A DNA stretch of 64,000 nucleotides from Acidobacteriota bacterium. Its GTDB lineage: Bacteria > Acidobacteriota > Thermoanaerobaculia > Multivoradales > UBA5704. The position numbers and the translations under genes were made by a program. Shown here one piece after another: positions 1-64,000 of the stretch. The notes under the pieces were generated by a model that did not search any database, was not told the DNA's origin, and saw nothing but the letters and a program-made list of their open reading frames with translations. The stretch covers positions 63,524 through 127,523 of the forward strand of contig JBKPTH010000003.1 of the NCBI GenBank assembly GCA_046765915.1, given 5' to 3'. Position 1 is the first letter of the stretch. Each line of letters begins with the position of its first letter.

Positions 1-277
1 CGGGCAGCCCGGCGCCCTCCGGCCACGGCAGGATGCGCACTCTCGCCTCGGCGTGCGCATAGAGCTGGATGCAGCAGGTGTCCTCGTCATGGCCGGCGAG
101 CACCTGGCCGGGGCCGAACAGCCCGAGGAGGACCTCGCCCCCGTCGTCGTGGACCACCGTCAGCGCGACGATCCCCTCCTGCACCTCCAGCATGCTTTCC
201 GCGTCGAGGAGGATCCGCTCGCCGGCCCGGTATTGCTGCTGTGGCCTTCCACTGTATGTCCGATTCTGAGCCTTCAT
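1..277 (-). CDS. Partial (N-terminal) cyclic-nucleotide-binding domain protein, Crp/Fnr-like. The gene runs off the window start.
   Basis: Minus-strand frame reads MKAQNRTYSGRPQQQYRAGERILLDAESMLEVQEGIVALTVVHDDGGEVLLGLFGPGQVLAGHDEDTCCIQLYAHAEARVRILPW... The pattern matches a cNMP-binding beta-roll (G-E x I, FGpGqv.GE). AAGGAGG lies ~12 nt upstream of the ATG. This ORF is not in the ORF track because it is truncated by the window edge. Confidence 0.55.
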   Translation of the reverse strand, partial: MKAQNRTYSGRPQQQYRAGERILLDAESMLEVQEGIVALTVVHDDGGEVLLGLFGPGQVLAGHDEDTCCIQLYAHAEARVRILPWPEGAGLP

Positions 278-912
278 GTCCCTGAACGCCTCCTTCGCCG
301 GACGATGGCGTCCGGCGACTCCAGGTCCGAAGATCGCGCCGCGGCGGCCGGGATGGCCGGCGGCAGGTTCAGGACTCTCGCGAGGGATTCAGGCGAGGGG
401 AGGCGCCCGCGAGCCGGAGCTGCCGAGCGTCTCGCGGCCCGGCAGGGACGCGGCGGAGACGCCGGCGGTCCGGATGCGGACCGGCGGGGCGAGCCGCGGC
501 GCCGAGGGCCGATGGGCGCCGGCCGAGCGCGCCAGGTGCAGGCAGAGCATGCAAGGATCGGCGGCGTGCCCCGGTCCCGCGGCCTCGAGGTGCGAGTCCT
601 CCTGCGGATGGCACGCCTGCGGAAAGACGAGCTTGCCGGCGGACCGCCGAAGCGCGGGCTCCAGCCCGTGATGCCCATGGCCGCCGGCGAGGGTGGCGAG
701 CTGGGCCAGCAGGAGCAGCCCGAGGACGAGCCAGGATCTCGGCCCTTGCCTGGAAGCGTAGGAAGAGGGGACAGGCATGGAACTTTCCGTCGAGCGGTGC
801 GCCATTGATAGCCGACTCTCAGGCCCGAGTCAACCGAAAAAAGAGAACCCCGGGGACCACGCGTCCCCGGGGCATGGGAGGACTCGCCGGAGGACCGGCG
901 ACTGAGAGCGGT

Positions 913-1536
913 CTAATACAGGTCGTTGATGCCGTTGCGGTCGTCGGTCTCGATGGTGGCCGGGCCGTTGTTGCAGGCCGAGACCGACGGATACATGGTG
1001 GCGCCGCTGACGCTGCTGTGGCCGAGGCCCAGCAGGTGGCCGACCTCGTGCACCATGACGCCCTCGATGTAGAACTCCGTGCCGGAGCAGGTCTCGCCGA
1101 GCGAGGCCCAGTTCCAGGCGGTGTTGGTGACGATGTCGGCGTCGGTGATGCGGTAGGTGCCGTTGCCGCGGTTCTGGTAATAGCCGGTGAAGGTGGCCGC
1201 CAGGCAGTTGCCCGTGCAGGCGCCCACGGGATCGCGGAAGTTGAGCATCGGCCGGCCGTCGCCGAGGGTGAAGCCCGAGATCGAGCCCACCGAGGCGTTG
1301 AGGCGGGTGCCGGTGCCGGCGCCGTTCCAGGCGGAGCTGGAGGTGATGGCGTTGCGCGTGCGCGTGCGGCCGAAGTCGCCGTCGGCGATGCTGGACTGGC
1401 CGCGGTTGTCGACGATGACGGTCGGCGGGCTGTCCCAGGTGCGCCGCGGGCTGAGGAGGACGTAGGCCGAGAGGCTGCCCGCGAGCAGGCAGGCGAGGAC
1501 GATGATGACGGTCGCGAACGAAGCGATTCTCTTCAT
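913..1536 (-). CDS. Secreted zinc metalloprotease, metzincin/matrixin-like (HEVGHLLGLGHS).
   Basis: 207 aa with an N-terminal signal peptide (MKRIASFATVIIVLACLLAGSLSA). It carries the HExxHxxGxxH zincin motif plus a downstream Met-turn (ATMYP). RBS GGAGAGGAGACC. Paralog of 7686..8312. Confidence 0.85.
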   Translation of the reverse strand: MKRIASFATVIIVLACLLAGSLSAYVLLSPRRTWDSPPTVIVDNRGQSSIADGDFGRTRTRNAITSSSAWNGAGTGTRLNASVGSISGFTLGDGRPMLNFRDPVGACTGNCLAATFTGYYQNRGNGTYRITDADIVTNTAWNWASLGETCSGTEFYIEGVMVHEVGHLLGLGHSSVSGATMYPSVSACNNGPATIETDDRNGINDLY

Positions 1537-1559
1537 GGTCTCTGGTCTCCTCTCCTAGC

Positions 1560-2126
1560 CTAGTTCTCGAGCACGGCGCGGCCGGCGCGGCGGGCCTCGT
1601 TGCGGATGGACGCCTTGAGCAGGTCGAGACGCATAGCCTTGACCGCAGCCATCGGCCGGCCGTCGCGCGTGATGACGCCGGCCCCCTCGTCGAGCGTCGG
1701 CACGGCGAGCTCGACGCCCGCCTTGTCACGGACGATCCGGTAGTGCCCCTGCTGATAGCCGGTGACCCGCGAGACGCCGTCCTTCTCCGGCTCGAGGTAG
1801 AGCAGGACGCGCTCGTTGGCGCGGAACTTCGGGAAGCCGTGGGCCTCCACCGTGAAGCCGTTGACCGTGCCGCCGAAGGTGCGCACGACGACGACCGACG
1901 GCGCCTCGCCGAGGATCTTCTCCTGCACCTGGACCATGGCCTCCGTGACGATGATCCGGCCGCTGGGCTCCCAGAAGGAGCTGACCTTGAGGATCTCCCC
2001 CTGCACCACGGCCGCCGAGCCGCGGATCAGCTCGCCCGGGGTCATTCTGAGGAACGTAGAGGCTCCCCCTGGAGTGGCCGCCGCCACGACGAGCAGCAGG
2101 ATGCCGATCGACACCAGACGCTTCAT
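1560..2126 (-). CDS. Secreted hypothetical protein, metzincin-associated partner (copy 1). Paralog of 7099..7659.
   Basis: Internal start MKRLVSIGILLLVVAAATPGGAST (signal peptide), preceded by GACAAGGAGGTCCGC-ATG. 188 aa. Shared motifs with 7099..7659: VQG..LKVSSFWE, VRTFGGTVNGFTVEAHGFPKF, VTGYQQG.YRI.RDKAG. It lies immediately upstream of the metzincin in an operon-like arrangement. No known domain recognised. Confidence 0.7.
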   Translation of the reverse strand: MKRLVSIGILLLVVAAATPGGASTFLRMTPGELIRGSAAVVQGEILKVSSFWEPSGRIIVTEAMVQVQEKILGEAPSVVVVRTFGGTVNGFTVEAHGFPKFRANERVLLYLEPEKDGVSRVTGYQQGHYRIVRDKAGVELAVPTLDEGAGVITRDGRPMAAVKAMRLDLLKASIRNEARRAGRAVLEN

Positions 2127-2327
2127 GCGGACCTCCTTGTCTTCCAGACGACCGCCACCAGCGGCGGTCGGATTGAACACCAGGACGTTGTGCCCCAGGA
2201 CACTGCGCGTGGGCCTCACTAGTATCGGTACTCGAACCCCTGCGAAAGGAGACAAAAGTCGATGAAGCGGAGCGGAGGAAACGAGGAGCGGGGCGGCCGT
2301 GGTGGCCGCCCCGGGTTCTGGGCCTGA

Positions 2328-3956
2328 CTAGATGCAGCCCGGCTGCTTGAAGCTGCCGATGCGGGTCTTGAAGTCGAAGCTGCCGTTGTTGGCGTAATAC
2401 TCGGTGGTGTACCAGAAGGTGCAGCCGTCCGACGGATCGACGCTCATCGACGAGTAGTCGCCCCAGCGGTTGCTCGAGCTCTGCTGCACGCCGGCGCCGG
2501 CCTGCAGGGTCACCTCGGAGCCCACGGTGCCGAGCGGATCGCCAGCCGCCCGCGTGACGTAGCGGATCGAGGGTTTGACCTGCCGGCTCGACACGCTGTA
2601 GCCGACGGCGATGTTGCCCTGCTTGTCCTGGGCGATGCTGCCCGTCCAGCGGCTGTCGCCGGTCGGAGAAATGGTGCCGCTCTGCTGAAGGGTCCAGCCG
2701 CTGCCGCTGTTGCGCAGCTCGGCCCAGCGGACGCCGGCGACGTTGTGGCCGTTGACGTCGACCGTGTGATTGATCAGCAGGCTCTGGTAGCTGGGGAAGT
2801 TGCGGTACATGGCGCGGTACATGGTGAACTGGCCGATGGGATCCAACCGCTCGCCGGGCGAGGGCTGGACGATGCAGCCGCGGCTGAAGTTGCACAGGTT
2901 GGCGTCGAACTCAGCCGTGTTGACCTGCGGCAGCGCGGTGAACGTCGAGCTGCTCGGGGTCGTCCAATTGACGGCGAAGTTGAACATCCGGTAGCCGTCC
3001 GGTCCGGCGCCGGTGCCCCAGGTCTCGTCGTCCCAGGACTGGATGAACGGATTGGGCGCGCCCGCGGGCGGCGCCGTGCCGCCGTCGAAGTGCGCCGGCT
3101 GCATGCTGAAGTAGCACTCGGTGCCGCAGGTCAGGGGGCCGAACTTGACCATCTGCGCCGAGAGGCCGCTGAGCATCCGGCTGCGCTCGAAGGCCACGGC
3201 GATGACGCCCTCGAAGCTGCTGGCGAACTGGTTGGCGGTGATGTAATAGCCGTCCGGCCAGACGCCCATCTTCGGGTAATCGTTGAATTTGCCCGGGCTG
3301 ACCACGAAGTCGTAGCGGTAGAACGAGCCGGCCGGATTGCCGCTGGTCGACACCGCGACGCACTGGTGGCCGTCGGGGCCGCTGACGGCGAACTGGCTGA
3401 TCACCCAGCGGTCCGCCGCGTCGTCGTAGAGCACCGTGGGATCACCGTTGTTGAAGGTCTCGCAATCGCCGCCGAAGCCGGCCCACAGGTTGTTGATCTT
3501 CACCGGCCCGAAGGTCCGGACGCCTGCCTTGTTGTAGACCGCGTAGATGAGGTTGATCGTCTGCACGATGTCGCTCGGGCCGACGTCGAGGTTGGTATCG
3601 GGGGGCACGACCCGGCCGCCGACGACGACCGCGTTGTCGTCGTCGCTCAGCCCTTCGAAGCTGGCGCTCGGCGTGGGCGTAGCGCCGATGATGGGACCGT
3701 TGGCCAGCGGATCCGGAAGAGCGTCGTTGCCATGGTGCCGCTGCGCGAGGTCCGGCACCCGGTTGACGATCTCCCGGTTGGGTTGCGTCGCCGCGGCCTT
3801 GAGCGGCAGGAGCGCCAGCTCGGTGAACGGCGGCGAAACGTCGTGCCGGATGGCCTTGGACACCTGAGGCCGCAGGTCCGGGAAGTCCCCGGCTCGCAGC
3901 ACGCAGGGCGCGAACAGGACCACCAGACACAGGATGGCGGGAAGCGTTCTTCTCAT
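2328..3956 (-). CDS. Large secreted hypothetical protein (542 aa), possibly beta-propeller-like.
   Basis: Start MRRTLPAILCLVVLFAPCVLRAG (signal peptide) with RBS AGGAGAAAA. The ORF-track entry 2328..4100 has a longer, implausible N-terminus. No confident family assignment. Confidence 0.7.
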   Translation of the reverse strand: MRRTLPAILCLVVLFAPCVLRAGDFPDLRPQVSKAIRHDVSPPFTELALLPLKAAATQPNREIVNRVPDLAQRHHGNDALPDPLANGPIIGATPTPSASFEGLSDDDNAVVVGGRVVPPDTNLDVGPSDIVQTINLIYAVYNKAGVRTFGPVKINNLWAGFGGDCETFNNGDPTVLYDDAADRWVISQFAVSGPDGHQCVAVSTSGNPAGSFYRYDFVVSPGKFNDYPKMGVWPDGYYITANQFASSFEGVIAVAFERSRMLSGLSAQMVKFGPLTCGTECYFSMQPAHFDGGTAPPAGAPNPFIQSWDDETWGTGAGPDGYRMFNFAVNWTTPSSSTFTALPQVNTAEFDANLCNFSRGCIVQPSPGERLDPIGQFTMYRAMYRNFPSYQSLLINHTVDVNGHNVAGVRWAELRNSGSGWTLQQSGTISPTGDSRWTGSIAQDKQGNIAVGYSVSSRQVKPSIRYVTRAAGDPLGTVGSEVTLQAGAGVQQSSSNRWGDYSSMSVDPSDGCTFWYTTEYYANNGSFDFKTRIGSFKQPGCI

Positions 3957-4108
3957 CAATTTTTCTCCTTGCCTCCGGGGGCGGTATGGCGAGAAACGCG
4001 GCACGGTCGTACCTCTGCCGTCCCGCAGAATCGCAGATGTGCGCTGCTCTCCCTCAGCCCACCATCCCCTGATCTGGCTCTCTTTTTCTTGGGGGCTCAA
4101 CTAGTAAG

Positions 4109-5131
4109 GTGCTCAAGGCTCGACATTGCGAGACAGATTTTGCGAGCTACAATGCCGCTATGACCGTGCCTGCCCTTCGGGGGCCGCTTCTGACGATTCT
4201 GCTGTCGCTGTTTCTCGCCGCGGCGCCCGCCGCCGGCTGCTCGATCTGCCGCTGCGGCGATCCCACCTTCAACGCCCTCGGCACGGACGTCTACAAGGAC
4301 GGCGCCTTCCGCGTCTTCCTCGACTGGGAGCGCTTCGACAAGGAGCAGGGGAGCGCCGGCGAGGAGATCCTCGAGATCGCCAAGCACGAAGGGCACGAGC
4401 ATGGCGCGGCGCGCGAAGCCGTGGTCGAGAATCGCTTCACGACGTCGCTCTCCTACAGCTTCGGCGAGCGGGCGATCGGCGTCGCCCGTCTGCCGTGGAG
4501 CTCCCGCCGCCTCAGCGAGGAAGGGGAAGGCGGCGCCAGCGAGACCACCCGGGACCTCGCCGATCCGGAGATCTATGCCCTGGTGCGGCTATGGTCCTCG
4601 AAGTTCGCGCCGGACCTCGGCCGGCGCGCCTGGCTCTCCGCCCTCGGCGGCGTCAAGACGGACTGGGGGAAGAACGATCTCGAGCAAGGCGGGGAGAGGC
4701 TCGACGAGCACCTGCAGGCCGGCACCGGCTCGACCGACTGGTTCGGCGGCCTCTCCGGGCTCTACCTGCTCGACGCGCGCTCGGCGCTGTTCTCGTCCGT
4801 GCAAGTCCGCAAGACAGGCGCGAACGACTTCGGTTACGAGTACGGCGACCTGACGCTGGCCAACCTCGGCTACGAGCACAAGTTCTCCCAGCTCGCCGAC
4901 GGCGCGCTGGAGCTCAACTATCGCGACGCCGGAAGGGACCGCATCGACGCCGCCGGCACCCTGGACCCGAACACCGGCGGCGCCGTGCTCTACGTGACGC
5001 CGCGCCTGATCTTCGATCTCGGCCGCGGGCTCGTCGGCCGGCTGGCGGTGCAGGTCCCCGTCTACCGCGACCTCAACGGCGAGCAGACCGAGAAGGCGGT
5101 GGCGAACGTGGGCCTGACGTATCTGTTCTGA
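4109..5131 (+). CDS. Outer-membrane beta-barrel protein (C-terminal ...GLTYLF); alternative start at 4160.
   Basis: The signal peptide begins at MTVPALRGPLLTILLSLFLAAAPAAG (ATG 4160). The mature N-terminus has CSICRCGDP. Alternating amphipathic strands and a terminal aromatic F are typical of OM beta-barrels. A 64-nt copy of the 3' end is present at 45964..46027. Confidence 0.7.
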   Translation: MLKARHCETDFASYNAAMTVPALRGPLLTILLSLFLAAAPAAGCSICRCGDPTFNALGTDVYKDGAFRVFLDWERFDKEQGSAGEEILEIAKHEGHEHGAAREAVVENRFTTSLSYSFGERAIGVARLPWSSRRLSEEGEGGASETTRDLADPEIYALVRLWSSKFAPDLGRRAWLSALGGVKTDWGKNDLEQGGERLDEHLQAGTGSTDWFGGLSGLYLLDARSALFSSVQVRKTGANDFGYEYGDLTLANLGYEHKFSQLADGALELNYRDAGRDRIDAAGTLDPNTGGAVLYVTPRLIFDLGRGLVGRLAVQVPVYRDLNGEQTEKAVANVGLTYLF

Positions 5132-5238
5132 GCTCGCTTGACTCGCGGGGAGTGACTGTTTACCATGCCCGCGGTTCGAAGCATCCTGGCGCGATGAAAA
5201 AGCTTTCACTACGCTCGTCTCTGATCTGACCGCTGACA

Positions 5239-5308
5239 CCCTCTCCCGCCCGGCGTTTCGGGCGGGATTTAACCATGGATCCTCGACTCGGGGAGACAAG
5301 GAGGTTGC
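5239..5308 (+). promoter_or_regulatory. Conserved 5' leader module with a GC hairpin (CCCGCCCG-gcgttt-CGGGCGGG, 5245..5266) followed by the GACAAGGAGGT RBS. Shared with 7025..7098.
   Basis: ~85% nucleotide identity with 7025..7150, extending into the first ~50 nt of both CDSs (MKRLICFGVIALVLSA vs MKRIVWLGVIALLLAA). The hairpin is retained via a compensatory wobble in copy B. Confidence 0.6.
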
Positions 5309-6901
5309 ATGAAGCGTCTCATCTGCTTCGGTGTGATCGCGTTGGTCCTGTCGGCGGTTCCGGGCTTCGCCGCCCCGGTAGCTCTCGAAGACATCTTCGC
5401 GGCGGCGCCGCAGGCCATGCCGGAGACCGTCGGCACGCCGCGGGATTCGGGCGCCCACGCCGCTGAGATGCGGGAGCTGCAGAAGCGGCTGGCCGCGAGC
5501 CAGGTCGGCCAGGCGTTGCGCCAGGAGATCGTCGTCTCGCTGAGCGGCGCCGAGCGCAAGCAGGTCGACGAGCCCAGCGACCGCAACGGCAAGTACCTGG
5601 TGGGCGTGGCCAAGTCGGCCGGCGTGACGGTCGACTTCTCGCCCGTGCGCGGTGACCGCGAGGTCAACCTGGCGGCCGGCGCCGCCCGCAGCAGCGCCAA
5701 GGGCGGCTTCGTGTGGACGGCCTCGGTGCACTCGCCGGGCGCCACGGCGTTGCGCGTGCATCTCACCGGCCTCGATCTGCCGGAGGGCAGCGAGCTCTAC
5801 GTCTACAACCGCGACGGCCAGGCCTTCGGCCCCTATACCAAGCGCGGTCCCCTTGGCGACGGCGACCTCTACACCAATACCGTCTTCGGCGACACGCTGA
5901 TGCTGCAGCTCCATCATCCCGAGGGCGCCGAGCGGGCTCCGTCGCCGCTGCGCATCGAGAGCGTCGGCGTCATGGGCAAGCGCTTCCTGGCGCCGCGCTA
6001 CGGCCCGAACGGCGCTTTCGACATCAACAACCTCGAAGCGCTCTCCAAGGCCAGCAACCTCTGCGCGACCAACGCCAACTGCGTGGTCAACGCGGCGTGC
6101 ACGTCGAGCGCCGCCGTCAACACGGCCAAGGACGCGGTGGCCAGCATCCTGTTCCAATCGGGAGCCAACTTCTACATCTGCACCGGCGGCCTGATCGCGG
6201 ACAACGTAACCACCTCGGTGATCCCCCTCTTCCTTACCGCCCATCACTGCATCAGCAGCAGCGGCGAGGCCTCCAGCCTGGAGACCTACTTCGACTACCA
6301 GACCACGTGCAGCAACCCCAACTGCACGCAGCCCTACAACAACACGGGCGAGACGGTGGGCGCCACCATCAAGGCCACCAACTCTTCCAGCGATTACTCG
6401 CTGGTGCAGCTCTCGTCGACGCCGGTGACGCCCGACGGCGTCGCCGCCTACCTCGGCTGGCTGAGCACGGCGGTGGCCAACACCAACAACTACGCGCTCT
6501 ACCGCATCAGCCATCCCAAGGGCTCGCCCCAGGCCTACACCGAGGGCGTGGTCGACACCAACAAGCCCACCTGCCGCTCCTTGCCGCGCGGCAGCTTCAT
6601 CTACAGCCGGGACACCCTGGGTGCGACGGAAGGCGGCAGCAGCGGCTCGCCGGTGGTCAACAGCTCCGGCCAGATCGTCGGCCAGCTCTACGGCGCCTGC
6701 GGCACCAACCTCAACGACGTCTGCGACGCGGCGAACAACGCCACGGTCGACGGCGCCTTCGCGGCCAGCTATCCCGCCCTGGCGCCCTTCCTGAGCCCGG
6801 GCGGCGGCGGCTGCGGCGCGGCGGGCTCGAGCTGCACCAGCAACAGCCAGTGCTGCTCCAACAGTTGCAAGGGCAAGCCGGGATCGCAGACCTGCAAGTG
6901 A
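5309..6901 (+). CDS. Secreted S1-family (trypsin/lysyl-endopeptidase-like) serine protease with a C-terminal Cys-rich tail.
   Basis: 530 aa with a signal peptide. Catalytic His context LTAHHC and Ser context GGSSGSPVV. C-terminal CGAAGSSCTSNSQCCSNSCKGKPGSQTCK (6 Cys in 30 aa). Strong RBS GACAAGGAGGT. Confidence 0.85.
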   Translation: MKRLICFGVIALVLSAVPGFAAPVALEDIFAAAPQAMPETVGTPRDSGAHAAEMRELQKRLAASQVGQALRQEIVVSLSGAERKQVDEPSDRNGKYLVGVAKSAGVTVDFSPVRGDREVNLAAGAARSSAKGGFVWTASVHSPGATALRVHLTGLDLPEGSELYVYNRDGQAFGPYTKRGPLGDGDLYTNTVFGDTLMLQLHHPEGAERAPSPLRIESVGVMGKRFLAPRYGPNGAFDINNLEALSKASNLCATNANCVVNAACTSSAAVNTAKDAVASILFQSGANFYICTGGLIADNVTTSVIPLFLTAHHCISSSGEASSLETYFDYQTTCSNPNCTQPYNNTGETVGATIKATNSSSDYSLVQLSSTPVTPDGVAAYLGWLSTAVANTNNYALYRISHPKGSPQAYTEGVVDTNKPTCRSLPRGSFIYSRDTLGATEGGSSGSPVVNSSGQIVGQLYGACGTNLNDVCDAANNATVDGAFAASYPALAPFLSPGGGGCGAAGSSCTSNSQCCSNSCKGKPGSQTCK

Positions 6902-6929
6902 GCTGAGCATTTCCTTGCTGCAAGAGAAA

Positions 6930-6956
6930 GGGGCCTGCGGGCCCCTTTTCCTTTTT
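6930..6956 (+). terminator. Rho-independent terminator (GGGGCC-tgcg-GGCCCC + TTTTCCTTTTT).
   Basis: Perfect 6-bp GC stem followed by a T-tract, 30 nt after the protease stop. Confidence 0.8.
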
Positions 6957-7024
6957 CGCGTTTCCCAGTGACACGGATGAGCACTTCCGCGCACCTTTAA
7001 GATTGGTGCTCCTTGAACAGGCCT

Positions 7025-7098
7025 ACCCTCTCCCGTCCGGCCGTTCGGGCGGGATGAACCCATGAATCCCCGCTAGCGGGGAGACAAGGAGGTTTTTC
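7025..7098 (+). promoter_or_regulatory. Second copy of the conserved leader module (hairpin 7031..7052, CCCGTCCG-gccgtt-CGGGCGGG) plus the GACAAGGAGGT RBS.
   Basis: See 5239..5308. The identity continues into the signal-peptide coding region of 7099..7659. Confidence 0.6.
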
Positions 7099-7659
7099 AT
7101 GAAGCGTATCGTCTGGTTGGGTGTGATCGCGTTGCTGCTGGCGGCGATCCCGGCGGCGGCTTCGACCTTCATCGCGCTGAGCCACGCCGAGCTCGTGGCC
7201 GGGTCGGACGCGATCGTCCAGGGGAGGGTGCTGAAGGTGAGCTCGTTCTGGGAGAAGACCGGCCGCGTCATCGTCAGCGAGGCGATGGTGCAGGTCGAGG
7301 AGGTGGTCAAGGGCGCGGCACCGAGCGTGGTGATCGTGCGCACCTTCGGCGGCACCGTCAACGGCTTCACGGTGGAGGCCCACGGCTTTCCGAAGTTCGC
7401 CGTCAACGATCACGTCCTGCTCTATCTGCACGGCGCCGAGGGCACGGCCGAGGTGACCGGCTATCAGCAGGGCCAGTACCGCATCGCCCGCGACAAGGCG
7501 GGCAACGCGATGGCGGTGCCGTCCGTGGACGGCGGCGCCTTCCTGGTCGGCCGCGACGGCCGGCCGGCTCCCGGGGCCAAGGCCATGCGGCTCGAAACCC
7601 TCAAGAACTTGATCCGCGCCGAGGCCGCGAAGCCTGAAACCGGCCGCATCGCCAACTAG
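7099..7659 (+). CDS. Secreted hypothetical protein, metzincin-associated partner (copy 2).
   Basis: 186 aa with a signal peptide. Paralog of 1560..2126 (~60% identity by eye). Located directly upstream of metzincin 7686..8312. Confidence 0.75.
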   Translation: MKRIVWLGVIALLLAAIPAAASTFIALSHAELVAGSDAIVQGRVLKVSSFWEKTGRVIVSEAMVQVEEVVKGAAPSVVIVRTFGGTVNGFTVEAHGFPKFAVNDHVLLYLHGAEGTAEVTGYQQGQYRIARDKAGNAMAVPSVDGGAFLVGRDGRPAPGAKAMRLETLKNLIRAEAAKPETGRIAN

Positions 7660-7685
7660 CTCTTCCGGAGAGGTGAGATAAAACC

Positions 7686-8312
7686 ATGATGAATCGCAAG
7701 TCTTCCGTCACGGTCTTCATCCTTCTCGCCGTGCTCCTGGTGAGCTCGGCTTCGGCCTACGTGCTGCTCAGCCCGCGGCGCACCTGGGACGGCGTCGTCA
7801 ACATCACCGTCGACAACCGCGGCAACTCCAGCATCACCGACGTCGACGGCGGTGCCACCGCGGTGGTCACCGCCATCACCGCCAACGCCGCCTGGAACGG
7901 CGCCGGCACCGGCACTCGCGTCTCCGCCCAGAAGGGGTCGGTCGCGGGCTTCCAACTCGGCGACCGCATCGTCATGCTCAACTTCCAGGATCCCGTCCAT
8001 GCCTGCAACGGCTCCTGCCTGGCGGCCACCTTCACCGGCTACTACGAGCCGCGTGGCGACGGCACGAACCGCATCTACGACGCCGACATCGTGACCAACA
8101 AGAGGAATCCCCTCACGTCGACGCTCGAGCCGGACGGCTGCTCCGGCGAGTACTATGTCGAGGGCATCATGGTGCACGAGGTGGGGCACGTGCTGGGCCT
8201 CGCCCACACCACCGTCACCGGCGCCACGATGTACCCCTCGGTCTCGGCCTGCAACAACAATCCCGCCAGCACCGAGGCGGACGACCGCGCCGGCATCAAC
8301 GACCTGTACTAG
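7686..8312 (+). CDS. Secreted zinc metalloprotease, metzincin-like (HEVGHVLGLAHT). Paralog of 913..1536.
   Basis: 208 aa with a signal peptide, the HExxHxxGxxH motif and a conserved ATMYPSVSACNN...DDRAGINDLY C-terminus. RBS GGAGAGGTGAGA. Confidence 0.85.
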   Translation: MMNRKSSVTVFILLAVLLVSSASAYVLLSPRRTWDGVVNITVDNRGNSSITDVDGGATAVVTAITANAAWNGAGTGTRVSAQKGSVAGFQLGDRIVMLNFQDPVHACNGSCLAATFTGYYEPRGDGTNRIYDADIVTNKRNPLTSTLEPDGCSGEYYVEGIMVHEVGHVLGLAHTTVTGATMYPSVSACNNNPASTEADDRAGINDLY

Positions 8313-8337
8313 CCGCAAGCCGTATCGCGAAGATCGG

Positions 8338-8369
8338 GACCCTCCTGGCGAGGGTCCCTTTTCTTTTCT
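8338..8369 (+). terminator. Rho-independent terminator (GGGACCCTC-ctggc-GAGGGTCCC + TTTTCTTTTCT).
   Basis: 9-bp stem followed by a T-tract, downstream of metzincin copy 2. Confidence 0.8.
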
Positions 8370-8463
8370 GCGGTCGGACCTGTCTCGTTCCATGGGCCAG
8401 CCACACTAGAGGAATTGAGCCTGGAGTGATGCAGCGCCAGGAGATCATGGAAAGGAGTCGCTG

Positions 8464-8703
8464 ATGAAGAGACTCAAAATTCTCGCGCTCGCCGCGGCCG
8501 TCATGCTGAGCATCGTCGCCGTCGAGGCCTCGAACTGGACCTTCCAGGGTTGCTGGTCACCGTTCCCCTCCGGCACCTGCTACGACGTGTACACGGATTC
8601 CGCTGGAAACTACTGGCGGTGCAAGGCCTGCGGCACGACCAAGAACCCCAGCCCCAACACCTGCTTCCAGATCAATCCCTCGATCGGTTACTGGTGCTCC
8701 TGA
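8464..8703 (+). CDS. Small secreted Cys/Trp-rich peptide (79 aa, 6 Cys).
   Basis: MKRLKILALAAAVMLSIVAVEAS signal peptide with RBS GGAAAGGAG. Mature region WTFQGCWSPFPSGTCYDVYTDSAGNYWRCKACGTTKNPSPNTCFQINPSIGYWCS. Followed by a 10-bp GC hairpin at 8719..8750. Confidence 0.65.
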   Translation: MKRLKILALAAAVMLSIVAVEASNWTFQGCWSPFPSGTCYDVYTDSAGNYWRCKACGTTKNPSPNTCFQINPSIGYWCS

Positions 8704-8807
8704 AGCATCCCTGATCGGCGCGGCCCGCCTCCGCCGGTGGCGAGGCGGGCCGGCCGCCGGCCGAGTATGAAAAGATCCGAGCCCTCTCGTTCCTCGATGG
8801 AGGCTCC

Positions 8808-9605
8808 ATGATCTCGAAGCGAGCCGTTTTCTGGATGATCCTGGCGCTGGCGTCGCTGCCGGCCTTGGCGCACGACACCTGGCTGCTGGCCCGGAGCGGC
8901 GCCGTGGTGCCCGGCACCGCGGTCATCCTGGACCTGACGAGCGGCATGGCGTTCCCGGCCAACGAGACGGCGATCAAGCCCGAGCGTATCTCCCGGGCGG
9001 CCGGCCGGCTGGCGGGAGAGACTTCAGATCTCAAGGATCGGCAGACCGCCGCCAAATCCCTCGAGCTCACCGCGCGGTTGTCCAAGCCGGGCGTGGCGTC
9101 CTTGTGGGTCGAGCTGGCGCCGAAGTCGATCGACCTCACGCCGGAGCAGGTGAAGGAGTACCTCGACGAGATCGGCGCGCCCGAGGCGGTGCGGCGGGCG
9201 TGGGCCGCGATGCCGGCGCCGCGGCGCTGGCGCGAGCTGTACTCCAAGCACGCGAAAGCCTACGTGCGCGTCGGCGAGCCCGCGGACGACCGCTCCTGGG
9301 CCGAGCCCGTGGGCATGGGGCTGGAGATCGTGCCGGAGAAGGACCCGACGGCGCTGCGCCCCGGCGACGAGCTGCCTGTCCGCGTGCTGCGGAACGGCCA
9401 GCCCTTCGCCTCGTTCGCGGTCGGCCTCGTCGGCCCAGGAAACGCGCAGGGTGTTCTCAAAACGACGGACGATCAAGGGCGCGCGATCTTCCCCATTGGC
9501 AAAGCCGGCCGCTGGCTGCTGCGCGCCACCGACGTGCGGCGCTCCGCGAAGCCCGAAGCGGACTGGGAGAGCGACTTCACGACGGTGACGTTCGAGGTGC
9601 GGTGA
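8808..9605 (+). CDS. Periplasmic protein with signal peptide, DUF4198-like (family assignment tentative).
   Basis: 265 aa. Signal peptide followed by AHDTWLL... The HD-TW start of the mature protein is reminiscent of DUF4198 metal-uptake-associated proteins. Confidence 0.55.
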   Translation: MISKRAVFWMILALASLPALAHDTWLLARSGAVVPGTAVILDLTSGMAFPANETAIKPERISRAAGRLAGETSDLKDRQTAAKSLELTARLSKPGVASLWVELAPKSIDLTPEQVKEYLDEIGAPEAVRRAWAAMPAPRRWRELYSKHAKAYVRVGEPADDRSWAEPVGMGLEIVPEKDPTALRPGDELPVRVLRNGQPFASFAVGLVGPGNAQGVLKTTDDQGRAIFPIGKAGRWLLRATDVRRSAKPEADWESDFTTVTFEVR

Positions 9606-9626
9606 GGCGGCTATGATGCGTCCGGC

Positions 9627-10427
9627 ATGAATCCGCGTTTCCTCCTCTTGATCCTGGGCGGTGCCTTCGTCGGTCTCTTCCTGCTCGAGCGCCTTTTCCC
9701 GTTGCGCCGGCGGACCTGCTCGATCCTGCGTCGCCTCGTCGCCAACTTGTTCGTCGCGGCCCTGGCCTTCGGCACCGCGGCGGTCATGGTGCGGCCGGTC
9801 GTCCTCTCGCTGCTCGGCTGGACGGCGGCACGCGACTTCGGTCTCGTTTACCTGCTGCCGTTCCCGGCCGGCCGCGTCATCCTCGGTTTCCTGCTCATGG
9901 ATCTCGCCTTCTATTACTGGCATCGCGTCAACCATCGCTGGCCGTTCCTGTGGCGCTTCCACAACGTCCACCACATCGACCCGGACCTCGACGTCTCGAC
10001 CAGCTTCCGTTTCCATTTCGGCGAAGTGGCGTTCTCCGTCGCCTTCCGCGTGGTCCAGGTGACGCTCTCCGGAGTCTCCGTCTGGACCTACGGCGTCTAC
10101 GAGCTGGCCTTTCAGCTCAACACCCTGTTTCAGCACAGCAATCTGCGCCTGCCGATCGCCCTCGAGCGACCGCTCAACCGGCTGCTGGTGACGCCGCGGA
10201 TGCACGGCATCCACCATTCGCAGGTGCGGAGCGAGACCGATTCCAACTTCTCGGTCGTGCTCTCCTGGTGGGACCGCCTGCACGGTACGCTGCGGCTCAA
10301 CGTGCCGCAGGACGCGATCGCCATCGGCGTGCCCGCCTACACGCTCCCCGGCGACCGCACGCTCTGGCATGGATTGACGCTGCCGTTCCGCCGCCAGCGC
10401 GACTACTGGCGCCTCCCGGACGGCTGA
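9627..10427 (+). CDS. Fatty-acid hydroxylase / sterol-desaturase superfamily membrane protein.
   Basis: Histidine boxes HRVNH, HNVHH and HGIHH are present, with multiple TM segments. 266 aa. Confidence 0.85.
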   Translation: MNPRFLLLILGGAFVGLFLLERLFPLRRRTCSILRRLVANLFVAALAFGTAAVMVRPVVLSLLGWTAARDFGLVYLLPFPAGRVILGFLLMDLAFYYWHRVNHRWPFLWRFHNVHHIDPDLDVSTSFRFHFGEVAFSVAFRVVQVTLSGVSVWTYGVYELAFQLNTLFQHSNLRLPIALERPLNRLLVTPRMHGIHHSQVRSETDSNFSVVLSWWDRLHGTLRLNVPQDAIAIGVPAYTLPGDRTLWHGLTLPFRRQRDYWRLPDG

Positions 10428-10824
10428 GCGGTCGAACGCGATCCGGCCCAGTTGGGGCAGGACCTCTACAGGCTGGAGGAGTGACAACGGCCGAAAGACA
10501 TGGAGGTGACGGACATCACACTGGCCGGTTCGTCTTCCGGCCGCGAAGCGACAAGCCGACGGGCGGCTGCGCGTTCCGGAAAGCGGCCAGGTATTCCGTC
10601 TGGATGGAGAGCGGCGGCTCGGCGAGCTGCGCAGCAAGGCCTGAGAAATGTTTTTCGGCTACCGTAGTCGGTGGCGCCTTCCCGCCGCATCAGCTTCAGC
10701 TTGAGCGCCATTCCAGACGCAGGGCGCGTCTCAGAAGTTGCTCTCTGGTTGCCGCGCTTTCGGCCAGGGCCGCCATCACAACTGATAGTACGCCGGCTTG
10801 GGAGGGTGAGCCGGTAAGAGGCTT

Positions 10825-11070
10825 CAACCCGTCAGTTGGACTCTCCAACCCGCCGGTTGCGCTCTCCAACTCGCCAGTTGAGATCTCCAACCCGTCGGTT
10901 GCGCTCTCCAACCGGCCAGTTGGACTCTCCAACCCGCCGGTTGGGCTCTCCAACTCGGCGGTTGCGCTCTCCAACCCGCCGGTTGGGCTCTCCAATCCGC
11001 CGGTTGGACGGCTCAACTCGCCGGTTGGAAGCCCCAACTACTCAGTTGAAGAGTCCAACTCGCGAGTTGC
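10825..11070. repeat. 21-bp tandem repeat array, ~11.5 copies (consensus CCGCCGGTTG[CG]GCTCTCCAAC).
   Basis: Direct reading: ccgtcagttggactctccaac / ccgccggttgcgctctccaac / tcgccagttgagatctccaac ... with progressive degeneration toward the 3' end. Period 21 = 7 codons. It encodes SPTRRLR heptads on the + strand and LESPTGG heptads on the - strand. Confidence 0.9.
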
Positions 11071-12004
11071 CCGGCCTCATGATTCCCGCCTTGTACTGAA
11101 TCGCCTCCGCGAGATGCGCGGCGCGGATGGCATCGCTCCCTGCGAGGTCGGCGACGGTCCGGGCGACTTTGAGGGCGCCCGTCACCGCACGGACCGAAAG
11201 TCCGAGCTTCTCGACGGCCTGGTCGCGGAGGACGCTACCGGCAGGGTCGAGGCGGCAATAGTGTTGGCTCGCGGCTGAGGCGAGGGAGGCATTGAGCCGG
11301 CCGCAACGCTCCTGCTGGATCCTCCGGGCAGCGGCCACCCGGCGGGCCACGGTCTCGGAACACTCTCCGGCGCTGGATCTCAACTCCTTGAGGCTGACGT
11401 GCGGCACCGGCACGACGAGGTCGAGCCGGTCGAGCATCGCTCCGGAGATCGGGCTGAGGTAACGGGCGACCGCGCGCGGCGAGCATCGGCACGGTTCCTC
11501 ATGACGCCAGCCGCAAGGGCAGGCGTTCATCGCGGCGATCAGGAGGAACCGCGCCGGCAAGGTTCGGCTCCGCCGCAGCAAGGGCACCGTCACGGTCCCG
11601 CGCTCCAGCGGCCCGCGCAGCCCGTCGAGCACCTTCCGCCGGAAAAGCGGCAGCTCGTCGAGAAAGAGCGTCCCGTAATGGGCGAGACTGACCTCGCCCG
11701 GCTTCCCTCTGCCGCCGATCATGCCGGTCGGAGTCGTGGCCGGCGGCGGCCTGCGGAACGGCCGGCGGGGATTCGGCGGCGCGCCGTTCCGGCTCAGGGC
11801 GTAGATCCCGGCCACCTCGGCGGCCTCTTCGTCCGTCAACGGCGGCAGCAAGGAGGGCACCCTCTCCGCCAGCATGGTCTTGCCGGCGCCGGGCGGCCCC
11901 ACCATCAACAGGTGATGACCCCCTGCCGCCGCCACCTCCAACGCCCGCTTGGCGGTTTCCTGTCCGCGCACCTCGGCAAGATCCGGTAGCAGGCTCCGCT
12001 CCAC
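11042..12004 (-). CDS. YifB/ComM-family Mg-chelatase-like AAA+ ATPase lacking the N-terminal Lon-like domain (GTG start).
   Basis: Collinear with the E. coli YifB AAA+ region onward: VRGQETAKRALEVAAAGGHHLLMVGPPGAGKTMLAERVPSLLPPL, SLAHYGTLFLDELPLF, ARFLLIAAMN, LSVRAVTGALKVARTVADL, AIQYKA. The ~180-aa N-terminal domain is absent. The tail overlaps the first units of the 21-bp repeat. Confidence 0.8.
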   Translation of the reverse strand: MERSLLPDLAEVRGQETAKRALEVAAAGGHHLLMVGPPGAGKTMLAERVPSLLPPLTDEEAAEVAGIYALSRNGAPPNPRRPFRRPPPATTPTGMIGGRGKPGEVSLAHYGTLFLDELPLFRRKVLDGLRGPLERGTVTVPLLRRSRTLPARFLLIAAMNACPCGWRHEEPCRCSPRAVARYLSPISGAMLDRLDLVVPVPHVSLKELRSSAGECSETVARRVAAARRIQQERCGRLNASLASAASQHYCRLDPAGSVLRDQAVEKLGLSVRAVTGALKVARTVADLAGSDAIRAAHLAEAIQYKAGIMRPGNSRVGLFN

Positions 12005-12005
12005 T

Positions 12006-12248
12006 TCAGGAGTGAATCCTCTGGAGGAGGCCGTCCAGCTCGTCGAGCTTCCGGAGGGCGGGCTCGAGGTCGTCCGTGAGCAGACACTCCATGGTGCCCA
12101 GCAGATCCGTCTCAGGATCTTCCATCTCGTCCTCGGGGACTTCGGGCTGCTGCCGCCGCAGGAAGTCCCGCGCCTCGCGGCCGAAGTCGCTCATCTCCTG
12201 CTTCAGCCTGCGCGCTCTCTCTCGAAGCTCTTCCGCTCGTGTCTCCAT
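12006..12248 (-). CDS. Small acidic coiled-coil hypothetical protein (80 aa). Its stop abuts the GTG start of the YifB-like gene.
   Basis: GGAGGAGGAC-ATG start. TGA-a-GTG coupling to the downstream gene. Highly charged sequence METRAEELRERARRLKQEMSDF... Confidence 0.5.
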   Translation of the reverse strand: METRAEELRERARRLKQEMSDFGREARDFLRRQQPEVPEDEMEDPETDLLGTMECLLTDDLEPALRKLDELDGLLQRIHS

Positions 12249-12375
12249 GTCCTCCTCCAAGGCGGCGGCTCGGCTGGGCGCGACAAGTTGCGTCTCGGCG
12301 CGACCGACGCATCTTGCTCGTTTATACTGTCGCTTGCTATTTATGTCAATAGAAGACGAGTTGGGAGGTTCTCGA

Positions 12376-12404
12376 TTTGACAGTCAGGGGTCTGTGGGAT
12401 AGAC
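12376..12404 (+). promoter_or_regulatory. Sigma-70-like promoter TTGACA-17 nt-TAGACT; would give a near-leaderless transcript for 12414..12875.
   Basis: TTGACA (12376..12381), a 17-nt spacer, and TAGACT (12399..12404) 10 nt upstream of the ATG. Low-GC divergent intergenic region. Confidence 0.45.
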
Positions 12405-12413
12405 TTTCTGGCG

Positions 12414-12875
12414 ATGATGGAGGAGACGGAGCAGCTACTGAAGGTATTGCGCACCGCCGTGCGCGTCCTCGGCCACACAAATCAGGAGATCGAGGACAAG
12501 CTCGGCGTCTACCACGGTTACCTGGGCCGGCTGTTCAAGGGCGCCATCCAGCTCCAGTTCGAGGACATCGTCAAGATCGCGCATGCCCTCGACATGGAAA
12601 CGGGCGAGCTCCTCCAGTTCGTCTACCCGCAGACGTCCAAGCCCGCCACCGAAGGCGCCAAGCGGCTGCGCGAGACGCTGCAGCAACTGCAACCGGCGAT
12701 GGCCGTGCCCGAAGTGCCTGCCCCCACTATCCCCGAACCCGTTGCGCCTCCCGCTCCCGCCGCTGCTGCCGCTTCAGACCTGAGCGCCAGGCTCGCGCAG
12801 GACCTCGATCAGTTGGTGCAGCAGAAGCTCGAGCAGCTCGTGGCCGGGTTGTTCCGGGGAGCCGGGCGGGAGTAG
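12414..12875 (+). CDS. HTH (XRE/Cro-like) DNA-binding protein with a Pro/Ala-rich C-terminal region.
   Basis: GHTNQEIEDKLGVYHGYLGRLFKGAIQLQFEDIVKIAHALDMETGELL resembles an HTH_XRE helix-turn-helix. 153 aa. Confidence 0.55.
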   Translation: MMEETEQLLKVLRTAVRVLGHTNQEIEDKLGVYHGYLGRLFKGAIQLQFEDIVKIAHALDMETGELLQFVYPQTSKPATEGAKRLRETLQQLQPAMAVPEVPAPTIPEPVAPPAPAAAAASDLSARLAQDLDQLVQQKLEQLVAGLFRGAGRE

Positions 12876-12896
12876 CAGAGGCGAGCAGGCCTGCCT

Positions 12897-13892
12897 CTAC
12901 GGTTCGGCGAAGATCACGTCGTAGGTAGGCCAGGGCCTTAAATCGCCGGTTCCTGAGCGCATCTCGACACGGGCTACATAGCGAAAGAGATTGCCGTATT
13001 GATCTCGGACCCGAGTTTGCTTGTAGGCATATTCGAGAGCCGCGACCCGCACACTGTCTAGCGACTGGATCTCCTCTGCTTGGCTCACGCCATCCCGGTT
13101 CGTATCGTTCCATACGCAAAGCTCGCGAAACTTCGAATCACGCGCGTCAACCTTGCCGTCCTCGTTGCCACCAAGCTCAGGCCCGTCCAGTTCTTCGAGC
13201 GCTCTGTACCCGACCTTCGCCGGCTTTCCGGACGCGAGAGGAGTTGCATAGCCGAAGAGCTCGCGGCCGTCGTCAATGGCGCCGTTGTGGTTCCTGTCCC
13301 AGCAAAGAAACGCGTCGTTCCCGCCTGCTTCCGTCCAGGCAATTTCTTCCGCAGCTCCATCGGCGTCGATGTCGAAGCGGACAGGCGGATTGGAGCCTGA
13401 TAGATGAAAGCCATCCAGCCGCAAATCGAGGAGGATCGGGCAGTTCTCTTTCGGAGGCGGAGGAGGTGGCTCTCCTAGATGAATGTAGTCGGTGCAAGCC
13501 GGCCCTCTTATCTCGTTGCTGTGCAGATTGTATGCGTTAGCGTGAGCAACTGCCGTGGAAGTATAACATCCAAATTCGACATCCATAATGCCGGTCACGC
13601 TGTTGGCGTAGCCAATTGGCGACACGAACTGTTCTTGATAGCGGATCCTGTGGTTGTTGGAATTCTCGACTTTGTGGTTCAGATTGATCTCTTCATATAA
13701 CCTTCCATTCGGGCCATAGAGAGTCGCCCTGGCAAAGGAAGAGACGAATGCGGACGCCGAGTACTGATACGCCCATGCTGTAATCTCGCTGTCTATTAAT
13801 GCTTGGTATCCTGGCTCTTGTGCCGAAAGAGCGCGAGCCACCAGAAGACCCGGGATAAGCCATGCGGCTGGACTACGGAGCCCAGGAGTCAT
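12897..13892 (-). CDS. Secreted protein with dockerin/EF-hand-like Ca-binding repeats; markedly lower GC (~50%) than its surroundings.
   Basis: Start MTPGLRSPAAWLIPGLLVARALSAQEP (signal peptide) with RBS GGAGG. Repeats DIDADGAAEEIAWTEAGGNDAFLCWDRNHNGAIDDGRELFG and NEDGKVDARDSKFRELCVWNDTNRDGVSQAEEI (DxDxDG-like loops). GC drops visibly across 13000..13880. Confidence 0.7.
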   Translation of the reverse strand: MTPGLRSPAAWLIPGLLVARALSAQEPGYQALIDSEITAWAYQYSASAFVSSFARATLYGPNGRLYEEINLNHKVENSNNHRIRYQEQFVSPIGYANSVTGIMDVEFGCYTSTAVAHANAYNLHSNEIRGPACTDYIHLGEPPPPPPKENCPILLDLRLDGFHLSGSNPPVRFDIDADGAAEEIAWTEAGGNDAFLCWDRNHNGAIDDGRELFGYATPLASGKPAKVGYRALEELDGPELGGNEDGKVDARDSKFRELCVWNDTNRDGVSQAEEIQSLDSVRVAALEYAYKQTRVRDQYGNLFRYVARVEMRSGTGDLRPWPTYDVIFAEP

Positions 13893-14689
13893 TGGCAACC
13901 TCCTTCCCAGAAACGAGCTTGCACGGCGAGCTCGGCGGGTTCCGAGTCCGAGAACGAATACATGGTTCCGATAGTGGGAGCCACAGCTTCGTATAGCAGG
14001 CGGAGGAAGGGTTCTTCGCCGAATTCTTCCATCGCGGCAGCGAACGCCTGGGCTCGCGCTCGGCACTTGCGCATTGCCGCACGGTCTTTTTTGAAGTCGG
14101 CAAAGGATTTGGGCTGAGGGAGGCGCAGCCGCTCCGACTCGCGCTCTAACTCGAGGAAAGGAGCCGCCGCCTTCTCCAGCCGCGGCCAGAGATCCTCGCC
14201 AAAGCCGAGGGCGGCGGCCCGGGCCTCGATCGGTTCTCTTAACTCGCGATCGCCCGGCCTGTCAGCAGGAAAACCGCGATCTAGGAGAATGTTGAACAGC
14301 TGAGCGGGCATGAGAATCTCCGGTACCCTCTTCCCATCGATGACGTCTATGGGTGGCCTGGCCTGAGGGTCCACCTTAAAGAGAGGGTCGTCCTCCTCAG
14401 GGAGCAGGAGACGATCGCGAATGGCCTTCTGCTCGGCTTCCTTCTCCCGTACCCGCGTTGCCATCGCTTCGGGATCGAACCTTTTCGCCAGCCGTTCATC
14501 GAGCGTCCATTTCCAAGCAGGTTTCTGGATAGGTACCTCCGGCCGATTCGCGGCTCCAGGATCACGCGCAGTGTCCGGCTGCTCGCCGGCAGATTGGGCG
14601 TCTCCGGCGGGAGCCCGCATAGCCAGAAGCAGAAAGGTGAGAACCGGCCACAAGAGCAGGCCACTGCTACGACTGCCAAGACGGGTCAT
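13889..14689 (-). CDS. Secreted hypothetical protein (266 aa), translationally coupled (ATGA overlap) to 12897..13892.
   Basis: Start MTRLGSRSSGLLLWPVLTFLLLAMRAPAGDAQS with AAGGAGG 5 nt upstream. Its stop overlaps the downstream start. Confidence 0.65.
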   Translation of the reverse strand: MTRLGSRSSGLLLWPVLTFLLLAMRAPAGDAQSAGEQPDTARDPGAANRPEVPIQKPAWKWTLDERLAKRFDPEAMATRVREKEAEQKAIRDRLLLPEEDDPLFKVDPQARPPIDVIDGKRVPEILMPAQLFNILLDRGFPADRPGDRELREPIEARAAALGFGEDLWPRLEKAAAPFLELERESERLRLPQPKSFADFKKDRAAMRKCRARAQAFAAAMEEFGEEPFLRLLYEAVAPTIGTMYSFSDSEPAELAVQARFWEGGCQ

Positions 14690-14883
14690 GCATGCCTCCT
14701 TGCCTGAGCAGCGTGGCACCCTGCAGCGGACGGCGAAATCACAACGGAATCTCAGCCGGCCGTCTTTTACTTCAGGCCCTTCTTGTCTACCATGGTTCTG
14801 AGAGACAGGTCAAGGCTCGGCGCCAGAGAGAGTTGTCGTTCGAGCTTGAAAGGAACAGCTCAGGAGGGAGACACGCCCTACCC

Positions 14884-16164
14884 CTAGCGCTTCGCCTCCG
14901 GATCGCTCTCCAGCTTGCGCAGCTCGGCCGCCACCCTCTCGACCATCAGCCGCGTCGCCAGGCCGGCCTTGAGGCAATAGTGCAGGATGGCGATGCTGAC
15001 CAGCGCCTCGCGGTTCACCCCCAGCGCCAGGAAGACCTCGTAGGCGGTCGTCATCACCTCGCGCGCCTGACGGGTGTTTCCCCGGCCCAGGAGCACCCCC
15101 GCGAGGTCCAGCGAGGCGAGCGCGGCGTCGTAGGCGCGGCCGGCGGCTGTCATCCCGTCGCGCACTTCGAGGAAGGTCCGCTCCGCGCGCTCCAGCCTCT
15201 CGAGCCCGGCGTCGACGCGGCCCTCCAGCCAGCGCAGCTTGAGCTGGTTGATGCGGCCGCCCTGGTGAGTCTGCAAGGGCCGGAGCTCGAAGAGCTGCCG
15301 CTCCGCCTCGCGGAAGCGGCCACAGTCGCAGAGGATCCAGACCTGAGTCTGCATCGCGGCAAAGGCCAGGTCCGGGTCGCGCGAGTCCTCGATGAGGGCG
15401 AGGCTCCGCCGCAGGATGGCCAGGGCTTCCTCGGGATGGCCGGCGTAGGTCGCGCAGATGCCCAACTGGACGAGCGCTTTCCCGGCGAGGTGCTTGTCGC
15501 CGAGGGAGCGGTAGCCGCGGTAGACCTTCTTGAGCCTCGCGGCGGCCTCGTGGAACCGCCGCCGAGCAACGTCGAGGGGAGCCTCTCGTTCGAGGAGGAA
15601 GATCTCAAGCGAGAGATCCCGCGTGCCCAGCTCGAAGAGCTCGCGGGCGCGGCCCATGGCGGCGGCCGCCTCGTCGAGCCGCTGCGCCACCCGCAGGGCG
15701 TTGGCCACCGCGGCCTGGGCCCGGCACTGGAAGTCGAACGTCTGCTTGCAGCCATACCGGCGCGCCTTCAGGCGGATGGAAACCCGGTACGCCAGCCCGG
15801 CGAGCAGGAGCATGCGCTGCGGATTGTCGTGGCGGATTGCCCAGCTCCTCTCCAGGAGGGCCAGGAACCGCGCGTACATCCCGAAGTGGGAGGGGAGCTC
15901 CGCGGCGACCTTGACCTCGTCTTCGCTCTCGAACCAGGCGAGGATCTTCCTCGCCTGCGCCTCCTGGACGCGCAGGTGGCGCTCGAGCCCCGGGAGGCCG
16001 CCGAAGACCTTGTCGAGAACGTCGTCGTAATCGCGGTCCCGCGGCGCAATGGAGAGCGCGGCCGGCGGGCCGGCGCGGCGGCGGAGCGCGGCGAGCAGCC
16101 GGCCGCGGCAGCTCTCCCAGAGCCGCGCGAAACGGCCCCGCATCGTGTTGCCGCGGCGGGTCAC
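14884..16164 (-). CDS. TPR-like helical-repeat protein (paralog of 17355..18805).
   Basis: 426 aa. Shares the ...YDAALASLDL... block and overall helical-repeat character with the downstream + strand paralog. Confidence 0.65.
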   Translation of the reverse strand: MTRRGNTMRGRFARLWESCRGRLLAALRRRAGPPAALSIAPRDRDYDDVLDKVFGGLPGLERHLRVQEAQARKILAWFESEDEVKVAAELPSHFGMYARFLALLERSWAIRHDNPQRMLLLAGLAYRVSIRLKARRYGCKQTFDFQCRAQAAVANALRVAQRLDEAAAAMGRARELFELGTRDLSLEIFLLEREAPLDVARRRFHEAAARLKKVYRGYRSLGDKHLAGKALVQLGICATYAGHPEEALAILRRSLALIEDSRDPDLAFAAMQTQVWILCDCGRFREAERQLFELRPLQTHQGGRINQLKLRWLEGRVDAGLERLERAERTFLEVRDGMTAAGRAYDAALASLDLAGVLLGRGNTRQAREVMTTAYEVFLALGVNREALVSIAILHYCLKAGLATRLMVERVAAELRKLESDPEAKR

Positions 16165-16270
16165 GAGCTGATTCCCATGCGAGGCACTATTCTCTCATAA
16201 GCGGAAATCCAGGGCCAGCTCCGCAAAGGAAGGGCGGCCGCGCGGGGGCCGCCCCTACGGGAGATAGGCC

Positions 16271-16615
16271 CTAGTGGTCCGGGTCGGCTCCGCTTCCGGC
16301 ATTGCTCTGAGGCCGGCAGAGGGTGGAACCGCCCATCGGATCGATGCAGCCGCCTTCCTTTTGCCACGCCGGCGCGGGAGTCTCGGGCGGTCTCGTAATC
16401 CTCAAGGACGGGCAGGGGGTGGAACCGCCATCCGGATCGATGCAGCCCCCTGCCTTCTCCGCCCACAGCTCCGCGAGCCAGCTCCACGCGGCGTGAGCGA
16501 GGCCGGAGCCCGGCGCCCACTCCGGCCAGCCGAGCGCTCGGGCCGGAGCCGCCACGGCGAGCGCCGCCGCCAGGAGGGTGGCGGCGGCGGTAGATCGCAT
16601 CCATGTCCTCTTCAT
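16271..16615 (-). CDS. Small secreted protein with duplicated GGCIDPxGGSTxC motif (114 aa).
   Basis: MKRTWMRSTAAATLLAAALAVAAPARA signal peptide, RBS GAGGAGAGAC. Internal repeat AEKAGGCIDPDGGSTPC / QKEGGCIDPMGGSTLC. Other ORF-track entries over 16161..17227 were judged artefacts. Confidence 0.55.
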   Translation of the reverse strand: MKRTWMRSTAAATLLAAALAVAAPARALGWPEWAPGSGLAHAAWSWLAELWAEKAGGCIDPDGGSTPCPSLRITRPPETPAPAWQKEGGCIDPMGGSTLCRPQSNAGSGADPDH

Positions 16616-16952
16616 AGGTCTCTCCTCGGACCACGGGCCGGCCGGGCGCCGCCATGGCGCCAGCGCCCGCGGTCGCAACGTCCTGCCGTTGCCTGAAGCC
16701 CAAGTTTGGCACGCGGCGGGAAGAATTTTCCCGCCGGCGCACGCGCCGTTCCCGCCCGCCCAGGATTCCGCAAGCGACAGGCTAAGAACGTCATCGATTC
16801 CAGCTACTAGTTCTCTCAACAGACAACATCCTACGATACTAGACAAGGAATGCAAGTTTATGTCTGATAGAGTTGAAGATCGAGAGGCGCAATATGATAG
16901 ACTGGAATAACAGGCTGCAAGAAGCTGTTCGGCGGAGAAAGGAGCTTGCTGT

Positions 16953-17357
16953 ATGAGACAGACGAGCCATGATTCTGCGGCAAAGCTTGAGATTGTGCTG
17001 ACCCCTACCGAGCTGGAAGACCTGTCCGCGCGGATCGGGGAGCGGATCGTCCGCCTGCGCCAGCGGCGGGGATGGGACCGCGTGGAGCTGGCGCGGCGCC
17101 TCGGGGTGCGGCGCGAGAGGCTGGCGAAGTGGGAGCAGGGGAAGTGCGCGCCGCCCCTGGAGATGCTGATCCGCCTGGCCCGCACACTCGGTGTGTCCGT
17201 GGACGAGCTGATCACCGGCGAGCCCACGGTTCAGGGGTGTCTGACTCCGCGGCAGTACGAAGACCTGGAGCTCCTTCTCGAAGCCGTGCGGAAGGTGCTC
17301 CACGAGCCGGGGCCGGTTTCTTTGCTGGGCAAGGACGCCCAAGGAGGCAGGCGATGA
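16953..17357 (+). CDS. XRE-family HTH transcriptional regulator.
   Basis: LRQRRGWDRVELARRLGVRRERLAKWEQGKCAPPLEMLIRLARTLGVSVDELI is a canonical HTH_XRE. RBS AGGAG. The stop overlaps the ATG of the next gene (ATGA). The AT-rich upstream region carries direct repeats TGATAGAG/TGATAGAC (16865..16902). Confidence 0.85.
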   Translation: MRQTSHDSAAKLEIVLTPTELEDLSARIGERIVRLRQRRGWDRVELARRLGVRRERLAKWEQGKCAPPLEMLIRLARTLGVSVDELITGEPTVQGCLTPRQYEDLELLLEAVRKVLHEPGPVSLLGKDAQGGRR

Positions 17358-18805
17358 CATCCCTGACGGACCGGGTTGGAAAGGCTTTGAACCGCAAGAC
17401 CTACAGCGAGAGGCTGCAAGGCGTCCTGGCGGAGCTTTCGGAAGAGCGGAAAACGGACCTCCTGCACCTGCTGAGCTGCCCCGTCTGCCTGCCGGGTGCC
17501 CGCGAAAGCCTGCAACTCGCGCCCGGCCCTGACCTGCCCGAGCAGGCGCCGCCGGTGTACTCGGCGGAGTCCGGGGCTCTCCTCGCCGCGATGGAGGCCC
17601 GCGTGCCGGTCCTGGTGAAGCAGATGGAGGAGCAGAGGGCCGCGGCCCGGCGGCTTCTCGACGAGCTGCTGGCGCATCCGGCCGAGCGGCAGCTTGCGCT
17701 CGCCCGCAGCCCCGAGTTCGGCAGCCTCGATCTCGCCGACCTGCTTCTCGAGGAGAGCGCCGGAGCGCAGACAGACGATCCCGCGCGGGCCGAGGGCCTG
17801 GCCCGGCTGGCGCTGCCGATCCTCTATCAGCGCCATGCGGGAAAGGGTGCGGATCGGATCGCGGATCTGAAGGCCCGCGCCCTCGTTCTCCTGGGAAATG
17901 CCCGGCGCCTGCAAGGAGATCTCGAGGAAGCGGAGGCGCGGTTCCGGGAGGCGGCGTTTCACCTCACCGGTCCGCCCGACGGCATCGCGCGCGCCCTCTA
18001 CTGCCAGATGCTGGCCGCCTTGCGCCGGGACCAGCACCGGGAGGACGAGGCGATCGGATTGCTGTGGCGGGCGGCGCGGCTCTACGAGACGAACGGCGCC
18101 ATTCTCGATGCGGCGGCCTGCGCCGCCGAGCTGGGATTCCTCTATCTCGGGCAGGATCAGGTCCACGAAGCCTTCTGTCTCGCGGCAGCCGTCCCGTATC
18201 TGGATCTCTACCGCGACCTCCGGCTGGCCCTGCGGGCCCGGCTGGCGTTCGCCGTCGTCCAGGCGCGCCTCGGCTACAAATCGGCGGCGCGGAAATCAGT
18301 GGAGGAGGCGTGCCCGCTGTACTGCCACATCACCAGCTCGGCACAGATGGCGGAAGTGGCCTGGATGGAAGGCAAGGTGGCCCTGCTCACCGGTGACCGC
18401 GAAGACGCCGCGGCCCTGCTGGACACGGCGCGGCAGAGCTTCCTCTTGGTGGGGAACCTCTACGACGCGGCCCTCGCTTCGCTGGATCTCGTCCTGGCGT
18501 TTCCCAAGGCCCGCCGCCGTGCCGTGGAGGTGCACGCCCTGGTTCACGAGATCGTCGAGCGGTTCCCGGCGGGCCTGGACAGAGCCGAGGCCGTGAAGGC
18601 GTTGGCGGCCGTGGAGATGGCGGCCGCCGGCGTGGTGAAAGGAGGGTTCGAGGACGTGGTGGCCATGGCCGCCGAGCGGTTGCGCCGTGTCCGCCGCTAT
18701 CCGCAACTGCGCCTGCCGAGCCCGTTCCCGCCCTTCCACCCGCCGGCCCATGGAGCTGACGGTGAGAATCGCTCCGACTCAACGCTTGATCTCCGGAGGC
18801 CATGA
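17355..18805 (+). CDS. TPR-like helical-repeat protein co-transcribed with the XRE regulator.
   Basis: The start MTSLTDRVGK is preceded by AAGGAGG. 483 aa. Paralogous to 14884..16164. The long ORF-track entry 17072..18805 has an implausible upstream extension. Confidence 0.7.
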
Positions 18806-18836
18806 AGGCTTCCGGTGTTCCGAAAGGAGAAGCAGC

Positions 18837-19277
18837 ATGAACACGCAGACCGCAGTCGAACAGAAGACGCAGTACCCCGCCACGAAGCCCGGCACCGGCG
18901 ATCCCGCGGGCAGTGGCAGCGGGACCGGCGCCGGCGGCAACGGCACCGGTGGCCCCGGCACGCTGCCGGTGCCGGAGCAGCCGGGCGACGGCGAGCAGAA
19001 GCTCAAGTCCGAGCGGGTGCAGGAGGAGCTGAAGGCGATGGCCGGCTGGGCGCTGGCGCATGAGGAGCAGGCGGTCGAGAACGTGAAGACGTTCGCGACG
19101 CCGGGGCACGCCGGCCTCTACGGCGCCTTCGCGATCCAGTCCGCCGCCGCCAGCGGCTACCCGGTGACGGTGGGCCTCTCGGGCAACCAGGTGTGCGTCA
19201 CCGTTTTCGCGCCGGAGATCGACGGCTGCCTGGGCGAGGTGAGCTTGCCGGTGCTCGCCTTCGCGCGGCAGCTCTAG
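18837..19277 (+). CDS. Hypothetical protein (146 aa), Gly/Pro-rich N-terminal half.
   Basis: RBS AAAGGAGAAG then ATG. MNTQTAVEQKTQYPATKPGTGDPAGSGSGTGAGGNGTGGPGT... No signal peptide. Confidence 0.55.
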   Translation: MNTQTAVEQKTQYPATKPGTGDPAGSGSGTGAGGNGTGGPGTLPVPEQPGDGEQKLKSERVQEELKAMAGWALAHEEQAVENVKTFATPGHAGLYGAFAIQSAAASGYPVTVGLSGNQVCVTVFAPEIDGCLGEVSLPVLAFARQL

Positions 19278-19310
19278 AGAGGGTGAAAGCCCTCGGAAAG
19301 GAGAAGAACA

Positions 19311-19718
19311 GTGCCTAGCGTCAGCGCGTATGGCAAGGTCTTCCGCAAGTGGGAGAGAGTGGTCGGAGCCTGCAACGAGAACCTCAGCAAGCTGCCCGGT
19401 GTGGAGCCGATGAGGGACGAGGCCCTGGCCGTTCTCGAGGAGGCGAGAGCCCTCAAGATCCAGCAGGAGCAGCTCGAGGGCACCCGGAAAGCTGTGACGC
19501 AGCGGCTCAAAGGGCTCGTCGACGAAGGGTCGGTCAAGGTCCGCAAGCTCCAGTCCTTCGTCAAAGCCCATCTCGGTCCGCGCAACGAGCAGCTCCCGCA
19601 GTTCGGGGTTACTCCGGACCGGAAGCGGAGCGATCAGCCCAAGCGCAGCAAGAAGCCGGAAACCCCGGCTCCCGCACCAACCAACGATTCACCCGAAGCC
19701 GTCAAGGCGGCCGAATGA
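19311..19718 (+). CDS. Small basic hypothetical protein (135 aa); paralog of 19747..20106.
   Basis: GTG start with AGGAG 9 nt upstream. Shared block VKVRKLQSFVKAHLGPRNEQLPQFGVTP vs AIRLKCLVRAGFGRRDERLADFGMKP. Confidence 0.55.
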   Translation: MPSVSAYGKVFRKWERVVGACNENLSKLPGVEPMRDEALAVLEEARALKIQQEQLEGTRKAVTQRLKGLVDEGSVKVRKLQSFVKAHLGPRNEQLPQFGVTPDRKRSDQPKRSKKPETPAPAPTNDSPEAVKAAE

Positions 19719-19746
19719 GCCGGCTGCAGAAAGGAGGAAAGCTGTA

Positions 19747-20106
19747 ATGCCAAGGATAGGCATCAAACGCCGCGCCGAGCAGTGGAAAAGGCTGCTCGCC
19801 GCGGCCCGTGTCCATGAGATAGAGCTTCCCGTGATCGGTCCCTTCGCGGACGCGCTGGAAGAGTCTCTCGATGACGTGACCGCCACCCGGAAGCGGCAGG
19901 CGACCCTCAAGCGTCAGCAACAGGAGATCAGTCGGGAGCTCAGGGCCCACGTTTCTTCGGGCTCGGAAATGGCGATCCGGCTGAAGTGCCTGGTGCGGGC
20001 CGGTTTCGGCCGCAGGGACGAGCGGCTGGCCGACTTCGGAATGAAGCCCTTCGGCCTCTTCGCTCAGCCGGAAAGGAGGCAAAACGGCTCCCCCGGTTAC
20101 CACTAA
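19747..20106 (+). CDS. Small basic hypothetical protein (119 aa); paralog of 19311..19718.
   Basis: RBS AAAGGAGGAAAG then ATG. Confidence 0.55.
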   Translation: MPRIGIKRRAEQWKRLLAAARVHEIELPVIGPFADALEESLDDVTATRKRQATLKRQQQEISRELRAHVSSGSEMAIRLKCLVRAGFGRRDERLADFGMKPFGLFAQPERRQNGSPGYH

Positions 20107-20128
20107 GCGGCGAGCCTAGGCAGTAAGA

Positions 20129-20164
20129 GCCGGGGGCGTGTTGGAAGCACGCCCCCGGCGTTTT
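20129..20164 (+). terminator. Rho-independent terminator (GCCGGGGGCGTG-ttggaag-CACGCCCCCGGC + GTTTT).
   Basis: 12-bp perfect stem plus a T-run. A second palindrome GTTACC-tagaaa-GGTAAC at 20204..20221 probably serves the convergent minus-strand operon. Confidence 0.8.
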
Positions 20165-20423
20165 CCAGAGGAGCCTACACACATTATACCCCCAATAAAC
20201 TCAGTTACCTAGAAAGGTAACCGGGAGTTGATCATGCAAACCAACCGAGCTGCAGCGGGGCCGTGGCCACATGCTCGGCGAGGTCTGGACGGATTCTCAC
20301 TCGCCGATCTGGCTCCGGGCGATGATTTCCCTGATGCTCTGGGTACGCCGCATGGAGAAGGCAAGAAAGCTCGGGCAGCCGGTGGCCGGTCCGTTATGCG
20401 TTCTGACCGGGAGTCGCCGCGAG

Positions 20424-21428
20424 TCAGCCTGCTCCGCGCCGAACCGCGGCCCAGACCGCCCCCGCCAGTCCCGCTCCCGCCAGCGCCAGCAGGCCGCGGT
20501 GCGTCGTGGCCCAGAGCTGCGGGCTGTGGTCCGTGGCCCGGTCGTCGAAGCTGCCGTGGGCGCCGTGATCCCCCGGCACCGGCTCCCAGAGATTGTCGAG
20601 GCGGTGGGGGTCGGCGAGGCCGTCGTACTGCTGGGATTCGTAGCCGTGGCGCGCCAGGTAACGGTCGGCGAAGCCGGGAACGAGCTTGTTGCCGGCGATC
20701 GCCTTGACGGTAGGCCAGCCGACGTAGACCTCGCGGCGGCCGTGTCGCGCCGCCCACAGGATGGCGCGCGCCGCCACCTCCGGCTGGTAGATCGGCGGCA
20801 CCGGCTGCGGCTTCCTCGGCAGCCGGCTCTTCACCCAACCGAACTGCGGCGTGTTGAGCGCCGGCAACTGCACCATCGAGAGCCGCACGCGGCTGCCGTC
20901 GTGCAGCAGCTCGCTGCGCAGCGACTCGCAGAACCCCTGGATGGCGTGCTTGGCCGCGCAGTAGGCCGATTGCAGCGGGATGCCGCGGTAGGCGAGCGCC
21001 GAGCCCACCTGCACGATCGTGCCGCGATCGCGCGGCAGCATGCGGCGCAGCGCCGCGAGGGTGCCATAGACGGCGCCGAGATAGGTGACCTCGGTGACGC
21101 GCCGGTACTCTTCGGCCGTCATCTCCCGCACAGGGGAGAAGACGGAGGCCATGGCGTTGTTGATCCAGACGTCGATCGGTCCCAGCTCCTCCTCCACCTG
21201 CGCGGCGCCGAGCTCGACGAGGTCCGCCTGGGCCACGTCGAGCGGCAGCACGAGCGCGCGGCCGCCGAGCTCCTCGACCTCGCGGCGCGCCGCCTCCAGG
21301 CCGTCGCGGCCACGGGCGATCAAACCGATGTGAGCGCCGCGTTCGGCGAAGGCGCGGACCGTGGCGCGGCCGACGCCGGCGGAGGCGCCGGTGATAACAA
21401 CGACCTCGGGTTGTCTCGGTCTGGCCAT
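20424..21428 (-). CDS. Short-chain dehydrogenase/reductase (SDR) family oxidoreductase.
   Basis: [10 protein letters not shown] (cofactor-binding motif TGxxxGxG) and YCAAKHA (YxxxK). Start [16 protein letters not shown] with GGAGGTGA upstream. Confidence 0.85.
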
Positions 21429-21432
21429 GCGT

Positions 21433-22383
21433 TCACCTCCGCCGTTCATCCTGGCTCCGCTGGTTTCTCGACGACCTCGATCCCGCGAGGTTGGCCTGCA
21501 CCAGGAAAGAGAGGATCTGCCGCGTCGTCTCGAGGGAGAACCCGCGGTGCGGTAGGGCGCGCTCCGCGAGGGCGGTGCCGGTCAACAGTCGCCGCGCCCG
21601 CGGCATCAGCATTACAGCCGCATCCTCCGGGATGTTCTCTAAAGCATCGTAGCCGAGGGTCAGGGTCCGCAGTTTCTCCGCCCCCGGCTCTCCGGCCCAG
21701 ATGACGCGCGCCTTGGCTGCCCAGCGCGGATCGGTGCCGATGAAACAGACCGGCCGTTCGCTGAGCAGCTTCGTCACCTCGGCGCGGCGGCGCGGGTCGA
21801 GAGTGACGATGATGCAGGCCTTGCCGAGCCGGGCCGCGTATCGCCGGACCTCGCCGGCATGGAAGGAGGTCGAGACGAGCACGTCCGCTTGGCGCACGGG
21901 CAAGGGCGGCCCGGGCCGCAAGCGGTCGATCTCGACCGCCGCGCTCTCCAGGCCGAAGCCGATCTGGAGCTCCTGGCAGAGATAGTCGAGCTGATCCTGG
22001 TTGCACTCGATGCACGCGGCGCGCAGCCTGGCGGTGTCGAGGCAACGTCGCAGGCGCTCGGCGACTGCGGCCATCGGCAGCCCGCCGGCGAGCTCATTGA
22101 GGATGAATTCCGCGAGGCGATCGCCGAATCCCCGTAGCTGGTGACTTCGTGCCCGTGGCGACCGGCGGCCGGCGTAGAGACCGCCCCGCGGCCGGATCTC
22201 GAGCAGGCCATCCCATTCGAGCCCGCGCAGCGCGGCGACGACCGTCCGATAATCGGCCCCCATCTCGCGGGCGGTCTGGCGGGCGCTCCCGAGCCGGTCG
22301 CCGGGACGAAGCTGGCCCAGGTGCAGCCCGTTGGTCACGCGCTGGCGTAGACCCTCGCGAACCACTTCACGTCGGCTAGCCAT
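21433..22383 (-). CDS. GntR-family transcriptional regulator.
   Basis: The N-terminal winged HTH ([64 protein letters not shown]) is typical of GntR. The start MASRREV was chosen. The 475-aa ORF-track version has an implausible Arg-rich extension. Confidence 0.7.
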
Positions 22384-22541
22384 GGTCCTCTGTCCTCGCA
22401 GGGGTGTCAGAGCGCCCGCGAAGCCCCTGCTGATGCATGCCGCTACCACGTCTCTTGCATATCGTGCACCAGCGTTGAACGGGGTGACCGGGCGAGGGCT
22501 TTCGCTTTCGTAGTGTAGCCGCCCCGAGGAGGTCGACTTCC

Positions 22542-23912
22542 ATGTCCAGCGCGCGGCCACGTCTCCTGCTCCCCTCCCTGCTGGTCGGCGGCAGCTTGCT
22601 CGCCTTCGCCAATCTCCAACGCCCGGAGAAAGCGGGGGCGCAAATCTCCCCCGCGGACGCCGTGCAGCCGGTGAGCGCCCATGCCAGGCAGCCGGAGCAG
22701 GACGCCCTGCAAGCGATCGCCAGGGGGCGCCAGACCTTCCGCCACGACACCTTCGGCGACGAGGCCTTCTGGGGCGGCACCCTACATCTCGACGAGGCGA
22801 TCGCGGGTGCTGCCAACGGCGGGGTCGGTCCGGGTCTCTCGCCGCGCAACGCCCTCGCACTCGGCCTGAAGGTGGACATCGCGGCGTTGCCGAGGAGCGT
22901 CCGTCGCCAGCTCGCGGCGGGGACCGTGAACCTCGACGATCCCGCGGTCACGCTCGTGCTCCTGCAGAGCAACGCGGTGGTCGGCGTCAGGGGGTTCTTC
23001 TCCGGCGGCACGCTCGCCTCGGTCGGTATCCAGTGCGCGCTGTGCCACTCGACCGTGGACGATTCCTTCGCGCCGGGGATCGGCGAACGGCGCGACGGCT
23101 GGGCGAACCGCGATCTCAATGTTGGAGCCATCGTGGCGTTGGCGCCGGACCTCTCCGTCCTCGCCTCCCTGCTCGGTGTGTCCCAGGATACCGTCCGGCA
23201 GGTTCTACGCTCGTGGGGCCCCGGCAAGTTCGACGCCGAGCTCATCCTCGACGGCAAGGCCTTCCAGGACCCGCCCGCGAACACCAAGTCCGCGGCCACG
23301 CTCATCCCGCCCGCCTTCGGGTTGGCGGGGGTCAACCTCCACACTTGGACGGGTTGGGGCTCGGTGACGCACTGGAATGCCTTCGTGTCGAACTTAGAGA
23401 TGCACGGCAAGGGAACGTTCTTCGACCCGCGGCTGGAGGACGCCGCGCAGTTCCCGATCGCGGCGGCCAACGACTTCGGCAACGTTCGCAATACGCCCGA
23501 CCTCATCACCGGCAAGCTTGCGGACCTGCACTTCTATCAGCTCGCCATCCGGGCGCCTGCGCCGCCGGCAAGCAGCTTCGATGCCGCGGCGGCGGCGCGG
23601 GGTCGCGCCCTGTTCACCGGCAAGGCGATGTGCGCGACCTGCCACGTTCCGCCACTGTTCACCGAGCCCGGCTGGAACATGCACCTGCCCTCGGAGATCG
23701 GGATCGACAGTTTCCAGGCCGATCGGGCGCCGGACCACCGCTACCGGACATCACCGCTGAAGGGCCTATGGACGCATACCAAGGGCGGCTTCTACCACGA
23801 CGGCAGGTTCGCCACCCTGCTCGACGTCGTCAATCACTACAACAGCTTCAAGGGTCTCGGTCTGACGGCACAGGAGAAGTCGGACCTCGTCGAGTACCTG
23901 AGGTCCTTATGA
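22542..23912 (+). CDS. Secreted di-haem c-type cytochrome (two CxxCH motifs), possibly di-haem oxidoreductase (DUF1111-like).
   Basis: Signal peptide. Haem-binding motifs CALCHS and CATCHV ~215 aa apart. 456 aa. Tandem paralog of the next gene. Confidence 0.7.
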   Translation: MSSARPRLLLPSLLVGGSLLAFANLQRPEKAGAQISPADAVQPVSAHARQPEQDALQAIARGRQTFRHDTFGDEAFWGGTLHLDEAIAGAANGGVGPGLSPRNALALGLKVDIAALPRSVRRQLAAGTVNLDDPAVTLVLLQSNAVVGVRGFFSGGTLASVGIQCALCHSTVDDSFAPGIGERRDGWANRDLNVGAIVALAPDLSVLASLLGVSQDTVRQVLRSWGPGKFDAELILDGKAFQDPPANTKSAATLIPPAFGLAGVNLHTWTGWGSVTHWNAFVSNLEMHGKGTFFDPRLEDAAQFPIAAANDFGNVRNTPDLITGKLADLHFYQLAIRAPAPPASSFDAAAAARGRALFTGKAMCATCHVPPLFTEPGWNMHLPSEIGIDSFQADRAPDHRYRTSPLKGLWTHTKGGFYHDGRFATLLDVVNHYNSFKGLGLTAQEKSDLVEYLRSL

Positions 23913-23926
23913 GGCGAGGAGGGAAG

Positions 23927-25273
23927 ATGATGCGATGGAAATTGTTTGGGACGTTGCTCGCCGCCGCCCTTCTGGTCATCGCCTGTTTGCCGGCCATGAA
24001 GGGGGTCCCGAAGAACCCGGCCGTGGAAGCTGAAAAGACGCGGGCCGGGCACGATGCCAGGATCGACGCCTACGCCGCCAAGCTGCTGCGTGAGGGGCGC
24101 GAGATCTTCCGCTACGACAGCTTCGGCAGCGAGGACTTCTGGGGCGGGCAGCTACGCCTGCACGAGGCGATCCTCGGTGAAAAGCAAGGCGGCGTCGGGC
24201 CTGGCCTGACCCCCAAGCAGGCGCTGAAGCTCGGCCTCAAGGTCGACGCCGGCCAGCTTCCCGAGATCCTCGCCAGGGCGATCTCCGAGGGCTCGGTGAG
24301 CCTCGACAATCCCGAGACCACGGTGGCGCTGTTGCGGGCTCACTCGGTCGTCGGCGTCAAGGCGATCCTGCGTGACGAGAAGGTGGTCAGCATCGGCATC
24401 ACCTGCGCCATCTGTCACTCGACGGTCGATGACTCGATCACGGCCGGCATCGGGGCCCGCCTCGACGGCTGGCCGAATCGCGACCTCGACATCGGGCAGG
24501 TGGCGGCGCTGGCGCCGAACCTGAAGCCCTTCGCCGATCTCCTCGGCATCAGCGAGGACAAGGTACGGCAGGTGTTTCGCAGTTGGGGGCCGGGCAAGTA
24601 CGACGCCGAGCTCAACCAGGACGGCAAGGCGATGCGGCCGGACGGCAAGTCGGCGGCGACCGTGCTGCCGGCCGCCTTCGGTCTTGCCGGCGTCAACCTG
24701 CACACCTACACCGGCTGGGGCTCGGTGACGCACTGGAACGCCTATGTCGCCAACACCCAGATGCACGGCAAGGGCACGTTCTTCGATCCTCGGCTGAACG
24801 ACCGCCGGCAGTTCCCGGTGGCGGCCAAGGCCGGTCACGGCAACATACGCAGCAACCCCGACATGATCACGTCGAAGCTCGCGGCGCTGCACTACTACCA
24901 GCTTTCGATCCCGGCACCGGAGCCGCCCAAGGATTCGTTCGACGCGGCAGCGGCAGCGCGGGGCAAGCTCGTCTTCGAGGGCAAGGGGCAGTGCGCCACC
25001 TGCCACGTGCCGCCGCTCTTCGTCGAGCCTGGCTGGCCCATGCACACTCCCGAGGAGCTGGGAATCGACGATTTCCAGGCGAGCCGCTCGCCCGACCGCC
25101 GCTATCGCACGACGCCGCTCCGCGGTCTCTTCGTCCGGGCCAAAGGCGGCTTCTACCACGACGGCAGGTTCGCGACGCTGGACGACGTCGTGAACCATTA
25201 CGACCGTCACCGCAAGCTGCGGCTTGCACCGGAGGAGAAGAAGGATCTGGTAGAGTACCTCAAGTCGCTGTGA
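23927..25273 (+). CDS. Secreted di-haem c-type cytochrome, tandem paralog.
   Basis: RBS GAGGAGGGAAG. Motifs CAICHS and CATCHV. ~60% identity to the upstream copy. Confidence 0.7.
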   Translation: MMRWKLFGTLLAAALLVIACLPAMKGVPKNPAVEAEKTRAGHDARIDAYAAKLLREGREIFRYDSFGSEDFWGGQLRLHEAILGEKQGGVGPGLTPKQALKLGLKVDAGQLPEILARAISEGSVSLDNPETTVALLRAHSVVGVKAILRDEKVVSIGITCAICHSTVDDSITAGIGARLDGWPNRDLDIGQVAALAPNLKPFADLLGISEDKVRQVFRSWGPGKYDAELNQDGKAMRPDGKSAATVLPAAFGLAGVNLHTYTGWGSVTHWNAYVANTQMHGKGTFFDPRLNDRRQFPVAAKAGHGNIRSNPDMITSKLAALHYYQLSIPAPEPPKDSFDAAAAARGKLVFEGKGQCATCHVPPLFVEPGWPMHTPEELGIDDFQASRSPDRRYRTTPLRGLFVRAKGGFYHDGRFATLDDVVNHYDRHRKLRLAPEEKKDLVEYLKSL

Positions 25274-25311
25274 GTTCTTTTTAGATGGTCAATGCACGAA
25301 AGGAGATCTAC

Positions 25312-25680
25312 ATGGCGAGCAAGGATGAGCAGGCCTATCAGATTCTCCGCATTGGCTTCACCGTCGCCCCGATCCTCGCCGGCCTGGACAAGTTCTTCAA
25401 CCTGCTTACCAACTGGGAGCAGTACCTCGCGCCCTTCATCCCGCGGATGCTGGGTATGAGCGCCAGCACCTTCATGATGATCGTCGGCGTGATCGAGATC
25501 GTGGCGGGTCTCGTGGTGTGGTTCAAGCCGCGCTTCGGCGGCTATCTGGTCATGGCGTGGCTGTGGGGCATCATCATCAACCTGCTGCTGATCCCCGGCT
25601 ACTACGATATCGCCCTGCGTGACTTCGGCCTGTCGCTCGGCGCCCTGGCCCTCGCCCGGCTCGCCGAGTCGAGGAGCTAG
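25312..25680 (+). CDS. Small polytopic membrane protein, DoxX-like (tentative).
   Basis: RBS AAAGGAG. 122 aa with 3-4 hydrophobic helices (ILRIGFTVAPILAGLDKFF..., IVGVIEIVAGLVVWF..., AWLWGIIINLLLIP). Confidence 0.5.
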   Translation: MASKDEQAYQILRIGFTVAPILAGLDKFFNLLTNWEQYLAPFIPRMLGMSASTFMMIVGVIEIVAGLVVWFKPRFGGYLVMAWLWGIIINLLLIPGYYDIALRDFGLSLGALALARLAESRS

Positions 25681-25702
25681 CCTTCGCGCCCTCGCGCCCG
25701 CT

Positions 25703-27919
25703 TCACTTGGGCGGCAGCAACGCGCGCAGCCGCCGCCCGAATCCCACGTCGATCGCTTCCGGCGGCGGCTGCCGGATGAGGTGGAGGGGCCCGTCCTTTT
25801 CGAGGATGCGGGCATGCGTGCGGTCGTGCTCGTCGCGCCAGAAGCGCAATGACGCGGTGGTGCCGCCGACCCGGAGCCCGTGCAGCTCGACCGCCGGCAG
25901 CCAGGGCGGCAGGAGCGGATCGACGAGAAGGACGTGGCGGGCGGCGTAAGGCATGAGCCCGAGGAGCGTCTGCAGGACCAGCGACATGGCGCTGGCGTTC
26001 CACATCTGCGGGCTGTTCGACCGCGGGTAGGCCCCGGGGGTCGGGTGCTCGTCGGGCGCATAGCCGCCCACGGTCTCGGGCAGCCGGTCGCCGGCATAGA
26101 TCTCCGACAGCCGGAAGAGCGCCTCGGCCAGGCGCAGCGCTTCGACATCGAAACCCATCCGCCGCAGGCCGAAGCAGATGGTGGCGTTCTCGACCGGCCA
26201 CACCGTGCCGAGGTGGTAGCTCAGGGGGTTGTAGGACGGATGCCGAGTGGTCAGCGTGCGGATGCCCCAACCGCTGAACAGGTCGGGAGCGAGGAGGCGG
26301 TCGGCGACGTCGCGCAGATGCTCGCGGGCGATGATGCCGGTCGCCAGGCAGTGGCCGACGTTGGAGGTCGCGCTGCGCACGAGCCGCTTGTCGGGATCGA
26401 GCGCGAGGCCGTAGAAGCGCTCCTCCGGGTCCCAGAAGTCGCGGTTGAACCGCCGCTTGAGCGCGCGGGCGGCGCGCCAGAGCTCGCGGGCGCGGCGGCG
26501 CTCGCCGAGCACCCAGGCGAGCACCGCCATGAGCTGCTGGGCCGCATACCAGTACCCCTGCAGCTCGCAGGTAGCGATCGGCGCCGGCACCGGCCGTCCG
26601 TCCTCGTAGACGATGGCGTCGCCGCTGTCCTTCCAGCCCTGGTTCTTGGTGCCGGCGGGGGAGCGGGTCAGGTACTCCAGATAGCCGTCGCCGTCGCGGT
26701 CGCCATAGGTGCCGGCCCACTCCAGGATGCGGCAAGCGGTCCCCCAGTGCCGTTCGACGTCGGCGCGCTCTCCCGTCCAGGCGTAGAGATTGGCGAGCGA
26801 GATGACGTACATCAACGGGCTGGCGAAGTCGGCGTAATAAGCCGAGTAGGGATTGATCTCGAGCCGGGCGAGCGGACCCGCACGCACCTGGTACGGGATC
26901 CTGCCCGGCGCCTCGTCGCGCCAGGCGAAGTCTCTATCCGACTGCAATCTGCCCAGCCGGGTGAGGGCCGCGTCGAGCATCGCGCCGCGGTCGAGCAGCG
27001 CTCCCTGCCAGCCGGCGGTGAGGGCGTCACGGCCGAAGAAGGCGGGGTAGAGCGGCATGCCCGCCTGCAGCGCCAGCCACTCGTCGGGCTGTCCTTCGAG
27101 GCTCGGGAACGAGGCGAGGTCGTCGCCGGTGCGGCGAAGGATCCTCTCGGCGAGGGGATTGCCAGGCACCGTCACGCGGGTGAGGCCCTCCTGCCACCGG
27201 CGTAGGTGGTGGAGACGGGCCGCGCGGGCGGTCTCGTCCATCTCCTGGTCGGGATCGCAGGCGTCGACCTGTAGCTCGAACGTCGCCGCTGCCTGCGACG
27301 ACAGCTCGACACGGCTCGCCCAACGGTGGGGCTCCACGGTGATCCGGCCGCCGCCCGAGCCTTGGATCGTCGTGGCGAAGGCGAGCCGCGGATGCTCGTA
27401 GCGCAGGCGGATGACGCCCCCGGTGACGGTGGCGGCGACCGGGGCCTTCTGCTGGCGCCGGTCCTCGTGGGCCTCGAGCAGGTCCGCATAGTCGGCGGCG
27501 ACGACGAAGGCCACCTCGGGAGCCACGGGAACGCGCGAGCGGTTGTGGAGCCGCAAAGTGGCGCGCAGGCGGTGGGGCTCGAGCCGATAGATCAGGCGCA
27601 GGTCGAGCGAGCGGTGAGGGATGCCGTGCTCGTCCGTGGTCACCTCGTCGCCGGCGGCGCCGCTGCCGCCGCCGCCGAAACGGGCGAGCTCGGGGTGGAC
27701 GAAGACGAAGGCCAACTGCGTGGGGTCGGGACGCGCCCGCTCGCAGCACCAGGGCGCCACGCCGTCGATCTCGAGACGCAGGGTGGCGAGGTGGCGGGTC
27801 TCGCGCACGTAGAACCCGGTGAGCGGCTGGGCGTGCCCGCACTCCCCCTCGTGGTTGGTGATGAGCAGCGAGGGACCGAGCCAGGCGGCCGGCAGGTCCA
27901 TGCGAAGGGTCGCTGTCAT
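25703..27919 (-). CDS. Glycogen-debranching-enzyme-like protein (amylo-alpha-1,6-glucosidase, GDE_C family).
   Basis: 738 aa. The LFSGWGIRTLTTRHPSYNPLSYHLGTVWPVENA block is typical of bacterial GDE_C domains. Confidence 0.75.
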   Translation of the reverse strand: MTATLRMDLPAAWLGPSLLITNHEGECGHAQPLTGFYVRETRHLATLRLEIDGVAPWCCERARPDPTQLAFVFVHPELARFGGGGSGAAGDEVTTDEHGIPHRSLDLRLIYRLEPHRLRATLRLHNRSRVPVAPEVAFVVAADYADLLEAHEDRRQQKAPVAATVTGGVIRLRYEHPRLAFATTIQGSGGGRITVEPHRWASRVELSSQAAATFELQVDACDPDQEMDETARAARLHHLRRWQEGLTRVTVPGNPLAERILRRTGDDLASFPSLEGQPDEWLALQAGMPLYPAFFGRDALTAGWQGALLDRGAMLDAALTRLGRLQSDRDFAWRDEAPGRIPYQVRAGPLARLEINPYSAYYADFASPLMYVISLANLYAWTGERADVERHWGTACRILEWAGTYGDRDGDGYLEYLTRSPAGTKNQGWKDSGDAIVYEDGRPVPAPIATCELQGYWYAAQQLMAVLAWVLGERRRARELWRAARALKRRFNRDFWDPEERFYGLALDPDKRLVRSATSNVGHCLATGIIAREHLRDVADRLLAPDLFSGWGIRTLTTRHPSYNPLSYHLGTVWPVENATICFGLRRMGFDVEALRLAEALFRLSEIYAGDRLPETVGGYAPDEHPTPGAYPRSNSPQMWNASAMSLVLQTLLGLMPYAARHVLLVDPLLPPWLPAVELHGLRVGGTTASLRFWRDEHDRTHARILEKDGPLHLIRQPPPEAIDVGFGRRLRALLPPK

Positions 27920-27980
27920 GACCTCACCCTGGCGATGCGCCGCGGCCCGGCTGCGGTCAGCACGCCGGCGCTCGGGCGGA

Positions 27981-28598
27981 TCACGCCTTGTCGAACTTCG
28001 CCGGAAACTGGGCGATGATTCCGCTGCTCAGGGTATCGGCCATGTGCAAGATGTGATCGACGATGGCGTCGTAGTCCTTGATGTCCTGGTCGAACTTCCC
28101 TCCCAGCCGGTGGGTGGCCTCGTCGAGCGTCTGATCGAGGTGCGTCTTCATGGCCGACTGCAGTGCGGCCAGCGGCCAGTGGTCGGGGTTCGCCTTGTGC
28201 AGGAAGCCGGCGATGTCGTCGGCGTTGGCGTACCAGCGCTTCTTGGCGTCGGCGACCTTGGCCTGGTCTCCCGCCTTGGCCGCTCCCACCAGATCGGCGG
28301 CGATCAGGATGTGGTCCTTGAGCAGCGCCGTGAGCTGGTCGGCCGCCGGACGGCCGTAGAAGTCGGCGACGGCGTTGCCGATGTCGGTCTGATTGCGCAG
28401 CAGCCGGTCCGCGTTGAGCTTGGCGTCCGGAAGATTGCCCGCGACGCTGATGATGTAGAGCCGGGTCCACGCCACGTGGTCTTCCCAGAGCTTGCGCATG
28501 TCGTCTTGAAAGGTGCTCTTCGAATGCGCCCAGGCGGCGCTCGCCCCGGTGAGCCAGACAGCGAGCAGGGCGAGGATGAGTTTGGAAGGGCGATACAT
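27981..28598 (-). CDS. Secreted helical hypothetical protein (205 aa).
   Basis: Start MYRPSKLILALLAVWLTGASAAWAHS (signal peptide) with RBS GGAGGCTTCT. The ORF-track 246-aa version includes a non-coding extension. Confidence 0.65.
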   Translation of the reverse strand: MYRPSKLILALLAVWLTGASAAWAHSKSTFQDDMRKLWEDHVAWTRLYIISVAGNLPDAKLNADRLLRNQTDIGNAVADFYGRPAADQLTALLKDHILIAADLVGAAKAGDQAKVADAKKRWYANADDIAGFLHKANPDHWPLAALQSAMKTHLDQTLDEATHRLGGKFDQDIKDYDAIVDHILHMADTLSSGIIAQFPAKFDKA

Positions 28599-28730
28599 AG
28601 AAGCCTCCGGATGAGTGGTGAAGGCGGCAGCTTTATCGTGCCCCGATCTGTTAATTTCCTGCAAAAAACGCACCTGTCGCCTGGACGAGGCGAGGAGTTG
28701 AGCGGGATCGGCGCCGTACAACGGGGCTGC

Positions 28731-29288
28731 CTACACGCGGATGAACTCGTAGCCGCTGCGGTCGGCGGCCACCGGCGGCCGGCGCCCGTTGCCGTTGCCG
28801 GCGGGCGCGGCGCCGTTCTCCTGGGCGGCGACGGTGGGCCGGCGGAGCTGCTCCTGGCCGAACAGGCGCCGCAGGAACTTCATCGCCTCCTCCTCCACCA
28901 TCTCGGCGTCGAGCCGCTCGACGGACACCTTGGTGGAGAGCAGGCTGAAGCCGATGCCCTCGTGCATGATCTTCACCATCTGCGTCGCGTCGTCGCCGAA
29001 GAAGAGGAGCGAGCGCTCGTAGTCCTCCCAGCGGTCGAGCTTCACCTTGAGGCCCGCCGCGGTCGAGCGGTGGAAGATGGAAGCGGACTCGACCTTGCCC
29101 ACCATCACGTCCTTGATCTCCTCCAGGATGGGCATGATGACGGAGCGCGCGACGCGGCTGAACTGCTCGCGGAAGGGATCGTTCTGGCGCAGGATCTCCT
29201 CGGGACGGGTGCGCTTCTCCTCGATGATCTCCTCGTGACCCTTGAGCAGGATCTGCAGCCGCTCGAGATTGGATTTGGTCAGGTGCAC
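28731..29288 (-). CDS. Hypothetical cytoplasmic protein (185 aa, GTG start).
   Basis: AAAGGAACCACCC-GTG. No recognised domain. Confidence 0.5.
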   Translation of the reverse strand: MHLTKSNLERLQILLKGHEEIIEEKRTRPEEILRQNDPFREQFSRVARSVIMPILEEIKDVMVGKVESASIFHRSTAAGLKVKLDRWEDYERSLLFFGDDATQMVKIMHEGIGFSLLSTKVSVERLDAEMVEEEAMKFLRRLFGQEQLRRPTVAAQENGAAPAGNGNGRRPPVAADRSGYEFIRV

Positions 29289-29419
29289 GGGTGGTTCCTT
29301 TCTCGTCCGCCGGAGTGGTGGTGTTCCGGTGACGATCGGGTGTGCGAAGAGCGTGCCAGAGGGCGGGCAGAATCCGATCCCATCAGCTTCATGAATCCGG
29401 CCGGTGTCCGCGCCGCCGG

Positions 29420-29574
29420 CCCCTCACCTCCCCGGCCCTCCTCTCCCGCCTCACGCCCACCCTCCCGGGCGAGGAGGGAGACTGAAAAAGAAGAATTTCT
29501 TTGCTTTTTCCAACCCCCTCTCTCCCGGGGGAGGGCGTGCGGTGGGAGAGAGGGGGCAGGGGGGAGTGAGGGGC
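29420..29574. repeat. 155-bp MITE-like palindromic repeat element, copy 1.
   Basis: Near-identical to 35185..35339. Its two ~60-bp arms are imperfect reverse complements around an A/T-rich core (gagggagactgaaaaagaagaatttctttgctttttccaacccc). The 66-aa ORFs across both copies are not considered coding. Confidence 0.8.
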
Positions 29575-29616
29575 CTCGGCGGCGCGGAGAACCCTGAGGT
29601 TTAGTATTGCGGCGCC

Positions 29617-30108
29617 CTAGTCGTCCACCTCGGCCTTGATCGTCTGGGCCAGGAGGGAGCCGTCGGCCTGGCGGGCGCCGCGGCCTTCGACCCGGGTCGG
29701 ATCGCCGCCGGCCACGGAGGCGGCGACTTGCGCCAGGGAGGTGAGATCTCCGCGGGCGCTCCACTGGGTCTGGCCGTTGACGGCGATGCGGGTGCCGCCG
29801 GCGAGGACGATCGTGCCGCCGTTGACCGACGCCACGGTACCCTCGAACTCGGCGCCGGCCTGCGGAGGCTTCTGCCGGCCGTTGCCGCGGCCGCGGCGGT
29901 TGTTGTTGTCGGCCTGGCCGCCGCGATCGTCGCCGGCCGGATCGTCGGCGCCGTGCCGCTTCTCGCCCACGGTGGAGGCGGAGCTGGCGGCGGCGAGGGG
30001 CTCGTCGAAGGCGGGCTCGGTGGGGCTGTGGGCGTTCGAGCAGCCGACGGCGCCCACGGCGAGGGTGGAGAGGGAGGCGAGGAGGACGAAAGCGCGATGG
30101 CGGTTCAT
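29617..30108 (-). CDS. Lipoprotein (163 aa), DUF5666-like C-terminal region (tentative).
   Basis: MNRHRAFVLLASLSTLAVGAVGC fits a lipobox. RBS AAAGGAGCC. Confidence 0.6.
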   Translation of the reverse strand: MNRHRAFVLLASLSTLAVGAVGCSNAHSPTEPAFDEPLAAASSASTVGEKRHGADDPAGDDRGGQADNNNRRGRGNGRQKPPQAGAEFEGTVASVNGGTIVLAGGTRIAVNGQTQWSARGDLTSLAQVAASVAGGDPTRVEGRGARQADGSLLAQTIKAEVDD

Positions 30109-30167
30109 GAAAAGGCTCCTTTCATCGGTTTGAGGGGCGGCGAGCATCTCGGCCGCGGCCCGATTTC

Positions 30168-32660
30168 ATGCTCACTCCGATGAGACAGGCGCAGACGCCG
30201 GCGGGAACAGCGAAGTCGAGACTTTTTTCGGCCGCCCTGCTGAGCGCCGTCCTCCTCGCCGGCGCGCCGGCCGCGGCGCAGTCCATCGACGAGGCGATCT
30301 CCCTGCACGCCGCGGGACGGCTGCGCGAGGCGTTGCGCGCGTACCGGTCGGTGGCCGCGGCCACCGCCGGCTCGGATCCCGCCGCGGCGGCCACGGCGCT
30401 CAACAACGCCTGCGTCCTCCTCGGCGATCTGGGAGATTTCCGCGCCGCGCTCCCCGACTGCCGGGAGGCCTTGCGCCTGCGCCGCGTTCTCGGCGATCCG
30501 GCGGCCGTCGCCGAGACGCTCAACAACTTGGGGCTGACGCTCGAAGCGCTGGGCCGGCCGGACGAGGCGGAGCCGCCGTTCCGCGCCGCCCTGGCGCTCA
30601 ACCGCAAGCTCGGCGACGCCGAGGCGCAGGCCATCAACCTGGGGAACCTCGCGGCCCTCGCCCTCACCCGCGGCCGCTACTCCGCGGCGATGCGGCTCTA
30701 CGTCGAAGCCGGGGATCTCGCGGCGCGGCACCGCGGCGAGCCCTGGGCGGCCGGGCAGCGGGCCATCGCGCGCATCAACCAGGGCGTGGTCTTCGAGAAG
30801 ATGGGAGCATTCCGCGAGGCGCTCGGCCTCTACAAGGAGCTGCTCGCCGGCAGCGAGGCCCTGGAGCCGCGGCGGCGCGCCGCCCTGCTCGTCAACGCGG
30901 GGGTGATCCAGCGCAACCTGGGAGATCCGGTGAGCGCCGTGGCCGCCTTCCAGGAGGCCGTCGCCGTCTTTCGCCGCGGCGGGGATCTGGCGGGGCTCTC
31001 GAACGCGTTCCTCAACCTCGGCCTCGCGCTGCATCTCAACCTCGAGCGGCCGGCGGAAGCCGAGGCGGCGTACCGCGAAGCGCTCGCGCTGGCCCGGCAA
31101 AGCGGCGACCGCACGGAGGAGATCCAGGACCTCTTCTATCTGGGCCGCCTCCTCGTGGCGCGCCGGCGGCTCGCGGAGGCGGAGGAGGTCTACCGCCATT
31201 GTTTGGCGGCGGCGCAAGAGAGCGGCTCGGCGGAGGGCCTGTGGTCGGCCCGCGAAGGGCTGGGCCGGACGGCCGCGGCGCGCGGGGATCTCGCCGGCGC
31301 CCTGGCGCATTTCGAGCAGGCGCTGCGCGAGATCGAGCGGGTGCGGCAGGGCCTGACGCGCGAGTCGTGGCGCGCCGGCTACTTCGGCGACAAGCGCGCG
31401 GTGTACGCGGCCACGGTGGATGTTCTATGGCGCATGGAACGCCGGAGCCGGGGACGCGGCGCCGCCCGCGCTCTGGAAGTGGTGCAGCGGGCCAAGGCGC
31501 GGGATCTTCTCGACGCCTTGGGACCCGGTAAGGCGCCGGCGGCGCCGCTGCGCGCGGCCGAGATCCAGGAGCGGGCCGGGGAGGGGACGGTGCTCGAATA
31601 CTTCTTCGGCGAGGACCATCTCTATCGCTGGGAGATCCGCCGGAACGGCCTGCGGATGGCGGATCTCGGTCCCAAGCGGTCGGTGCTGGAGGCCGTCCTC
31701 CGGGTCCACGGCAGCCTGGCCCGCGGCGCCGAGCCTCCGCCGGGAGACGTGGCCCGGCTGTCGCGATCTCTCCTCGCGGCAAAAGAACCGGGAGGTCTCC
31801 TCCGCATCGCGCCGGACGGCCTTCTCCATTACCTGCCGTTCGAAATCCTCGAACGCTCGGGGGTTCCCCTGGTCGAGAGAGCGGCCGTGGTGTACCTGCC
31901 CAGCGCCTCGGTGCTCGGATCGCGGCGGACGGGAGGAGGCGGAACATCTCTCCGCTTGATCGGATTTGGAGCTCCGCGCCAACCGCGATCCGTGCCCCTG
32001 CCGGCCGCAACGCGGGAGCTGGCGGCGATCGGCCGCCTGCTCGGCGGGCGCAGCGCCCTGCTGCTGGGCGAGCGGGCGACGGAGGAGGCCTTTCGCCGCG
32101 CCGTGACCGGCGGCGCGCGGGTGGTACACCTCGCGACGCACACCGTGGTCGCCGAGGGCCCGGGCGGCGGCGCCGCGATCCTTCTCAGCCCCGGCGGCAA
32201 GGACGACGGCCTGCTGCATCCGGCGGAGATCGCCGGCCTCCGCGGCCGCTGCGATCTCGCGGTGCTCGCGGCCTGTCGCACGGCCCTGGGCTCCGGCGAG
32301 GAGGGGCGGGCCCTGGCCTCCCTCACCGGCTCGTTCCTCGCCGCGGGCTCGCGGTCCGTGGTGGCGACGCTGTGGGACGTCGGAGACGCTGCGACCGCCG
32401 TCTTCATGGAGCAGCTCTACGCGCAGCTCGGAGGCGGGCAGACTCCGGCCGAAGCCCTGCGCCAGGCCAAGCTGCGGCTGCGCGCCGATCCGCGGTGGAA
32501 CCGGTCCGCCCTCTGGGCCGGTTACGTCCTGGTGGGGGAGGGTCCGCGCGTGGCGCCGCGGCGCTGGCCGTGGGAAGCGGCCATGGGGGTCCTCTTAACG
32601 CTGGGCGGGCTCGCGGCCCTCCTCCTCAGCGGAAGGCGAGGGCGCCGTTCTCGATCTTGA
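30168..32660 (+). CDS. TPR-repeat + CHAT (caspase-like) domain protein with signal peptide and C-terminal hydrophobic anchor.
   Basis: N-terminal TPR repeats (LNNLG..., LGNLA...). The C-terminal CHAT domain carries a His/Cys dyad context HLATHTVVAEG ... CDLAVLAACRTALG. The tail WEAAMGVLLTLGGLAALLLSGRRGRRSRS is a TM helix plus basic residues, resembling a C-terminal sorting signal. Confidence 0.75.
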   Translation: MLTPMRQAQTPAGTAKSRLFSAALLSAVLLAGAPAAAQSIDEAISLHAAGRLREALRAYRSVAAATAGSDPAAAATALNNACVLLGDLGDFRAALPDCREALRLRRVLGDPAAVAETLNNLGLTLEALGRPDEAEPPFRAALALNRKLGDAEAQAINLGNLAALALTRGRYSAAMRLYVEAGDLAARHRGEPWAAGQRAIARINQGVVFEKMGAFREALGLYKELLAGSEALEPRRRAALLVNAGVIQRNLGDPVSAVAAFQEAVAVFRRGGDLAGLSNAFLNLGLALHLNLERPAEAEAAYREALALARQSGDRTEEIQDLFYLGRLLVARRRLAEAEEVYRHCLAAAQESGSAEGLWSAREGLGRTAAARGDLAGALAHFEQALREIERVRQGLTRESWRAGYFGDKRAVYAATVDVLWRMERRSRGRGAARALEVVQRAKARDLLDALGPGKAPAAPLRAAEIQERAGEGTVLEYFFGEDHLYRWEIRRNGLRMADLGPKRSVLEAVLRVHGSLARGAEPPPGDVARLSRSLLAAKEPGGLLRIAPDGLLHYLPFEILERSGVPLVERAAVVYLPSASVLGSRRTGGGGTSLRLIGFGAPRQPRSVPLPAATRELAAIGRLLGGRSALLLGERATEEAFRRAVTGGARVVHLATHTVVAEGPGGGAAILLSPGGKDDGLLHPAEIAGLRGRCDLAVLAACRTALGSGEEGRALASLTGSFLAAGSRSVVATLWDVGDAATAVFMEQLYAQLGGGQTPAEALRQAKLRLRADPRWNRSALWAGYVLVGEGPRVAPRRWPWEAAMGVLLTLGGLAALLLSGRRGRRSRS

Positions 32661-33615
32661 GCCGCAGCTTGCGGCCCCGCACGCTCAGCAGGTACGTGCC
32701 GGCGGGATCGAGCGTCACCGGCGACGAGGTGCCGACCGCGGCCGAGGCGCGCGTCGGCAGGCTGATGCCGAGGAAGGTTCCGGGCACGGTGTTGAGCGTC
32801 TTGTCCGGCGACTGGAAGTTGACGACGAGGACGCCCGGCGTCGAGCGGTCCACCTGGAACGTCGCCTTGCCGTAGCGGGGGTCGATGCGCACCGCCGCCG
32901 GGCCGGCGGCCACGGCGGGATTGAAGCGCAGGGTCACCCGGCCGCCGGAGACCGCGAACGGCTCGAAGGTCGAGACCCCCAACTCCGCCGTCTCGCCCGG
33001 CGCGAGCTCGTCCCCTTCGGCCTCGACGGCCAGCGGATCGGTGGCGGCGCGGATGGTGAGCTCGGCGTTGAGAGGCTCGATGGCGATCGCGCGGCCGGAG
33101 TCGTCCGTCAGCGAGGTGAGCCCCGGGTCCACCTCCAGGAGATAGGTCTCGCCGGGAGTCAGGGACGGGTCGAGGCGCAGGAAGAAGACCGCCAGCGGGC
33201 CGTCCGCGGCGTTGACCGTGGCGGACGGCGAGGCGAACTGCACCTTGATCGCCTGGCTCTCCGCAGCGCCGGAGAGGGAGGCCTGGTTGGTGGCGTCGAC
33301 GCGCGTGCTGTAGACGACGGCGCTCACCAGCGTGGCGATCGGCCGCAGCGGCTGGGTGAGCTCGGCGACGGTGAGCGCCGCCTTGGACGCCGGGCGCCGG
33401 CGGACGCGCAGCGAGATCTGCCCCTGGCGGATGGGGCGCGCCGCATAGGTGCGCAGCACGACGGCCGTGGTGCCGCCCGGCTTGCCGATCGCCGGATTGA
33501 CGCGCAGCTTCAACGTCCGCTCGCCGCGCCGGGCCGCCGCCTCCGGCACGCCGGAGAGCAGGACCGCCAGGGCGATCAGGGCGGAGCACAGGGGAAAACG
33601 CAGGGTTCGGATCAT
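32626..33615 (-). CDS. Secreted hypothetical protein (329 aa), last gene of the ECF sigma/anti-sigma operon.
   Basis: Start MIRTLRFPLCSALIALAVLLSGVPEAAA (signal peptide). The ORF-track 416-aa version is over-extended. Confidence 0.6.
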   Translation of the reverse strand: MIRTLRFPLCSALIALAVLLSGVPEAAARRGERTLKLRVNPAIGKPGGTTAVVLRTYAARPIRQGQISLRVRRRPASKAALTVAELTQPLRPIATLVSAVVYSTRVDATNQASLSGAAESQAIKVQFASPSATVNAADGPLAVFFLRLDPSLTPGETYLLEVDPGLTSLTDDSGRAIAIEPLNAELTIRAATDPLAVEAEGDELAPGETAELGVSTFEPFAVSGGRVTLRFNPAVAAGPAAVRIDPRYGKATFQVDRSTPGVLVVNFQSPDKTLNTVPGTFLGISLPTRASAAVGTSSPVTLDPAGTYLLSVRGRKLRLKIENGALAFR

Positions 33616-33632
33616 GATGCCAGCTCCCAGGA

Positions 33633-34421
33633 TTACAGCGGCCCTTCCGGTCGGGGTTTCGTCCTGAAGGAGATCGGTTCCGAGGCCGCGAGCACGGAAC
33701 CGTCCGCTCCCAAAGCCTCTACGTTCCAGGTATAGGTGACCGCCCGGTGCAGGCGGCCGGCCGCTTCGTCCGGCAGGCGGGCCGGCGGCGCGGGGACCAC
33801 GGACTCCCAGAGGACCGTACCGTCCACCGCGGTCAGCCGCACGCGGTAAGAAAGAGCACCTTGCCAAGGATTCCAACGCAACTCGCGGGGAATCTCTTCC
33901 AGCTCGCCGCGCGGCGCCAGCGCCTCGATCTCGGCGCTGCGCATCACGCCGCCCGTCTGCGGAGCGGGGAGCGGCGGCTGCGGCCGGTAGAGAGCCCGGA
34001 AGCCCAGCCCCGCGGCGAGGATGAGCACGGCCGCGGCGGCGAGGCGGGTGAAGGTGAAGGAGCGCGAGCGCGCGGGGGGCGCCTGAGGGCGCGGGCCGCG
34101 GAACGGCACGACCTTGGCTGCCGGCTTGGCAACCGGCGAGCTTTCCTCGAGCCTCGAGACGACGAACGCCACGTCCTCGGGGCGTGCGCCGGCCGCTTCC
34201 GGAGCGGCGTCCCAGAGGCGGGCGAGATCCCGCTCGGCGGCGCAGGCCGGGCAGCGGTCGGCGTGCTCGTCGAGGGCCCGCCGGGCGTCCGACGGCAGGG
34301 CGCCGGATTCCGCCTCCAGGTAGGCCTCGGGCGGCGGGCAGCCGGCGTCCGCGGACGCCTCTGGGGATGAATACGCGGCGCGCAGCCAGTCCTGCAGATC
34401 TCGGGGTGCGTCGGTCGTCAT
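33633..34421 (-). CDS. Anti-sigma factor (zinc-finger HxxxCxxC plus a single TM helix).
   Basis: LDEHADRCPACAAERD motif and TM FTFTRLAAAAVLILAAGLGF. Overlaps the stop of the upstream ECF sigma gene. Confidence 0.75.
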   Translation of the reverse strand: MTTDAPRDLQDWLRAAYSSPEASADAGCPPPEAYLEAESGALPSDARRALDEHADRCPACAAERDLARLWDAAPEAAGARPEDVAFVVSRLEESSPVAKPAAKVVPFRGPRPQAPPARSRSFTFTRLAAAAVLILAAGLGFRALYRPQPPLPAPQTGGVMRSAEIEALAPRGELEEIPRELRWNPWQGALSYRVRLTAVDGTVLWESVVPAPPARLPDEAAGRLHRAVTYTWNVEALGADGSVLAASEPISFRTKPRPEGPL

Positions 34422-35023
34422 GGCACGATCCCTTCAGCGGACTGGCGGGCGAGCCACCGTCCGAAGCGGCGCTTGAGCTTCCGCCCGCCGCTCACGATGT
34501 AGGCCTTGGCGCCCGATTTGTTGGCGAGCTGCAGCAGGTCCGTGATGCCGGCGAGCGGCATGCCGTCGACGTAGTGGAGGTAGAGGACCCTGGCTTCCAG
34601 CGGCTCCAGGTCCCGCGCCATGGCCTCGCGCAGCGCCGCCGCGATCTGGCCGCGTCCGAGCTCCTCGTCCGCTCCCGGAGAAGGCTCCACGGGCTCGGGC
34701 ACCGCTTCGTCGTCCAGGTCCTGGGTCTCCCGCCGCCGCGCCGCGATGCCGCGGTTGATGGCGACGCTCCGCGTCACCGTGTAGAGCCAGGTCGAGAACC
34801 GGCTCTCGCCGCGGAAGGAGCCGAGCCGCTCGTGCACCCGCAGGAACACCTCCTGCGCCAGGTCGGCCGCCTCCTGCCGGTCGCCCGAGATGCGCAGGCA
34901 CCAGGCGGTCACCTTGGCGTAGTAGCGCCGGTAGAGAAGGGCCAGCGCCGCGTCGGCCGCGGAGCCGGGCTGCCGCCGCGCCGTCTCGATCAGCTCTTTG
35001 TCGGTGAGGGTGTCGAAATCCAT
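34418..35023 (-). CDS. ECF (sigma-70 family, RpoE-like) sigma factor.
   Basis: Region 2 (LAQEVFLRVHERLGSF, FSTWLYTVTRSVAINR) and region 4 (ARVLYLHYVDGMPLAGITDLLQLANKSGAKAYIVSGGRKLKRRF). Confidence 0.85.
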   Translation of the reverse strand: MDFDTLTDKELIETARRQPGSAADAALALLYRRYYAKVTAWCLRISGDRQEAADLAQEVFLRVHERLGSFRGESRFSTWLYTVTRSVAINRGIAARRRETQDLDDEAVPEPVEPSPGADEELGRGQIAAALREAMARDLEPLEARVLYLHYVDGMPLAGITDLLQLANKSGAKAYIVSGGRKLKRRFGRWLARQSAEGIVP

Positions 35024-35184
35024 GCCGGAGGGTGTGGAGAGGGGCCGGCCTAGGATAACCGACGCAAGGCGCTGGGGAGAGGGCGAGGGCGTGCATCATG
35101 GGGTGAGACAGCGCCGGAGGTGCGGGGGAACAACTATCCGATCCGATTCTTCTCGATCATCGGAGCGTCTCCGTGCCGCCGAAG

Positions 35185-35339
35185 CCCCTCACCTCCCCGG
35201 CCCTCCTCTCCCGCCTCACGCCCACCCTCCCGGGCGAGGAGGGAGACTGCAAAAGAAGAACTTTCTTTGCTTTTTCCAACCCCCTCTCTCCCGGGGGTCG
35301 GGTGTGTGGTGGGAGAGAGGGGGCAGGGGGAGTGAGGGG
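35185..35339. repeat. 155-bp MITE-like palindromic repeat element, copy 2.
   Basis: See 29420..29574. ~93% identity. Lies in the intergenic region upstream of carB. Confidence 0.8.
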
Positions 35340-35421
35340 CCCGCCGGCGCCGACGACGCTGCAACCATCGTGAACGGCCGGATCGGAGCAACCCAGGCCC
35401 CTGCGATACACTCCCCTCCCA

Positions 35422-38648
<3,227 letters not shown>

Positions 38649-38652
<4 letters not shown>

Positions 38653-38828
38653 CTCGTACTTTGAAGCTGTTCCAAGCGCGTGCGCTGAAACGGCCCGCCG
38701 TTCGCAAAGCCTATGACGAGCTTGAAGAGGAATTTGCCATTCTCGACGAAGTGCTCAGAACTCGCGCCGAGGCGGGCCTTACACAAGCGGAGGTCGCGCG
38801 TGCTACGCAACCCGGCGGCGCGGAGTGA
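38649..38828 (+). pseudogene. Truncated remnant (59 aa) of an XRE-type antitoxin-like gene; its ATG overlaps the carB stop.
   Basis: [59 protein letters not shown] matches the N-terminal part of a common ~95-aa HTH antitoxin family, but ends inside the HTH. Not in the ORF track (<60 aa). Confidence 0.5.
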
Positions 38829-39102
38829 CCACCACGGAGACGGAAGCCCCTGCGTGACCTAGCATCTCGATCAGGCTATCGACGCTAAATCGATCAATCT
38901 TGCCGCGTGTGAGATCGCTGATCCTCGGCTGAGTTACTCCGAGAAGCTTGGCCGCTGCCGCCTGCGTGAGCTCCTGGGTCTCGATCAACTGCGTCAGCTC
39001 AATCATCAAGTCGGCTCGAATCTTGAGGTTCTCCGCCTCCTCTTTGCTGAATCCGAGATCCCTGAACACGTTGCCGCTGGAGCGGCGAACTCGGACTGCC
39101 AT
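38803..39102 (-). CDS. HigA-like XRE-family HTH protein (99 aa); orphan antitoxin-like regulator.
   Basis: MAVRVRRSSGNVFRDLGFSKEEAENLKIRADLMIELTQLIETQELTQAAAAKLLGVTQPRISDLTRGKIDRFSVDSLIEMLGHAG. RBS AAGGAGAAG. No cognate toxin ORF adjacent. Confidence 0.75.
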   Translation of the reverse strand: MAVRVRRSSGNVFRDLGFSKEEAENLKIRADLMIELTQLIETQELTQAAAAKLLGVTQPRISDLTRGKIDRFSVDSLIEMLGHAGASVSVVVTPRRRVA

Positions 39103-39175
39103 CGACTTCTCCTTTTTTCGCGCCGCATCGCTTCCACCTGCTGCAGGCGCCTGCGCCCTATCAGCCACCGGGCCA

Positions 39176-39195
39176 TTATACAACTGGGTGTATAA
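39176..39195. promoter_or_regulatory. Perfect palindrome TTATACA-actggg-TGTATAA in the AT-rich divergent intergenic region (candidate operator).
   Basis: 7-bp inverted repeat, 74 nt upstream of the HigA-like start and 73 nt upstream of the ATPase gene start. Confidence 0.5.
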
Positions 39196-39267
39196 ATCCC
39201 AGGCGCGCGGCAACACCTTGAAAATCGGGAGCCGGACTCCAGGATTTCAGGGTAAACTCGTCTCGTC

Positions 39268-40371
39268 ATGATCGGAGCCCGGCAGGTCGGCAAGACGACT
39301 CTCGCCATGGCTTTCGCCGCTGGCTTCGAGGGCGAGGTGACGCGGTTCGACCTGGAGAATCCCCGCGACCTGCATCGCCTCGACGATCCGATGTTTGCCT
39401 TGGAGAGCTTGCGCGGGCTGGTGGTTCTGGACGAGATCCAGCTCCGGCCGGAGCTTTTTCCGGTCCTGCGGGTGCTGGCCGATCGAGAGGCACGGCCTGC
39501 GAGCTTCTTGGTGCTGGGGAGCGCGTCTCCGAACCTGCTGCGGCAGACCTCGGAATCCCTCGCTGGTCGCATCGCCTATCACGAGCTCGGCGGGCTGAGC
39601 CTGGAGGAGGTGGGGAAGGAGAATGCCGATAAGCTGTGGCTCCGCGGCGGCTTGCCGCTGTCCTATCTCGCCGCTTCCGAAGCCGCCAGCAATCTGTGGC
39701 GCCAGCAGTTCATCCGCACCTACCTCGAGCGCGATCTCTCGGAGTTGGGGATCCGGCTCCCCGCCACCACGATGCGCCGGTTCTGGACCATGCTCGCCCA
39801 CTACCACGGCGAGATCTGGAACGGCGCGGAGCTGGCGCGCGCCTTTGGTGTCTCCGAGAAGACCGTCCGCAGCTATCTCGACACTCTCTGCTCCACTTTT
39901 ATGGCCAAGCGGTTGGAGCCCTGGTACGAGAACGTCGCGAAGCGCCAGGTGAAGTCCCCGAAGATCTATCTCGCCGACAGCGGCATTCTCCATCCCTTAC
40001 TGGCGTTGCAGTCTCGCGAAGATCTGCTCGGGCATCCCAAGGTAGGGGCTTCCTGGGAAGGTTTCGCCATCGGCGAAGTGGTGGCGCGCCTCGATGCCCG
40101 ACCTGAGGACTGTTTTTTCTGGAAGTTGCACAGCGGCGCCGAGCTGGATCTGCTGATCCGGCGCGGCAGCGTTCGCCGCGGTTTCGAGCTCAAGCTCACC
40201 AGTAGCCCACGAGTCACGCCCTCCATGCATTCGGCTCTGGACAACCTCGGCCTGGAAGAGCTGGTGGTCATCCATGCCGGCGCCGAGTCCTACCCTCTGG
40301 CTCCTCGCATCCGTGCGGTAGCCTTGAGACGGCTGTGGGAGGATCTGACGCCTCTGGATTCTGGGATCTGA
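39268..40371 (+). CDS. AAA+ ATPase of the COG1373 type (AAA_14 + DUF4143); N-terminus appears truncated (starts at the P-loop).
   Basis: MIGARQVGKTTL... with no upstream in-frame extension (stop 9 codons upstream). The remainder is collinear with DUF4143 ATPases (...KIYLADSGILHPLL...). Confidence 0.7.
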   Translation: MIGARQVGKTTLAMAFAAGFEGEVTRFDLENPRDLHRLDDPMFALESLRGLVVLDEIQLRPELFPVLRVLADREARPASFLVLGSASPNLLRQTSESLAGRIAYHELGGLSLEEVGKENADKLWLRGGLPLSYLAASEAASNLWRQQFIRTYLERDLSELGIRLPATTMRRFWTMLAHYHGEIWNGAELARAFGVSEKTVRSYLDTLCSTFMAKRLEPWYENVAKRQVKSPKIYLADSGILHPLLALQSREDLLGHPKVGASWEGFAIGEVVARLDARPEDCFFWKLHSGAELDLLIRRGSVRRGFELKLTSSPRVTPSMHSALDNLGLEELVVIHAGAESYPLAPRIRAVALRRLWEDLTPLDSGI

Positions 40372-40604
40372 CCGCTTGGTACAGCGGCGTCAGGTAGGCG
40401 CGCGTCCGCCGGCCTGTTAGACAGGCAGAATTGAGAGTCTCCGCGCCCCGTCCGATGCTGGTGGCCGCTTTTGCAGTGGACCTGCGTTTATCCAGGTAAG
40501 ACCGAACGGCCGTCCATTCCGGCCCAGAAGTCCGAGAGATCCATGAGGCCAATGAAATAGCGAGTCCCTATTAAACCGTGAGCCGGAGAGAGGAGGAATT
40601 TTCA

Positions 40605-41030
40605 ATGGACCACATCATCAACGTGAGTCTGATTGACGGACGAGTGCATGCCGATCCTAACCCCTTGCCGAGGAGACCACTACCCGTGGTTCTTGTGAAG
40701 TCAGGAGAGGCCGTAGCCTGGCTCTTTGACCGTGAGACTGTGGGAGACAGGGTGCTCACGGTGAAGTTTCAGGCAGTCGTTGACTTGGACCCAGAAACTG
40801 GGAAACCCAAAGGCTCGCCCACGTCTACCGATCGCTTTGACCCGTTCATTAGTTTTGAGCGCAGCCTCGGCATCGTCGGCCCGGACGTTCCTCAGGACAT
40901 CAGACAAGCCAAACGCTACCTCTACAGGATTCTCGACGAAGACGGTAACCCGCTCCTTTGGGACAACCCGGTGCCTGGGCAACCAGCGGACTTCGGCGGC
41001 GGCATCGATATCCCCGCGACACCTCCTTGA
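40605..41030 (+). CDS. Small hypothetical protein (141 aa), family A copy 1 (ends GGGIDIPATPP).
   Basis: RBS GAGAGGAGGAATTTTCA then ATG. Paralog of 41292..41702. Confidence 0.6.
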   Translation: MDHIINVSLIDGRVHADPNPLPRRPLPVVLVKSGEAVAWLFDRETVGDRVLTVKFQAVVDLDPETGKPKGSPTSTDRFDPFISFERSLGIVGPDVPQDIRQAKRYLYRILDEDGNPLLWDNPVPGQPADFGGGIDIPATPP

Positions 41031-41039
41031 TACTGCTGG

Positions 41040-41249
41040 CTAACTCGCGTCCTTGCCAGACCTGCGGGAGTCGAGGAGGGCTCGGAATTCCGGGTCCTCC
41101 TTGAAGGAGCGGAACTCGGGAATCGTGAACCCTCCCGCCGCAAGCTTTCTTGAGGTCGAGTAAAGCGTAGTTGTACGCGTCCGGCGCGATTGGCCGCCTT
41201 TCCCGTAGAGAAAAGTCGAGCATCGCGTCAATTCAGAAGAGAAAGCCAC
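41040..41249 (-). pseudogene. Decayed duplicate of the 3' end of the Ser/Thr kinase gene.
   Basis: ...GGFTIPEFRSFKEDPEFRALLDSRRSGKDAS* matches ...REWFTIPEFRSFKEDPEFRALLDSRRSAKGAS* of 41716..44463. Nucleotide identity ~85% over ~110 bp, then divergence. Confidence 0.7.
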
Positions 41250-41291
41250 TCGTGCCGAGCGGCTTCGATTTCAGAGAGGAGGAGCAATCCG

Positions 41292-41702
41292 ATGAACCAC
41301 AAGATCGATGTGTCGTTTATCGGCTCACAGGTGAGTGCAACACCGAACCCCTCGCCGGGGAGCGGAAACTTCGTGAAGCCCGGAGAAACGGTGACTTGGC
41401 GTTTTGACGAGGCGAAGGATCTGCAAGTGGTATTTCGGGAATTCGTTGACCTAGCTGCCGATGGAAGCGTTATTGAAACTACCCGCAAGCCTTCCAACCC
41501 TTTAGGTCCCCTCAGCGGTCTCTCGCTCGGTGCGGGCCTGCTCATCGGCACGATCCGCTCGGACGTTCCTCAGGGCACGCCGAGCAGGCGCTTCATCTAC
41601 AAGCTCGTCCAAGACGGGATCGATCTTCAGTGGGCGGCTCCGGTGCCCGGGGGCAGCGCGACCAATGGCGGCGGCATCGATATCCCTAGTACACCCCCGT
41701 AG
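41292..41702 (+). CDS. Small hypothetical protein (136 aa), family A copy 2 (ends GGGIDIPSTPP).
   Basis: RBS GAGAGGAGGAGCAATCCG then ATG. Shares N-terminal I.VS.I...V.A.PNP.P and C-terminal DVPQG...RYLYR/RFIYK...L.W..PVPG...GGGIDIP.TPP with copy 1. Confidence 0.6.
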   Translation: MNHKIDVSFIGSQVSATPNPSPGSGNFVKPGETVTWRFDEAKDLQVVFREFVDLAADGSVIETTRKPSNPLGPLSGLSLGAGLLIGTIRSDVPQGTPSRRFIYKLVQDGIDLQWAAPVPGGSATNGGGIDIPSTPP

Positions 41703-41715
41703 GGCATGCTGCCGG

Positions 41716-44463
41716 CTAGCTCGCGCCTTTGGCAGATCTGCGGGAGTCGAGGAGGGCCCGGAACTCCGGGTCCTCCTTGAAGGAGCGGAACTCGGGGATC
41801 GTGAACCACTCCCTCCGCAGACCTTTTTTGAGGGCGAGCAAAGCGTAGTAGCGGGCCGACACGCGGTCTCCGAGGAGCGCATAGAGCTGGGCCGCTTGGT
41901 TGAGGACTTGGACGTCCTCTGGTCTTTGTTTAAGCACTTCGTCGGCGATCTGTTCTGCGTCGGCCCCGTTGCCCGTCCGCGCGAGGCACTGCGCGTACAG
42001 CATGCGAGTGCGCGCATCTAGGAAAGGTGGTCCGGCGGCTAGTTCCTTCGCTAGGGTCCCATATAGGCGCCGCGCTTCGACAAGGTCTCCCTGGGCTTCG
42101 AGCGCAGTGGCCAGATTGAAGCGGGTCAGGAGGTGGCTAGGCTTCAAGGCGAGAGCCCGGCGGTATGCCTCGGCGGCCCCTGCATAGTCGCCGAGGAGGA
42201 AGCGGACGAAACCGAGATTCGTAAAGTAAGGGCGCGTTGGCCGGACGCGGATCAGCCTTTCGTACAGCGTCATGGCGCGCTTCAGGTCTCCGAAGCCTAC
42301 CTCCAGCGCCGCTATGTTCTCCAGTACGAACTGGTTGTCTGGTTGCGCCGCCAAGAGACCTTTAAGGCGAAGTTGGGCGCTGTCGCTCGCACCCAAGCGG
42401 AATTCAAGCGTTGCTACTTCCAGGATGTTGCGCCAGGTGGGCCGTCGGTGGGCGACTTCCTCTCTTAGATGGAAAGCCTGTTCCAACTCTCCCTGGGCCT
42501 CCAGGAGGTCGGCCCTGGCGCTCTGCACACGCGCGTCGCCGGGAGCCAGCTTCTCCAGCCGAGCTAGCGTAGTACTCGCCGCGTCGAGCTGCGCTGCCTC
42601 CAATTCGATTCGGATACGGGTGAAGAGGACCCCTGGATCATAAGGGGCGGTTTTCTCAGCTCGAGCCACATAGCCGAACGCTCGACCAAGGGTTCCTTGG
42701 TTGCGCGCGATGCCTGCAGCAAGCAAATAAGCGCCGACCAGGCCAGGTGAGGCCCGCAGTAGAGAATCCAACCGGGCAAGCTCGTCGTTTCCGAGACGTT
42801 CTCCGCGGTCAACCCGGTGCTCTAGCTGAATGTAAGCGGAATAGTCCTGGGGTCTAACTTTTCCGCTTGGCGATCCCGACCGGAGAGGATGGTCGGAGTA
42901 GATCTGCTGTACGTTGGCTCGCACTCCCTCAGCGAGCTGATGGGCGTTCTCGATACCCATCTGGACTTCGAATGGCCCGACCGTGGCCAGAACCTCACCT
43001 CCGAGCTTGCGGAGACGGCGGAAGACGACATGACACCAATCTCCCTGGCAGTTGAGGCGGGGGAGGAGCACCTCGTCCGCTTCCGCGGCGCGCAGTCTCT
43101 CGATTTCAGCGCCGCTCTTCTCATTCCGCTCGGGTGGATCAAGGGGCTGCAGACTCTTGAGGGAGACGAGCGTGGCGAGGGTTGCTTCCATCACGTCAGA
43201 GGCAACGAAGGAAAGCTCCGCATCTTTCCCGACTGACTTCACAACCGGGCGCAAGACCGCCACCCGCACTGGTGGCTTCGATGCGAGGCGCCAGGGTCGC
43301 CACAAGAGGACAATGATGAGTGCGCTGATTGCCAGCGCCGCAGTGACGAGGCCCTTCCACAGCCCTTTCCTGCTGGGGCGACGGAGAGTCGCCGACCCTT
43401 TCGGCAACTCCTCCGATTCGAGATCGGCCAGGAGCTCCGCGGCGTTTGCATAGCGCTCGGCCCGGTCTTTGGCCAATGCTCGGTCGACCACGCGGGCCAG
43501 ATCCGGCGGGCGGCCGCGCTTCAGCGGTTCAGGCTCATGGGTCAGGATCGCTGAGACCACCGCTTCCATGCTCTCGCCGTTAAAGGGTCGCTGGCCGGCG
43601 ACCATCTCATACAGCAGCACCCCCAGCGACCAGACATCAGTGCGGCTGTCCACCGGCTCGCCACGGATCTGCTCGGGAGACATGTAGGCGGGCGTTCCCC
43701 AACTTGCGCCGGTGCGGGTGAGGGAGACTTCGTCGCCCTTCAGGCGTGCGATGCCGAAGTCGAGGATCTTCGCCTCGCCGCGACGAGTCAGCATCACGTT
43801 GGCCGGCTTGATGTCGCGGTGGACGATCCCGGCTTCGTGAGCGCGCGCCAGGCCTCGCGCTATCTGGATCGCCACCTCCCGGGCCTCCGCGAGCGGCAGC
43901 GGCCCGCGCCGGATCCTCTCCCGCAGCGTCTCTCCCTCGTAGTAGGACAGGACGATGTACAGGCGGCTATCGCTTTCGCCGACATCGTGGATAGTGCAGA
44001 GGTTGGGATGGTCGACGGCCGCCGCGGCCCTCGCCTCACGAAGGAACCGCTCTTTCGCCTTGCGATCTCGGCTGAATTCCGGCGGCAGGACCTTGACCGC
44101 CACACGGCGTCCGAGCCGCGTGTCCTCCGCCTCGTAGACTGTTCCCATGCCGCCACCGCCGATCTCGCGGAGGAGCCGGTACGGTCCCACCTGGCGGCCT
44201 ACGAGATCCGTCACGACCTCGTCCTCGTCGGCCTCGTCACCGAACAGATCCGCGGCGTAGTCGCCAGCCGGCACACCGAGAAAGCTGCCGGCCTTCGCGT
44301 CTGCTACTAGGAGGGCTTCGACCTCTGCACGTAGGTCCGAATCGCCGGCGCAAGCTTGGTCGAGAAGAGCGCTGTGCTCCTCAGGGGGAAGATCCAAGAC
44401 AAGGTCGAGAATCGCTTCGATCCGCCGCCAGTGGGCGACATCCGTCGGCGAGTCTGTCCTCAT
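41716..44463 (-). CDS. Ser/Thr protein kinase with TM segment and C-terminal TPR repeats.
   Basis: Hanks kinase motifs GGGGMGTVYEA, VAVKVL, HRDIKPANVML, DFGIA, GTPAYMSPE. TM ALAISALIIVLLW. TPR-like C-terminal half. The start overlaps the upstream sigma stop (ATGA). Confidence 0.9.
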   Translation of the reverse strand: MRTDSPTDVAHWRRIEAILDLVLDLPPEEHSALLDQACAGDSDLRAEVEALLVADAKAGSFLGVPAGDYAADLFGDEADEDEVVTDLVGRQVGPYRLLREIGGGGMGTVYEAEDTRLGRRVAVKVLPPEFSRDRKAKERFLREARAAAAVDHPNLCTIHDVGESDSRLYIVLSYYEGETLRERIRRGPLPLAEAREVAIQIARGLARAHEAGIVHRDIKPANVMLTRRGEAKILDFGIARLKGDEVSLTRTGASWGTPAYMSPEQIRGEPVDSRTDVWSLGVLLYEMVAGQRPFNGESMEAVVSAILTHEPEPLKRGRPPDLARVVDRALAKDRAERYANAAELLADLESEELPKGSATLRRPSRKGLWKGLVTAALAISALIIVLLWRPWRLASKPPVRVAVLRPVVKSVGKDAELSFVASDVMEATLATLVSLKSLQPLDPPERNEKSGAEIERLRAAEADEVLLPRLNCQGDWCHVVFRRLRKLGGEVLATVGPFEVQMGIENAHQLAEGVRANVQQIYSDHPLRSGSPSGKVRPQDYSAYIQLEHRVDRGERLGNDELARLDSLLRASPGLVGAYLLAAGIARNQGTLGRAFGYVARAEKTAPYDPGVLFTRIRIELEAAQLDAASTTLARLEKLAPGDARVQSARADLLEAQGELEQAFHLREEVAHRRPTWRNILEVATLEFRLGASDSAQLRLKGLLAAQPDNQFVLENIAALEVGFGDLKRAMTLYERLIRVRPTRPYFTNLGFVRFLLGDYAGAAEAYRRALALKPSHLLTRFNLATALEAQGDLVEARRLYGTLAKELAAGPPFLDARTRMLYAQCLARTGNGADAEQIADEVLKQRPEDVQVLNQAAQLYALLGDRVSARYYALLALKKGLRREWFTIPEFRSFKEDPEFRALLDSRRSAKGAS

Positions 44464-45062
44464 CCCGCGGCCTGGCCGCCGAGGGCCTGAAAGAGAAAGG
44501 CTTTGGCCTTGCGCCAGTCGCGGCGCACCGTCCGTTCCGAGGTCCCCATCACCTGTGCCGTCTCCTCCTCGGTCAGACCGGCGAAGAACCGCAGCTCCAC
44601 GAGCCGGCTCAGCCGCTCGTTGAGAGCCGCGAGCGACGTCAGGGCGCGATCCACGGCGAGGACCTCGACGGCGCGCGCCTCGGCGTCCGGATCCGCTCCG
44701 TCCATGTGCAGCTCGTCGAAGGCGATCCGCACCTCCTCGCCGCCGCGTTTCTTCGCCACGCGACGGCGGGCGGAATCCACGAGGATCTGGCGCATCGCGA
44801 GGGCCGCCACGGAGTAGAAGTGGTAGCGGTCCTGCCAGGTGATGCCCTCGTGGTCCACCAGTTTCAGGTAGGCCTCATGCACGAGAGCGGTGGTGGTAAG
44901 CGTCTGTCCGGACCGGCGACGGCGAATCTCCCGGCGCGCCATGACGCGCAACTCGTCATACACCAGGGTCATCAGCCGGTGCGCGGCGCCGCCGTCCCCC
45001 TGGCGAGCTGCGGCGAGGAGGCCGGTGATCTCTCCCGTCGAGCCGAGGTTCTGCCGGTCCAT
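44460..45062 (-). CDS. ECF-type sigma factor of the kinase-associated class (TIGR02999-like).
   Basis: 200 aa. ...ALVHEAYLKLVD... and region 4 LVELRFFAGLTEEETAQVMGTSERTVRRDWRKAKAFL. Immediately upstream of, and overlapping, the STK gene. Confidence 0.8.
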   Translation of the reverse strand: MDRQNLGSTGEITGLLAAARQGDGGAAHRLMTLVYDELRVMARREIRRRRSGQTLTTTALVHEAYLKLVDHEGITWQDRYHFYSVAALAMRQILVDSARRRVAKKRGGEEVRIAFDELHMDGADPDAEARAVEVLAVDRALTSLAALNERLSRLVELRFFAGLTEEETAQVMGTSERTVRRDWRKAKAFLFQALGGQAAG

Positions 45063-45163
45063 GGGCTCCAGAGCTTTCGAGGACTCTGGAGAGAATAGCC
45101 GCGGCCCGGCGGGATTTCAAGCCGGACAGCGGCGCGCAAGGAAGTCGGCAGGCCCAGGGCAGT

Positions 45164-45850
45164 CTAGAAGGTGAACGAAGTCATCAGAGCCCAGCCGAAC
45201 CGTCCCTCCTTCTTGAACCTCACCGCCTCCTCGGAAGTTTCCTGGTCTTCCTTCAGCCCTCCGCCGAGAACCTGGACACTTGGATCGAACGACAGTCCAA
45301 TCCCAATGTTTGCACTGTTCGATTCCTTGACGTTTGTTCGGAATCCCCACATGACTCCCAGTGCCAGGGCATCAATGGCGCTGTCGTCGCTGCTTTGCAC
45401 AGCGATGAAGGGACCGAAACCCATGTGTGGAGGATCGGGCATAGTGGGCCGTTTTCCCTCAGCGTTCGCCATCCATCTCGCCTTTTTCTGCTGATATTCG
45501 CGCCAGCCTTTCACCTTGCCACCGTCTTTGGGGCCTGTAAGGAACATGTGCATCTCCAGGAACAGCTGTGGACGTAGATCGCCCTCTTCATCAACTCGCA
45601 CGATTTTATGGGCGTCGATCGAGGCCTTCTCGACAGCACGATCCCCTCCGAAGCGTCCCATCACGCCGATCCCGGTACCCCACTTCAATCCCAGGAAGTC
45701 CGTAGTGGCCACCTCTATCGTGGCCTCTTCCGCTTGGAGGCCCGCTGTGTTCCGGGCGGCCGCGTCGGCCTGAGCATCGGCCTGAGCATGTGCCGCCGCC
45801 TCGTAGCCGCCAATCAGCATTATCAGAGCAATCAACGCGATTCTTTTCAT
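45164..45850 (-). CDS. Small outer-membrane beta-barrel protein (228 aa; C-terminal ...MTSFTF).
   Basis: Start MKRIALIALIMLIGGYEAAAHA (signal peptide) with RBS AAGGAGG. Terminal F. Confidence 0.65.
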   Translation of the reverse strand: MKRIALIALIMLIGGYEAAAHAQADAQADAAARNTAGLQAEEATIEVATTDFLGLKWGTGIGVMGRFGGDRAVEKASIDAHKIVRVDEEGDLRPQLFLEMHMFLTGPKDGGKVKGWREYQQKKARWMANAEGKRPTMPDPPHMGFGPFIAVQSSDDSAIDALALGVMWGFRTNVKESNSANIGIGLSFDPSVQVLGGGLKEDQETSEEAVRFKKEGRFGWALMTSFTF

Positions 45851-45963
45851 GGCGCTCCTCCTTGCCTCGAAGAGCCAGCCCAGCATGGGTGGTCTCCTCT
45901 TCTGCAAACGCAGAAAGCCACCAAAGGCGGCCATCGCCGTTTTCCATCTAGATTCCGGTGGCC

Positions 45964-46027
45964 GACGACCTCAACGGAGACCAGGAGGAGCGGCCGATGG
46001 CCGACGTGGGCCTGACCTATCTGTTCT
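45964..46027 (+). pseudogene. Orphan 64-nt fragment matching the 3' end of OMP gene 4109..5131 (..DLNG..VGLTYLF*).
   Basis: cgacctcaacggagaccaggaggagcggccgatggccgacgtgggcctgacctatctgttctga vs cgacctcaacggcgagcagaccgagaaggcggtggcgaacgtgggcctgacgtatctgttctga (~80% identity). Confidence 0.6.
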
Positions 46028-46204
46028 GATCCCTGTCAACTACGGGCCAAACAGGTCAACCAGGTTCAATACGCAGGCTGTCCGATGCCCTACCTTGGCT
46101 CGGAAGGGAGAAAATGTTGCATTCCAACTGCTATGACAGATTGAAACCTTCAATCCACGAGGGCGTAACTAGAGTCCTGATGACTCAGTTGGAAGGGGTG
46201 CTTC

Positions 46205-47029
46205 ATGATCCCGGCCTGCCAGCCCTCACCCGCGCATCCCGTGCGCGTCCTGCGCGCGGTCGCCGTTCCCGGGTTTCGTTTCGCCCGCTGTGTCCATGAG
46301 GCGGACCTCGGTGAGCATTATCATGAAGTGGCGACTATAAGCATCCTGATCGCCGGCTCCTTCGAGGAACGTTACGCCAGACCGCGCTCGCCCGAGACGT
46401 GCGACCGCTTCGCCGTCCTGTATCGCGCGCCGGGCGAGGTCCACGCCGATCATTATTGCGAGGATGGATGTGACAACGTCAACATCGTCGTGACGGCGTC
46501 CGGTTGGGAGAGCTTCGAAGCCGTCCGGCCCCATCCCGTGCCCGTCGTGTGCCTGCGGCAGGCCGAGCTCGTCACACTCAGCCAACGCATCGTACGGGAG
46601 CTGGACGTCAACGACGCTGCGACTTCCTTGGGCCTCCAGGGATTAGGGTTAGAGCTGCTGGCAAGCCTCTGCAGGAGCGGGACGTTCGGCGCCAGCATGG
46701 TGCAGCCGCGCTGGCTGCGCCGCGTGCGCGACCTGTTGCACGAGCGCTTTCGGGACCAGGAGCTCGAGCTTCGGGCCCTCGCGCGGGAGACGCGGGTGCA
46801 TCCGGCGTCGCTGACGCGCGCCTTCCGGCACGCGTACGGCGTCACGCCCAGCGAGTACCTGCGGACGCTGCGTCTCCAGTGGTCCATGCAGGAGCTGCGG
46901 GAGGGAGAACGGTCCCTGTCAGACATTGCCTTCGAAGCAGGGTTCGCCGATCAGAGCCATTTTTCGCGCGCTTTTCGCCGGCAGTTCGGCACCACGCCGG
47001 GGGCGGTCCGGCGCGGAGCTTCGCGCTGA
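46205..47029 (+). CDS. AraC/XylS-family transcriptional regulator.
   Basis: C-terminal dual HTH: LARETRVHPASLTRAFRHAYGVTPSEYLRTLRLQWSMQEL...IAFEAGFADQSHFSRAFRRQFGTTPGAVRR. Confidence 0.85.
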   Translation: MIPACQPSPAHPVRVLRAVAVPGFRFARCVHEADLGEHYHEVATISILIAGSFEERYARPRSPETCDRFAVLYRAPGEVHADHYCEDGCDNVNIVVTASGWESFEAVRPHPVPVVCLRQAELVTLSQRIVRELDVNDAATSLGLQGLGLELLASLCRSGTFGASMVQPRWLRRVRDLLHERFRDQELELRALARETRVHPASLTRAFRHAYGVTPSEYLRTLRLQWSMQELREGERSLSDIAFEAGFADQSHFSRAFRRQFGTTPGAVRRGASR

Positions 47030-47153
47030 CGGCGCCGCGGGTCTTTCATGCCCGTTGCGGGCAAGACCCATCAAATCGATGCAATACATGTGTTTGTTCG
47101 CCGCCCTACGCTAGGAGCATGACACACGGGCTCAAGCCCAGAAAGGAAATGTC

Positions 47154-47465
47154 ATGAAAAAGTTCCGTTTTCTCCTGGTGATCGGCGGCTGTTGCGGGTT
47201 GTTCCTGGGTCTGTTCCCGTCGGGAGCGCAGGCGCTGGGACGCTGTTCCGTCGTGTGCACGCCTACCGCATCCTGCGATCTCCAGTGCGCGGCGATCGGG
47301 GGCGGCTCGCCGGAAATCACCACCTGCGGCGACTGGGGGCGCTGCGCCGGTTACGCCGCCAGCGATCTCTTCGCCCGCGAGGATTCCACCACTCCGTCCT
47401 TCGACGACGGTCTCACCTGCAGCGCCGTCGGAACCAACGCCGCGGCTCCCGTCGCGGTTCGCTGA
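47154..47465 (+). CDS. Small secreted Cys-rich protein (103 aa).
   Basis: RBS GAAAGGAAATGTC then ATG. Signal peptide MKKFRFLLVIGGCCGLFLGLFPSGAQA. Mature region LGRCSVVCTPTASCDLQCAAIGGGSPEITTCGDWGRCAGY... Terminator hairpin at 47480..47511. Confidence 0.6.
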   Translation: MKKFRFLLVIGGCCGLFLGLFPSGAQALGRCSVVCTPTASCDLQCAAIGGGSPEITTCGDWGRCAGYAASDLFAREDSTTPSFDDGLTCSAVGTNAAAPVAVR

Positions 47466-47479
47466 ACCGCGGCATCGCC

Positions 47480-47511
47480 GGGGCAGGCCGTCGACGGCCT
47501 GCCCCTTCGTT
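47480..47511 (+). terminator. Terminator hairpin (GGGGCAGGCCG-tcga-CGGCCTGCCCC + ttcgtt).
   Basis: Perfect 11-bp stem with a weak U-tract. Confidence 0.6.
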
Positions 47512-47538
47512 ACGGATCTCGCGATAGGATTCCTCGGC

Positions 47539-48042
47539 ATGAGGATCCGATCGCGCACCCCCGCTGGAATCATCGTTGCTGTTTGCCTGTCCCTGGGCGG
47601 CGGCTTCGTGGTGGAGGCGCAGGTCCAGAAGGAGGCTGCCGTGACTCATGCGAGCGGGACTTTCGACGTCAAGGTGACCCCGCAGGCGAACGACGAAGTC
47701 GCCGGCAGCGCGACCCTTGGCCGGATGTCCATCGACAAGCAGTTCCACGGCGATCTCGAAGGGACGAGCAAGGGCGAGATGCTCACCGCCATGACGAGCG
47801 TCCAGGGCTCGGCCGGTTACGTCGCGATCGAGCGGGTGAGCGGTACGCTGCACGGCCGCAGCGGCACCTTCGTGCTCCAGCACAACGCCACCATGACGCG
47901 CGGCGCGCCGCAACTGGCGATCATCGTGGTGCCCGACTCCGGCACCGGCCAGCTCGCGGGCCTCGCCGGCAAGATGACGATCAACATCGCGGACGGCAAG
48001 CACTCCTACGAATTCGAGTACACGCTTGCCGCCGCACCTTGA
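47539..48042 (+). CDS. DUF3224-family secreted protein.
   Basis: GTFDVKVTP...GRMSIDKQFHGDLEGTSKGEMLTAMTSVQGSAGYVAIERVSGTLHGRSGTFVLQHNATMTRGAPQLAIIVVPDSGTGQLAGLAGKMTINIADGKHSYEFEYTL matches the DUF3224 consensus as I remember it. Confidence 0.65.
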   Translation: MRIRSRTPAGIIVAVCLSLGGGFVVEAQVQKEAAVTHASGTFDVKVTPQANDEVAGSATLGRMSIDKQFHGDLEGTSKGEMLTAMTSVQGSAGYVAIERVSGTLHGRSGTFVLQHNATMTRGAPQLAIIVVPDSGTGQLAGLAGKMTINIADGKHSYEFEYTLAAAP

Positions 48043-48055
48043 GGAGGTCACGATC

Positions 48056-48709
48056 ATGAAGGGCCAGCTTCGAACCCTCTCGCGATGGGCCGCCGCGGCG
48101 GGGGCCGTCCTCATCCTTGGCTCCCAGTCCTCGGCATGGGCCATGAAGGGACCCAAGATTCCGGTCGGCGACGATCCGTCGATGAAGGAGGGCTCGCCCA
48201 AGCTCGTCCTGATCGAGGTCTCGGACTTCCAGTGACCTTACTGCGGCAAGGGCGCCCGTGAGGTGCTCCCGCAGGTCTACGAGAAGTTCGTGCGCCCCGG
48301 CAAGGTCGAGCTCATCTTTCTCGATCTGCCGCTGCAGATGCACCCCTACGCCTTCCAGGCGGCCGAGGCGGCGGCCTGCGCCGGCGACCAGAAGATGTTC
48401 TGGGACATGCATCACCTCCTGTTCAACAACCAGAACGCGCTCGCTCCCGAGAAGCTCCCGGGCTATGCCGAGGAGCTCGGCCTGGACGTCGCCGCCTTCA
48501 AGACTTGTCTCTCCAGCCGGCGGCACATGCCCGACATCCAGGAGGACATGAGGTTGGCCGAGATGCTCGGCATCACCGGCACGCCGGCGTACCTCTTCGG
48601 CCGCCGGGTGCCGGGCGGCGACAAGGTCGAGATCCTCGACAGCGTCCGCGGCCTGCCGCCTTACGAGGTGATCGAGCAGAAGCTCAACGCCCTGCTGGCC
48701 GCGAAGTAG
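48056..48709 (+). CDS. DsbA-like thioredoxin-fold oxidoreductase with in-frame TGA (48233..48235) at the first active-site Cys position; candidate selenoprotein (U-P-Y-C). The alternative is a nonsense-disrupted pseudogene.
   Basis: ATG at 48056 after GAGGAGGT. Signal peptide MKGQLRTLSRWAAAAGAVLILGSQSSAWA. The N-terminal ORF (track 48026..48235) ends ...KLVLIEVSDFQ-TGA, then in the same frame PYCGKGAREVLPQVYEKFV... (track 48263..48709, GTG-initiated in the track). DsbA-family consensus is [FY]xDFxCP[HFY]C; here F-Q-[TGA]-P-Y-C. See the SECIS-like hairpin 48241..48274. Confidence 0.6.
48241..48274 (+). promoter_or_regulatory. SECIS-like stem-loop beginning 6 nt after the in-frame UGA.
   Basis: Lower stem CUGCGG / CCGCAG (48241..48246 with 48269..48274). 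Asymmetric bulge. Upper stem GCGCC / GGUGC (one G-U pair). Apical loop CGUGA (48257..48261) with G and U about 23-24 nt past the UGA. This spacing is comparable to characterised bacterial SECIS elements. Confidence 0.5.
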
Positions 48710-48713
48710 CGGC

Positions 48714-51110
48714 TCAGCGCGTCTTCTGCAGGCGCATCCTCCAGCTTAGGGAGGCGCCCGGCTTGTTGAGGCGAAAGAGATTGCGCGCCGAGTGGAACTC
48801 GAGCACCGGCCGATCATCCACATTGCGATCGCGGGCCGTGGCGCGGAGCCTCCGGATCGCCGCCTCGTCGAGGTCGGGCTGCGAAAGAAAGGCGTCGACC
48901 TGCCAGGACATGACGCCGGCGTTCTGGAGGTCGGTGGCCACGGCGGGAGGCAGCCGGCGAGGCGTCGTCGCGGGCCTGCCGAACGGCAGCGGCGCGGACG
49001 AGGCCACGATGAGCGCCACCGAGCCGTTCGTCCAGCCCGCGAAATGGTCGAACTGCGTGCTCATGGTGGCCAGGGCCGTGGCGAAATCCTCTTCGCTGAA
49101 CTCGTAGAGCGGCAGCCATTGGCAGAGCAGGCCGCCGGGACGCAGGCGCGCGCGGGCGGCGCGATAGAACTCCTCGGTGAACAGTCCTGAGACGCCGGAC
49201 ACCCAGATGTTCGGCGGCTCGCTGACGATGACGTCGAAGCGGTCCTGCCCCCGCTCGATGAAGCTCCGTCCGTCGTCGATCACCAGACGCACGCGGGGGT
49301 CGTCGAGGGCGCGGCGGTTGGCGTTGGCGAACCAGGTGTGCGTCGCCTCGACCACCAGCGGATCGAGCTCCACCAGCACGATCTCGCGGGGCTCCGGATG
49401 GGCGGTGATGCCGCTGAGCGTCGTGCCGCCCCCCAGGCCGATGTTCACCACGCGCTCCGGCCGCGGATGGAGCAGCAGAGGCAGGTGCGCCAGGAGGTAT
49501 TGCGCGAAGTTGTCCTGCACGTTGGTGGAGGCGTCGGTCTTGCCGTTGTGCTTGAGGTAGAGGTCCTGCTGGGTGCGGCTGACCGTGACCTGGCCGTAGA
49601 AACCCTGGCGCCGGAAGACGACGGTGTGAGCGGCGTTGAGCTCGCGGTACTTCGCGTAGCTGCCCTGGCGCACGCCGCTGTAGTAGAGGGCGTTCCAGGG
49701 CGGCTCGAAGCGGCGCAGCGGGGGCGTGAGCAGGAGCGCCGCCGCGGCGAGGACGCCGACCGGGAGGGCCGCGCGCCGGCGGGCCCGCGCCGGCGCCAGG
49801 CTCCAGAAGAGAACGGCGCTGCCCAGGTAGATGAGCGTCACGGCGGCGAGCAGGCCGTCGAAGCCGAGGCGCGGCAGGATCAGGAACTCTCCCGCCAGCG
49901 CTCCCGCCACCGCGCCCGCCGTATTGACGAAGTAGACGCCGCCGAGCGTGCGCGCCTCCGCGTCCCGGCGCGGCGTGAGCAGGCGGACGACGGCGGGGAA
50001 GTTCGCGCCCATCGCCAGGGTCGCCAGCGCCACCAGGGCGAAGACGGTGAGGTAGACGCCGAGTTGGAAGCCCGCATAGCTCCTGGCGCTCTCGAAAAGC
50101 GTGAGGTAGATGCGCTCGAAGATCTCGCGGGTGCGGAAGACGAGCACGCCGCCGAGGGCCACCGCCGTCTGCAGAAAGGCGATCAGAACGGTCGTGTCGC
50201 CGCCGCGCTCGAGCCGCCGGCGCACGGCGGCGCTGCCGAGCCCGATGCCGGTGAGGAAGCCGGCGAGGACGGTGCTGAGCGAGAAGATGCTCGTGCCGTT
50301 GAGCAGGTAGAAGAAGCGGTTCCAGCCGGTCTCGAGCAGGAGCGCGGCGCCGCCGGTCAAAAAGAAGGACGCGAGAACGGCTCGCCGTGCGCCGGCGCTC
50401 AACTCGGGCGCCGGTCTGGCGCTCGCCGCCGCTTTCCCGCGCGCGCCTTTTTTCTTGCGTTGCCCGGCGGGCGGCTCTGTCTTCCCCGTCGCCGCCAGCG
50501 GGCCGCTGCGCAGGACGAGCGCGGCCATCCCGAGCGCGCCGGCGCCCAGCACCCAGGTCGAGGCCGTGAGGCCGAGCCGCGGCACCAGCACGAAGCCGCC
50601 GAGCAGGGCGCCGCCCGCCGCGCCCAGGGTGTCCGCGGCATAGAGCGCCGCCACGGCGCCGGCCGAGACGCGGCTGTAGAGCTGGGTGGCCAGCGGCAGG
50701 ATGGCGCCGATGGCGAAGGTCGGCGGCAGCAGGACCAGGACGAGGAGAGGCAGCCGCGCCGCCGCCCGTGCGGCCTCTGCCAGGCCGCCGGGCGCCAGGG
50801 CGAGGAAGAGCGAGCGCGCCGCGCCGAGCAGCGGCAGGCTCAGGGCGCACAGCACGCCGAGCGCTGCCAGCAAGATAGCCAGCCAGCGTTCCGGACGTTC
50901 GGCCCTGGCCGCCCGCCGGCCGCCCCATGCGGCGCCGCAGGCGAGGCCGGCGAGCACCACCGCCAGCACGCTGGCGAACACTCCGGCGGTGGCGCCGAAG
51001 AGCAGGTTGACCTTGCGCACCCAGACCACCTGGGCGGCGAGCGATACGAGGTTGGCGTAGAAGACCGCGGCGATGAGAGTGCCGCGGTTGGAAATCCGGA
51101 AGGTCGGCAT
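48714..51110 (-). CDS. Fusion protein: N-terminal polytopic membrane domain + C-terminal spermidine-synthase-like (aminopropyltransferase fold) domain.
   Basis: 798 aa with ~12 predicted TM helices. C-terminal VNIGLGGGTTLSGI...REIVLVELDPLVVEA...DDPRVRLVIDDGRSFI...RFDVIVSEPPNIW matches the SpeE signature layout. Confidence 0.75.
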   Translation of the reverse strand: MPTFRISNRGTLIAAVFYANLVSLAAQVVWVRKVNLLFGATAGVFASVLAVVLAGLACGAAWGGRRAARAERPERWLAILLAALGVLCALSLPLLGAARSLFLALAPGGLAEAARAAARLPLLVLVLLPPTFAIGAILPLATQLYSRVSAGAVAALYAADTLGAAGGALLGGFVLVPRLGLTASTWVLGAGALGMAALVLRSGPLAATGKTEPPAGQRKKKGARGKAAASARPAPELSAGARRAVLASFFLTGGAALLLETGWNRFFYLLNGTSIFSLSTVLAGFLTGIGLGSAAVRRRLERGGDTTVLIAFLQTAVALGGVLVFRTREIFERIYLTLFESARSYAGFQLGVYLTVFALVALATLAMGANFPAVVRLLTPRRDAEARTLGGVYFVNTAGAVAGALAGEFLILPRLGFDGLLAAVTLIYLGSAVLFWSLAPARARRRAALPVGVLAAAALLLTPPLRRFEPPWNALYYSGVRQGSYAKYRELNAAHTVVFRRQGFYGQVTVSRTQQDLYLKHNGKTDASTNVQDNFAQYLLAHLPLLLHPRPERVVNIGLGGGTTLSGITAHPEPREIVLVELDPLVVEATHTWFANANRRALDDPRVRLVIDDGRSFIERGQDRFDVIVSEPPNIWVSGVSGLFTEEFYRAARARLRPGGLLCQWLPLYEFSEEDFATALATMSTQFDHFAGWTNGSVALIVASSAPLPFGRPATTPRRLPPAVATDLQNAGVMSWQVDAFLSQPDLDEAAIRRLRATARDRNVDDRPVLEFHSARNLFRLNKPGASLSWRMRLQKTR

Positions 51111-51119
51111 CGGTAAATC

Positions 51120-51527
51120 CTAGATGACGCGGATCTCGATAAGGCTCTGCAGCCCCTCGAAATCTTCCATGTTCCGGGTATACAGCGGGAGGTGATTGGC
51201 CAGCGCGGCGGCCGCAATCCAGAGATCCATGACGCGAGCCCGCGGCTGGCGACCGGCGGTCTTGACCGCATGGGCGATGGTCGCGAAGGCTCGGGCTACT
51301 CCGGCATCAATGGAAATCGGTTGAAAGGTCGCCTCGATCACGCCCAGGCGGCGAAGCCGATGTTGCCGCGTCTCGTCATCTTTGGCGGCGAGGACGCCGT
51401 AATGCAACTCCGCCAGAGTTACAACGGAAATCGCGACCTCCTGGGGTAGAGACGCCTCGATGCCGGAGTCCTCCTCGCGCGCGATCAGCACGGAGGTGTC
51501 GAGAAGACCCCGGCTCAACGCTTCCAC
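51120..51527 (-). CDS. vapC: PIN-domain toxin (VapC-like).
   Basis: GTG start. LLDTSVLI (Asp1), TLAELHYG, DLWIAAAALANHLPLYTRNMEDF (conserved acidic residues of the PIN fold). Confidence 0.8.
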   Translation of the reverse strand: MEALSRGLLDTSVLIAREEDSGIEASLPQEVAISVVTLAELHYGVLAAKDDETRQHRLRRLGVIEATFQPISIDAGVARAFATIAHAVKTAGRQPRARVMDLWIAAAALANHLPLYTRNMEDFEGLQSLIEIRVI

Positions 51528-51772
51528 GGGTCTCCAAGGTCCTTCAACAGACCGCCCATATCTCCGAGATCCTCGAAGAAGGTCGGATCAGGACCTTGGG
51601 AGCGAAGGACGCGCAGGACCTCCGTTCTCGGCACCCACTGGCGCTTCTGGTAAGGGCTGAGCACGGCGACGGGACGGCCATCCACGGTGATCGCGAATTG
51701 CTGTCCAGCTTCAGCCTGCCGCAGGATTTCGCCGCTGTGGTTCCTCAGCTCGCGCTGTGCAATCGTCTTCAT
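51515..51772 (-). CDS. Antitoxin (Phd/YefM- or VapB-like, 85 aa).
   Basis: MKTIAQRELRNHSGEILRQAEAGQQFAITVDGRPVAVLSPY... overlaps the vapC start by 13 nt. The long ORF-track entry 51515..53269 is otherwise antisense to the lyase gene. Confidence 0.7.
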   Translation of the reverse strand: MKTIAQRELRNHSGEILRQAEAGQQFAITVDGRPVAVLSPYQKRQWVPRTEVLRVLRSQGPDPTFFEDLGDMGGLLKDLGDPWKR

Positions 51773-51874
51773 GAGGGGGAGTGTAGCATAAGCGCTACAG
51801 AGGGGATTTTCCGGAAGTTCGATACGATAGCCGCCGCTGTTGTGGGGTTTTTCACCCTTCGACTCAGGAGAGCC

Positions 51875-53293
<1,419 letters not shown>

Positions 53294-53710
53294 TCAGCGG
53301 GAGGTCGTATCCCGCCGCCGGCCGATCTCGATGAGCACCAGCAGGGCGAGGCCGGCGAGGAAGACGGCCGAGCCCAGCAGGCGGTCGGAGCGCGAGAGCG
53401 AGGCGTTGGGCAGCACGGACGAAGCGTTCAGCGCCAGACCGAGCAGGAGAACGGCCATCAGCAGCCACTCGCCGGGCGACCGGGAGGGGAAGGCGAAGCG
53501 CCAGATCCTGCCGCTGCGCCGCGTCCAGAGGGACCAGGCCGTCTCGGGCTCAGCCGCCGGCGGTGGCTCCGCGGGTTGCGGTGCGCGAGCCGGGGGGCCC
53601 AGATCCAGGGTGGCGTCGAGGCGTTGGGATGGAGCGGAGGACGGGCGCCGCGCGCGGCGGCGCCGGGTGACCGAGTCGGGGAGAGACGAGGCGCGATGGG
53701 GTTCGGCCAT
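53294..53710 (-). CDS. Hypothetical membrane protein (2 C-terminal TM helices).
   Basis: Start MAEPHRASS... with GGAG upstream. Pro/Arg-rich N-terminus. LLMAVLLLGLALNASSVL / AVFLAGLALLVLIEIG. Confidence 0.45.
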   Translation of the reverse strand: MAEPHRASSLPDSVTRRRRARRPSSAPSQRLDATLDLGPPARAPQPAEPPPAAEPETAWSLWTRRSGRIWRFAFPSRSPGEWLLMAVLLLGLALNASSVLPNASLSRSDRLLGSAVFLAGLALLVLIEIGRRRDTTSR

Positions 53711-53838
53711 GTTCGGGGCCTCCACTCTCCTAGTGACGGCCCGGCCGAGAACATTTCACGACTCCAGGTAAGCAAGAAAAAAGGAGGACGCCCGGGAGGA
53801 GGCGCCCGGTTGAGGTATGAGCCTGAGGGAGATCCGTC

Positions 53839-54081
53839 CTACTTGTGCCTCTCGGTTTTGATCACGCAGCCGGTGCCATCCATTCCCAGGCTCAAGTTCA
53901 GGCCTAGACCCTTGCCAACGGAGATAACCAAGGATTGTCCAGGCGCGAGGGTCCACTGGACCGGTCTTATCATTCCCTTGGTGTCGCGAGGCGGGGGGCC
54001 CCCGGGCGAGATCTTGACCGTCGTGTCGTCGTCGGCGGCGTCCTTGGTCGCATCATTGGCGGCGCTCTTTTCGGGGTACAT
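53839..54081 (-). CDS. Small hypothetical protein (80 aa) downstream of the anti-sigma gene.
   Basis: Strong RBS GGGAGGAAACTGTC then ATG. MYPEKSAANDATKDAADDDTTVKISPGGPPPRDTKGMIRPVQWTLAPGQSLVISVGKGLGLNLSLGMDGTGCVIKTERHK. Confidence 0.5.
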   Translation of the reverse strand: MYPEKSAANDATKDAADDDTTVKISPGGPPPRDTKGMIRPVQWTLAPGQSLVISVGKGLGLNLSLGMDGTGCVIKTERHK

Positions 54082-54141
54082 GACAGTTTCCTCCCAATGA
54101 AAATCCGCCGGCTAGGCGGGCAAGATGAGCTGATGGGCAGA

Positions 54142-55047
54142 TCACTGATTCTCCCGAAGGACTTCGAACTTCGTGGTGAGCGTTTCGGTTCCAGCCGTGA
54201 CCGCCAGGTCGTAGAGTCCCGTGGTAAGGCGCTGCGCCGGGATCTTCAGGACGAGGGCCGTGCCCCAATCCAGCCGTTTCGGCGTCAGGCCTTTCTTTTC
54301 CCATACGGTCCCCTCGGTCTCGCTCTTCACGGCCGCGTCGAACGATCTATAATCCTCCAATCCTTCTAGATCGACTTGGATCTCGACGAGTTCCGCGTTC
54401 GCCGGAATGGCGGATTTCTGGACGTCTTCGGCTCCGCGCAGGGTAGCCAGGGAGAGCACGAAGACGGTCTTGACGGGCTCGTGCCGAGAAGCCTGCTCCT
54501 CCTGTTGGGGCGTCGTCGGCTCGGGTGGCGGCTGCGGAACTGTCGGCTCAGGTGGCGGCTGCGGAACCGGCTGCTTGGGCGGCGGCTGCAGAACCGGCTG
54601 CTTGGGTGGCGGCTGCGGAGGGGGATTCGGCTGGAGGTTGTCTCGCCTCGGCAGGCCGAGTACCAACAGGAGAACTGCGGCGGCGGCCAGAGCGGCCCAA
54701 CGACTCGTCGTGAGCCGCGGAAACAGGGCGGTACGGCGGCGGAAAGGCACCACGGAAACCGCCGTCCGCTGGGCTTCCCGGGCGGCCGTGTTGAGGGAGC
54801 GCGCAAGGGCAAGGCGTCCCTCCCCTGCGGGAGATGAGGCGAGACGGCGGCGCACCTGCTCCTTCTCCGCTGCGGTAAGCTCGCCCCGATCGTAGGCGGC
54901 CAGGAGGTCAGCCTCCAGCGCCTCGCAGAGGTCGAAGAGCTCGTCGTCCTCGATCAGCCCCTGTTCGAGGCGGTCCATTTCTTCTTCCGGGAGCTCGCCG
55001 AGGAGATAGCTCCTCAGAAGCTCGGTGTTTTGTAGGTCTCCATCCAT
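54142..55047 (-). CDS. Anti-sigma factor (N-terminal anti-sigma domain, TM helix, Pro-rich linker, C-terminal periplasmic domain).
   Basis: MDGDLQNTELLRSYLLGELPEEEMDRLEQ... (anti-sigma N-terminal motif). TM WAALAAAAVLLLVLGL. PPQPPPKQPVLQPPPKQPVPQPPPEP linker. RBS GGAGGAGG. Confidence 0.75.
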   Translation of the reverse strand: MDGDLQNTELLRSYLLGELPEEEMDRLEQGLIEDDELFDLCEALEADLLAAYDRGELTAAEKEQVRRRLASSPAGEGRLALARSLNTAAREAQRTAVSVVPFRRRTALFPRLTTSRWAALAAAAVLLLVLGLPRRDNLQPNPPPQPPPKQPVLQPPPKQPVPQPPPEPTVPQPPPEPTTPQQEEQASRHEPVKTVFVLSLATLRGAEDVQKSAIPANAELVEIQVDLEGLEDYRSFDAAVKSETEGTVWEKKGLTPKRLDWGTALVLKIPAQRLTTGLYDLAVTAGTETLTTKFEVLRENQ

Positions 55048-55126
55048 AAGATCCAGGCCTCCTCCTCTCCAATCTCAATGACGAGTGCTCGCCAACACGA
55101 AAACATTTCGCGGGAGAAGGATCCCG

Positions 55127-55738
55127 TCAGTGTTCGAGATACTTGTGGACACAGCCCTCCAGCTTGCGGCGAACGCGGTGAACCCGGATGCGCAGCGCGT
55201 TGAGCTCGATTCCCATCTCCTGGGCGAGAGTCTGCCGGTTCCGGATGTTGTCCTCCCCTTGGTGGTAGCGGAGCATCAGGTCCCTCTCGTTCTCGGCCAG
55301 TTTGGCGAGGCACCGGCGAAGGCATTCGAGGAGGGGATCGTCGGCCTCGGGCACAGGCGGAGGTGGAGGCCATCCGCCGCTCTCCAAAGCTCGGCGTTGT
55401 CGTGAAGATTGCCGCAGAACCTCCTTGTAGACGAGATGGGCAACGCCACAGAAATACCCATAGGGATCGCTCGACCGGAGCTTGACCCCTTCCGCTATAC
55501 GGCGCGAGACGCGGTTGATGGTCTCGTCCGCCAGGTCTTCGGGAGCCTCGCACCCACGCCACTCGAAGAGCCGGATGAGCCTGCGACGGATCTCCTCGTA
55601 GAGTCTGGCCGCCCGGTCGCGGTCGTCCGGATCGAGCTGCGCGAGGAGCGCCTCGAAACCTTCCTTGGTCAAGCCTCGCGGCTGGCGCGGGGGCTTGCCA
55701 TTCTTCCCATTCTCGCCATTCCCTCTCGTCACCTCCAT
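55127..55738 (-). CDS. ECF sigma factor.
   Basis: Start MEVTRGNG... Region 2 (ARLYEEIRRRLIRLFEWRG..., DPYGYFCGVAHLVYKEV) and region 4 (ENERDLMLRYHQGEDNIRNRQTLAQEMGIELNALRIRVHRVRRKL). Overlaps the 3' end of the TPR-CHAT gene by ~10 nt. Confidence 0.8.
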   Translation of the reverse strand: MEVTRGNGENGKNGKPPRQPRGLTKEGFEALLAQLDPDDRDRAARLYEEIRRRLIRLFEWRGCEAPEDLADETINRVSRRIAEGVKLRSSDPYGYFCGVAHLVYKEVLRQSSRQRRALESGGWPPPPPVPEADDPLLECLRRCLAKLAENERDLMLRYHQGEDNIRNRQTLAQEMGIELNALRIRVHRVRRKLEGCVHKYLEH

Positions 55739-58700
55739 TCTCCCTGCAGTGAGAACCCGGCCCAATAGAAGGGCGATCTCCAACTCGGCTTGCGCGCCAC
55801 TTCGAGCTGTGCCTGACGCAGGGCGGCAGCGGGCGAGAGTCCGTCGCGGAGCATGCCGCGATAGAAGGTCGTCATCAGCTCGGCGGTGGCCCGGTCCTCG
55901 ACGCTCCACAGGCTGGCGAGCACGCGCGCGGCGCCGGCGTACATGAAGCCGCGCGTCAGTCCCACCAGCCCCTCGCCGCGGATCTCTTTGCCGAGGGCTG
56001 TCTGGCAGGCCGAGAGCACGACCAGGTCGGCCCGAAGGCGGAGGCTGTAGATGTCGCTGAGCCGCAAGTATCCATCCTGGTGTTGGCCGTTCTCATCGTA
56101 GAGGGACATCACCAGACGCGAGAGCTCCGGACGCTCGGTTTCGATGACACCGTGGGTGGCGAAGTGAACGGTGCGGAAGAGATTCAATCTGCCGTCCGTC
56201 ACGGCGGACCGCGAGGCGGCACAGCCTACCGCCTTGAAAACCTCTTCCGGAGGAAGGAGCGCCGCGATCGCGTCCGCCTCTTTCCCCGAAGCACGCAGAC
56301 GGCGAAGATCGGGTTCCACGGTCGATTCCGGAGCCTGGCCTCCCCGCGTTTGTTCCACGGATGTGGATGGCAGCGCGGACGGCCCTTCCGTGCTTGGGCT
56401 GTGCGAAATCCGCTTGTCGTCCGGCTCGAAGACCGGATCCGCGAAGATGGCCAGCCTCCGGGGTGCCGGCTGCCGGTCGCGAAGCTCGCGCCGCAGCACG
56501 GCCAACACGGAGGCGGAAGGCAGATTCACGATCTCGTGGCCGCTGACGAGAGGTTCTCCAGTCGAGGGGAGAGGCAACGCCGCGAACGGCACGTACTGCA
56601 GCGCGCCGTCAGCCACGATCAGCAGCGGACGATCGCCGAGGAGCGGCTCGGCCGGTTGGAGGATCAGCCGGGATAGGTCGCGGGCCACTTCCTCGACTTT
56701 GAGGTCGGCGGCGCGCCGCTCCTGCGCCGGAGGGCGCCCGCTGCGTACGGTGAGGAGCTGGTAATAGTCGCGGGCCGCCGCTTCGATCCGCGCACGCCCC
56801 GGCAGCTCGAAGCTGGCAAAGGAGTCGGCGGTGACAGCCCAGAGGAAGCTCTTCTCGACACCGAGGGAGTACTCGAGCAGCAGAGCCCCGCCATCCAGCA
56901 CCTGGCGCTGGATCTCCTCCAGGCTGAGGGGCTGCGCCTGGGTGAGCGCGGCATAGCGAGGGCTGCTCTGGCGCAGCTCCACCTGGGCTCGCCGATACGC
57001 ATCGAGGGCCTCTTGGAGCCTCCGCCGGGCTTCCGCCAGCTTCTCGGAGTCCGAGTTTTCCTGCTTCAGCAGCTCACGCAGATGGTAGTCGCGGGCGCTG
57101 AGGTCCTGCCGGGTTTGCCGCTCTCTTTCGAGGACGGCGGGCTCCGCTCCCAGATCGATCTGGGCTTGCGCTTCGTTCAGGATCTCGAGCAGGCTGCGCG
57201 CGCGGGCCCGCTCGCTCGCTCGCAGGGCCTCCGCCGCAAACCCCTCCATCGGCCTTTGTACATGGAGAGCCATCAGGGTGTTCATCTGGAGCTCGTAGAT
57301 CTCCTGCGTGGAGGCCAGGAAAGAGGTCTTCGTATCCGGGTCGACCAGTCGACCACGCCACAACTCGATCAAGTCGAGGATGGGACGGAGCCGCGAGAGG
57401 GTGCCATCCAGGTCGCCGCCTTCCCGGGCCAACCGCGCCAGGTCAAGGTTGATCTCGGCCTCGCGGCCGCGATCTCCCCGCCGGCCGGCGAAGGATAGCG
57501 CCTGCAAGAGCTCGGCTTCGGCGGCGGCTTTGTCGCCCAGATCCCGCAGGACGCTTCCCAGCGCGTAATGCGACATGGCCTGCTCTTCCCGCGTTCCGTC
57601 CAGGCTGACCGCTTCGCGAGCCCAAGCCGCCGCCTGCGTCGGCTGCTCCCCCCGCAGGAGGAGCGCGAGCCTCGCGAGCGCGAAGACTTGGATTTTCCGA
57701 TTCCCGATCTGGCGTCCCAAGGCCAAAGCCCGGCTGAGAGAGTCCCGCGCTTCTGCGAGCTCCCGGCGATGGCTGTAGACGTCCGCCAGATTGATCAGGA
57801 TCGTAGCGGTCATCCCGCGATCACCGGTCGAGACGGTCATGTCCAGGGCGGCCTTGTAACGATCGAAAGCCTTCTCCCATTCACCGAGAACGCGGTGGGT
57901 GCCGCCCAGGTTGGTCAGGATTCTGATCTCTGCCGAGCGGTTGGAGGATTGGCGGGCCAGGGTCAGAGCTTGTGTGTAGAGCCCGAGGGCAGTCTGCATC
58001 TCACCGAGATGGTCATAACCGATCGCCAGATTGTTCAGCACGTTGAACTCTGTCGTAAGATTTCCGGACTGCTGCGCCTTCTCGAGAGCCTGGCGCTGCA
58101 GGTCCACCCCTTGCCGACTCTCGCCCGCTTCGTCGGCGAGCCGGCCGAGGAGGTACAGGTTATCCGCCTGCAGCCCGGCTTCTCCCAACTCGCGGGCCAG
58201 GTCGAGCGCCTGATCGTGCGCTGCTCGGGCCTCCTCGGGACGATTGAGATTCCACAAACAGCGTCCGACCCAGGTGAGCGCTTCGGCCTGGAAAACCCTG
58301 CTCCGGCGGCTGGTCTGACCGCCCCAGTCCACCGCGGCCTGACGGAAGTCCGCTAATGCCTGGTCGGTTGCCGATTTGTAGCGGAGACGGCCAAGGCGGT
58401 AGAGGATCTCCGCGCCCTTTTCCCGGTCGCCCACTTGACGCCAGAGGGTAAGAGCGTGCTCGAAAGATCCGATCCGATCATCCGAGGAGAGGGCGTCCCA
58501 GGTAGCCCGGACCGCTGTGGCCCTCACCTGGTCCGCCTCGGTCGGTTTTCTTGGACCCTCGACTCTCAGGAAGTAACGGCCGGAGCCCTCGCCCGAAGCG
58601 TTCACCTCGAGCCGGTAGGACCCTGGGTTCGCTGCCACGACAGCGAGCTCCTGAGCGTCATCCGCATAGTCGTCGGGTCCTGGGGAATCCGCCCCGGTCA

Positions 58701-58980
58701 CCAAAGTCCCCGCAGGATCGACAAGTCGAAGCGCGAGCTTGACGCCGTTCTCTTCGGCCACGACCCGCAGGAACTGCCCCGTCCGGAGCTCGAAAGGGTA
58801 GACGTGCATCTCGCCGCCGTGGATCTCGCGTTCGATCGGTCGCTGCTGCGCGGTGGAGGCGGCGGTGGGAGAGGGACCTTCCGCGCAGCAGAGCACGGCC
58901 GCGAGGAGTCCGAAGAGGAGCCAGAGCGCGCCGCGGCTGAAGAGCGATGCAGATCGGCGAAAAACGGGTGAAGGCGTCAT
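55729..58980 (-). CDS. TPR-repeat + CHAT (caspase-like) domain protein with signal peptide; first gene of the CHAT / ECF sigma / anti-sigma operon (alternative start 59034).
   Basis: MTPSPVFRRSASLFSRGALWLLFGLLAAVLCCAEG signal peptide. Many TPR repeats (LNNLA/LTNLG...). C-terminal CHAT: HFATHGVIE..., LVVLSACQTALG. Confidence 0.75.
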   Translation of the reverse strand: MTPSPVFRRSASLFSRGALWLLFGLLAAVLCCAEGPSPTAASTAQQRPIEREIHGGEMHVYPFELRTGQFLRVVAEENGVKLALRLVDPAGTLVTGADSPGPDDYADDAQELAVVAANPGSYRLEVNASGEGSGRYFLRVEGPRKPTEADQVRATAVRATWDALSSDDRIGSFEHALTLWRQVGDREKGAEILYRLGRLRYKSATDQALADFRQAAVDWGGQTSRRSRVFQAEALTWVGRCLWNLNRPEEARAAHDQALDLARELGEAGLQADNLYLLGRLADEAGESRQGVDLQRQALEKAQQSGNLTTEFNVLNNLAIGYDHLGEMQTALGLYTQALTLARQSSNRSAEIRILTNLGGTHRVLGEWEKAFDRYKAALDMTVSTGDRGMTATILINLADVYSHRRELAEARDSLSRALALGRQIGNRKIQVFALARLALLLRGEQPTQAAAWAREAVSLDGTREEQAMSHYALGSVLRDLGDKAAAEAELLQALSFAGRRGDRGREAEINLDLARLAREGGDLDGTLSRLRPILDLIELWRGRLVDPDTKTSFLASTQEIYELQMNTLMALHVQRPMEGFAAEALRASERARARSLLEILNEAQAQIDLGAEPAVLERERQTRQDLSARDYHLRELLKQENSDSEKLAEARRRLQEALDAYRRAQVELRQSSPRYAALTQAQPLSLEEIQRQVLDGGALLLEYSLGVEKSFLWAVTADSFASFELPGRARIEAAARDYYQLLTVRSGRPPAQERRAADLKVEEVARDLSRLILQPAEPLLGDRPLLIVADGALQYVPFAALPLPSTGEPLVSGHEIVNLPSASVLAVLRRELRDRQPAPRRLAIFADPVFEPDDKRISHSPSTEGPSALPSTSVEQTRGGQAPESTVEPDLRRLRASGKEADAIAALLPPEEVFKAVGCAASRSAVTDGRLNLFRTVHFATHGVIETERPELSRLVMSLYDENGQHQDGYLRLSDIYSLRLRADLVVLSACQTALGKEIRGEGLVGLTRGFMYAGAARVLASLWSVEDRATAELMTTFYRGMLRDGLSPAAALRQAQLEVARKPSWRSPFYWAGFSLQGEWR

Positions 58981-59119
58981 CCTGTCTTCGATACCTGCAA
59001 CTTCCCCCGAGCGCATCAGAATTAGCGAAGGCACAACCTATTTTATCGCCTCCCGATCATGTCGCGGGACAGAACGGAAAAAGGGCGGAAATGCGGCGAA
59101 TTCGCGCTAAGCTAGCCCT

Positions 59120-60205
59120 GTGGAACCGGAGCCGGAGGAGGCGCGGAGCCGCCGCGTCCTGCACTGCGACATGGACTGCTTCTATGCCGCCGTGCATCAG
59201 CGGGACGATCCCTCTCTGCGCGGCAAGCCGGTGGTGATCGGCGGCCGGCCGGAGAGCCGCGGCGTGGTGGCCGCCGCGAGCTACGAGGTCCGCCGCTTCG
59301 GCGTCCACTCGGCGATGCCTTCCTCGCAAGCCAGGCGGCTCTGCCCGGAGGCGATCTTCATCCCTCCCGACTTCCGCCGCTACTCCCGGGAGTCGGAGAA
59401 GATCTTCGCCATCTACCGGGAGATCACCCCGCTGGTGCAGGCGGTGTCGATCGACGAGGCCTATCTCGACGTCACCGACCATCTCGGCGAAGCCGGCAGC
59501 GCCACCGCAGTGGCCAAGGAGATCCGGCGGCGGGTGCGCGAGGAGCGTGGGCTCACGGTGAGCGTCGGCGTGGGACCCAACCGTCTCGTCGCCAAGATCG
59601 CCTCCGACTTCCACAAGCCCGACGGCTTGACCGTGGTGCGGCCGGAGAAGGTGCAGGCCTTTCTCGATCCGCTGCCGGTGCGCCGGCTCCACGGCGTGGG
59701 CCCGGCGACGGAGAAGGCGCTGGCCGAGCTGGAGGTGCGCACGGTCGCCGAGCTGCGCGCCGTGCCGCTGGAAACCCTCTCCGTCCGTTTCGGCAAGCAC
59801 GGCCGTCTCCTCTTCGAGTTCTCCCGCGGCATCGACGACCGGCCGGTCGAGGTCCATAGCGAGCGCAAGAGCCTGGGGGTGGAGAACACCTATGCCGAGG
59901 ACCTCACCGATCTCGCCCGCATGGAGGCGGAGGTCGAGCGCATGGCGACGTCGGTGGCCGAGGCCTTGGCGCGCTCCGGCTTCGCGAGCTGCACCGTCAC
60001 CCTCAAGCTGCGCTATTCCGACTTCACCACCCTCACCCGTTCCCGCACCTTCCCCGTGCCGGTCTACGACGGCGCGGTGATCGCCGAAGTGGCGAAAGAC
60101 CTGCTGCGCCGCACCGAGGCCTCCTCGCGGCCGGTGCGCCTGCTCGGAGTCACCGCCTCGAACCTGGTGCGCGAGAGGATCGCGCAGTTGACGTTGTTCG
60201 CGTGA
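59120..60205 (+). CDS. dinB: DNA polymerase IV (Y-family translesion polymerase).
   Basis: [17 protein letters not shown]...[10 protein letters not shown]...[24 protein letters not shown] start at 59120. A TGTC-gcgg-GACA palindrome sits at 59060..59071 upstream. Confidence 0.9.
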
Positions 60206-60342
60206 TCCACTTCCTGGCACAAGCCTTGCTCAGGAATCAAACCGCCAGAGGCGATGACAACAAAGAATCGCCTACCGTGTGTGCCTCTGGCCTTTTCTCG
60301 ACTTCAACCGGCAAGACCGGTTTCAGCATAGGAGGAACGGTC

Positions 60343-60507
60343 ATGTTGCGATGGGCCCTGATCTTCCTGGTGGTGGCGCTGGTCGCGGCCCTCTTCGGCT
60401 TCGGCGGCATCGCTTCCGGCGTGGCGGGCATCGCGAAGCTCCTGTTCGTCCTCTTCCTGGTGGTCTTCGTCATCTCGCTGGTGATGGGTCTGGTGCGGCG
60501 GGCCTGA
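60343..60507 (+). CDS. DUF1328-family small membrane protein (54 aa).
   Basis: [64 protein letters not shown]. Confidence 0.75.
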
Positions 60508-60540
60508 ACGGCGGGGCGCCGGCGGCCGTAGAATGACCCG

Positions 60541-61665
60541 ATGTTGGAAGCCATCCGGAAGGAGCCTCCCGAGGAGGAGTACCCGCGCCCCGACCTCAGC
60601 AAGCTTCGCGAGGTTCTCCAGGGTCCCTTCGGCGTCCGCTCGCTGTCGCTGACCGGCCTGTTCCTGCTGGCCGCTTTTTACACTCTCTACCTCGGCCGGT
60701 CTTTCTTCCTTCCCATCACCCTGGCCATCCTGCTCAGTTTCCTGCTCAGCCCCGTCGTGCGCGGCATGAAGAAGCTCCACATCCCGGAAGGGCTGGGCGC
60801 CGCGCTGGTGGTCCTGGGACTGCTGGGGATCCTCGGTCTGGGCGTCGTCGAGCTCGCCACCCCCGCCTACGACTGGATGGAGCAGGCGCCGCAGAGCCTG
60901 CGCAAGGTGGAGAGGAAGCTCCGCGAGCTCAAGAAGCCCGTGCAGACGATGAGCAAGGCGACCGAGCAGGTGGAGAAGATGACCAAGGTGGCGGCAGGAC
61001 GGGAGCCGGCCAAGGTGACGGTGACCACCGAGACGCTTGGGCAGAGGGTCTTCAGCCGCGCGACCAACCTCGTCCTCAGCAGCGTGGTGATGTTCATCCT
61101 CCTCTACTTCCTGCTCGCCTCGGGGGATCTGTTTCTGCGCAAGCTGATCAAGGTGCTGCCCAGCCTCGCCGACAAGAAGCGGGCCGTCGACATCGCGCGG
61201 CAGATCGAGACGGAGGTCTCCACTTATCTCGCCACCATCACGTTGATCAATGGGGTCGTAGGGGTGGCGGTAGGGACGGCCATGTGGCTGATCGGCCTTC
61301 CCAACCCGCTGCTGTGGGGGGTGCTGGCGGCGGTCGCCAACTTCATTCCCTATTTGGGCGCCATCACCATGATGTCGGTGCTGGCGATGGTCGGCTTCCT
61401 CTCGTTTGACGATCTCGGCCAGGCGTTGCTGGCGCCGGGAGCCTTCATCGTCCTGCACCTGCTCGAGACCTACCTGCTCACCCCTCTGATCCTGGGGCGC
61501 CGGTTGACGCTGAACCCGGTGGTGATCTTCCTCGGCTTCACCTTCTGGGGTTGGATCTGGGGGATCACCGGCGCCGTGCTCGCGGTGCCGATCATGGTGG
61601 TGATCAAGATCGTCTGCGACCACAGCGAGCCGCTGGCGCCGATCGGGGAGTTTCTGGGGACCTAG
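60541..61665 (+). CDS. AI-2E family (PerM/UPF0118) transporter.
   Basis: 374 aa polytopic. The ...LWGVLAAVANFIPYLGAI... and ...VIFLGFTFWGWIWGITGAVLAVPI... blocks are typical. Confidence 0.85.
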   Translation: MLEAIRKEPPEEEYPRPDLSKLREVLQGPFGVRSLSLTGLFLLAAFYTLYLGRSFFLPITLAILLSFLLSPVVRGMKKLHIPEGLGAALVVLGLLGILGLGVVELATPAYDWMEQAPQSLRKVERKLRELKKPVQTMSKATEQVEKMTKVAAGREPAKVTVTTETLGQRVFSRATNLVLSSVVMFILLYFLLASGDLFLRKLIKVLPSLADKKRAVDIARQIETEVSTYLATITLINGVVGVAVGTAMWLIGLPNPLLWGVLAAVANFIPYLGAITMMSVLAMVGFLSFDDLGQALLAPGAFIVLHLLETYLLTPLILGRRLTLNPVVIFLGFTFWGWIWGITGAVLAVPIMVVIKIVCDHSEPLAPIGEFLGT

Positions 61666-62045
61666 ACCTCCTCCCCCTCCTCCCAGCGCTCCATGTCGCG
61701 CCGCTCCTTCTTGGTGGGACGGCCGGCTCCTCTCTCGCGCAGCGCGGGCGGACGGCGGAGCAGCCGCTGGAAGGGATCGGATTCCGGCCGCGGCGGGCTC
61801 TGGTCCTCGTAGAGGGTGCGCGCCTCTTCCTTCGACACCGGCTTGTCGCGCAGCTCCTTGACGATCAGCACGCGGTTCCACTCGCCGAGCTCCACCTCGA
61901 TGCGGTCGCCGGGGACGAGATTGCGGTGCGGCTTGACGGACTGGCCGTTGACGCGCACGCGGTTGAGATCGACGGCGTGCGTCGCCTGGGTGCGGGTCTT
62001 GAACACGCGGGCGACGTGCAGCCATTTGTCGAGGCGGACGGACAT
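61662..62045 (-). CDS. S4-domain RNA-binding protein (Hsp15-like).
   Basis: MSVRLDKWLHVARVFKTRTQATHAVDLNRVRVNGQSVKPHRNLVPGDRIEV. A longer N-terminal extension from the ORF track was rejected (Ser-rich, no RBS). Confidence 0.7.
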   Translation of the reverse strand: MSVRLDKWLHVARVFKTRTQATHAVDLNRVRVNGQSVKPHRNLVPGDRIEVELGEWNRVLIVKELRDKPVSKEEARTLYEDQSPPRPESDPFQRLLRRPPALRERGAGRPTKKERRDMERWEEGEEV

Positions 62046-62079
62046 GGCGGCAGTGTAGCGGACTGGTACTCTATGGGCC

Positions 62080-62442
62080 ATGCGGATCCCGCCCGAGGAG
62101 TTCGAGTCCCTGGTCGAGCAGGCCCTGGACGGGCTGCCCGAGGAGTTCGCCGAGCTGCTGGAGAACGTGGCCGTGATGGTCGAGGACGAGCCCGATCCGG
62201 AGGATCTCGAGGCGCTGGGCATGGAGCCGGACGAGGAGCTCCTCGGCCTGTATCAGGGCGTGCCCCTGGCGGAGCGCGATACCTTCTACCAGGCCGCCAT
62301 GCCCGACCGGGTGATCCTCTACCGCGGTCCGATCGTGCGCAGTTGCGAGAACCGCCGGCAGGTCATCCGCGAGATCCGCGACACGGTGGTGCATGAGCTG
62401 GGTCACCACTTCGGCCTCGAGGAAGACGACATGCCGTATTGA
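62080..62442 (+). CDS. Zinc-metallopeptidase-like small protein (HExxH; DUF1025/COG3824-like).
   Basis: ...VVHELGHHFGLEEDDM... 120 aa, acidic. Confidence 0.7.
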   Translation: MRIPPEEFESLVEQALDGLPEEFAELLENVAVMVEDEPDPEDLEALGMEPDEELLGLYQGVPLAERDTFYQAAMPDRVILYRGPIVRSCENRRQVIREIRDTVVHELGHHFGLEEDDMPY

Positions 62443-62546
62443 GGGCCTTCTAGAACCCCCCCCAATGCGGCGCTCCCGCCGAAGGCTCGCGATCCTGATC
62501 CTCGGCCCGCATGCAGGCCTCAGCCTTTGCGCTATCGTACCCTCCC

Positions 62547-64000
62547 ATGAGCGAGCCGCTCGGCCAGCACGAGGAGGAAGTCCTCGGTAAAGCCTACGAC
62601 GCCCGCCTGATGCGGCGGCTGCTGGGCTACGTGCGCCCCTACCGGCGCATGGCCTTCGGCGCGCTGGCGCTCATCCTCGTCTCCTCGCTCCTGCAGCTCG
62701 CCGGGCCGCTGCTGACGGCGGTGGCGATCGACCTGTTCATCCGCCCGCCGGGGCCGCGCTCCCAGCTCGCCACGCCGAGCCAATGGGTGCAGGGCCTGCT
62801 GCTGGCGCGCGGCATCGATCCCGGCCAGGTGGCCGCGCAGGGGGTGGCGGTGACCGCCGTCGTCTACGTGGTGGTGCTCGGGTTCGTCTTCGCCGCTCTC
62901 TACGCGCAAGGCTACGTGCTGCAGGTGATGGGGCAGTACATCATGTACGACCTGCGCCGGCAGATCTTCGGCCATCTGCAGCGCCTCTCCCTCTCCTTCT
63001 ACGACCGCAACCCGCTCGGGCGTCTGGTCACCCGCGTCACCACCGACGTGGACGCCTTGAACGAGCTGTTCACCGCCGGCATCGTGTCGATCTTCGGCGA
63101 CCTGATGCTGCTCGCCGGCATCGTCGCCGTGCTCTTCTGGCTCGACTGGCGGCTGGCCCTGGTGGCGTTCTCGATCGTGCCGCTGCTCCTCCTGCTCACC
63201 TCCTGGTTCAAGAGCCGGGTGCGCCAGAGCTTCCGCGAGGTGCGGGTGCGCATCGCCCGCATCAACGCCTTCCTCCAGGAGCACATCGGCGGCATGGCGG
63301 TGGTGCAGCTCTTCAACCGCGAGGAGCGCGCCTACCGGGAGTTCTCCGCCGTCAACGAGGCCCACCGCGACGCCAACGTGCGGTCGATCCTCTACTACGC
63401 CGTCTTCTTCCCGGGCGTCGAGCTGATCACCGCCATCGGCGTCGCGCTGCTCATCATGGTGGGCGGCGGCCGGGTGATCGCCGGCTTCATCTCGATCGGC
63501 GCCCTGATCGCCTTCCTGCAGTACGCCCAGCGCTTCTACCAGCCGCTCTCCGACCTCTCCGAGAAGTACAACATCCTGCAGGGCGCCATGGCCAGCTCCG
63601 AGCGCATCTTCCAGCTCCTCGACACGCCGGTGACCATCGCCTCGCCGCCGCGGGCGTACCGGCCCGACGTCGTCCGCGGCGAGATCGAGTTCGACGACGT
63701 CTGGTTCTCCTACAAGGAGGGCGAGCCGGTGCTGCGCGGGATCTCTTTTCGGGTGCGCCCCGGCGAGACGCTGGCCGTGGTCGGCCATACCGGCGCCGGC
63801 AAGAGCACCCTCGCCAACCTGCTGCTGCGCTTCTACGACGTCGACAAGGGAGCCGTGCGGGTGGACGGCGTGGACGTGCGCGAGTGGGACCTCGCCCGGC
63901 TGCGCCGCAGCGTCGCCATGGTGCTGCAGGACGTCTTCCTCTTCGCCGGCTCGGTGGCCGCCAACATCCGGCTGGGGGAGGAGTCGATCGACGACGAGCG
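62547..64000 (+). CDS. ABC transporter, fused permease/ATPase (type I exporter, MsbA-like); 3'-partial at the window end.
   Basis: Hand translation: six TM helices, then Walker A GHTGAGKST. Not listed in the ORF track because it runs off the window. Confidence 0.85.
   Translation, partial: MSEPLGQHEEEVLGKAYDARLMRRLLGYVRPYRRMAFGALALILVSSLLQLAGPLLTAVAIDLFIRPPGPRSQLATPSQWVQGLLLARGIDPGQVAAQGVAVTAVVYVVVLGFVFAALYAQGYVLQVMGQYIMYDLRRQIFGHLQRLSLSFYDRNPLGRLVTRVTTDVDALNELFTAGIVSIFGDLMLLAGIVAVLFWLDWRLALVAFSIVPLLLLLTSWFKSRVRQSFREVRVRIARINAFLQEHIGGMAVVQLFNREERAYREFSAVNEAHRDANVRSILYYAVFFPGVELITAIGVALLIMVGGGRVIAGFISIGALIAFLQYAQRFYQPLSDLSEKYNILQGAMASSERIFQLLDTPVTIASPPRAYRPDVVRGEIEFDDVWFSYKEGEPVLRGISFRVRPGETLAVVGHTGAGKSTLANLLLRFYDVDKGAVRVDGVDVREWDLARLRRSVAMVLQDVFLFAGSVAANIRLGEESIDDE

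Follow-up and report, generated by a model that had tools for sequence, protein, structure and literature searches.

In Tannerella forsythia, the ORFs for potempins lie immediately upstream of the genes for the peptidases that they inhibit and are co-transcribed with them, and karilysin, a bacterial MMP, is inhibited by one of the potempins, the OB-fold protein PotA (PMC9890683). A second described arrangement is the Mtz-Tim pair of Listeria monocytogenes, in which conserved genes for a secreted metzincin and a TIMP-like protein occur together; Tim is reported there as a substrate of Mtz and is not shown to be an inhibitor. According to the same 2021 report, the serralysin inhibitor AprI resembles the TIMPs in how it binds metzincins, and its authors came across no published mention of TIMP-like proteins from bacteria (PMC8235301). 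A 2025 study of the horizontal transfer of MMPs does not mention TIMPs.

The whole stretch of DNA that was analysed, 64,000 nucleotides from an Acidobacteriota bacterium and called the window here, contains two cassettes in which a small secreted protein (the partner) is encoded first and an M10 matrixin second. The earlier note had placed two paralogous cassettes in inverted orientation at 913-2126 on the minus strand and 7099-8312 on the plus strand, and the ORFs are indeed found there. Its partner length of 186 aa is right for the right copy only, as the left copy is 188 aa long. No further cassette was found in the window. The features of the locus are collected in Table 1.

Table 1. Features of the cassettes and of the segment between them, numbered from the first letter of the window; a slash marks the predicted signal-peptide cleavage site.
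Feature	Position	Strand	Details
Terminator-like GC-rich hairpin with T-run	847..873	-	11-pair stem, tail TCTCTTTTTT; a short way 3' of the left matrixin gene
Left matrixin (M10A-like), 207 aa	913..1536	-	Pfam PF00413 at 1.5e-14, 54.6 bits
Left partner, 188 aa	1560..2126	-	Sec signal peptide ...GGA/STF; Cys-free; ends 23 nt 5' of the matrixin start
Secreted protein, 542 aa	2328..3956	-	Same direction as the left cassette and upstream of it
Putative outer-membrane protein, 340-aa ORF	4109..5131	+	Likely start ATG 4160
Leader of the S1 gene	5239..5308	+	GC-rich hairpin (5239-5268), small hairpin abutting Shine-Dalgarno AAGGAGG, then ATG
S1 (Trypsin_2) serine protease, 530 aa	5309..6901	+	Pfam PF13365 at 1.1e-13
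Terminator-like hairpin	6926..6949	+	Between the S1 gene and the right cassette
Leader of the right cassette	7026..7098	+	Two hairpins and Shine-Dalgarno; layout as 5' of the S1 gene
Right partner, 186 aa	7099..7659	+	Signal peptide ...AAA/STF; Cys-free
Right matrixin, 208 aa	7686..8312	+	Starts 26 nt past the partner stop codon; PF00413, 47.7 bits
Terminator-like hairpin	8336..8358	+	3' of the right matrixin gene

The two arms, of 1214 nt each, form an inverted repeat with 76% identity in an alignment of 1117 columns (E = 3e-152), and at the protein level the left and right partners are 61% identical and the matrixins 65%. No terminator was found between the partner and matrixin genes of either cassette, while terminator-like hairpins lie on the outer sides of each, and the best explanation is that each arm is a predicted bicistronic operon. 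With just 23 and 26 nt separating the two genes and terminator-like hairpins only outside, the arrangement resembles that of the potempins and KLIKK peptidases in having a small secreted ORF immediately 5' of the peptidase gene. The potempins differ in being outer-membrane lipoproteins with a lipobox cysteine, whereas the partner shows AxA/STF and no Cys in its signal peptide. Read by eye, all seven proteins of the locus begin like Sec-exported proteins, with a basic n-region followed by a hydrophobic core and by a small-x-small site, which bears out the signal peptides that the earlier note had claimed.

Both matrixins score well above the PF00413 cut-off of 24 bits. The left copy shows, in order, a signal peptide, YVLLSPRRTWD, the zinc site HEVGHLLGLGHS, ATMYP and DDRNGINDLY, and the right copy has the zinc site HEVGHVLGLAHT and the Met-turn ATMYP. 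Thus both contain the matrixin HExxHxxGxxH, the Ser or Thr after the third His and the Met-turn, and the zinc-site and Met-turn columns are invariant in 50 homologues. The best matches among PDB sequences are MMP-1, -8, -12 and karilysin; the model of the right matrixin adopts the MMP catalytic-domain fold and is structurally closest to the catalytic domains of MMP-2, -9, -20 and -12. A prodomain with a cysteine switch (PRCGxPD) is absent from both proteins, and the catalytic domain begins straight after the signal peptide. This was also seen elsewhere: among 77 distinct cassettes for which the DNA extends far enough downstream, and which come from many different neighbourhoods, 67 matrixins have A/YVLLSP directly after the signal peptide, so that the predicted mature N-terminus, YVLLSPRRTW, is near-invariant. 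The family ends in DDxxGIxxLY, and C-terminal Ig-like and Cys-rich extensions occur in it as well. The myxosortase-dependent metalloproteases of the MXAN_2677/MXAN_2678 type (NF041905) differ in their length of about 300 aa, a MYXO-CTERM sorting tail and HExxHxxGxxD; against that model, the matrixins of the window reach a sub-threshold 43-47 bits (cut-off, 250).

The partner, by comparison, has no recognised family, as had been noted before: neither single sequences nor a profile match anything in Pfam, NCBIfam or PDB sequences, and a search with 56 members at E <= 10 returned no Pfam family, TIMP and NTR included. The family is large. The partner profile finds 11,665 clusters (50% identity) at E <= 1e-3, of which 3,033 are at E <= 1e-10, and no Pfam or NCBIfam model covers any of them. 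The motifs VSSFWE and VRTFGGTVNGFTVEAHGFPKF, to which attention had been drawn earlier, are present and fall within the most conserved blocks. The mature protein is predicted at about 165 aa, and cleavage sites, predicted by the (-3,-1) rule alone, precede a near-invariant STF, so that predicted residue 1 is Ser. In 73 of the 77 cassettes the predicted mature N-terminus is A/STF; all 77 have Ala or Gly at position -1, and distant members retain A/[ST] at the predicted site. Both partner and matrixin are under purifying selection (dN/dS of 0.48 for the left partner, 0.15 for the right partner and, against the L010 orthologue, 0.34 for the left matrixin). A membrane-anchored subfamily of ~230 aa has no metzincin alongside, and the partner fold is therefore not exclusively linked to proteases.

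The AlphaFold model of the right partner (pLDDT 86.6, pTM 0.80) shows an OB fold of the TIMP/NTR type. The match to TIMP/NTR structures is moderate, with Foldseek E values of about 1e-3 to 1e-2 and TM scores of about 0.5. At the level of sequence, the partner has no detectable similarity to vertebrate TIMPs (MEROPS I35) or to the NTR superfamily (agrin NtA, complement C345C, PCOLCE NTR), and it falls outside the TIMP sequence family (Pfam PF00965 / MEROPS I35). An hhalign comparison of the partner profile with TIMP-1 to -4, for which approximate TIMP sequences were used, gave a probability of 0.55%. As the profile-profile comparison is without signal, the link to TIMPs is at the level of the fold only. 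The hallmarks of TIMPs are absent too. Where TIMPs begin with Cys1 and have 12 Cys in six conserved disulfides, the mature partner contains 0 Cys in 77/77 cassettes and begins with the predicted Ser; the partner is also encoded in a bacterial operon, and its inhibition is putative. It is unlikely, in our estimate, that the partner family is truly homologous to the metazoan TIMP/NTR modules rather than convergent on the same fold.

The Listeria pair differs in several respects. The gene order there is mtz then tim, whereas here the partner precedes the metzincin; Tim is a lipoprotein that is cleaved and released by Mtz, whereas the partner has no lipobox; and the Listeria pair is of phage origin in Gram-positive hosts, with a metzincin that is not reported as a matrixin. 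The TIMP similarity of Tim stands at about 60% Phyre2 confidence, and its comparison with the partner is by description only. When phage genomes were searched for mtz-tim pairs of the Listeria type by tblastn with the partner, the matches were at chance level only (E about 0.9). AprI/Inh (MEROPS I38), a periplasmic, Sec-exported inhibitor, is like the partner in that its gene adjoins an M10 metzincin gene. Its target is, however, a type I secreted M10B serralysin rather than a matrixin, and it folds as an up-and-down beta-barrel of eight strands and about 105 aa, a fold that the partner does not have.

The pairing of partner and metzincin, which had been proposed from the two cassettes of the window, has been kept in soil Acidobacteriota and Myxococcota alike. 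An M10 gene follows the partner gene on the same strand in 77/77 cassettes, and in a distant, Myxococcota-like clade from a metagenome scan this is the case at 50 of 53 loci. In Corallococcus, the partner homologue directly precedes two metalloprotease genes of the MXAN_2677/2678 type, and the partner stop overlaps their start. The two proteins also diverge together (mirror-tree r = 0.69, Mantel p = 0.001). Finally, three proteins (P0176, P0177 and P0210) carry both parts in a single chain, with the partner domain N-terminal to the PF00413 domain and a short linker (...RRTAEP-FVLLSP...) where the signal peptide of the matrixin would be. In these fusions, the partner domain occupies the position of a prodomain. 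Open frames that span partner and metzincin at the metagenome loci lie in different reading frames and were not counted as fusions.

On the basis of the fold prediction, which resembles the animal TIMPs, the partner is probably the enzyme's own inhibitor. Among the three roles that the earlier note offered, that of a cognate inhibitor has the best fit, given that the fold is TIMP/NTR-like, that the matrixin lacks a prodomain and that natural fusions occur. We infer that the partner, whether as a cognate inhibitor or as a prodomain in trans, binds the matrixin 1:1 and keeps it latent, and we give this reading a probability of roughly 60%. The first gene would supply a Sec-exported, cysteine-free protein with a TIMP/NTR-type OB fold, and the second a Sec-exported minimal matrixin with an MMP-type catalytic domain, no prodomain and no cysteine switch. 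Removal of the signal peptide would leave this enzyme already mature and hence active in the periplasm. The partner, translated together with it, would bind it and hold it latent, until the enzyme exits the cell or the partner undergoes degradation and the complex is resolved. Contact would most likely be TIMP-like. In AprI/Inh, which uses the same mode, the N-terminal residues, the first of which is Ser, fill the active-site cleft, as in TIMPs. By analogy, the partner possibly acts through its N-terminus: its free mature Ser-Thr-Phe may dock into the active-site cleft together with the adjacent, highly conserved RTFGG...EAHGFP connector. In TIMPs, the free alpha-amino group of residue 1 chelates the catalytic zinc, and the predicted Ser of the partner may do likewise.

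Other functions of the partner can be weighed against the same data. It could be a secretion or folding chaperone that acts as a foldase in trans, like a protease propeptide, with inhibition only secondary, and CpaB, the T2SS chaperone of the Acinetobacter metzincin CpaA, is a model for such a role. However, recombinant MMP catalytic domains can fold without their prodomains, and to our knowledge the TIMP/NTR fold is associated with inhibition and binding rather than with catalysis of folding, so that we regard a chaperone as improbable. Chaperone and inhibitor roles are not mutually exclusive. We consider it somewhat less probable again that the partner is an OB-fold subunit for ligand binding or targeting, for example to a polysaccharide or matrix, with no effect on catalysis, since this leaves the invariant free N-terminus and the missing prodomain of the protease unexplained, and since the fusions have it in the prodomain position, whereas targeting domains are more usually found at the C-terminus. 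A comparably small chance attaches to the partner being a substrate or pro-effector that the matrixin cuts, with activity residing in a released TIMP-like fragment. In the Listeria pair, the only one of its kind in bacteria to have been studied by experiment, the metzincin does cleave a TIMP-like lipoprotein, and the freed fragment gives phenotypes (PMC8235301). Yet the partner has no lipobox or membrane anchor from which to be freed, its gene order is opposite to that of Mtz-Tim, its invariant feature is the extreme mature N-terminus rather than an internal site, and in the fusions it is the N-terminal domain of the protease.

The inverted cassettes themselves had been read as recombination arms able to flip the 5-kb central block, in the manner of a phase-variation or shufflon-like switch. 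Two inverted homologous segments of 1.2 kb do lie on either side of the block, and the gene content between the arms does differ among relatives. The arms are, however, only 76% identical, and their longest exact run is 32 nt, which corresponds to the codons of the conserved VNGFTVEAHGF motif; the ORFs scanned, those in 1-10.4 kb, gave no match to a recombinase family. The inversion isomer was sought in related genomes, and all six assemblies (L007, L010, L011, L012, L013 and L016) have the orientation of the window. Left-type and right-type cassettes have their own distinct orthologues across genera, which shows that the duplication is old, and some genomes hold one type only, at the same M48...carB position. 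The variation seen is gain, loss or replacement of genes rather than inversion. With arms of low identity, no recombinase found, a constant orientation and old paralogues, we reject the inversion switch, which we regard as highly improbable. The dS between the paralogues of the window, 0.34-0.59, is probably compressed by GC3 codon bias and was left out of the dating. The inverted arrangement is ordinary, an old tandem-inverted pair of paralogues. The notion of a dedicated proteolysis island is better replaced by two outward-facing transcription units, as the central gene content varies among close relatives. The window is best explained as two ancient paralogues of one operon, transcribed outward from a variable central segment.

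The partner-matrixin cassette is best read as a new form of the protease-inhibitor operons known from bacteria. Should the partner indeed inhibit its matrixin, this would give a function to a large unannotated family, would explain the latency after export of bacterial MMP-type enzymes that lack a prodomain, and would suggest cysteine-free TIMP-fold proteins as scaffolds for engineered MMP inhibitors. This would also be the first case in bacteria of genuine matrixins genetically coupled to a TIMP-fold partner, and would bear on the origin of the animal MMP/TIMP system. Were the doubtful homology to TIMPs to hold, the MMP-TIMP pair would have been a prokaryotic operon before or alongside the appearance of animals, and some lineages would have had a single zymogen with a TIMP-like prodomain. 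On that view, acquisition or donation of a module of two genes could account for the matrix-remodelling axis of animals, and the bacterial form, free of disulfides, would offer a new and easily expressed MMP-inhibitor scaffold.

The leaders of the S1 gene and the right partner gene are ~83% identical. The consensus RNA fold of this shared 5' leader retains 3 pairs only, because indels break the MAFFT alignment, and the exact leader hairpin sequence has no copies in the fetched loci; we note the predicted hairpins as a candidate feature. The S1 protease has the TAHHC and GSSGSP motifs and, in agreement with the Cys tail described earlier, ends in a six-cysteine C-C-CC-C-C tail (C-x6-C-x5-CC-x3-C-x8-C), while no function is assigned to its N-terminal domain. 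The 542-aa protein has no match in Pfam, NCBIfam or PDB sequences; by synteny, its gene is present in L010, L016 and L042 and missing from L007. The putative outer-membrane protein, without a Pfam or NCBIfam match, has CSICRCGDP and HEGHEHG motifs near its N-terminus and a C-terminal ...GLTYLF. In L010 and L016, an unrelated gene for a 312-aa lipoprotein stands in place of its gene, which is a recurrent neighbour of the cassette in other genomes.

The two cassettes, each a partner gene followed by a matrixin gene, lie on opposite strands, and their 1214-nt segments align in inverted orientation (1117 columns, 76% identical, E = 3e-152), which bears out the inverted gene-pair duplication claimed in the earlier note. 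Between left and right copies, the partners share 61% identity and the metzincins 65%; the window holds no further copies. The partner length of 186 aa given earlier applies to the right copy and not to the left, which has 188 aa. By inspection, Sec-type signal peptides are found at the start of all seven products, with cleavage sites predicted by the (-3,-1) rule. The closest relatives are the loci L016 and L010 (partner identity 96%), from which the source is judged to be a Thermoanaerobaculia (Acidobacteriota) genome. Since terminator-like hairpins lie outside the cassettes and none is present between partner and metzincin in either, each cassette looks like a bicistronic operon. The gene for p542, a secreted protein, lies upstream of the left cassette and runs in its direction, and the genes for the putative outer-membrane barrel and the S1 serine protease stand in the same relation to the right cassette. 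Because of these directions, the locus is two outward-facing gene sets rather than an island bounded by repeats.

Features of the cassette locus, in window positions
Feature	Position	Strand	Remark
Left partner, 188 aa	1560-2126	-	ORF
Left metzincin, 207 aa	913-1536	-	ORF, 23 nt after left partner
Right partner, 186 aa	7099-7659	+	ORF
Right metzincin, 208 aa	7686-8312	+	ORF, 26 nt after right partner
p542, 542 aa	2328-3956	-	ORF between cassettes
Barrel protein (putative), 340-aa ORF	4109-5131	+	ORF between cassettes
S1 Trypsin_2 serine protease, 530 aa, six-cysteine C-C-CC-C-C tail	5309-6901	+	ORF between cassettes
Terminator-like hairpin 3' of left metzincin	873-847	-	
Terminator-like hairpin 3' of S1 gene	6926-6949	+	
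Terminator-like hairpin 3' of right metzincin	8336-8358	+	

The two metzincins score 54.6 and 47.7 bits as Pfam matrixins against a threshold of 24, and the closest PDB sequence matches of both are MMP-1, MMP-8, MMP-12 and karilysin. Each is a bare catalytic domain, which begins with YVLLSPRRTWD after the signal peptide and ends at DDxxGINDLY; YVLLSP occupies this position in 67 of 77 homologues. Activated MMPs have a mature N-terminus of the form F/Y-x-x-x-P-x-x-x-K/R-W and a catalytic domain that closes with the end of helix C, and the two ends of the window matrixins correspond to these. Neither sequence contains a prodomain or cysteine switch, and so removal of the signal peptide should yield an already "activated" enzyme.

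The partner, as the earlier note had supposed, matches no recognised family: searches of Pfam, NCBIfam and PDB sequences were empty with either the single sequence or a 56-member profile. Its homologues form 402 clusters at 90% identity, of about 185 aa, all annotated as "hypothetical protein" and from Thermoanaerobaculia MAGs. In the family alignment, four blocks are invariant: the predicted mature N-terminus (cleavage after A, then S-T-F), SSFW, RTFGG...EAHGFP and GYQQG. AlphaFold gives a confident model (pLDDT 86.6, pTM 0.80), and Foldseek independently ranks NtA, TIMP-2 and TIMP-1 at the top (probability 0.99-1.0, E 2e-3 to 1e-2), with a target-normalised TM of about 0.5. Profile-profile comparison with hand-entered sequences of TIMP-1 to -4 gave nothing (probability 0.55%). 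The partner is a TIMP/NTR-fold protein by prediction and, judged by sequence, lies outside the TIMP family. TIMPs run from an extended N-terminal segment through a helix to a long strand, the same order as in the partner model (residues 23-25, 29-35 and 38-51); unlike TIMPs, which have disulfides and Cys1, the partner contains no cysteines. Its most conserved internal block (81-98) follows the third strand as a connector and, by topology, would occupy the place of the C-D loop in the inhibitory ridge of TIMPs. The main interest lies in the predicted fold, which the animal inhibitor of this enzyme family also has.

The pairing of partner and metzincin holds in other genomes. Wherever the downstream sequence suffices, in 77 of 77 distinct cassettes drawn from 64 species-representative genome loci and metagenome contigs, a matrixin gene follows on the same strand, in many unrelated neighbourhoods. 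Nearly all are from Thermoanaerobaculia/Acidobacteriota; Woeseiaceae and Myxococcota contribute one locus each. The pairwise identities among partners correlate with those among matrixins (r = 0.69, Mantel p = 0.001), and for each of the window's two copies the nearest neighbours are largely the same for both proteins, so the cassette is inherited as a unit. Against L010 orthologues, the right pair has a dN/dS of 0.13-0.15 and the left pair one of 0.34-0.48.

When 1.84 billion cluster representatives were searched with a profile, 11,665 relatives scored E <= 1e-3, of which 3,033 reached E <= 1e-10. Among the top 150 are three single-chain fusions (P0176, P0177 and P0210), ordered as signal peptide, partner domain, short linker and PF00413 domain. 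The linker (...RRTAEP-FVLLSPARTW...) replaces the matrixin's own signal peptide; therefore, these are true fusions with the partner at the position of a prodomain. On the predicted fold, they would be zymogens with a TIMP-fold prodomain. Some fusions carry further C-terminal Ig-like domains.

A more distant partner clade is centred on Myxococcota. In Corallococcus sp. EGB (L080 5001-7446, CP079946), the partner homologue leads into two MYXO-CTERM metalloprotease genes of the MXAN_2677/2678 type, its stop codon overlapping their start; this cultured, genetically tractable myxobacterium offers a means to test the partner family. Among metagenome loci of this clade with at least 700 nt of downstream sequence, 50 of 53 have an HExxHxxGxx[HD] ORF close behind the partner homologue and on its strand. 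A subfamily of ~230 aa has the same domain and a C-terminal transmembrane helix (L081 5001-5705); no metzincin gene lies beside it, and its neighbours encode an EAL-domain protein and a protein of 686 aa that lacks HExxH.

Taken from sequence and predicted structure, the case favours the partner as a cognate binding regulator of the matrixin, most likely an inhibitor or trans-prodomain (probability about 0.6). Both proteins would reach the periplasm via the Sec pathway, the matrixin arriving without a prodomain. The partner, made first from the shared mRNA, would bind the matrixin and hold it latent until export, dilution or partner degradation. Operon-encoded inhibitors of bacterial proteases are already known, namely AprI/Inh and the potempins. 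TIMPs fill the metzincin cleft with Cys1-Thr2, and AprI does so with an N-terminal Ser. These two binding modes are alike (PMC8235301), and the partner may likewise fill the active-site cleft with its free Ser-Thr-Phe N-terminus and conserved connector; we regard this specific TIMP-like N-terminal mechanism, with chelation, as a tentative proposal, somewhat less likely than not. The closest functional precedent for the operon is in Tannerella, where potempin ORFs sit directly 5' of the genes for the peptidases they block and share their transcripts; one potempin, PotA, has an OB fold and inhibits karilysin, a bacterial MMP (PMC9890683).

The partner might instead serve the folding or secretion of the matrixin as a chaperone, which we consider unlikely, and a targeting subunit is a little less probable still. 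Equally improbable as the latter is a substrate or pro-effector role, for which the Mtz-Tim pair of Listeria, the one metzincin/TIMP-like pair described (PMC8235301), is the precedent; that pair differs from the cassette in its opposite gene order, lipoprotein partner and substrate relationship. In the searchable literature, no description was found of the partner family, nor of any bacterial matrixin with a TIMP-fold partner.

The earlier note had also proposed that the inverted cassettes mediate inversion of the intervening block, which the data make very improbable. The arms, at 76% identity, share no exact run longer than 32 nt, and this run encodes the conserved VNGFTVEAHGF motif; therefore, the identity reflects protein constraint and not recent exchange. 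No recombinase family is found among the ORFs scanned. Instead of an inversion isomer, six related assemblies (L007, L010, L011, L012, L013 and L016) have the relative orientation of the window, and left-type and right-type cassettes have separate orthologues in other genomes. Some genomes retain only the right type (L008, ordered M48 peptidase, cassette, 184-aa gene, carB) and others only the left (L015, in opposite orientation inside the same M48...carB frame), a pattern that points to an old duplication with differential loss thereafter. Adjacent divergent pairs occur in L024, L041 and L062, and tandem pairs in L065, L067, L068 and L070.

The content between the cassettes (window 2127-7098) differs among the close relatives L007, L010 and L016, whose shared parts are 89-94% identical in nucleotides. 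L007 is without the p542 and S1 genes, and in L010 and L016 the position of the barrel gene is taken by an unrelated lipoprotein gene (312 aa); by sequence comparison, the segment is a hotspot of gene gain, loss and replacement. The putative barrel protein carries a CSICRCGDP motif in its N-terminal part, together with a His-rich HEGHEHG stretch. It may belong to the outer membrane in a metal-related role and not to a protease system. Homologues of its gene adjoin cassettes in L007, L015, L028, L031, L032, L035 and L046, and a DUF4198 protein gene lies just 3' of the right cassette (8808-9605). In relatives, the right-type cassette is followed directly by a 181-184-aa gene and then carB. Because the window homologues are distant from the right cassette (28811-29310 and 35407-38620), ~20 kb has been inserted 3' of it (within 8400-35400). 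The GC content of this stretch is low at 13-14 kb (0.53-0.60), and several of its long ORFs lack a Pfam match. Tandem repeats of 21 nt (10801-10989) lie in overlapping long ORFs and encode the 7-residue repeats PVGLSNx (+) and GLESPTG (-).

The S1 tail (6800-6901; ...CSNSCKGKPGSQTCK) is also found at the C-terminus of some matrixin homologues (L023, L029, L039, L043, L047, L063, L070, L071 and L074), where it forms an extension of ~40 aa that ends in ...QTCR, ...KTCR or ...MTCK; it is a mobile, cysteine-knot-like module common to secreted proteases of the clade.

Finally, the leaders of the S1 gene (5239-5308) and the right partner gene (7026-7098) are ~83% identical, and the similarity continues through the first ~18 signal-peptide codons. 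Each has a GC-rich hairpin (CCCGyCCGG...CGGGCGGG) and then a small hairpin that touches the Shine-Dalgarno AAGGAGG. The window contains no copy beyond these two, where chance would give 0. The first hairpin differs in sequence in other genomes and keeps its pairing potential there. This arrangement suggests a structured 5' leader that would co-regulate the two genes. No sigma-54-type motif is evident 5' of the window's right cassette; promoters of this type (TGGCAC-N5-TTGC) occur ~60-90 nt 5' of the partner start in L003, L008, L021 and L024, and in L001 (11527-15404) the cassette is followed directly by genes for a sigma-54 activator and a Ser/Thr kinase.

Follow-up and report, generated by a model that had tools for sequence, protein, structure and literature searches.

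A putative structured 5' leader joined to a signal-peptide segment on S1 protease and matrixin-partner genes of Thermoanaerobaculia

The window analysed here, a stretch of 64,000 nucleotides from a contig of a soil acidobacterium (Acidobacteriota), carries on its forward strand a gene for a trypsin-like S1 protease (gene A, 5309..6901; Pfam Trypsin_2), then a partner gene (gene B, 7099..7659) whose 186-aa product matches no Pfam family, and, 3' of gene B, an M10 matrixin gene (7686..8312). An intrinsic terminator with a 10-bp stem and a T-run (6926..6949, forward strand, terminator scan) separates the S1 unit from the promoter region of gene B (6960-7023), and the same scan gives a second clear terminator with a T-run at 8336-8358. 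The product of gene B has a TIMP-like fold and is a putative inhibitor. On the reverse strand lie a paralogue of the partner gene (1560..2126; 61% identical to gene B) and a matrixin gene (913..1536).

A sequence-only reading of this DNA had noted that the 5' regions of genes A and B resemble each other, and the likeness is real. A blastn alignment of 5238..5363 to 7025..7153 spans 130 columns, opens 3 gaps and shows 82.3% identity (E 6e-32), a repeat search resolved these segments into two ungapped blocks of 83% identity each, and a 30-nt core pattern of the repeat occurred twice in the window, with 0 occurrences expected from shuffles. The two copies (A and B) lie on the same strand, 1.8 kb apart. 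Identity had been put at about 85%, a figure to be lowered to 82%, and the repeat had been thought to end at 5355 and 7150, after about 17 codons, which is slightly short, as it reaches 5363 and 7153 and includes codon 18. The first 18 codons of the protease gene (5309..5363) encode a Sec signal peptide, MKRLICFGVIALVLSAVP, homologous to that of gene B (7099..7153, also 18 codons, MKRIVWLGVIALLLAAIP), and beyond it the S1 protease and the gene B product proved unrelated by BLASTP, as had been claimed. The promoter, which had been placed inside the shared module, is not part of it: similarity begins at 5237 and 7024, and the copies differ further upstream.

We interpret the repeat, with moderate confidence, as a 5' untranslated leader, conserved and structured and approximately 72-78 nt long, which is joined to a coding segment for a homologous Sec signal peptide. 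Its elements follow each other in the order of an 8-bp GC hairpin (HP1), a conserved, unpaired linker of the form GAACC..RAUCC, a 6-bp hairpin (HP2) that adjoins the ribosome-binding site and is additional to the hairpin described in the earlier reading, and a perfect 8-nt Shine-Dalgarno sequence, AAGGAGGU. In copy A (5237..5308; 91.5 bits with covariance model R1, E 2.6e-21; fold energy z = -3.0), which also contains a pyrimidine tract, CCCUCU, HP1 is formed by 5245-5252 with 5259-5266 (8 bp, loop GCGUUU), the linker AUUUAACCAUGGA spans 5267-5279, HP2 is formed by 5280-5285 with 5289-5294 (6 bp), and AAGGAGGU lies at 5298-5305. In copy B (7024..7098; 93.9 bits, E 6.5e-22), which has orthologous leaders in the related loci L001, L002 and L004, the corresponding elements are HP1 at 7032-7039 with 7046-7053, the linker AUGAACCCAUGAA at 7054-7066, HP2 at 7067-7072 with 7077-7082, and the ribosome-binding site at 7086-7093. 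Each leader thus contains the 8-bp GC hairpin that had been predicted, in copy B with a U7036·G7049 wobble that can be read directly from the letters. Across leaders, the loop of HP1 is GCCGUU, GCGUUU or GACAAUC and that of HP2 has 3-4 nt, and in the close set of S1 and partner genes the AACC of the linker shows a conservation of 90% or more. In the window, the sequence 3' of HP1 is AUGAACC or AUUUAACC. The 5' arm of HP2 resembles an anti-Shine-Dalgarno sequence, and its 3' arm adjoins the Shine-Dalgarno sequence.

A third copy (C), a diverged variant of like architecture, is found on the reverse strand at 2127..2176 (20.3 bits, E 0.004), upstream of the partner paralogue and its matrixin gene; a search of the 64-kb window with filters off gave these three copies only. 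The earlier claim that the first partner gene (start 2126) shares the arrangement of an 8-bp hairpin, then GACAAGGAGGT and ATGAAGCG, was borne out, with HP1 formed by 2149-2156 and 2163-2170, a marginal HP2 of 3-4 bp at 2139-2149 and the ribosome-binding site at 2131-2138. In 20 orthologous leaders of this type, aligned with MAFFT and hence blind to structure, 92.6% of the cells of the C-type hairpin were paired and five of its nine pairs showed double changes; pairing was 20-70% when the hairpin was slid along the alignment, and the observed score lay above those of all 500 shuffles. The loop of the C-type hairpin, (A/C)UGGU, is conserved together with the inner stem.

Over the wider collection of leaders, both hairpins were paired in 93-96% of cells, with compensatory changes in the divergent copies. 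The strongest covariation rests on an alignment fitted to the model, in which 96% of cells were paired and 12 of 14 pairs showed double changes (42-62% paired when slid; equalled by 0 of 500 shuffles). The close S1/partner set was 93.6% paired, against 40-67% when slid, and strict covariation in it was weak, the stems being mostly conserved in sequence and 36 of 500 shuffles reaching the observed score. When sequences were folded without any alignment, the leaders had z-scores between -1.1 and -1.3, compared with +0.1 to -0.5 in the controls. Among paired cells, G·U combinations far exceeded A·C combinations (74 versus 19), which indicates that it is the sense-strand RNA that is structured. 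The signal-peptide segment is conserved at the level of the peptide: the fraction of identical codons among identical residues is 0.67 there and 0.77 in conserved motifs of the mature protein, and we rejected an RNA-level constraint on its codons.

The same data bear on whether the inverted repeats could be DNA operators, with a transcription factor on the palindromes repressing the protease genes. Many copies have a perfect dyad at HP1, which lies just downstream of predicted transcription starts, a common position for repressor binding, and the stems of the close set are strongly conserved in sequence. However, in divergent leaders the stem sequence has changed completely while pairing is retained, whereas operators conserve sequence; the G·U excess is approximately fourfold where the symmetry of DNA predicts equality, and the loops range between 3 and 17 nt in length, so that we consider the operator explanation improbable.

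The promoter is separate from the shared module. The S1 gene has a sigma-70-like promoter, TTGACT-17-TACCAT (5138..5166, forward strand, consensus scan), with a predicted transcription start near 5173, some 64 nt upstream of copy A, and TTGAC(C)-17-TA(C/G)(C/T/A)(A/C)T is present at the matching place in 10 S1 loci, whose spacers have diverged. Upstream of copy B there is a conserved block unlike the promoter of copy A. In all, three promoter classes precede the leader, including sigma-54 in relatives, where -24/-12 motifs (criterion TGGCAC-N5-TTGC, with GG and GC spaced 10 nt) end 75-93 nt upstream of the ATG in 11 genes that carry the leader. The starts predicted from these motifs fall -3 to +10 nt from the 5' end of the model, with HP1 only 3-16 nt away from them in the 11 genes. 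No sigma-54 motif lies upstream of the three window copies. For copy A, HP1 is approximately 72 nt from the predicted 5' end of the transcript; for copy B, with a start predicted near 7010, it is approximately 22 nt away. Conservation sets in abruptly near -80, with pairwise identity of 20-26% upstream of this point versus 31-57% in the leader. We rejected an ECF-type promoter using GAACC as its -35 element, as the would-be -10 element is not conserved and falls inside HP2, which covaries.

Very improbable, in our view, is that HP1 acts as a transcription attenuator or as a terminator of the upstream gene, although it has a GC-rich stem of 8-9 bp that in copy A is followed by AUUUAA. A U-tract is absent after HP1 in copy B and in most orthologues, whereas the real terminators of this organism (6926-6949 and 8336-8358) show clear T-runs; moreover, HP1 is located downstream of the promoter blocks and away from the upstream stop codon, and an alternative anti-terminator pairing was not found. 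Neither HP1 nor HP2 appears in the terminator scan that lists those two sites, and an intrinsic terminator was rejected for either hairpin.

R1 matched 25 S1 orthologues from metagenomes (63-81% identical, approximately 38-76 bits), about 17 partner genes in Thermoanaerobaculia genomes and, weakly, three outer-membrane-protein (OMP) genes; no other matches were found in the 976 kb of sequence searched. S1 homologues of 58% identity or less gave no match, and those of 52% or less have unrelated signal peptides. Further copies and pairing-preserving changes in related genomes, on which the sequence-only reading had made its case depend, were both found. Its suggestion of an element specific to this island did not hold, given that within 3 kb of most leader-bearing S1 genes there is neither a partner nor an M10 gene and that modules group by gene family rather than by genome, nearest neighbours being almost always of the same family.

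These distributions weigh heavily against a neutral origin of the repeat from recent duplication in place or from gene conversion between neighbouring genes of this genome. The closeness of the two copies on one strand would fit such an event, as would the absence, in the close relatives L001 and L002, of an S1 gene between the OMP and partner genes. However, the leader and signal peptide are found on S1 genes at unlinked loci on more than 20 metagenomic contigs, the S1 module of the window is 85% identical to that of S1_L004 and 74% to its own partner module, and the S1 unit has its own promoter and terminator, with boundaries that do not coincide with the repeat; we give this explanation hardly any weight. 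Insertion of the S1 unit through the repeat was rejected on the same boundaries and signals, and a 5' cassette under concerted evolution on the same identities and on the differing promoters.

The leader is common by descent to a clade of S1 proteases and to the TIMP-like partner of the M10 matrixin in Thermoanaerobaculia. Because its architecture is present throughout the partner family and in one S1 clade only, it was probably from a partner-type gene that the S1 clade captured its leader and signal peptide. Among S1 orthologues of 65-70% identity, some begin with the shared leader and signal peptide, while the 5' ends of others (L037, L073, L074 and L077) are unrelated to it. The modular shuffling of 5' ends that had been suggested is therefore upheld in this evolutionary sense, without the promoter as part of the unit.

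The leader is an uncatalogued cis-element. A search of the whole window against Rfam 15 at gathering thresholds gave no match; at E values up to 5 over 1900-7400 the sole match in a leader was a chance one to Yfr1 (20 bits, threshold 38), and a search of the literature found no description of it. Several more specific readings were tried and rejected. In the minimum free energy fold of copy A, CCCUCU and GGAGG are paired, and as a general closing helix between CCUCU and GGAGG this pairing was 71-75% complete versus 51-64% when slid, the invariant Shine-Dalgarno sequence precluding covariation. For a riboswitch or RNA thermometer that sequesters the Shine-Dalgarno sequence, the unpaired probability of the latter was 0.32 compared with 0.27 after shuffling of the upstream sequence (p 0.13). 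Pairing of the linker AACC with a GGUU in the Shine-Dalgarno spacer showed no covariation by eye, leaders with a GGUC spacer keeping GAAACC. An upstream open reading frame starting at the ATG of the linker would be out of frame with the main ATG, and this ATG is not conserved (CAG in L001 and L002). ANTAR target RNAs are two tandem stem-loops in which each loop must have six nucleotides, with A as the first and G as the fourth (10.1101/660928). The leader resembles these RNAs in having tandem stem-loops at or overlapping the ribosome-binding region in a high-GC organism, but its HP2 loops have only 3-4 nt, its HP1 loops start with G and lack the required hexaloop pattern, and no Rfam match supports this class.

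Given its recurrence, its retained hairpins and its compensatory and wobble changes, the leader is best read as a common post-transcriptional element, as the sequence-only reading had supposed. We lean, at roughly even odds, towards a cis-acting cassette in the 5' UTR through which the mRNA is stabilised or the context of ribosome binding is set, and which may also dock a shared regulator; S1 genes probably captured it, signal peptide included, from a partner gene. Acting in cis on its mRNA, such a leader would, through an HP1 near the 5' end, protect the transcript from decay that depends on that end, while HP2 would insulate the ribosome-binding site and fix its surroundings; the two hairpins could jointly give equally high and coordinated output of the protease and inhibitor/matrixin mRNAs under any promoter. 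The conserved linker may double as a docking site for a shared factor.

Stabilising stem-loops in 5' UTRs were reportedly described by Emory, Bouvet and Belasco in 1992 for the ompA leader of E. coli (two hairpins, approximately 133 nt). The aprE leader of B. subtilis is likewise a 5'-UTR stabiliser, and the aprE product is a secreted protease. Like these, the present leader places two hairpins in the 5' UTR before a strong ribosome-binding site, irrespective of promoter type, and the genes concerned code for abundant exported proteins; in the sigma-54-driven copies its first hairpin lies near the predicted 5' end. Unlike them, it has conserved unpaired nucleotides and serves two unrelated families together with a signal peptide; it has no sequence relationship to either, and the stabilising role is one that we infer. 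A further difference is that the predicted 5' ends in the window lie 22-72 nt upstream of HP1, so that 5'-terminal protection there would need RNA processing. Conserved 5' cassettes comprising promoter, 5' UTR and signal peptide are also known from the surface-protein families of Mycoplasma (vsp/vlp) and from the upstream homology regions of Borrelia. Here, too, a homologous 5' UTR and signal peptide precede differing mature proteins, but those cassettes are nearly identical within a genome, promoter included, and are maintained by recombination for antigenic or phase variation, whereas the present copies are 82% identical, group by family, exclude the promoter and belong to stable single-copy orthologue groups.

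Conserved unpaired nucleotides, namely AACC in the linker and AUGGU in the C-type loop, would be superfluous for a simple stabiliser and hint at a trans-acting partner. It is conceivable, though we think it less probable than the cis-acting cassette, that the leader is mainly a platform for a shared regulator (a CsrA/RsmE-type protein, an sRNA or a small ligand) which jointly switches the protease and inhibitor mRNAs, acting on their translation or decay. That one leader precedes both a protease gene and a putative inhibitor operon would suit this, as would its likeness to CsrA/RsmE-bound mRNA leaders such as that of Pseudomonas hcnA: in nearly all copies ACAAGGAGGU, overlapping the Shine-Dalgarno sequence, fits the RsmE/CsrA consensus (A/U)CANGGANG(U/A), and about half of the linkers contain a second, upstream GGA (CAUGGAUC). 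However, the Shine-Dalgarno sequence alone accounts for most of the motif match, the upstream GGA is variable (GAA, GAC or GUA in many copies), and GGA lies outside the hairpin loops, unlike in the hcnA type. An alternative fold sequestering the Shine-Dalgarno sequence was undetectable, and no Rfam riboswitch matched. CsrA, Hfq and RpoN gave no tblastn match in the 976 kb of sequence searched, an amount too small for this to be informative. Somewhat more speculative still is a new class of riboregulator, in which the hairpins would present the GAACC..RAUCC linker and tie the S1 protease and TIMP-like inhibitor/matrixin mRNAs to one trans-acting factor, the leader and signal peptide forming a portable expression-secretion cassette moved between unrelated genes of Thermoanaerobaculia.

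The class Thermoanaerobaculia of the Acidobacteria is abundant in soils, and to our knowledge almost nothing has been reported on how its members control gene expression. The leader is a well-delimited conserved element on genes of extracellular proteolysis, both the S1 protease and the matrixin with its TIMP-like partner, and it offers a concrete entry to post-transcriptional control in this phylum as well as a marker by which the rest of the regulon may be traced. It would also provide a natural case in which an unrelated gene acquired a 5' UTR and signal peptide that selection has since retained, and the two together may be of use as an expression-secretion cassette.

The trypsin-like S1 protease gene (5309..6901, + strand; Pfam Trypsin_2) lies between a gene for a likely outer-membrane protein (OMP; 4160..5131, +) and a gene (7099..7659, +) whose product, the partner, is encoded upstream of an M10 matrixin (7686..8312, +). 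This partner is 61% identical to a first one of 188 aa (1560..2126, -), which precedes another M10 matrixin gene (913..1536, -). The 5' regions of the S1 and second partner genes (5238..5363 and 7025..7153) are 82.3% identical over 130 columns (E 6e-32), and the window contains two occurrences of a 30-nt core that no shuffled sequence contained. The repeat reported in the sequence-only reading is therefore real, and the two proteins are, as it stated, unrelated after the signal peptide, past residue 18. The 8-bp GC hairpin (HP1) was present where that reading had placed it in all three leader copies, A (5237..5308, +), B (7024..7098, +) and C (2127..2176, -), which are also the total for the window in a search, with filters off, using R1, a covariance model built from 7 leader sequences. 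In copies A and B a second hairpin of 6 bp (HP2), absent from that reading, adjoins the ribosome-binding site. The S1 protease ends in a knottin-like six-cysteine tail, C..SC.S.SQCCS..CKGKPG.QTCK (6805..6901), conserved in all orthologues examined.

By the names that homologues bear, the organism belongs to the Thermoanaerobaculia (phylum Acidobacteriota). Further leader copies were found when we searched 46 partner loci from species-representative genomes and 80 S1-protease loci from metagenomes with R1. R1 matched the starts of 25 S1 orthologues (63-81% identical; about 38-76 bits) and about 17 partner genes (30-94 bits), and gave only weak matches to most remaining partner genes, window copy C included, and to three OMP genes. 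No S1 homologue at <=58% identity was matched among the 80 S1 loci, and in 976 kb of sequence searched nothing beyond S1, partner and OMP genes was. The leader matched no Rfam family, and no description of it was found in the literature searched.

Four alignments, together with two tests that need no alignment, supplied the evidence for RNA structure. Covariation was clearest in 18 divergent leaders (model-fitted alignment), where 96% of cells were paired, against 42-62% in slid controls, and 12 of 14 pairs had changed on both sides, a result equalled in 0 of 500 shuffles. The S1 set, likewise model-fitted, was 95.7% paired, with many C-G/U-G/U-A transitions. Structure-blind MAFFT alignment of 28 close leaders gave 93.6% paired cells (40-67% when slid); strict covariation was weak there because the stems are nearly invariant. 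In a structure-blind alignment of 20 C-type partner leaders the copy-C hairpin was 92.6% paired, with double changes in 5 of 9 pairs and a score reached by none of 500 shuffles. In alignment-free folding, 85 leaders averaged a z of -1.1 to -1.3, and control segments +0.1 to -0.5. Conservation sets in sharply at about -80, where identity rises from 20-26% upstream to 31-57% inside the leader. In paired cells G·U exceeded A·C by 74 to 19, a bias that marks an RNA read off the sense strand, and we disfavour a leader that acts as a DNA operator.

The promoter, which the sequence-only reading had included in the shared module, lies outside it; only leader and signal peptide are shared. Three promoter classes precede the leader: TTGAC(C)-17-TACCAT, found at 10 S1 loci including the window and placed about 145-170 nt ahead of the ATG; a GCAC-C-TT(G/T)A-TA block common to other S1 genes and window-type partner genes; and canonical sigma-54 sites, TGGCA[CT]-N5-TTGC. 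Of the 20 strict sigma-54 matches across 976 kb, nine precede leader-bearing genes by 56-93 nt, and with relaxed matching the -12 element sits 75-93 nt ahead of the ATG in 11 genes (8 partner, 3 S1). With transcription predicted to start 12 nt past the -12 GC, the start in these 11 genes lies between -3 and +10 nt relative to the 5' edge of the R1 match, HP1 begins 3-16 nt from the predicted 5' end, and the whole module is predicted 5' UTR of 63-81 nt. The constant position of the leader behind promoters of three types argues for a post-transcriptional role. Sites of sigma-54 type are also found upstream of S1-type or other genes without the shared leader (L074:1488-1502, L041:7347-7361 and L042:1278-1292; the S1 gene of L074 has one 44 nt ahead of it), which suggests that sigma-54 control of the protease system is widespread, independently of the leader. 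Another strict -24/-12 match, TGGCACAAGCCTTGC, lies at 60215..60229 (+).

L001 and L002 are close relatives, with 95% and 90% identity to the window in the partner protein. Their OMP, partner and matrixin genes stand without an intervening S1 gene; the S1 unit is missing at L001:2957-3107 and L002:2488-2731, a presence/absence polymorphism. Aligned with these loci, copy B and 6960-7023 correspond to the ancestral partner upstream region. In the window (5132..7023) and in L004 the complete unit of promoter, leader, gene and terminator lies between the OMP gene and the partner gene, and an S1 gene is likewise directly upstream of the partner gene in L040 and L053. By this comparison the unit came with a promoter-like site (TTGACT-17-TACCAT, 5138-5166) and a terminator (6926-6949) of its own. 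A gene for a 542-aa secreted protein of unknown family (2328..3956, -) is present in the window, L004 and L028 and absent in L001 and L002.

Within 3 kb of most S1 genes that carry the leader there is neither a partner nor a matrixin gene, and modules group by gene family rather than by genome, the window S1 module being 85% identical to that of L004 and 74% to its own partner module. Both results exclude a recent local origin, so the sharing is old and kept by selection, and a neutral duplication is disfavoured. The signal peptides of S1 proteases and partner show clear homology (MKRIVWLGVCALLLAAIPG in L051, MKRIVWLGVIALLLAAIPA in the window partner), four S1 orthologues at 65-70% identity (L037, L073, L074, L077) have an unrelated leader and signal peptide, and S1 homologues at <=52% identity likewise have unrelated 5' ends. 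The hairpin, GACAAGGAGG, ATGAAGCG architecture is present across the whole partner family. We infer that one S1 clade captured leader and signal peptide from a partner-type gene, the direction and timing of the capture being part of this inference.

The window OMP gene starts (ATG at 4160) 6 nt past a sigma-70-like TTGCGA-16-TACAAT site without a Shine-Dalgarno (SD) sequence (4126..4162), suggesting a leaderless mRNA or a wrongly placed start; its orthologues in L001, L033 and L015 have a hairpin-plus-GAGGAGG leader with a weak R1 match. The OMP mature N-terminus bears a CSICRCGD cysteine motif. The last 64 nt of the gene, stop codon included (5068..5131), have an 81% identical copy about 41 kb off (45966..46029), which suggests a second OMP paralogue. 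Elsewhere in the window are a 21-nt unit repeated 14 times in tandem within a long ORF (10789..11082; a 7-residue repeat if translated), a GC-rich tandem repeat of about five 27-nt units (54487..54619), and two tandem paralogous genes about 1365 nt apart, 71-86% identical in blocks (22724..25204).

The partner protein matched no Pfam or NCBIfam family. At the loci examined the matrixin gene is always immediately downstream, and residues A21, S22, T23 and F24 are invariant at the predicted signal-peptidase site. With an AlphaFold model built from 14 homologues (pLDDT 78.7), the protein is a candidate for a TIMP-like partner of the matrixin in a prokaryote; a metzincin/TIMP-like pair has been described in Listeria (PMC8235301).

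Switch behaviour was not indicated by a candidate anti-SD helix in the leader alignments, by SD accessibility or by synonymous-site constraint in the signal-peptide codons, whose conservation equals that of the mature protein; an attenuator is also disfavoured. The main rival, which we hold to be possible but rather doubtful, is that a shared regulator docks on the conserved unpaired linker between the hairpins and on the ACAAGGAGGU site. We favour, with about an even chance of being right, a cis-acting RNA cassette, and the two readings are mutually compatible. The closest functional analogues are the ompA and aprE leaders, and the closest evolutionary ones are found in surface-protein families of Mycoplasma and Borrelia, whose conserved cassettes of 5' UTR and signal peptide, unlike this leader, are nearly identical within a genome, include the promoter and are recombination-driven. 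In the cassette that we favour, HP1 would be a 5'-proximal protective stem-loop and HP2 would keep the ribosome-binding site, a perfect AAGGAGGU, insulated, such that the secreted protease and the matrixin operon would be expressed at a matched, high level.

What the first reader, a model, noticed from the sequence alone, without database searches (positions are those of the whole stretch)
12897..14689. Low-GC two-gene secreted module with dockerin/EF-hand-like calcium-binding repeats: probable horizontal acquisition
GC content drops to roughly 50% across 13000..13880, within a ~68% GC background. The encoded secreted protein carries two DxDxDG-type loops (DIDADGAAEEIAWTEAGGNDAFLCWDRNHNGAIDDGRELFG; NEDGKVDARDSKFRELCVWNDTNRDGVSQAEEI) reminiscent of dockerin/EF-hand modules. 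It is translationally coupled (ATGA) to an upstream 266-aa secreted protein. The module may be a cell-surface assembly or adhesion module of foreign origin.
Basis: seen in the sequence. Interest (0 to 1): 0.5.

Follow-up and report, generated by a model that had tools for sequence, protein, structure and literature searches.

The report
Calcium self-processing module with swapped nucleophile
The two low-GC genes encode a conserved pair of secreted proteins; one ends in the calcium-triggered "self-processing module" known from the meningococcal FrpC protein, but its catalytic aspartate is replaced by cysteine, a swap shared by a large, unstudied class of small secreted proteins in Acidobacteriota.

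Summary
The two genes, the ATGA overlap and the Asp-rich loops are real. The GC dip is real but milder than stated: 56% over 13000-13880 against 67.5% for the window. GC3 is 0.61 and 0.66 against 0.88±0.07 for other window genes.

- It is small and has a Sec-type signal peptide.
- It has no RTX repeats.
- The scissile Asp-Pro is Cys-Pro.

In 120 homologues the junction residue is C114/T4/S2 and never D. In 124 more distant small proteins ending in an SPM it is S69/C28/T26 and never D, A or G.

Gene A (266 aa, secreted, helical, no PDB fold match) sits immediately upstream of B in every Thermoanaerobaculia locus examined.

Low GC3 recurs in the A-B pair at unrelated loci in other Thermoanaerobaculia genomes. 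It is therefore a family trait, not evidence of recent foreign acquisition.

Best reading (inferred, about 0.5): calcium-triggered autoprocessing through Cys/Ser/Thr (thio)ester chemistry, releasing or ligating the N-terminal Ig-like domain. I class it as a new variant of a known kind.

The parts
12897..13892 (-). Gene B, 331 aa: signal peptide, Ig-like beta-sandwich, Pro-rich linker, Cys-Pro junction, C-terminal SPM domain
   Evidence: ORF and translation. 172 homologues, all carrying PF26745 'SPM'. AF2 model pLDDT 89.
13818..13892 (-). B signal peptide (residues 1 to about 25, MTPGLRSPAAWLIPGLLVARALSAQ)
   Evidence: Basic N-region, hydrophobic core and A-x-A-like end, read from the sequence. 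Helix 9-22 in the model. The family consensus keeps this pattern.
13491..13802 (-). B N-terminal all-beta (Ig-like sandwich) 'cargo' domain, residues about 31-134. Conserved C109 and C133, plus an H73/H117/N119/H124 cluster.
13443..13478 (-). Pro-rich linker (residues about 139-150, LGEPPPPPPKEN)
   Evidence: pLDDT below 50 for residues 140-145. Pro/Glu-rich in all homologues.
13437..13442 (-). Junction Cys151-Pro152, equivalent to the scissile Asp414-Pro415 of FrpC
   Evidence: The phmmer alignment starts at P152, which aligns to the first residue of 6sjw (P415). The junction residue is C114/T4/S2/D0 in 120 homologues and S69/C28/T26 in 124 more distant small proteins. Pro is invariant.
12909..13439 (-). 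SPM (self-processing module) domain, residues 152-328, with EF-hand-like Ca2+ loops (D199-E211, D236/N243-D252, D263-E274, plus D174-D178)
13889..14689 (-). Gene A, 266 aa: secreted helical partner protein with conserved KPAWKWTLEERLAKRFDPEAM motif, C209 and C-terminal ...EGGCQ (C265)
   Evidence: ORF. 80 homologues; all named ones are Thermoanaerobaculia and none has a Pfam domain. Alignment A2. AF2 pLDDT 87, pTM 0.76. No PDB fold match. Found immediately upstream of B in L001, L004, L005, L010-L012 and L089-L092.
13899..13903 (-). Shine-Dalgarno GGAGG for B, embedded in the Glu-Gly-Gly codons at the 3' end of A. The ATGA overlap follows at 13889-13892.
   Evidence: Sequence. The same arrangement occurs in L005, L089 and L090, and in degenerate form in L001 and L091.
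14695..14700 (-). Shine-Dalgarno AGGAGG, 5 nt upstream of the ATG of A
   Evidence: Sequence.
14884..16164 (-). Upstream TPR protein (426 aa) with normal GC3 of 0.93; a recurrent neighbour and possible regulator. The association is inferred.
   Evidence: Pfam TPR_12 E=1.2e-10. Homologues lie next to A-B pairs in L001, L004 (there fused to HTH_3) and L012 (two copies), and next to a more distant SPM gene in L016.

Best explanation
A and B form a conserved, translationally coupled operon of two Sec-exported proteins, native to Thermoanaerobaculia (Acidobacteriota).

Shown:
- B is a signal peptide, an Ig-like beta-sandwich 'cargo' domain, a Pro-rich linker and a C-terminal domain.
- The C-terminal domain is a true structural and sequence homologue of the FrpC self-processing module. 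That module is a Ca2+-driven folding switch that strains the peptide bond at its own N-terminal boundary.
- The catalytic Asp before the invariant Pro is replaced by Cys. Relatives have Ser or Thr there, and never Asp, Ala or Gly.

Inferred mechanism:
1. After export into a Ca2+-containing compartment, the SPM folds.
2. The boundary nucleophile (Cys151) attacks a strained backbone carbonyl. The most likely route is an N-to-S acyl shift at Asn150-Cys151, as in inteins and Hedgehog. A less likely route is a beta-thiolactone at Cys151-Pro152.
3. This produces a (thio)ester, which is then hydrolysed or transferred to a nucleophile.
4. The N-terminal domain is thereby released or covalently ligated.

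A is a co-secreted partner (chaperone, receptor or target) of unknown fold.

The low GC3 is a stable property of this fast-evolving gene family. It is not a mark of recent foreign DNA.
For: SPM homology:
- phmmer to 6sjw_A gives E=4.5e-23, with the alignment starting exactly at Pro152=Pro415.
- Precomputed PF26745:SPM is on all homologues.
- The Trp pair (W186/W261), three EF-hand-like loops and D325 (=D579) are invariant.

Nucleophile swap:
- The junction residue is C114/T4/S2 in 120 homologues.
- It is S44/T12/C5 in Acidobacteriota genome loci.
- It is S69/C28/T26 with no D, A or G in 124 small representatives.
- By contrast it is loosely constrained (P15/A10/S10/D7...) in SPM-like repeats of giant proteins.
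- Sequences with S or T at the junction keep all four other conserved Cys, so C151 is not a disulfide partner.
- The Cys residues of A do not covary with the junction residue either.

Supporting context:
- Residues near the FrpC 'port' co-vary with junction type: T187 against V452, H/R266 against Q524, Y215 against D478.
- The SPM is at the extreme C-terminus (median 4 residues follow it), and 72% of small representatives have a signal-peptide-like N-terminus. This layout resembles Hedgehog-type C-terminal autoprocessing domains.
- FrpC chemistry: the bond at this boundary is strained into a twisted amide by Ca2+-driven folding (PMC7078468). D414A abolishes cleavage (PMC7846742).
- Operon conservation.
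- Family-wide low GC3.
- Host taxonomy.
Against: - No experiment or proteomic datum shows cleavage of any Cys/Ser/Thr-Pro SPM.
- In FrpC the strained bond is residue 414-415. A classical N-to-S shift would instead act on 413-414, so the geometry must differ.
- The first Ca2+ site next to the junction is degenerate (D421 becomes R158), and D478 becomes Tyr.
- The S/T/C preference could reflect another role, such as a modification site or a hydrogen-bonding cap.
- I could not inspect model coordinates to check where Cys151 sits.
- The role of A is pure inference from gene linkage.
Confidence: 0.5

Rival explanations
1. Non-cleaving calcium module. The SPM-like domain of B is only a Ca2+-dependent folding, stabilising or adhesion domain, like the SPM-like repeats in giant adhesins. 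The junction Cys/Ser/Thr would have a structural or modification role, and no autoprocessing occurs.
For: - Giant proteins carry 2-4 SPM-like repeats with Pro, Ala or Ser at the junction. These are presumably non-catalytic.
- The catalytic Asp required in FrpC is absent.
- The first Ca2+ site and D478 are altered.
Against: - The junction residue is restricted to the three side-chain nucleophiles in about 240 diverse small proteins, with no Ala or Gly. Ala is common (10 of 56) where constraint appears relaxed.
- Pro at +1 is invariant.
- Residues near the port co-vary with junction type.
- The domain always sits at the C-terminal end, directly after the cargo.
Confidence: 0.3
2. One reading: a dockerin/EF-hand-type module that docks onto a cohesin-like partner to build a cell-surface assembly.
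For: DxDxDG-type Ca2+ loops are present. Both proteins are secreted. The N-terminal domain of B is a beta-sandwich.
Against: - No Dockerin or EF-hand Pfam hit at E<=1.
- A is helical, not cohesin-like, and matches no PDB fold.
Confidence: 0.02
3. Recent horizontal acquisition from a lower-GC foreign donor explains the composition. Function is left open.
For: - GC3 z-scores are -3.4 and -4.1, and the drop is confined to A-B.
- A-B pairs sit in different genomic contexts in different MAGs.
- B diverges much faster than CarB.
- The nearest relatives outside the class occur in lower-GC Acidobacteriota.
Against: - All named homologues of both genes come from the host's own class.
- The same low GC3 persists in homologues only 45-60% identical, in six other contigs. 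An ancient transfer should have ameliorated by now.
- No tRNA, integrase, transposase or convincing flanking repeats.
Confidence: 0.12
4. Classical FrpC-type clip-and-link: Asp-anhydride formation followed by an Asp-Lys isopeptide bond.
For: Same fold and Ca2+ loops, and the invariant Pro.
Against: There is no Asp at the junction in any of about 240 relatives. D414A abolishes the reaction in FrpC (PMC7846742).
Confidence: 0.02

Closest known systems
[quoted passage not shown]
   Same: - Same domain boundary, starting at an invariant Pro.
- EF-hand-like Ca2+ loops, the T-stacked Trp pair and an Asp equivalent to D579.
- The cargo lies N-terminal to the module.
   Different: - The junction residue is Cys (Ser or Thr in relatives), not the catalytic Asp.
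- D478 becomes Tyr.
- The first Ca2+ loop is degenerate.
- There is a conserved 5-residue insertion (PELGG in B; its Gly-Gly is conserved across the S/T/C type) in the third loop.
- The host protein is 331 aa with a Sec signal peptide, no RTX repeats and no T1SS signal, and the SPM sits at the extreme C-terminus.
- The literature describes the SPM as exclusive to RTX proteins over 1000 aa (PMC7078468).
Hedgehog/intein (Hint) and other Cys/Ser/Thr cis-autoprocessing domains (GAIN/GPS, SEA, Nup98)
   Same: - A C-terminal autoprocessing-type domain whose boundary residue is strictly Cys, Ser or Thr.
- The cargo lies N-terminal to it.
- The proposed N-to-S/O acyl shift gives a (thio)ester that can be hydrolysed or transferred.
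   Different: The fold is unrelated, the trigger is calcium, and there is no sequence similarity. This is a functional analogy from general knowledge, not a tested relationship.
frpD-frpC operon (FrpD lipoprotein, encoded upstream, binds the FrpC N-terminal fragment; PMC5233953)
   Same: A gene of about 270 aa for an exported protein lies immediately upstream of the SPM-protein gene, in the same operon.
   Different: A has no lipobox and no sequence hit to FrpD or any other PDB chain. It is all-helical with no PDB fold match. Binding between A and B is untested.
Dockerin type I (PF00404) and canonical EF-hand
   Same: Short Asp/Asn-rich Ca2+-binding loops of DxDxDG type.
   Different: There are no HMM hits. 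The domain size, topology and context all differ.

Membership tests
SPM (FrpC-type self-processing module, PF26745) | Sequence homology to the FrpC SPM over the whole domain | tested here: met
   phmmer against PDB: 6sjw_A E=4.5e-23, B residues 152-303 aligned to chain residues 1-147. Precomputed PF26745 on B and on the 120 listed homologues.
SPM (FrpC-type self-processing module, PF26745) | SPM fold: two perpendicular beta-sheets plus a helix-turn-helix | tested here: met
   [not shown]
SPM (FrpC-type self-processing module, PF26745) | EF-hand-like Ca2+ sites D462-E474, D499-D511 and D521-E532, and the W451/W519 pair | tested here: met
   D199/N201/N203/E211, D236/N243/D245/D252 (with a 5-residue insertion) and D263/N265/D267/E274 are conserved. 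W186 and W261 are invariant.
SPM (FrpC-type self-processing module, PF26745) | Fourth Ca2+ site D419/D421/D423/G424 next to the junction, and the transient fifth site D478/D579 | tested here: inconclusive
   D156, D160, G161 and D325 (=D579) are kept. D421 becomes R158 (a variable column), and D478 becomes Y215 (84% Tyr).
SPM (FrpC-type self-processing module, PF26745) | Scissile Asp-Pro bond (the Asp forms the anhydride; D414A is inactive) | tested here: not met
   Pro152 is invariant, but the preceding residue is Cys151. It is C/T/S and never D in 120 homologues and in 124 small representatives. The Asp requirement is from PMC7846742.
SPM (FrpC-type self-processing module, PF26745) | Ca2+-dependent autocatalytic cleavage and cross-linking | not testable with these tools
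   This needs recombinant protein, Ca2+ and mass spectrometry.
SPM-bearing RTX exoproteins (FrpC/ApxIVA class) | Large (over 1000 aa) T1SS substrate with GGxGxD nonapeptide repeats C-terminal to the SPM | tested here: not met
   B is 331 aa with no GGxGxD motif. It has an N-terminal Sec-type signal peptide, and the SPM ends 3 residues before the stop codon.
Dockerin (PF00404) / EF-hand (Pfam clan) | Match to the family HMMs | tested here: not met
   hmmscan against Pfam-A at E<=1 returned only a sub-threshold SdrD_B hit (E=0.052). NCBIfam returned nothing.
FrpD-like partner (for gene A) | Sequence or fold similarity to FrpD; a lipoprotein signal | tested here: not met
   [not shown]
Genomic island / recent HGT | Atypical composition, mobility genes or a tRNA or repeat boundary, and homologues in foreign taxa | tested here: not met
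   Composition is atypical. There is no tRNA and no convincing flanking repeats. Neighbours are HTH and TPR genes. Homologues come only from the host's class, with the same low GC3.

The most novel reading that the evidence does not exclude
Cys/Ser/Thr-Pro SPMs may be a previously unrecognised class of Ca2+-triggered protein autoprocessing and ligation modules. They would generate a C-terminal (thio)ester, or a beta-(thio)lactone, instead of the FrpC aspartic anhydride.

Acidobacteriota would use them widely to release small secreted, often Cys-rich, cargo domains or to attach them covalently. In Thermoanaerobaculia, the co-encoded protein A would be the dedicated partner or acceptor.
Probability: 0.4. 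Interest if true: 0.8.

Novelty: new variant of a known kind. Interest (0 to 1): 0.6.

Why it matters
The SPM is the only known protein module that turns an ordinary peptide bond into a reactive anhydride on a calcium cue. It underlies the NeissLock bioconjugation technology. The literature treats it as confined to giant RTX proteins and dependent on Asp-Pro.

A large natural class shows a different pattern. It comprises at least 124 distinct 50%-identity clusters among the closest relatives, drawn from about 19,700 SPM-related clusters. In this class the same fold sits at the C-terminus of small Sec-exported proteins, and the Asp is systematically replaced by Cys, Ser or Thr.

This suggests one of two things. 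Either it is a second calcium-gated acyl-transfer chemistry, giving thioester or ester products that would be useful for ligation. Or it shows how such a module is repurposed.

The question is directly testable with one recombinant protein. It also gives a first functional handle on an abundant set of hypothetical secreted proteins in soil Acidobacteriota.

Tried and rejected
- **Dockerin/EF-hand:** Pfam and NCBIfam scans of A and B gave no significant hits.
- **Defence or phage origin:** PADLOC gave nothing. PHROGs gave only phrog_3677 'protease', matching the SPM part.
- **Cys151 as a disulfide partner within B:** rejected. Homologues with S or T at the junction keep C109, C133, C197 and C259.
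- **Cys151 paired with a Cys of A:** rejected. Partners of S/T-type B keep both Cys.
- **A as an FrpD-like or cohesin-like protein:** no PDB sequence match and no fold match.
- **Island boundaries:** no tRNA. Only short, imperfect repeats at chance level. No convincing promoter or terminator signal for the operon.
- **Paralogues in the window:** none.
- **AFDB fold search for A:** the library was unavailable.
- **Organism name:** the cluster look-up gave none. CarB was used to place the host instead.
- **Literature:** searches for 'self-processing module' and 'clip-and-link' found only Asp-Pro work on FrpC, ApxIVA and NeissLock.
- **Background GC3:** the estimate is biased upward because frames were chosen by GC3. 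I use it only as a trend.

Full report
**1. Observation**

The region holds two minus-strand genes. B is 12897..13892 (331 aa). A is 13889..14689 (266 aa). The ATG of B overlaps the TGA of A as ATGA at 13892-13889.

Each gene has a good Shine-Dalgarno sequence. A has AGGAGG at 14695-14700. B has GGAGG at 13899-13903, inside the last codons of A. Both products begin with a Sec-type signal sequence.

The GC dip is real but overstated:
- 13000-13880 is 56.1% GC and 13400-13850 is 51.7%. The window is 67.5%.
- It is nonetheless essentially the lowest-GC stretch of the 64 kb. Only 1 of 1263 sliding windows is lower.
- The third codon position carries the signal. GC3 is 0.611 for B and 0.655 for A, against 0.881±0.066 for 36 other window genes (z = -4.1 and -3.4). 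The immediate neighbours are 0.82-0.93.

**2. What the calcium loops are**

Pfam-A and NCBIfam scans gave no dockerin, EF-hand or other significant hit. A search of 5.8 billion proteins returned 172 homologues of B; the 120 listed all carry the precomputed domain PF26745, which another tool names 'SPM'.

A sequence search of the PDB confirmed the assignment. B residues 152-303 align to the self-processing module of N. meningitidis FrpC (6sjw_A) at E=4.5e-23. The alignment begins exactly at Pro152, which matches Pro415, the first residue of the released SPM.

Mapping onto FrpC:
- Kept and conserved across the family: site D462-E474 (B D199-E211), site D521-E532 (D263-E274), the Trp pair W451/W519 (W186/W261) and D579 (D325).
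- Kept with a change: site D499-D511, which has a conserved 5-residue insertion.
- Degenerate: the site next to the junction, where D421 becomes R158.
- Replaced: D478 becomes Tyr215.

**3. The unexpected part**

In FrpC the SPM cleaves the Asp414-Pro415 bond. The Asp side chain attacks its own carbonyl in a Ca2+-strained, twisted amide and forms an anhydride (PMC7078468). D414A abolishes the reaction (PMC7846742).

In B the residue before the invariant Pro is Cys151 (…KENC|PILLDL…). The junction residue across relatives is:

| Set | Junction residue |
|---|---|
| 120 homologues of B | C 114, T 4, S 2, D 0 |
| Genome scan: at least 550 relatives, best 80 loci, almost all Acidobacteriota | S 44, T 12, C 5 |
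| 124 small proteins (under 900 aa, one full-length C-terminal SPM) among the best 150 representatives | S 69, C 28, T 26; no D, A or G |
| SPM-like repeats of giant proteins (1000-6700 aa) | P 15, A 10, S 10, D 7, T 3 |

Notes on the table:
- In the genome scan, three apparent 'D' cases were regex mis-hits on a later motif.
- The exhaustive HMMER search of 1.84 billion representatives found 19,666 SPM-related clusters at E<=1e-3.
- Four junctions in the small-protein set could not be parsed.

Restriction to the three side-chain nucleophiles is therefore specific to the small secreted class.

The Cys is not a structural disulfide partner. Homologues with S or T at the junction keep all four other conserved cysteines. 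The two conserved cysteines of A do not covary with the junction residue either.

Several positions co-vary with junction type:
- T187 (97%) against V452, next to the 'port' Trp
- H/R266 against Q524
- Y215 against D478
- L164 against T427

The small class has a uniform layout:
- 72% have a signal-peptide-like N-terminus.
- The cargo has a median length of 161 aa.
- The cargo is often Cys-rich just before the junction.
- After the cargo come [S/T/C]-Pro, the SPM and then the stop codon (median 4 residues after the domain).

B has no RTX nonapeptide repeat. The literature I could search describes the SPM as exclusive to large T1SS RTX proteins with Asp-Pro. I found no paper on non-Asp variants.

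**4. The rest of the module**

An A homologue lies immediately upstream of B in every Thermoanaerobaculia locus examined, usually with the same overlap. The arrangement recalls frpD-frpC, but A is not FrpD-like.

A cytoplasmic TPR protein (14884-16164) has homologues beside A-B pairs in L001, L004 and L012, and beside a more distant SPM gene in L016. In L004 it is fused to an HTH_3 domain. XRE-type HTH genes flank the pair in the window.

**5. Horizontal transfer?**

The window is chromosomal and belongs to a Thermoanaerobaculia bacterium. CarB at 35422-38652 is 84-96% identical to CarB from Thermoanaerobaculia MAGs. All named homologues of A and B come from the same class.

A-B pairs in six other contigs show the same GC3 depression. 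In three of them the neighbours are visible and unrelated to each other. The pairs have GC3 0.58-0.77, against about 0.9 for the neighbours, although the proteins are only 45-60% identical.

More distant SPM genes across Acidobacteriota also tend to fall below their neighbours (the estimate is biased, so I use it only as a trend).

There is no tRNA, mobility gene or convincing flanking repeat. B diverges much faster than housekeeping genes: its best non-self hits are 86, 70 and 62% identical, then 58% or less.

The composition is therefore a persistent trait of a fast-evolving secreted gene family, which may be mobile within the phylum. It is not a sign of recent foreign DNA.

**6. Mechanism**

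Shown:
- SPM fold and Ca2+ loops
- A boundary nucleophile under strict selection
- Position of the SPM at the C-terminus
- Signals for export
- Linkage of A and B in an operon

Inferred:
- After export, Ca2+ folds the SPM.
- Cys151 then attacks a strained backbone carbonyl. The most plausible route is an N-to-S acyl shift at Asn150-Cys151, by analogy with inteins and Hedgehog. A beta-thiolactone at Cys151-Pro152 is less likely.
- The resulting (thio)ester is hydrolysed or passed to a nucleophile, releasing or ligating the Ig-like domain.
- A is a partner of unknown role.

I put this at about 0.5. The main rival is a non-cleaving Ca2+-dependent structural module, at about 0.3. The dockerin reading and the classical anhydride reading are contradicted by the data.

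**7. Verdict**

B belongs to the SPM superfamily by fold and sequence, but it fails two defining features of the described family: the Asp-Pro bond and the RTX/T1SS context. I class it as a new variant of a known kind, with interest 0.6. One recombinant-protein experiment would decide the question.

Noticed in passing
window 10825-11028: A 21-nt tandem repeat (consensus CAACCCGCCGGTTGGGCTCTC), 9.7 copies at 81% match. It lies between the fatty-acid-hydroxylase gene and the Mg-chelatase-like gene. Read as protein, it gives PTGGLES/SNPPVGL heptad repeats on either strand.
   Followed up: partly
window 11042-12004 (-): A ComM/YifB-type Mg_chelatase plus Mg_chelatase_C protein of only 320 aa. It lacks the N-terminal ChlI/Lon-like domain usual in ComM. 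The gene is called the same way on an independent contig (L008). I did not establish whether it is a truncation or a natural short form, and no missing 5' fragment was looked for.
   Followed up: partly
window 13893-13906 (-); L005, L089, L090, L091: The conserved C-terminal Glu-Gly-Gly-Cys codons of A (GAA GGA GGT TGC) also form the Shine-Dalgarno sequence of B. Part of the 'EGG' conservation may therefore be a nucleotide-level constraint.
   Followed up: partly
window 16953-17357 (+) and 17354-18805 (+); 14884-16164 (-); 12414-12875 (+): An XRE-type HTH gene overlaps the start of a TPR gene by 4 nt. A second TPR gene and a weak HTH_3 gene flank the A-B pair. Homologous TPR and HTH-TPR genes recur next to A-B pairs in other MAGs (L001, L004, L012). 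This suggests a dedicated regulator.
   Followed up: partly
window 30168-32660 (+), 55729-59034 (-), 41716-44463 (-): Two large TPR-CHAT domain proteins and a Ser/Thr kinase-TPR protein. The 39-46 kb region is a second, broader GC-poor zone (about 57-63% GC) containing several genes with GC3 of 0.64-0.73.
   Followed up: no
representative proteins P0208, P0231, P0236, P0241, P0273, P0286, P0307 and others: Giant proteins (1000-6700 aa) carry 2-4 shortened SPM-like repeats with Pro, Ala, Ser or Asp at the junction. Within one protein, only some repeats have the Asp-Pro needed for clip-and-link.
   Followed up: partly
L012 3836-4519 and 4832-5557: Two tandem copies of an A homologue precede one B homologue in one Thermoanaerobaculia MAG. 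Another MAG has at least three B paralogues (locus tags VKK31_09050, VKK31_14425, VKK31_17715).
   Followed up: no
B residues 73, 117-124 (window about 13521-13676): The Ig-like N-terminal domain has a conserved polar cluster: H73 (invariant), H117-A-N119-A-Y-N122-L-H124 and Y110. This suggests a metal- or ligand-binding face. No matching family was found.
   Followed up: no
B residues 151-285: PHROG family phrog_3677, annotated 'protease' (profile of 1125 positions), matches the SPM part at E=7.6e-11. SPM-like segments therefore also occur in phage proteins.
   Followed up: no
tool libraries: PF26745 (SPM) is listed in the precomputed Pfam annotations, but the local Pfam-A copy did not report it for B. 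A local 'no Pfam hit' result was misleading here.
   Followed up: yes
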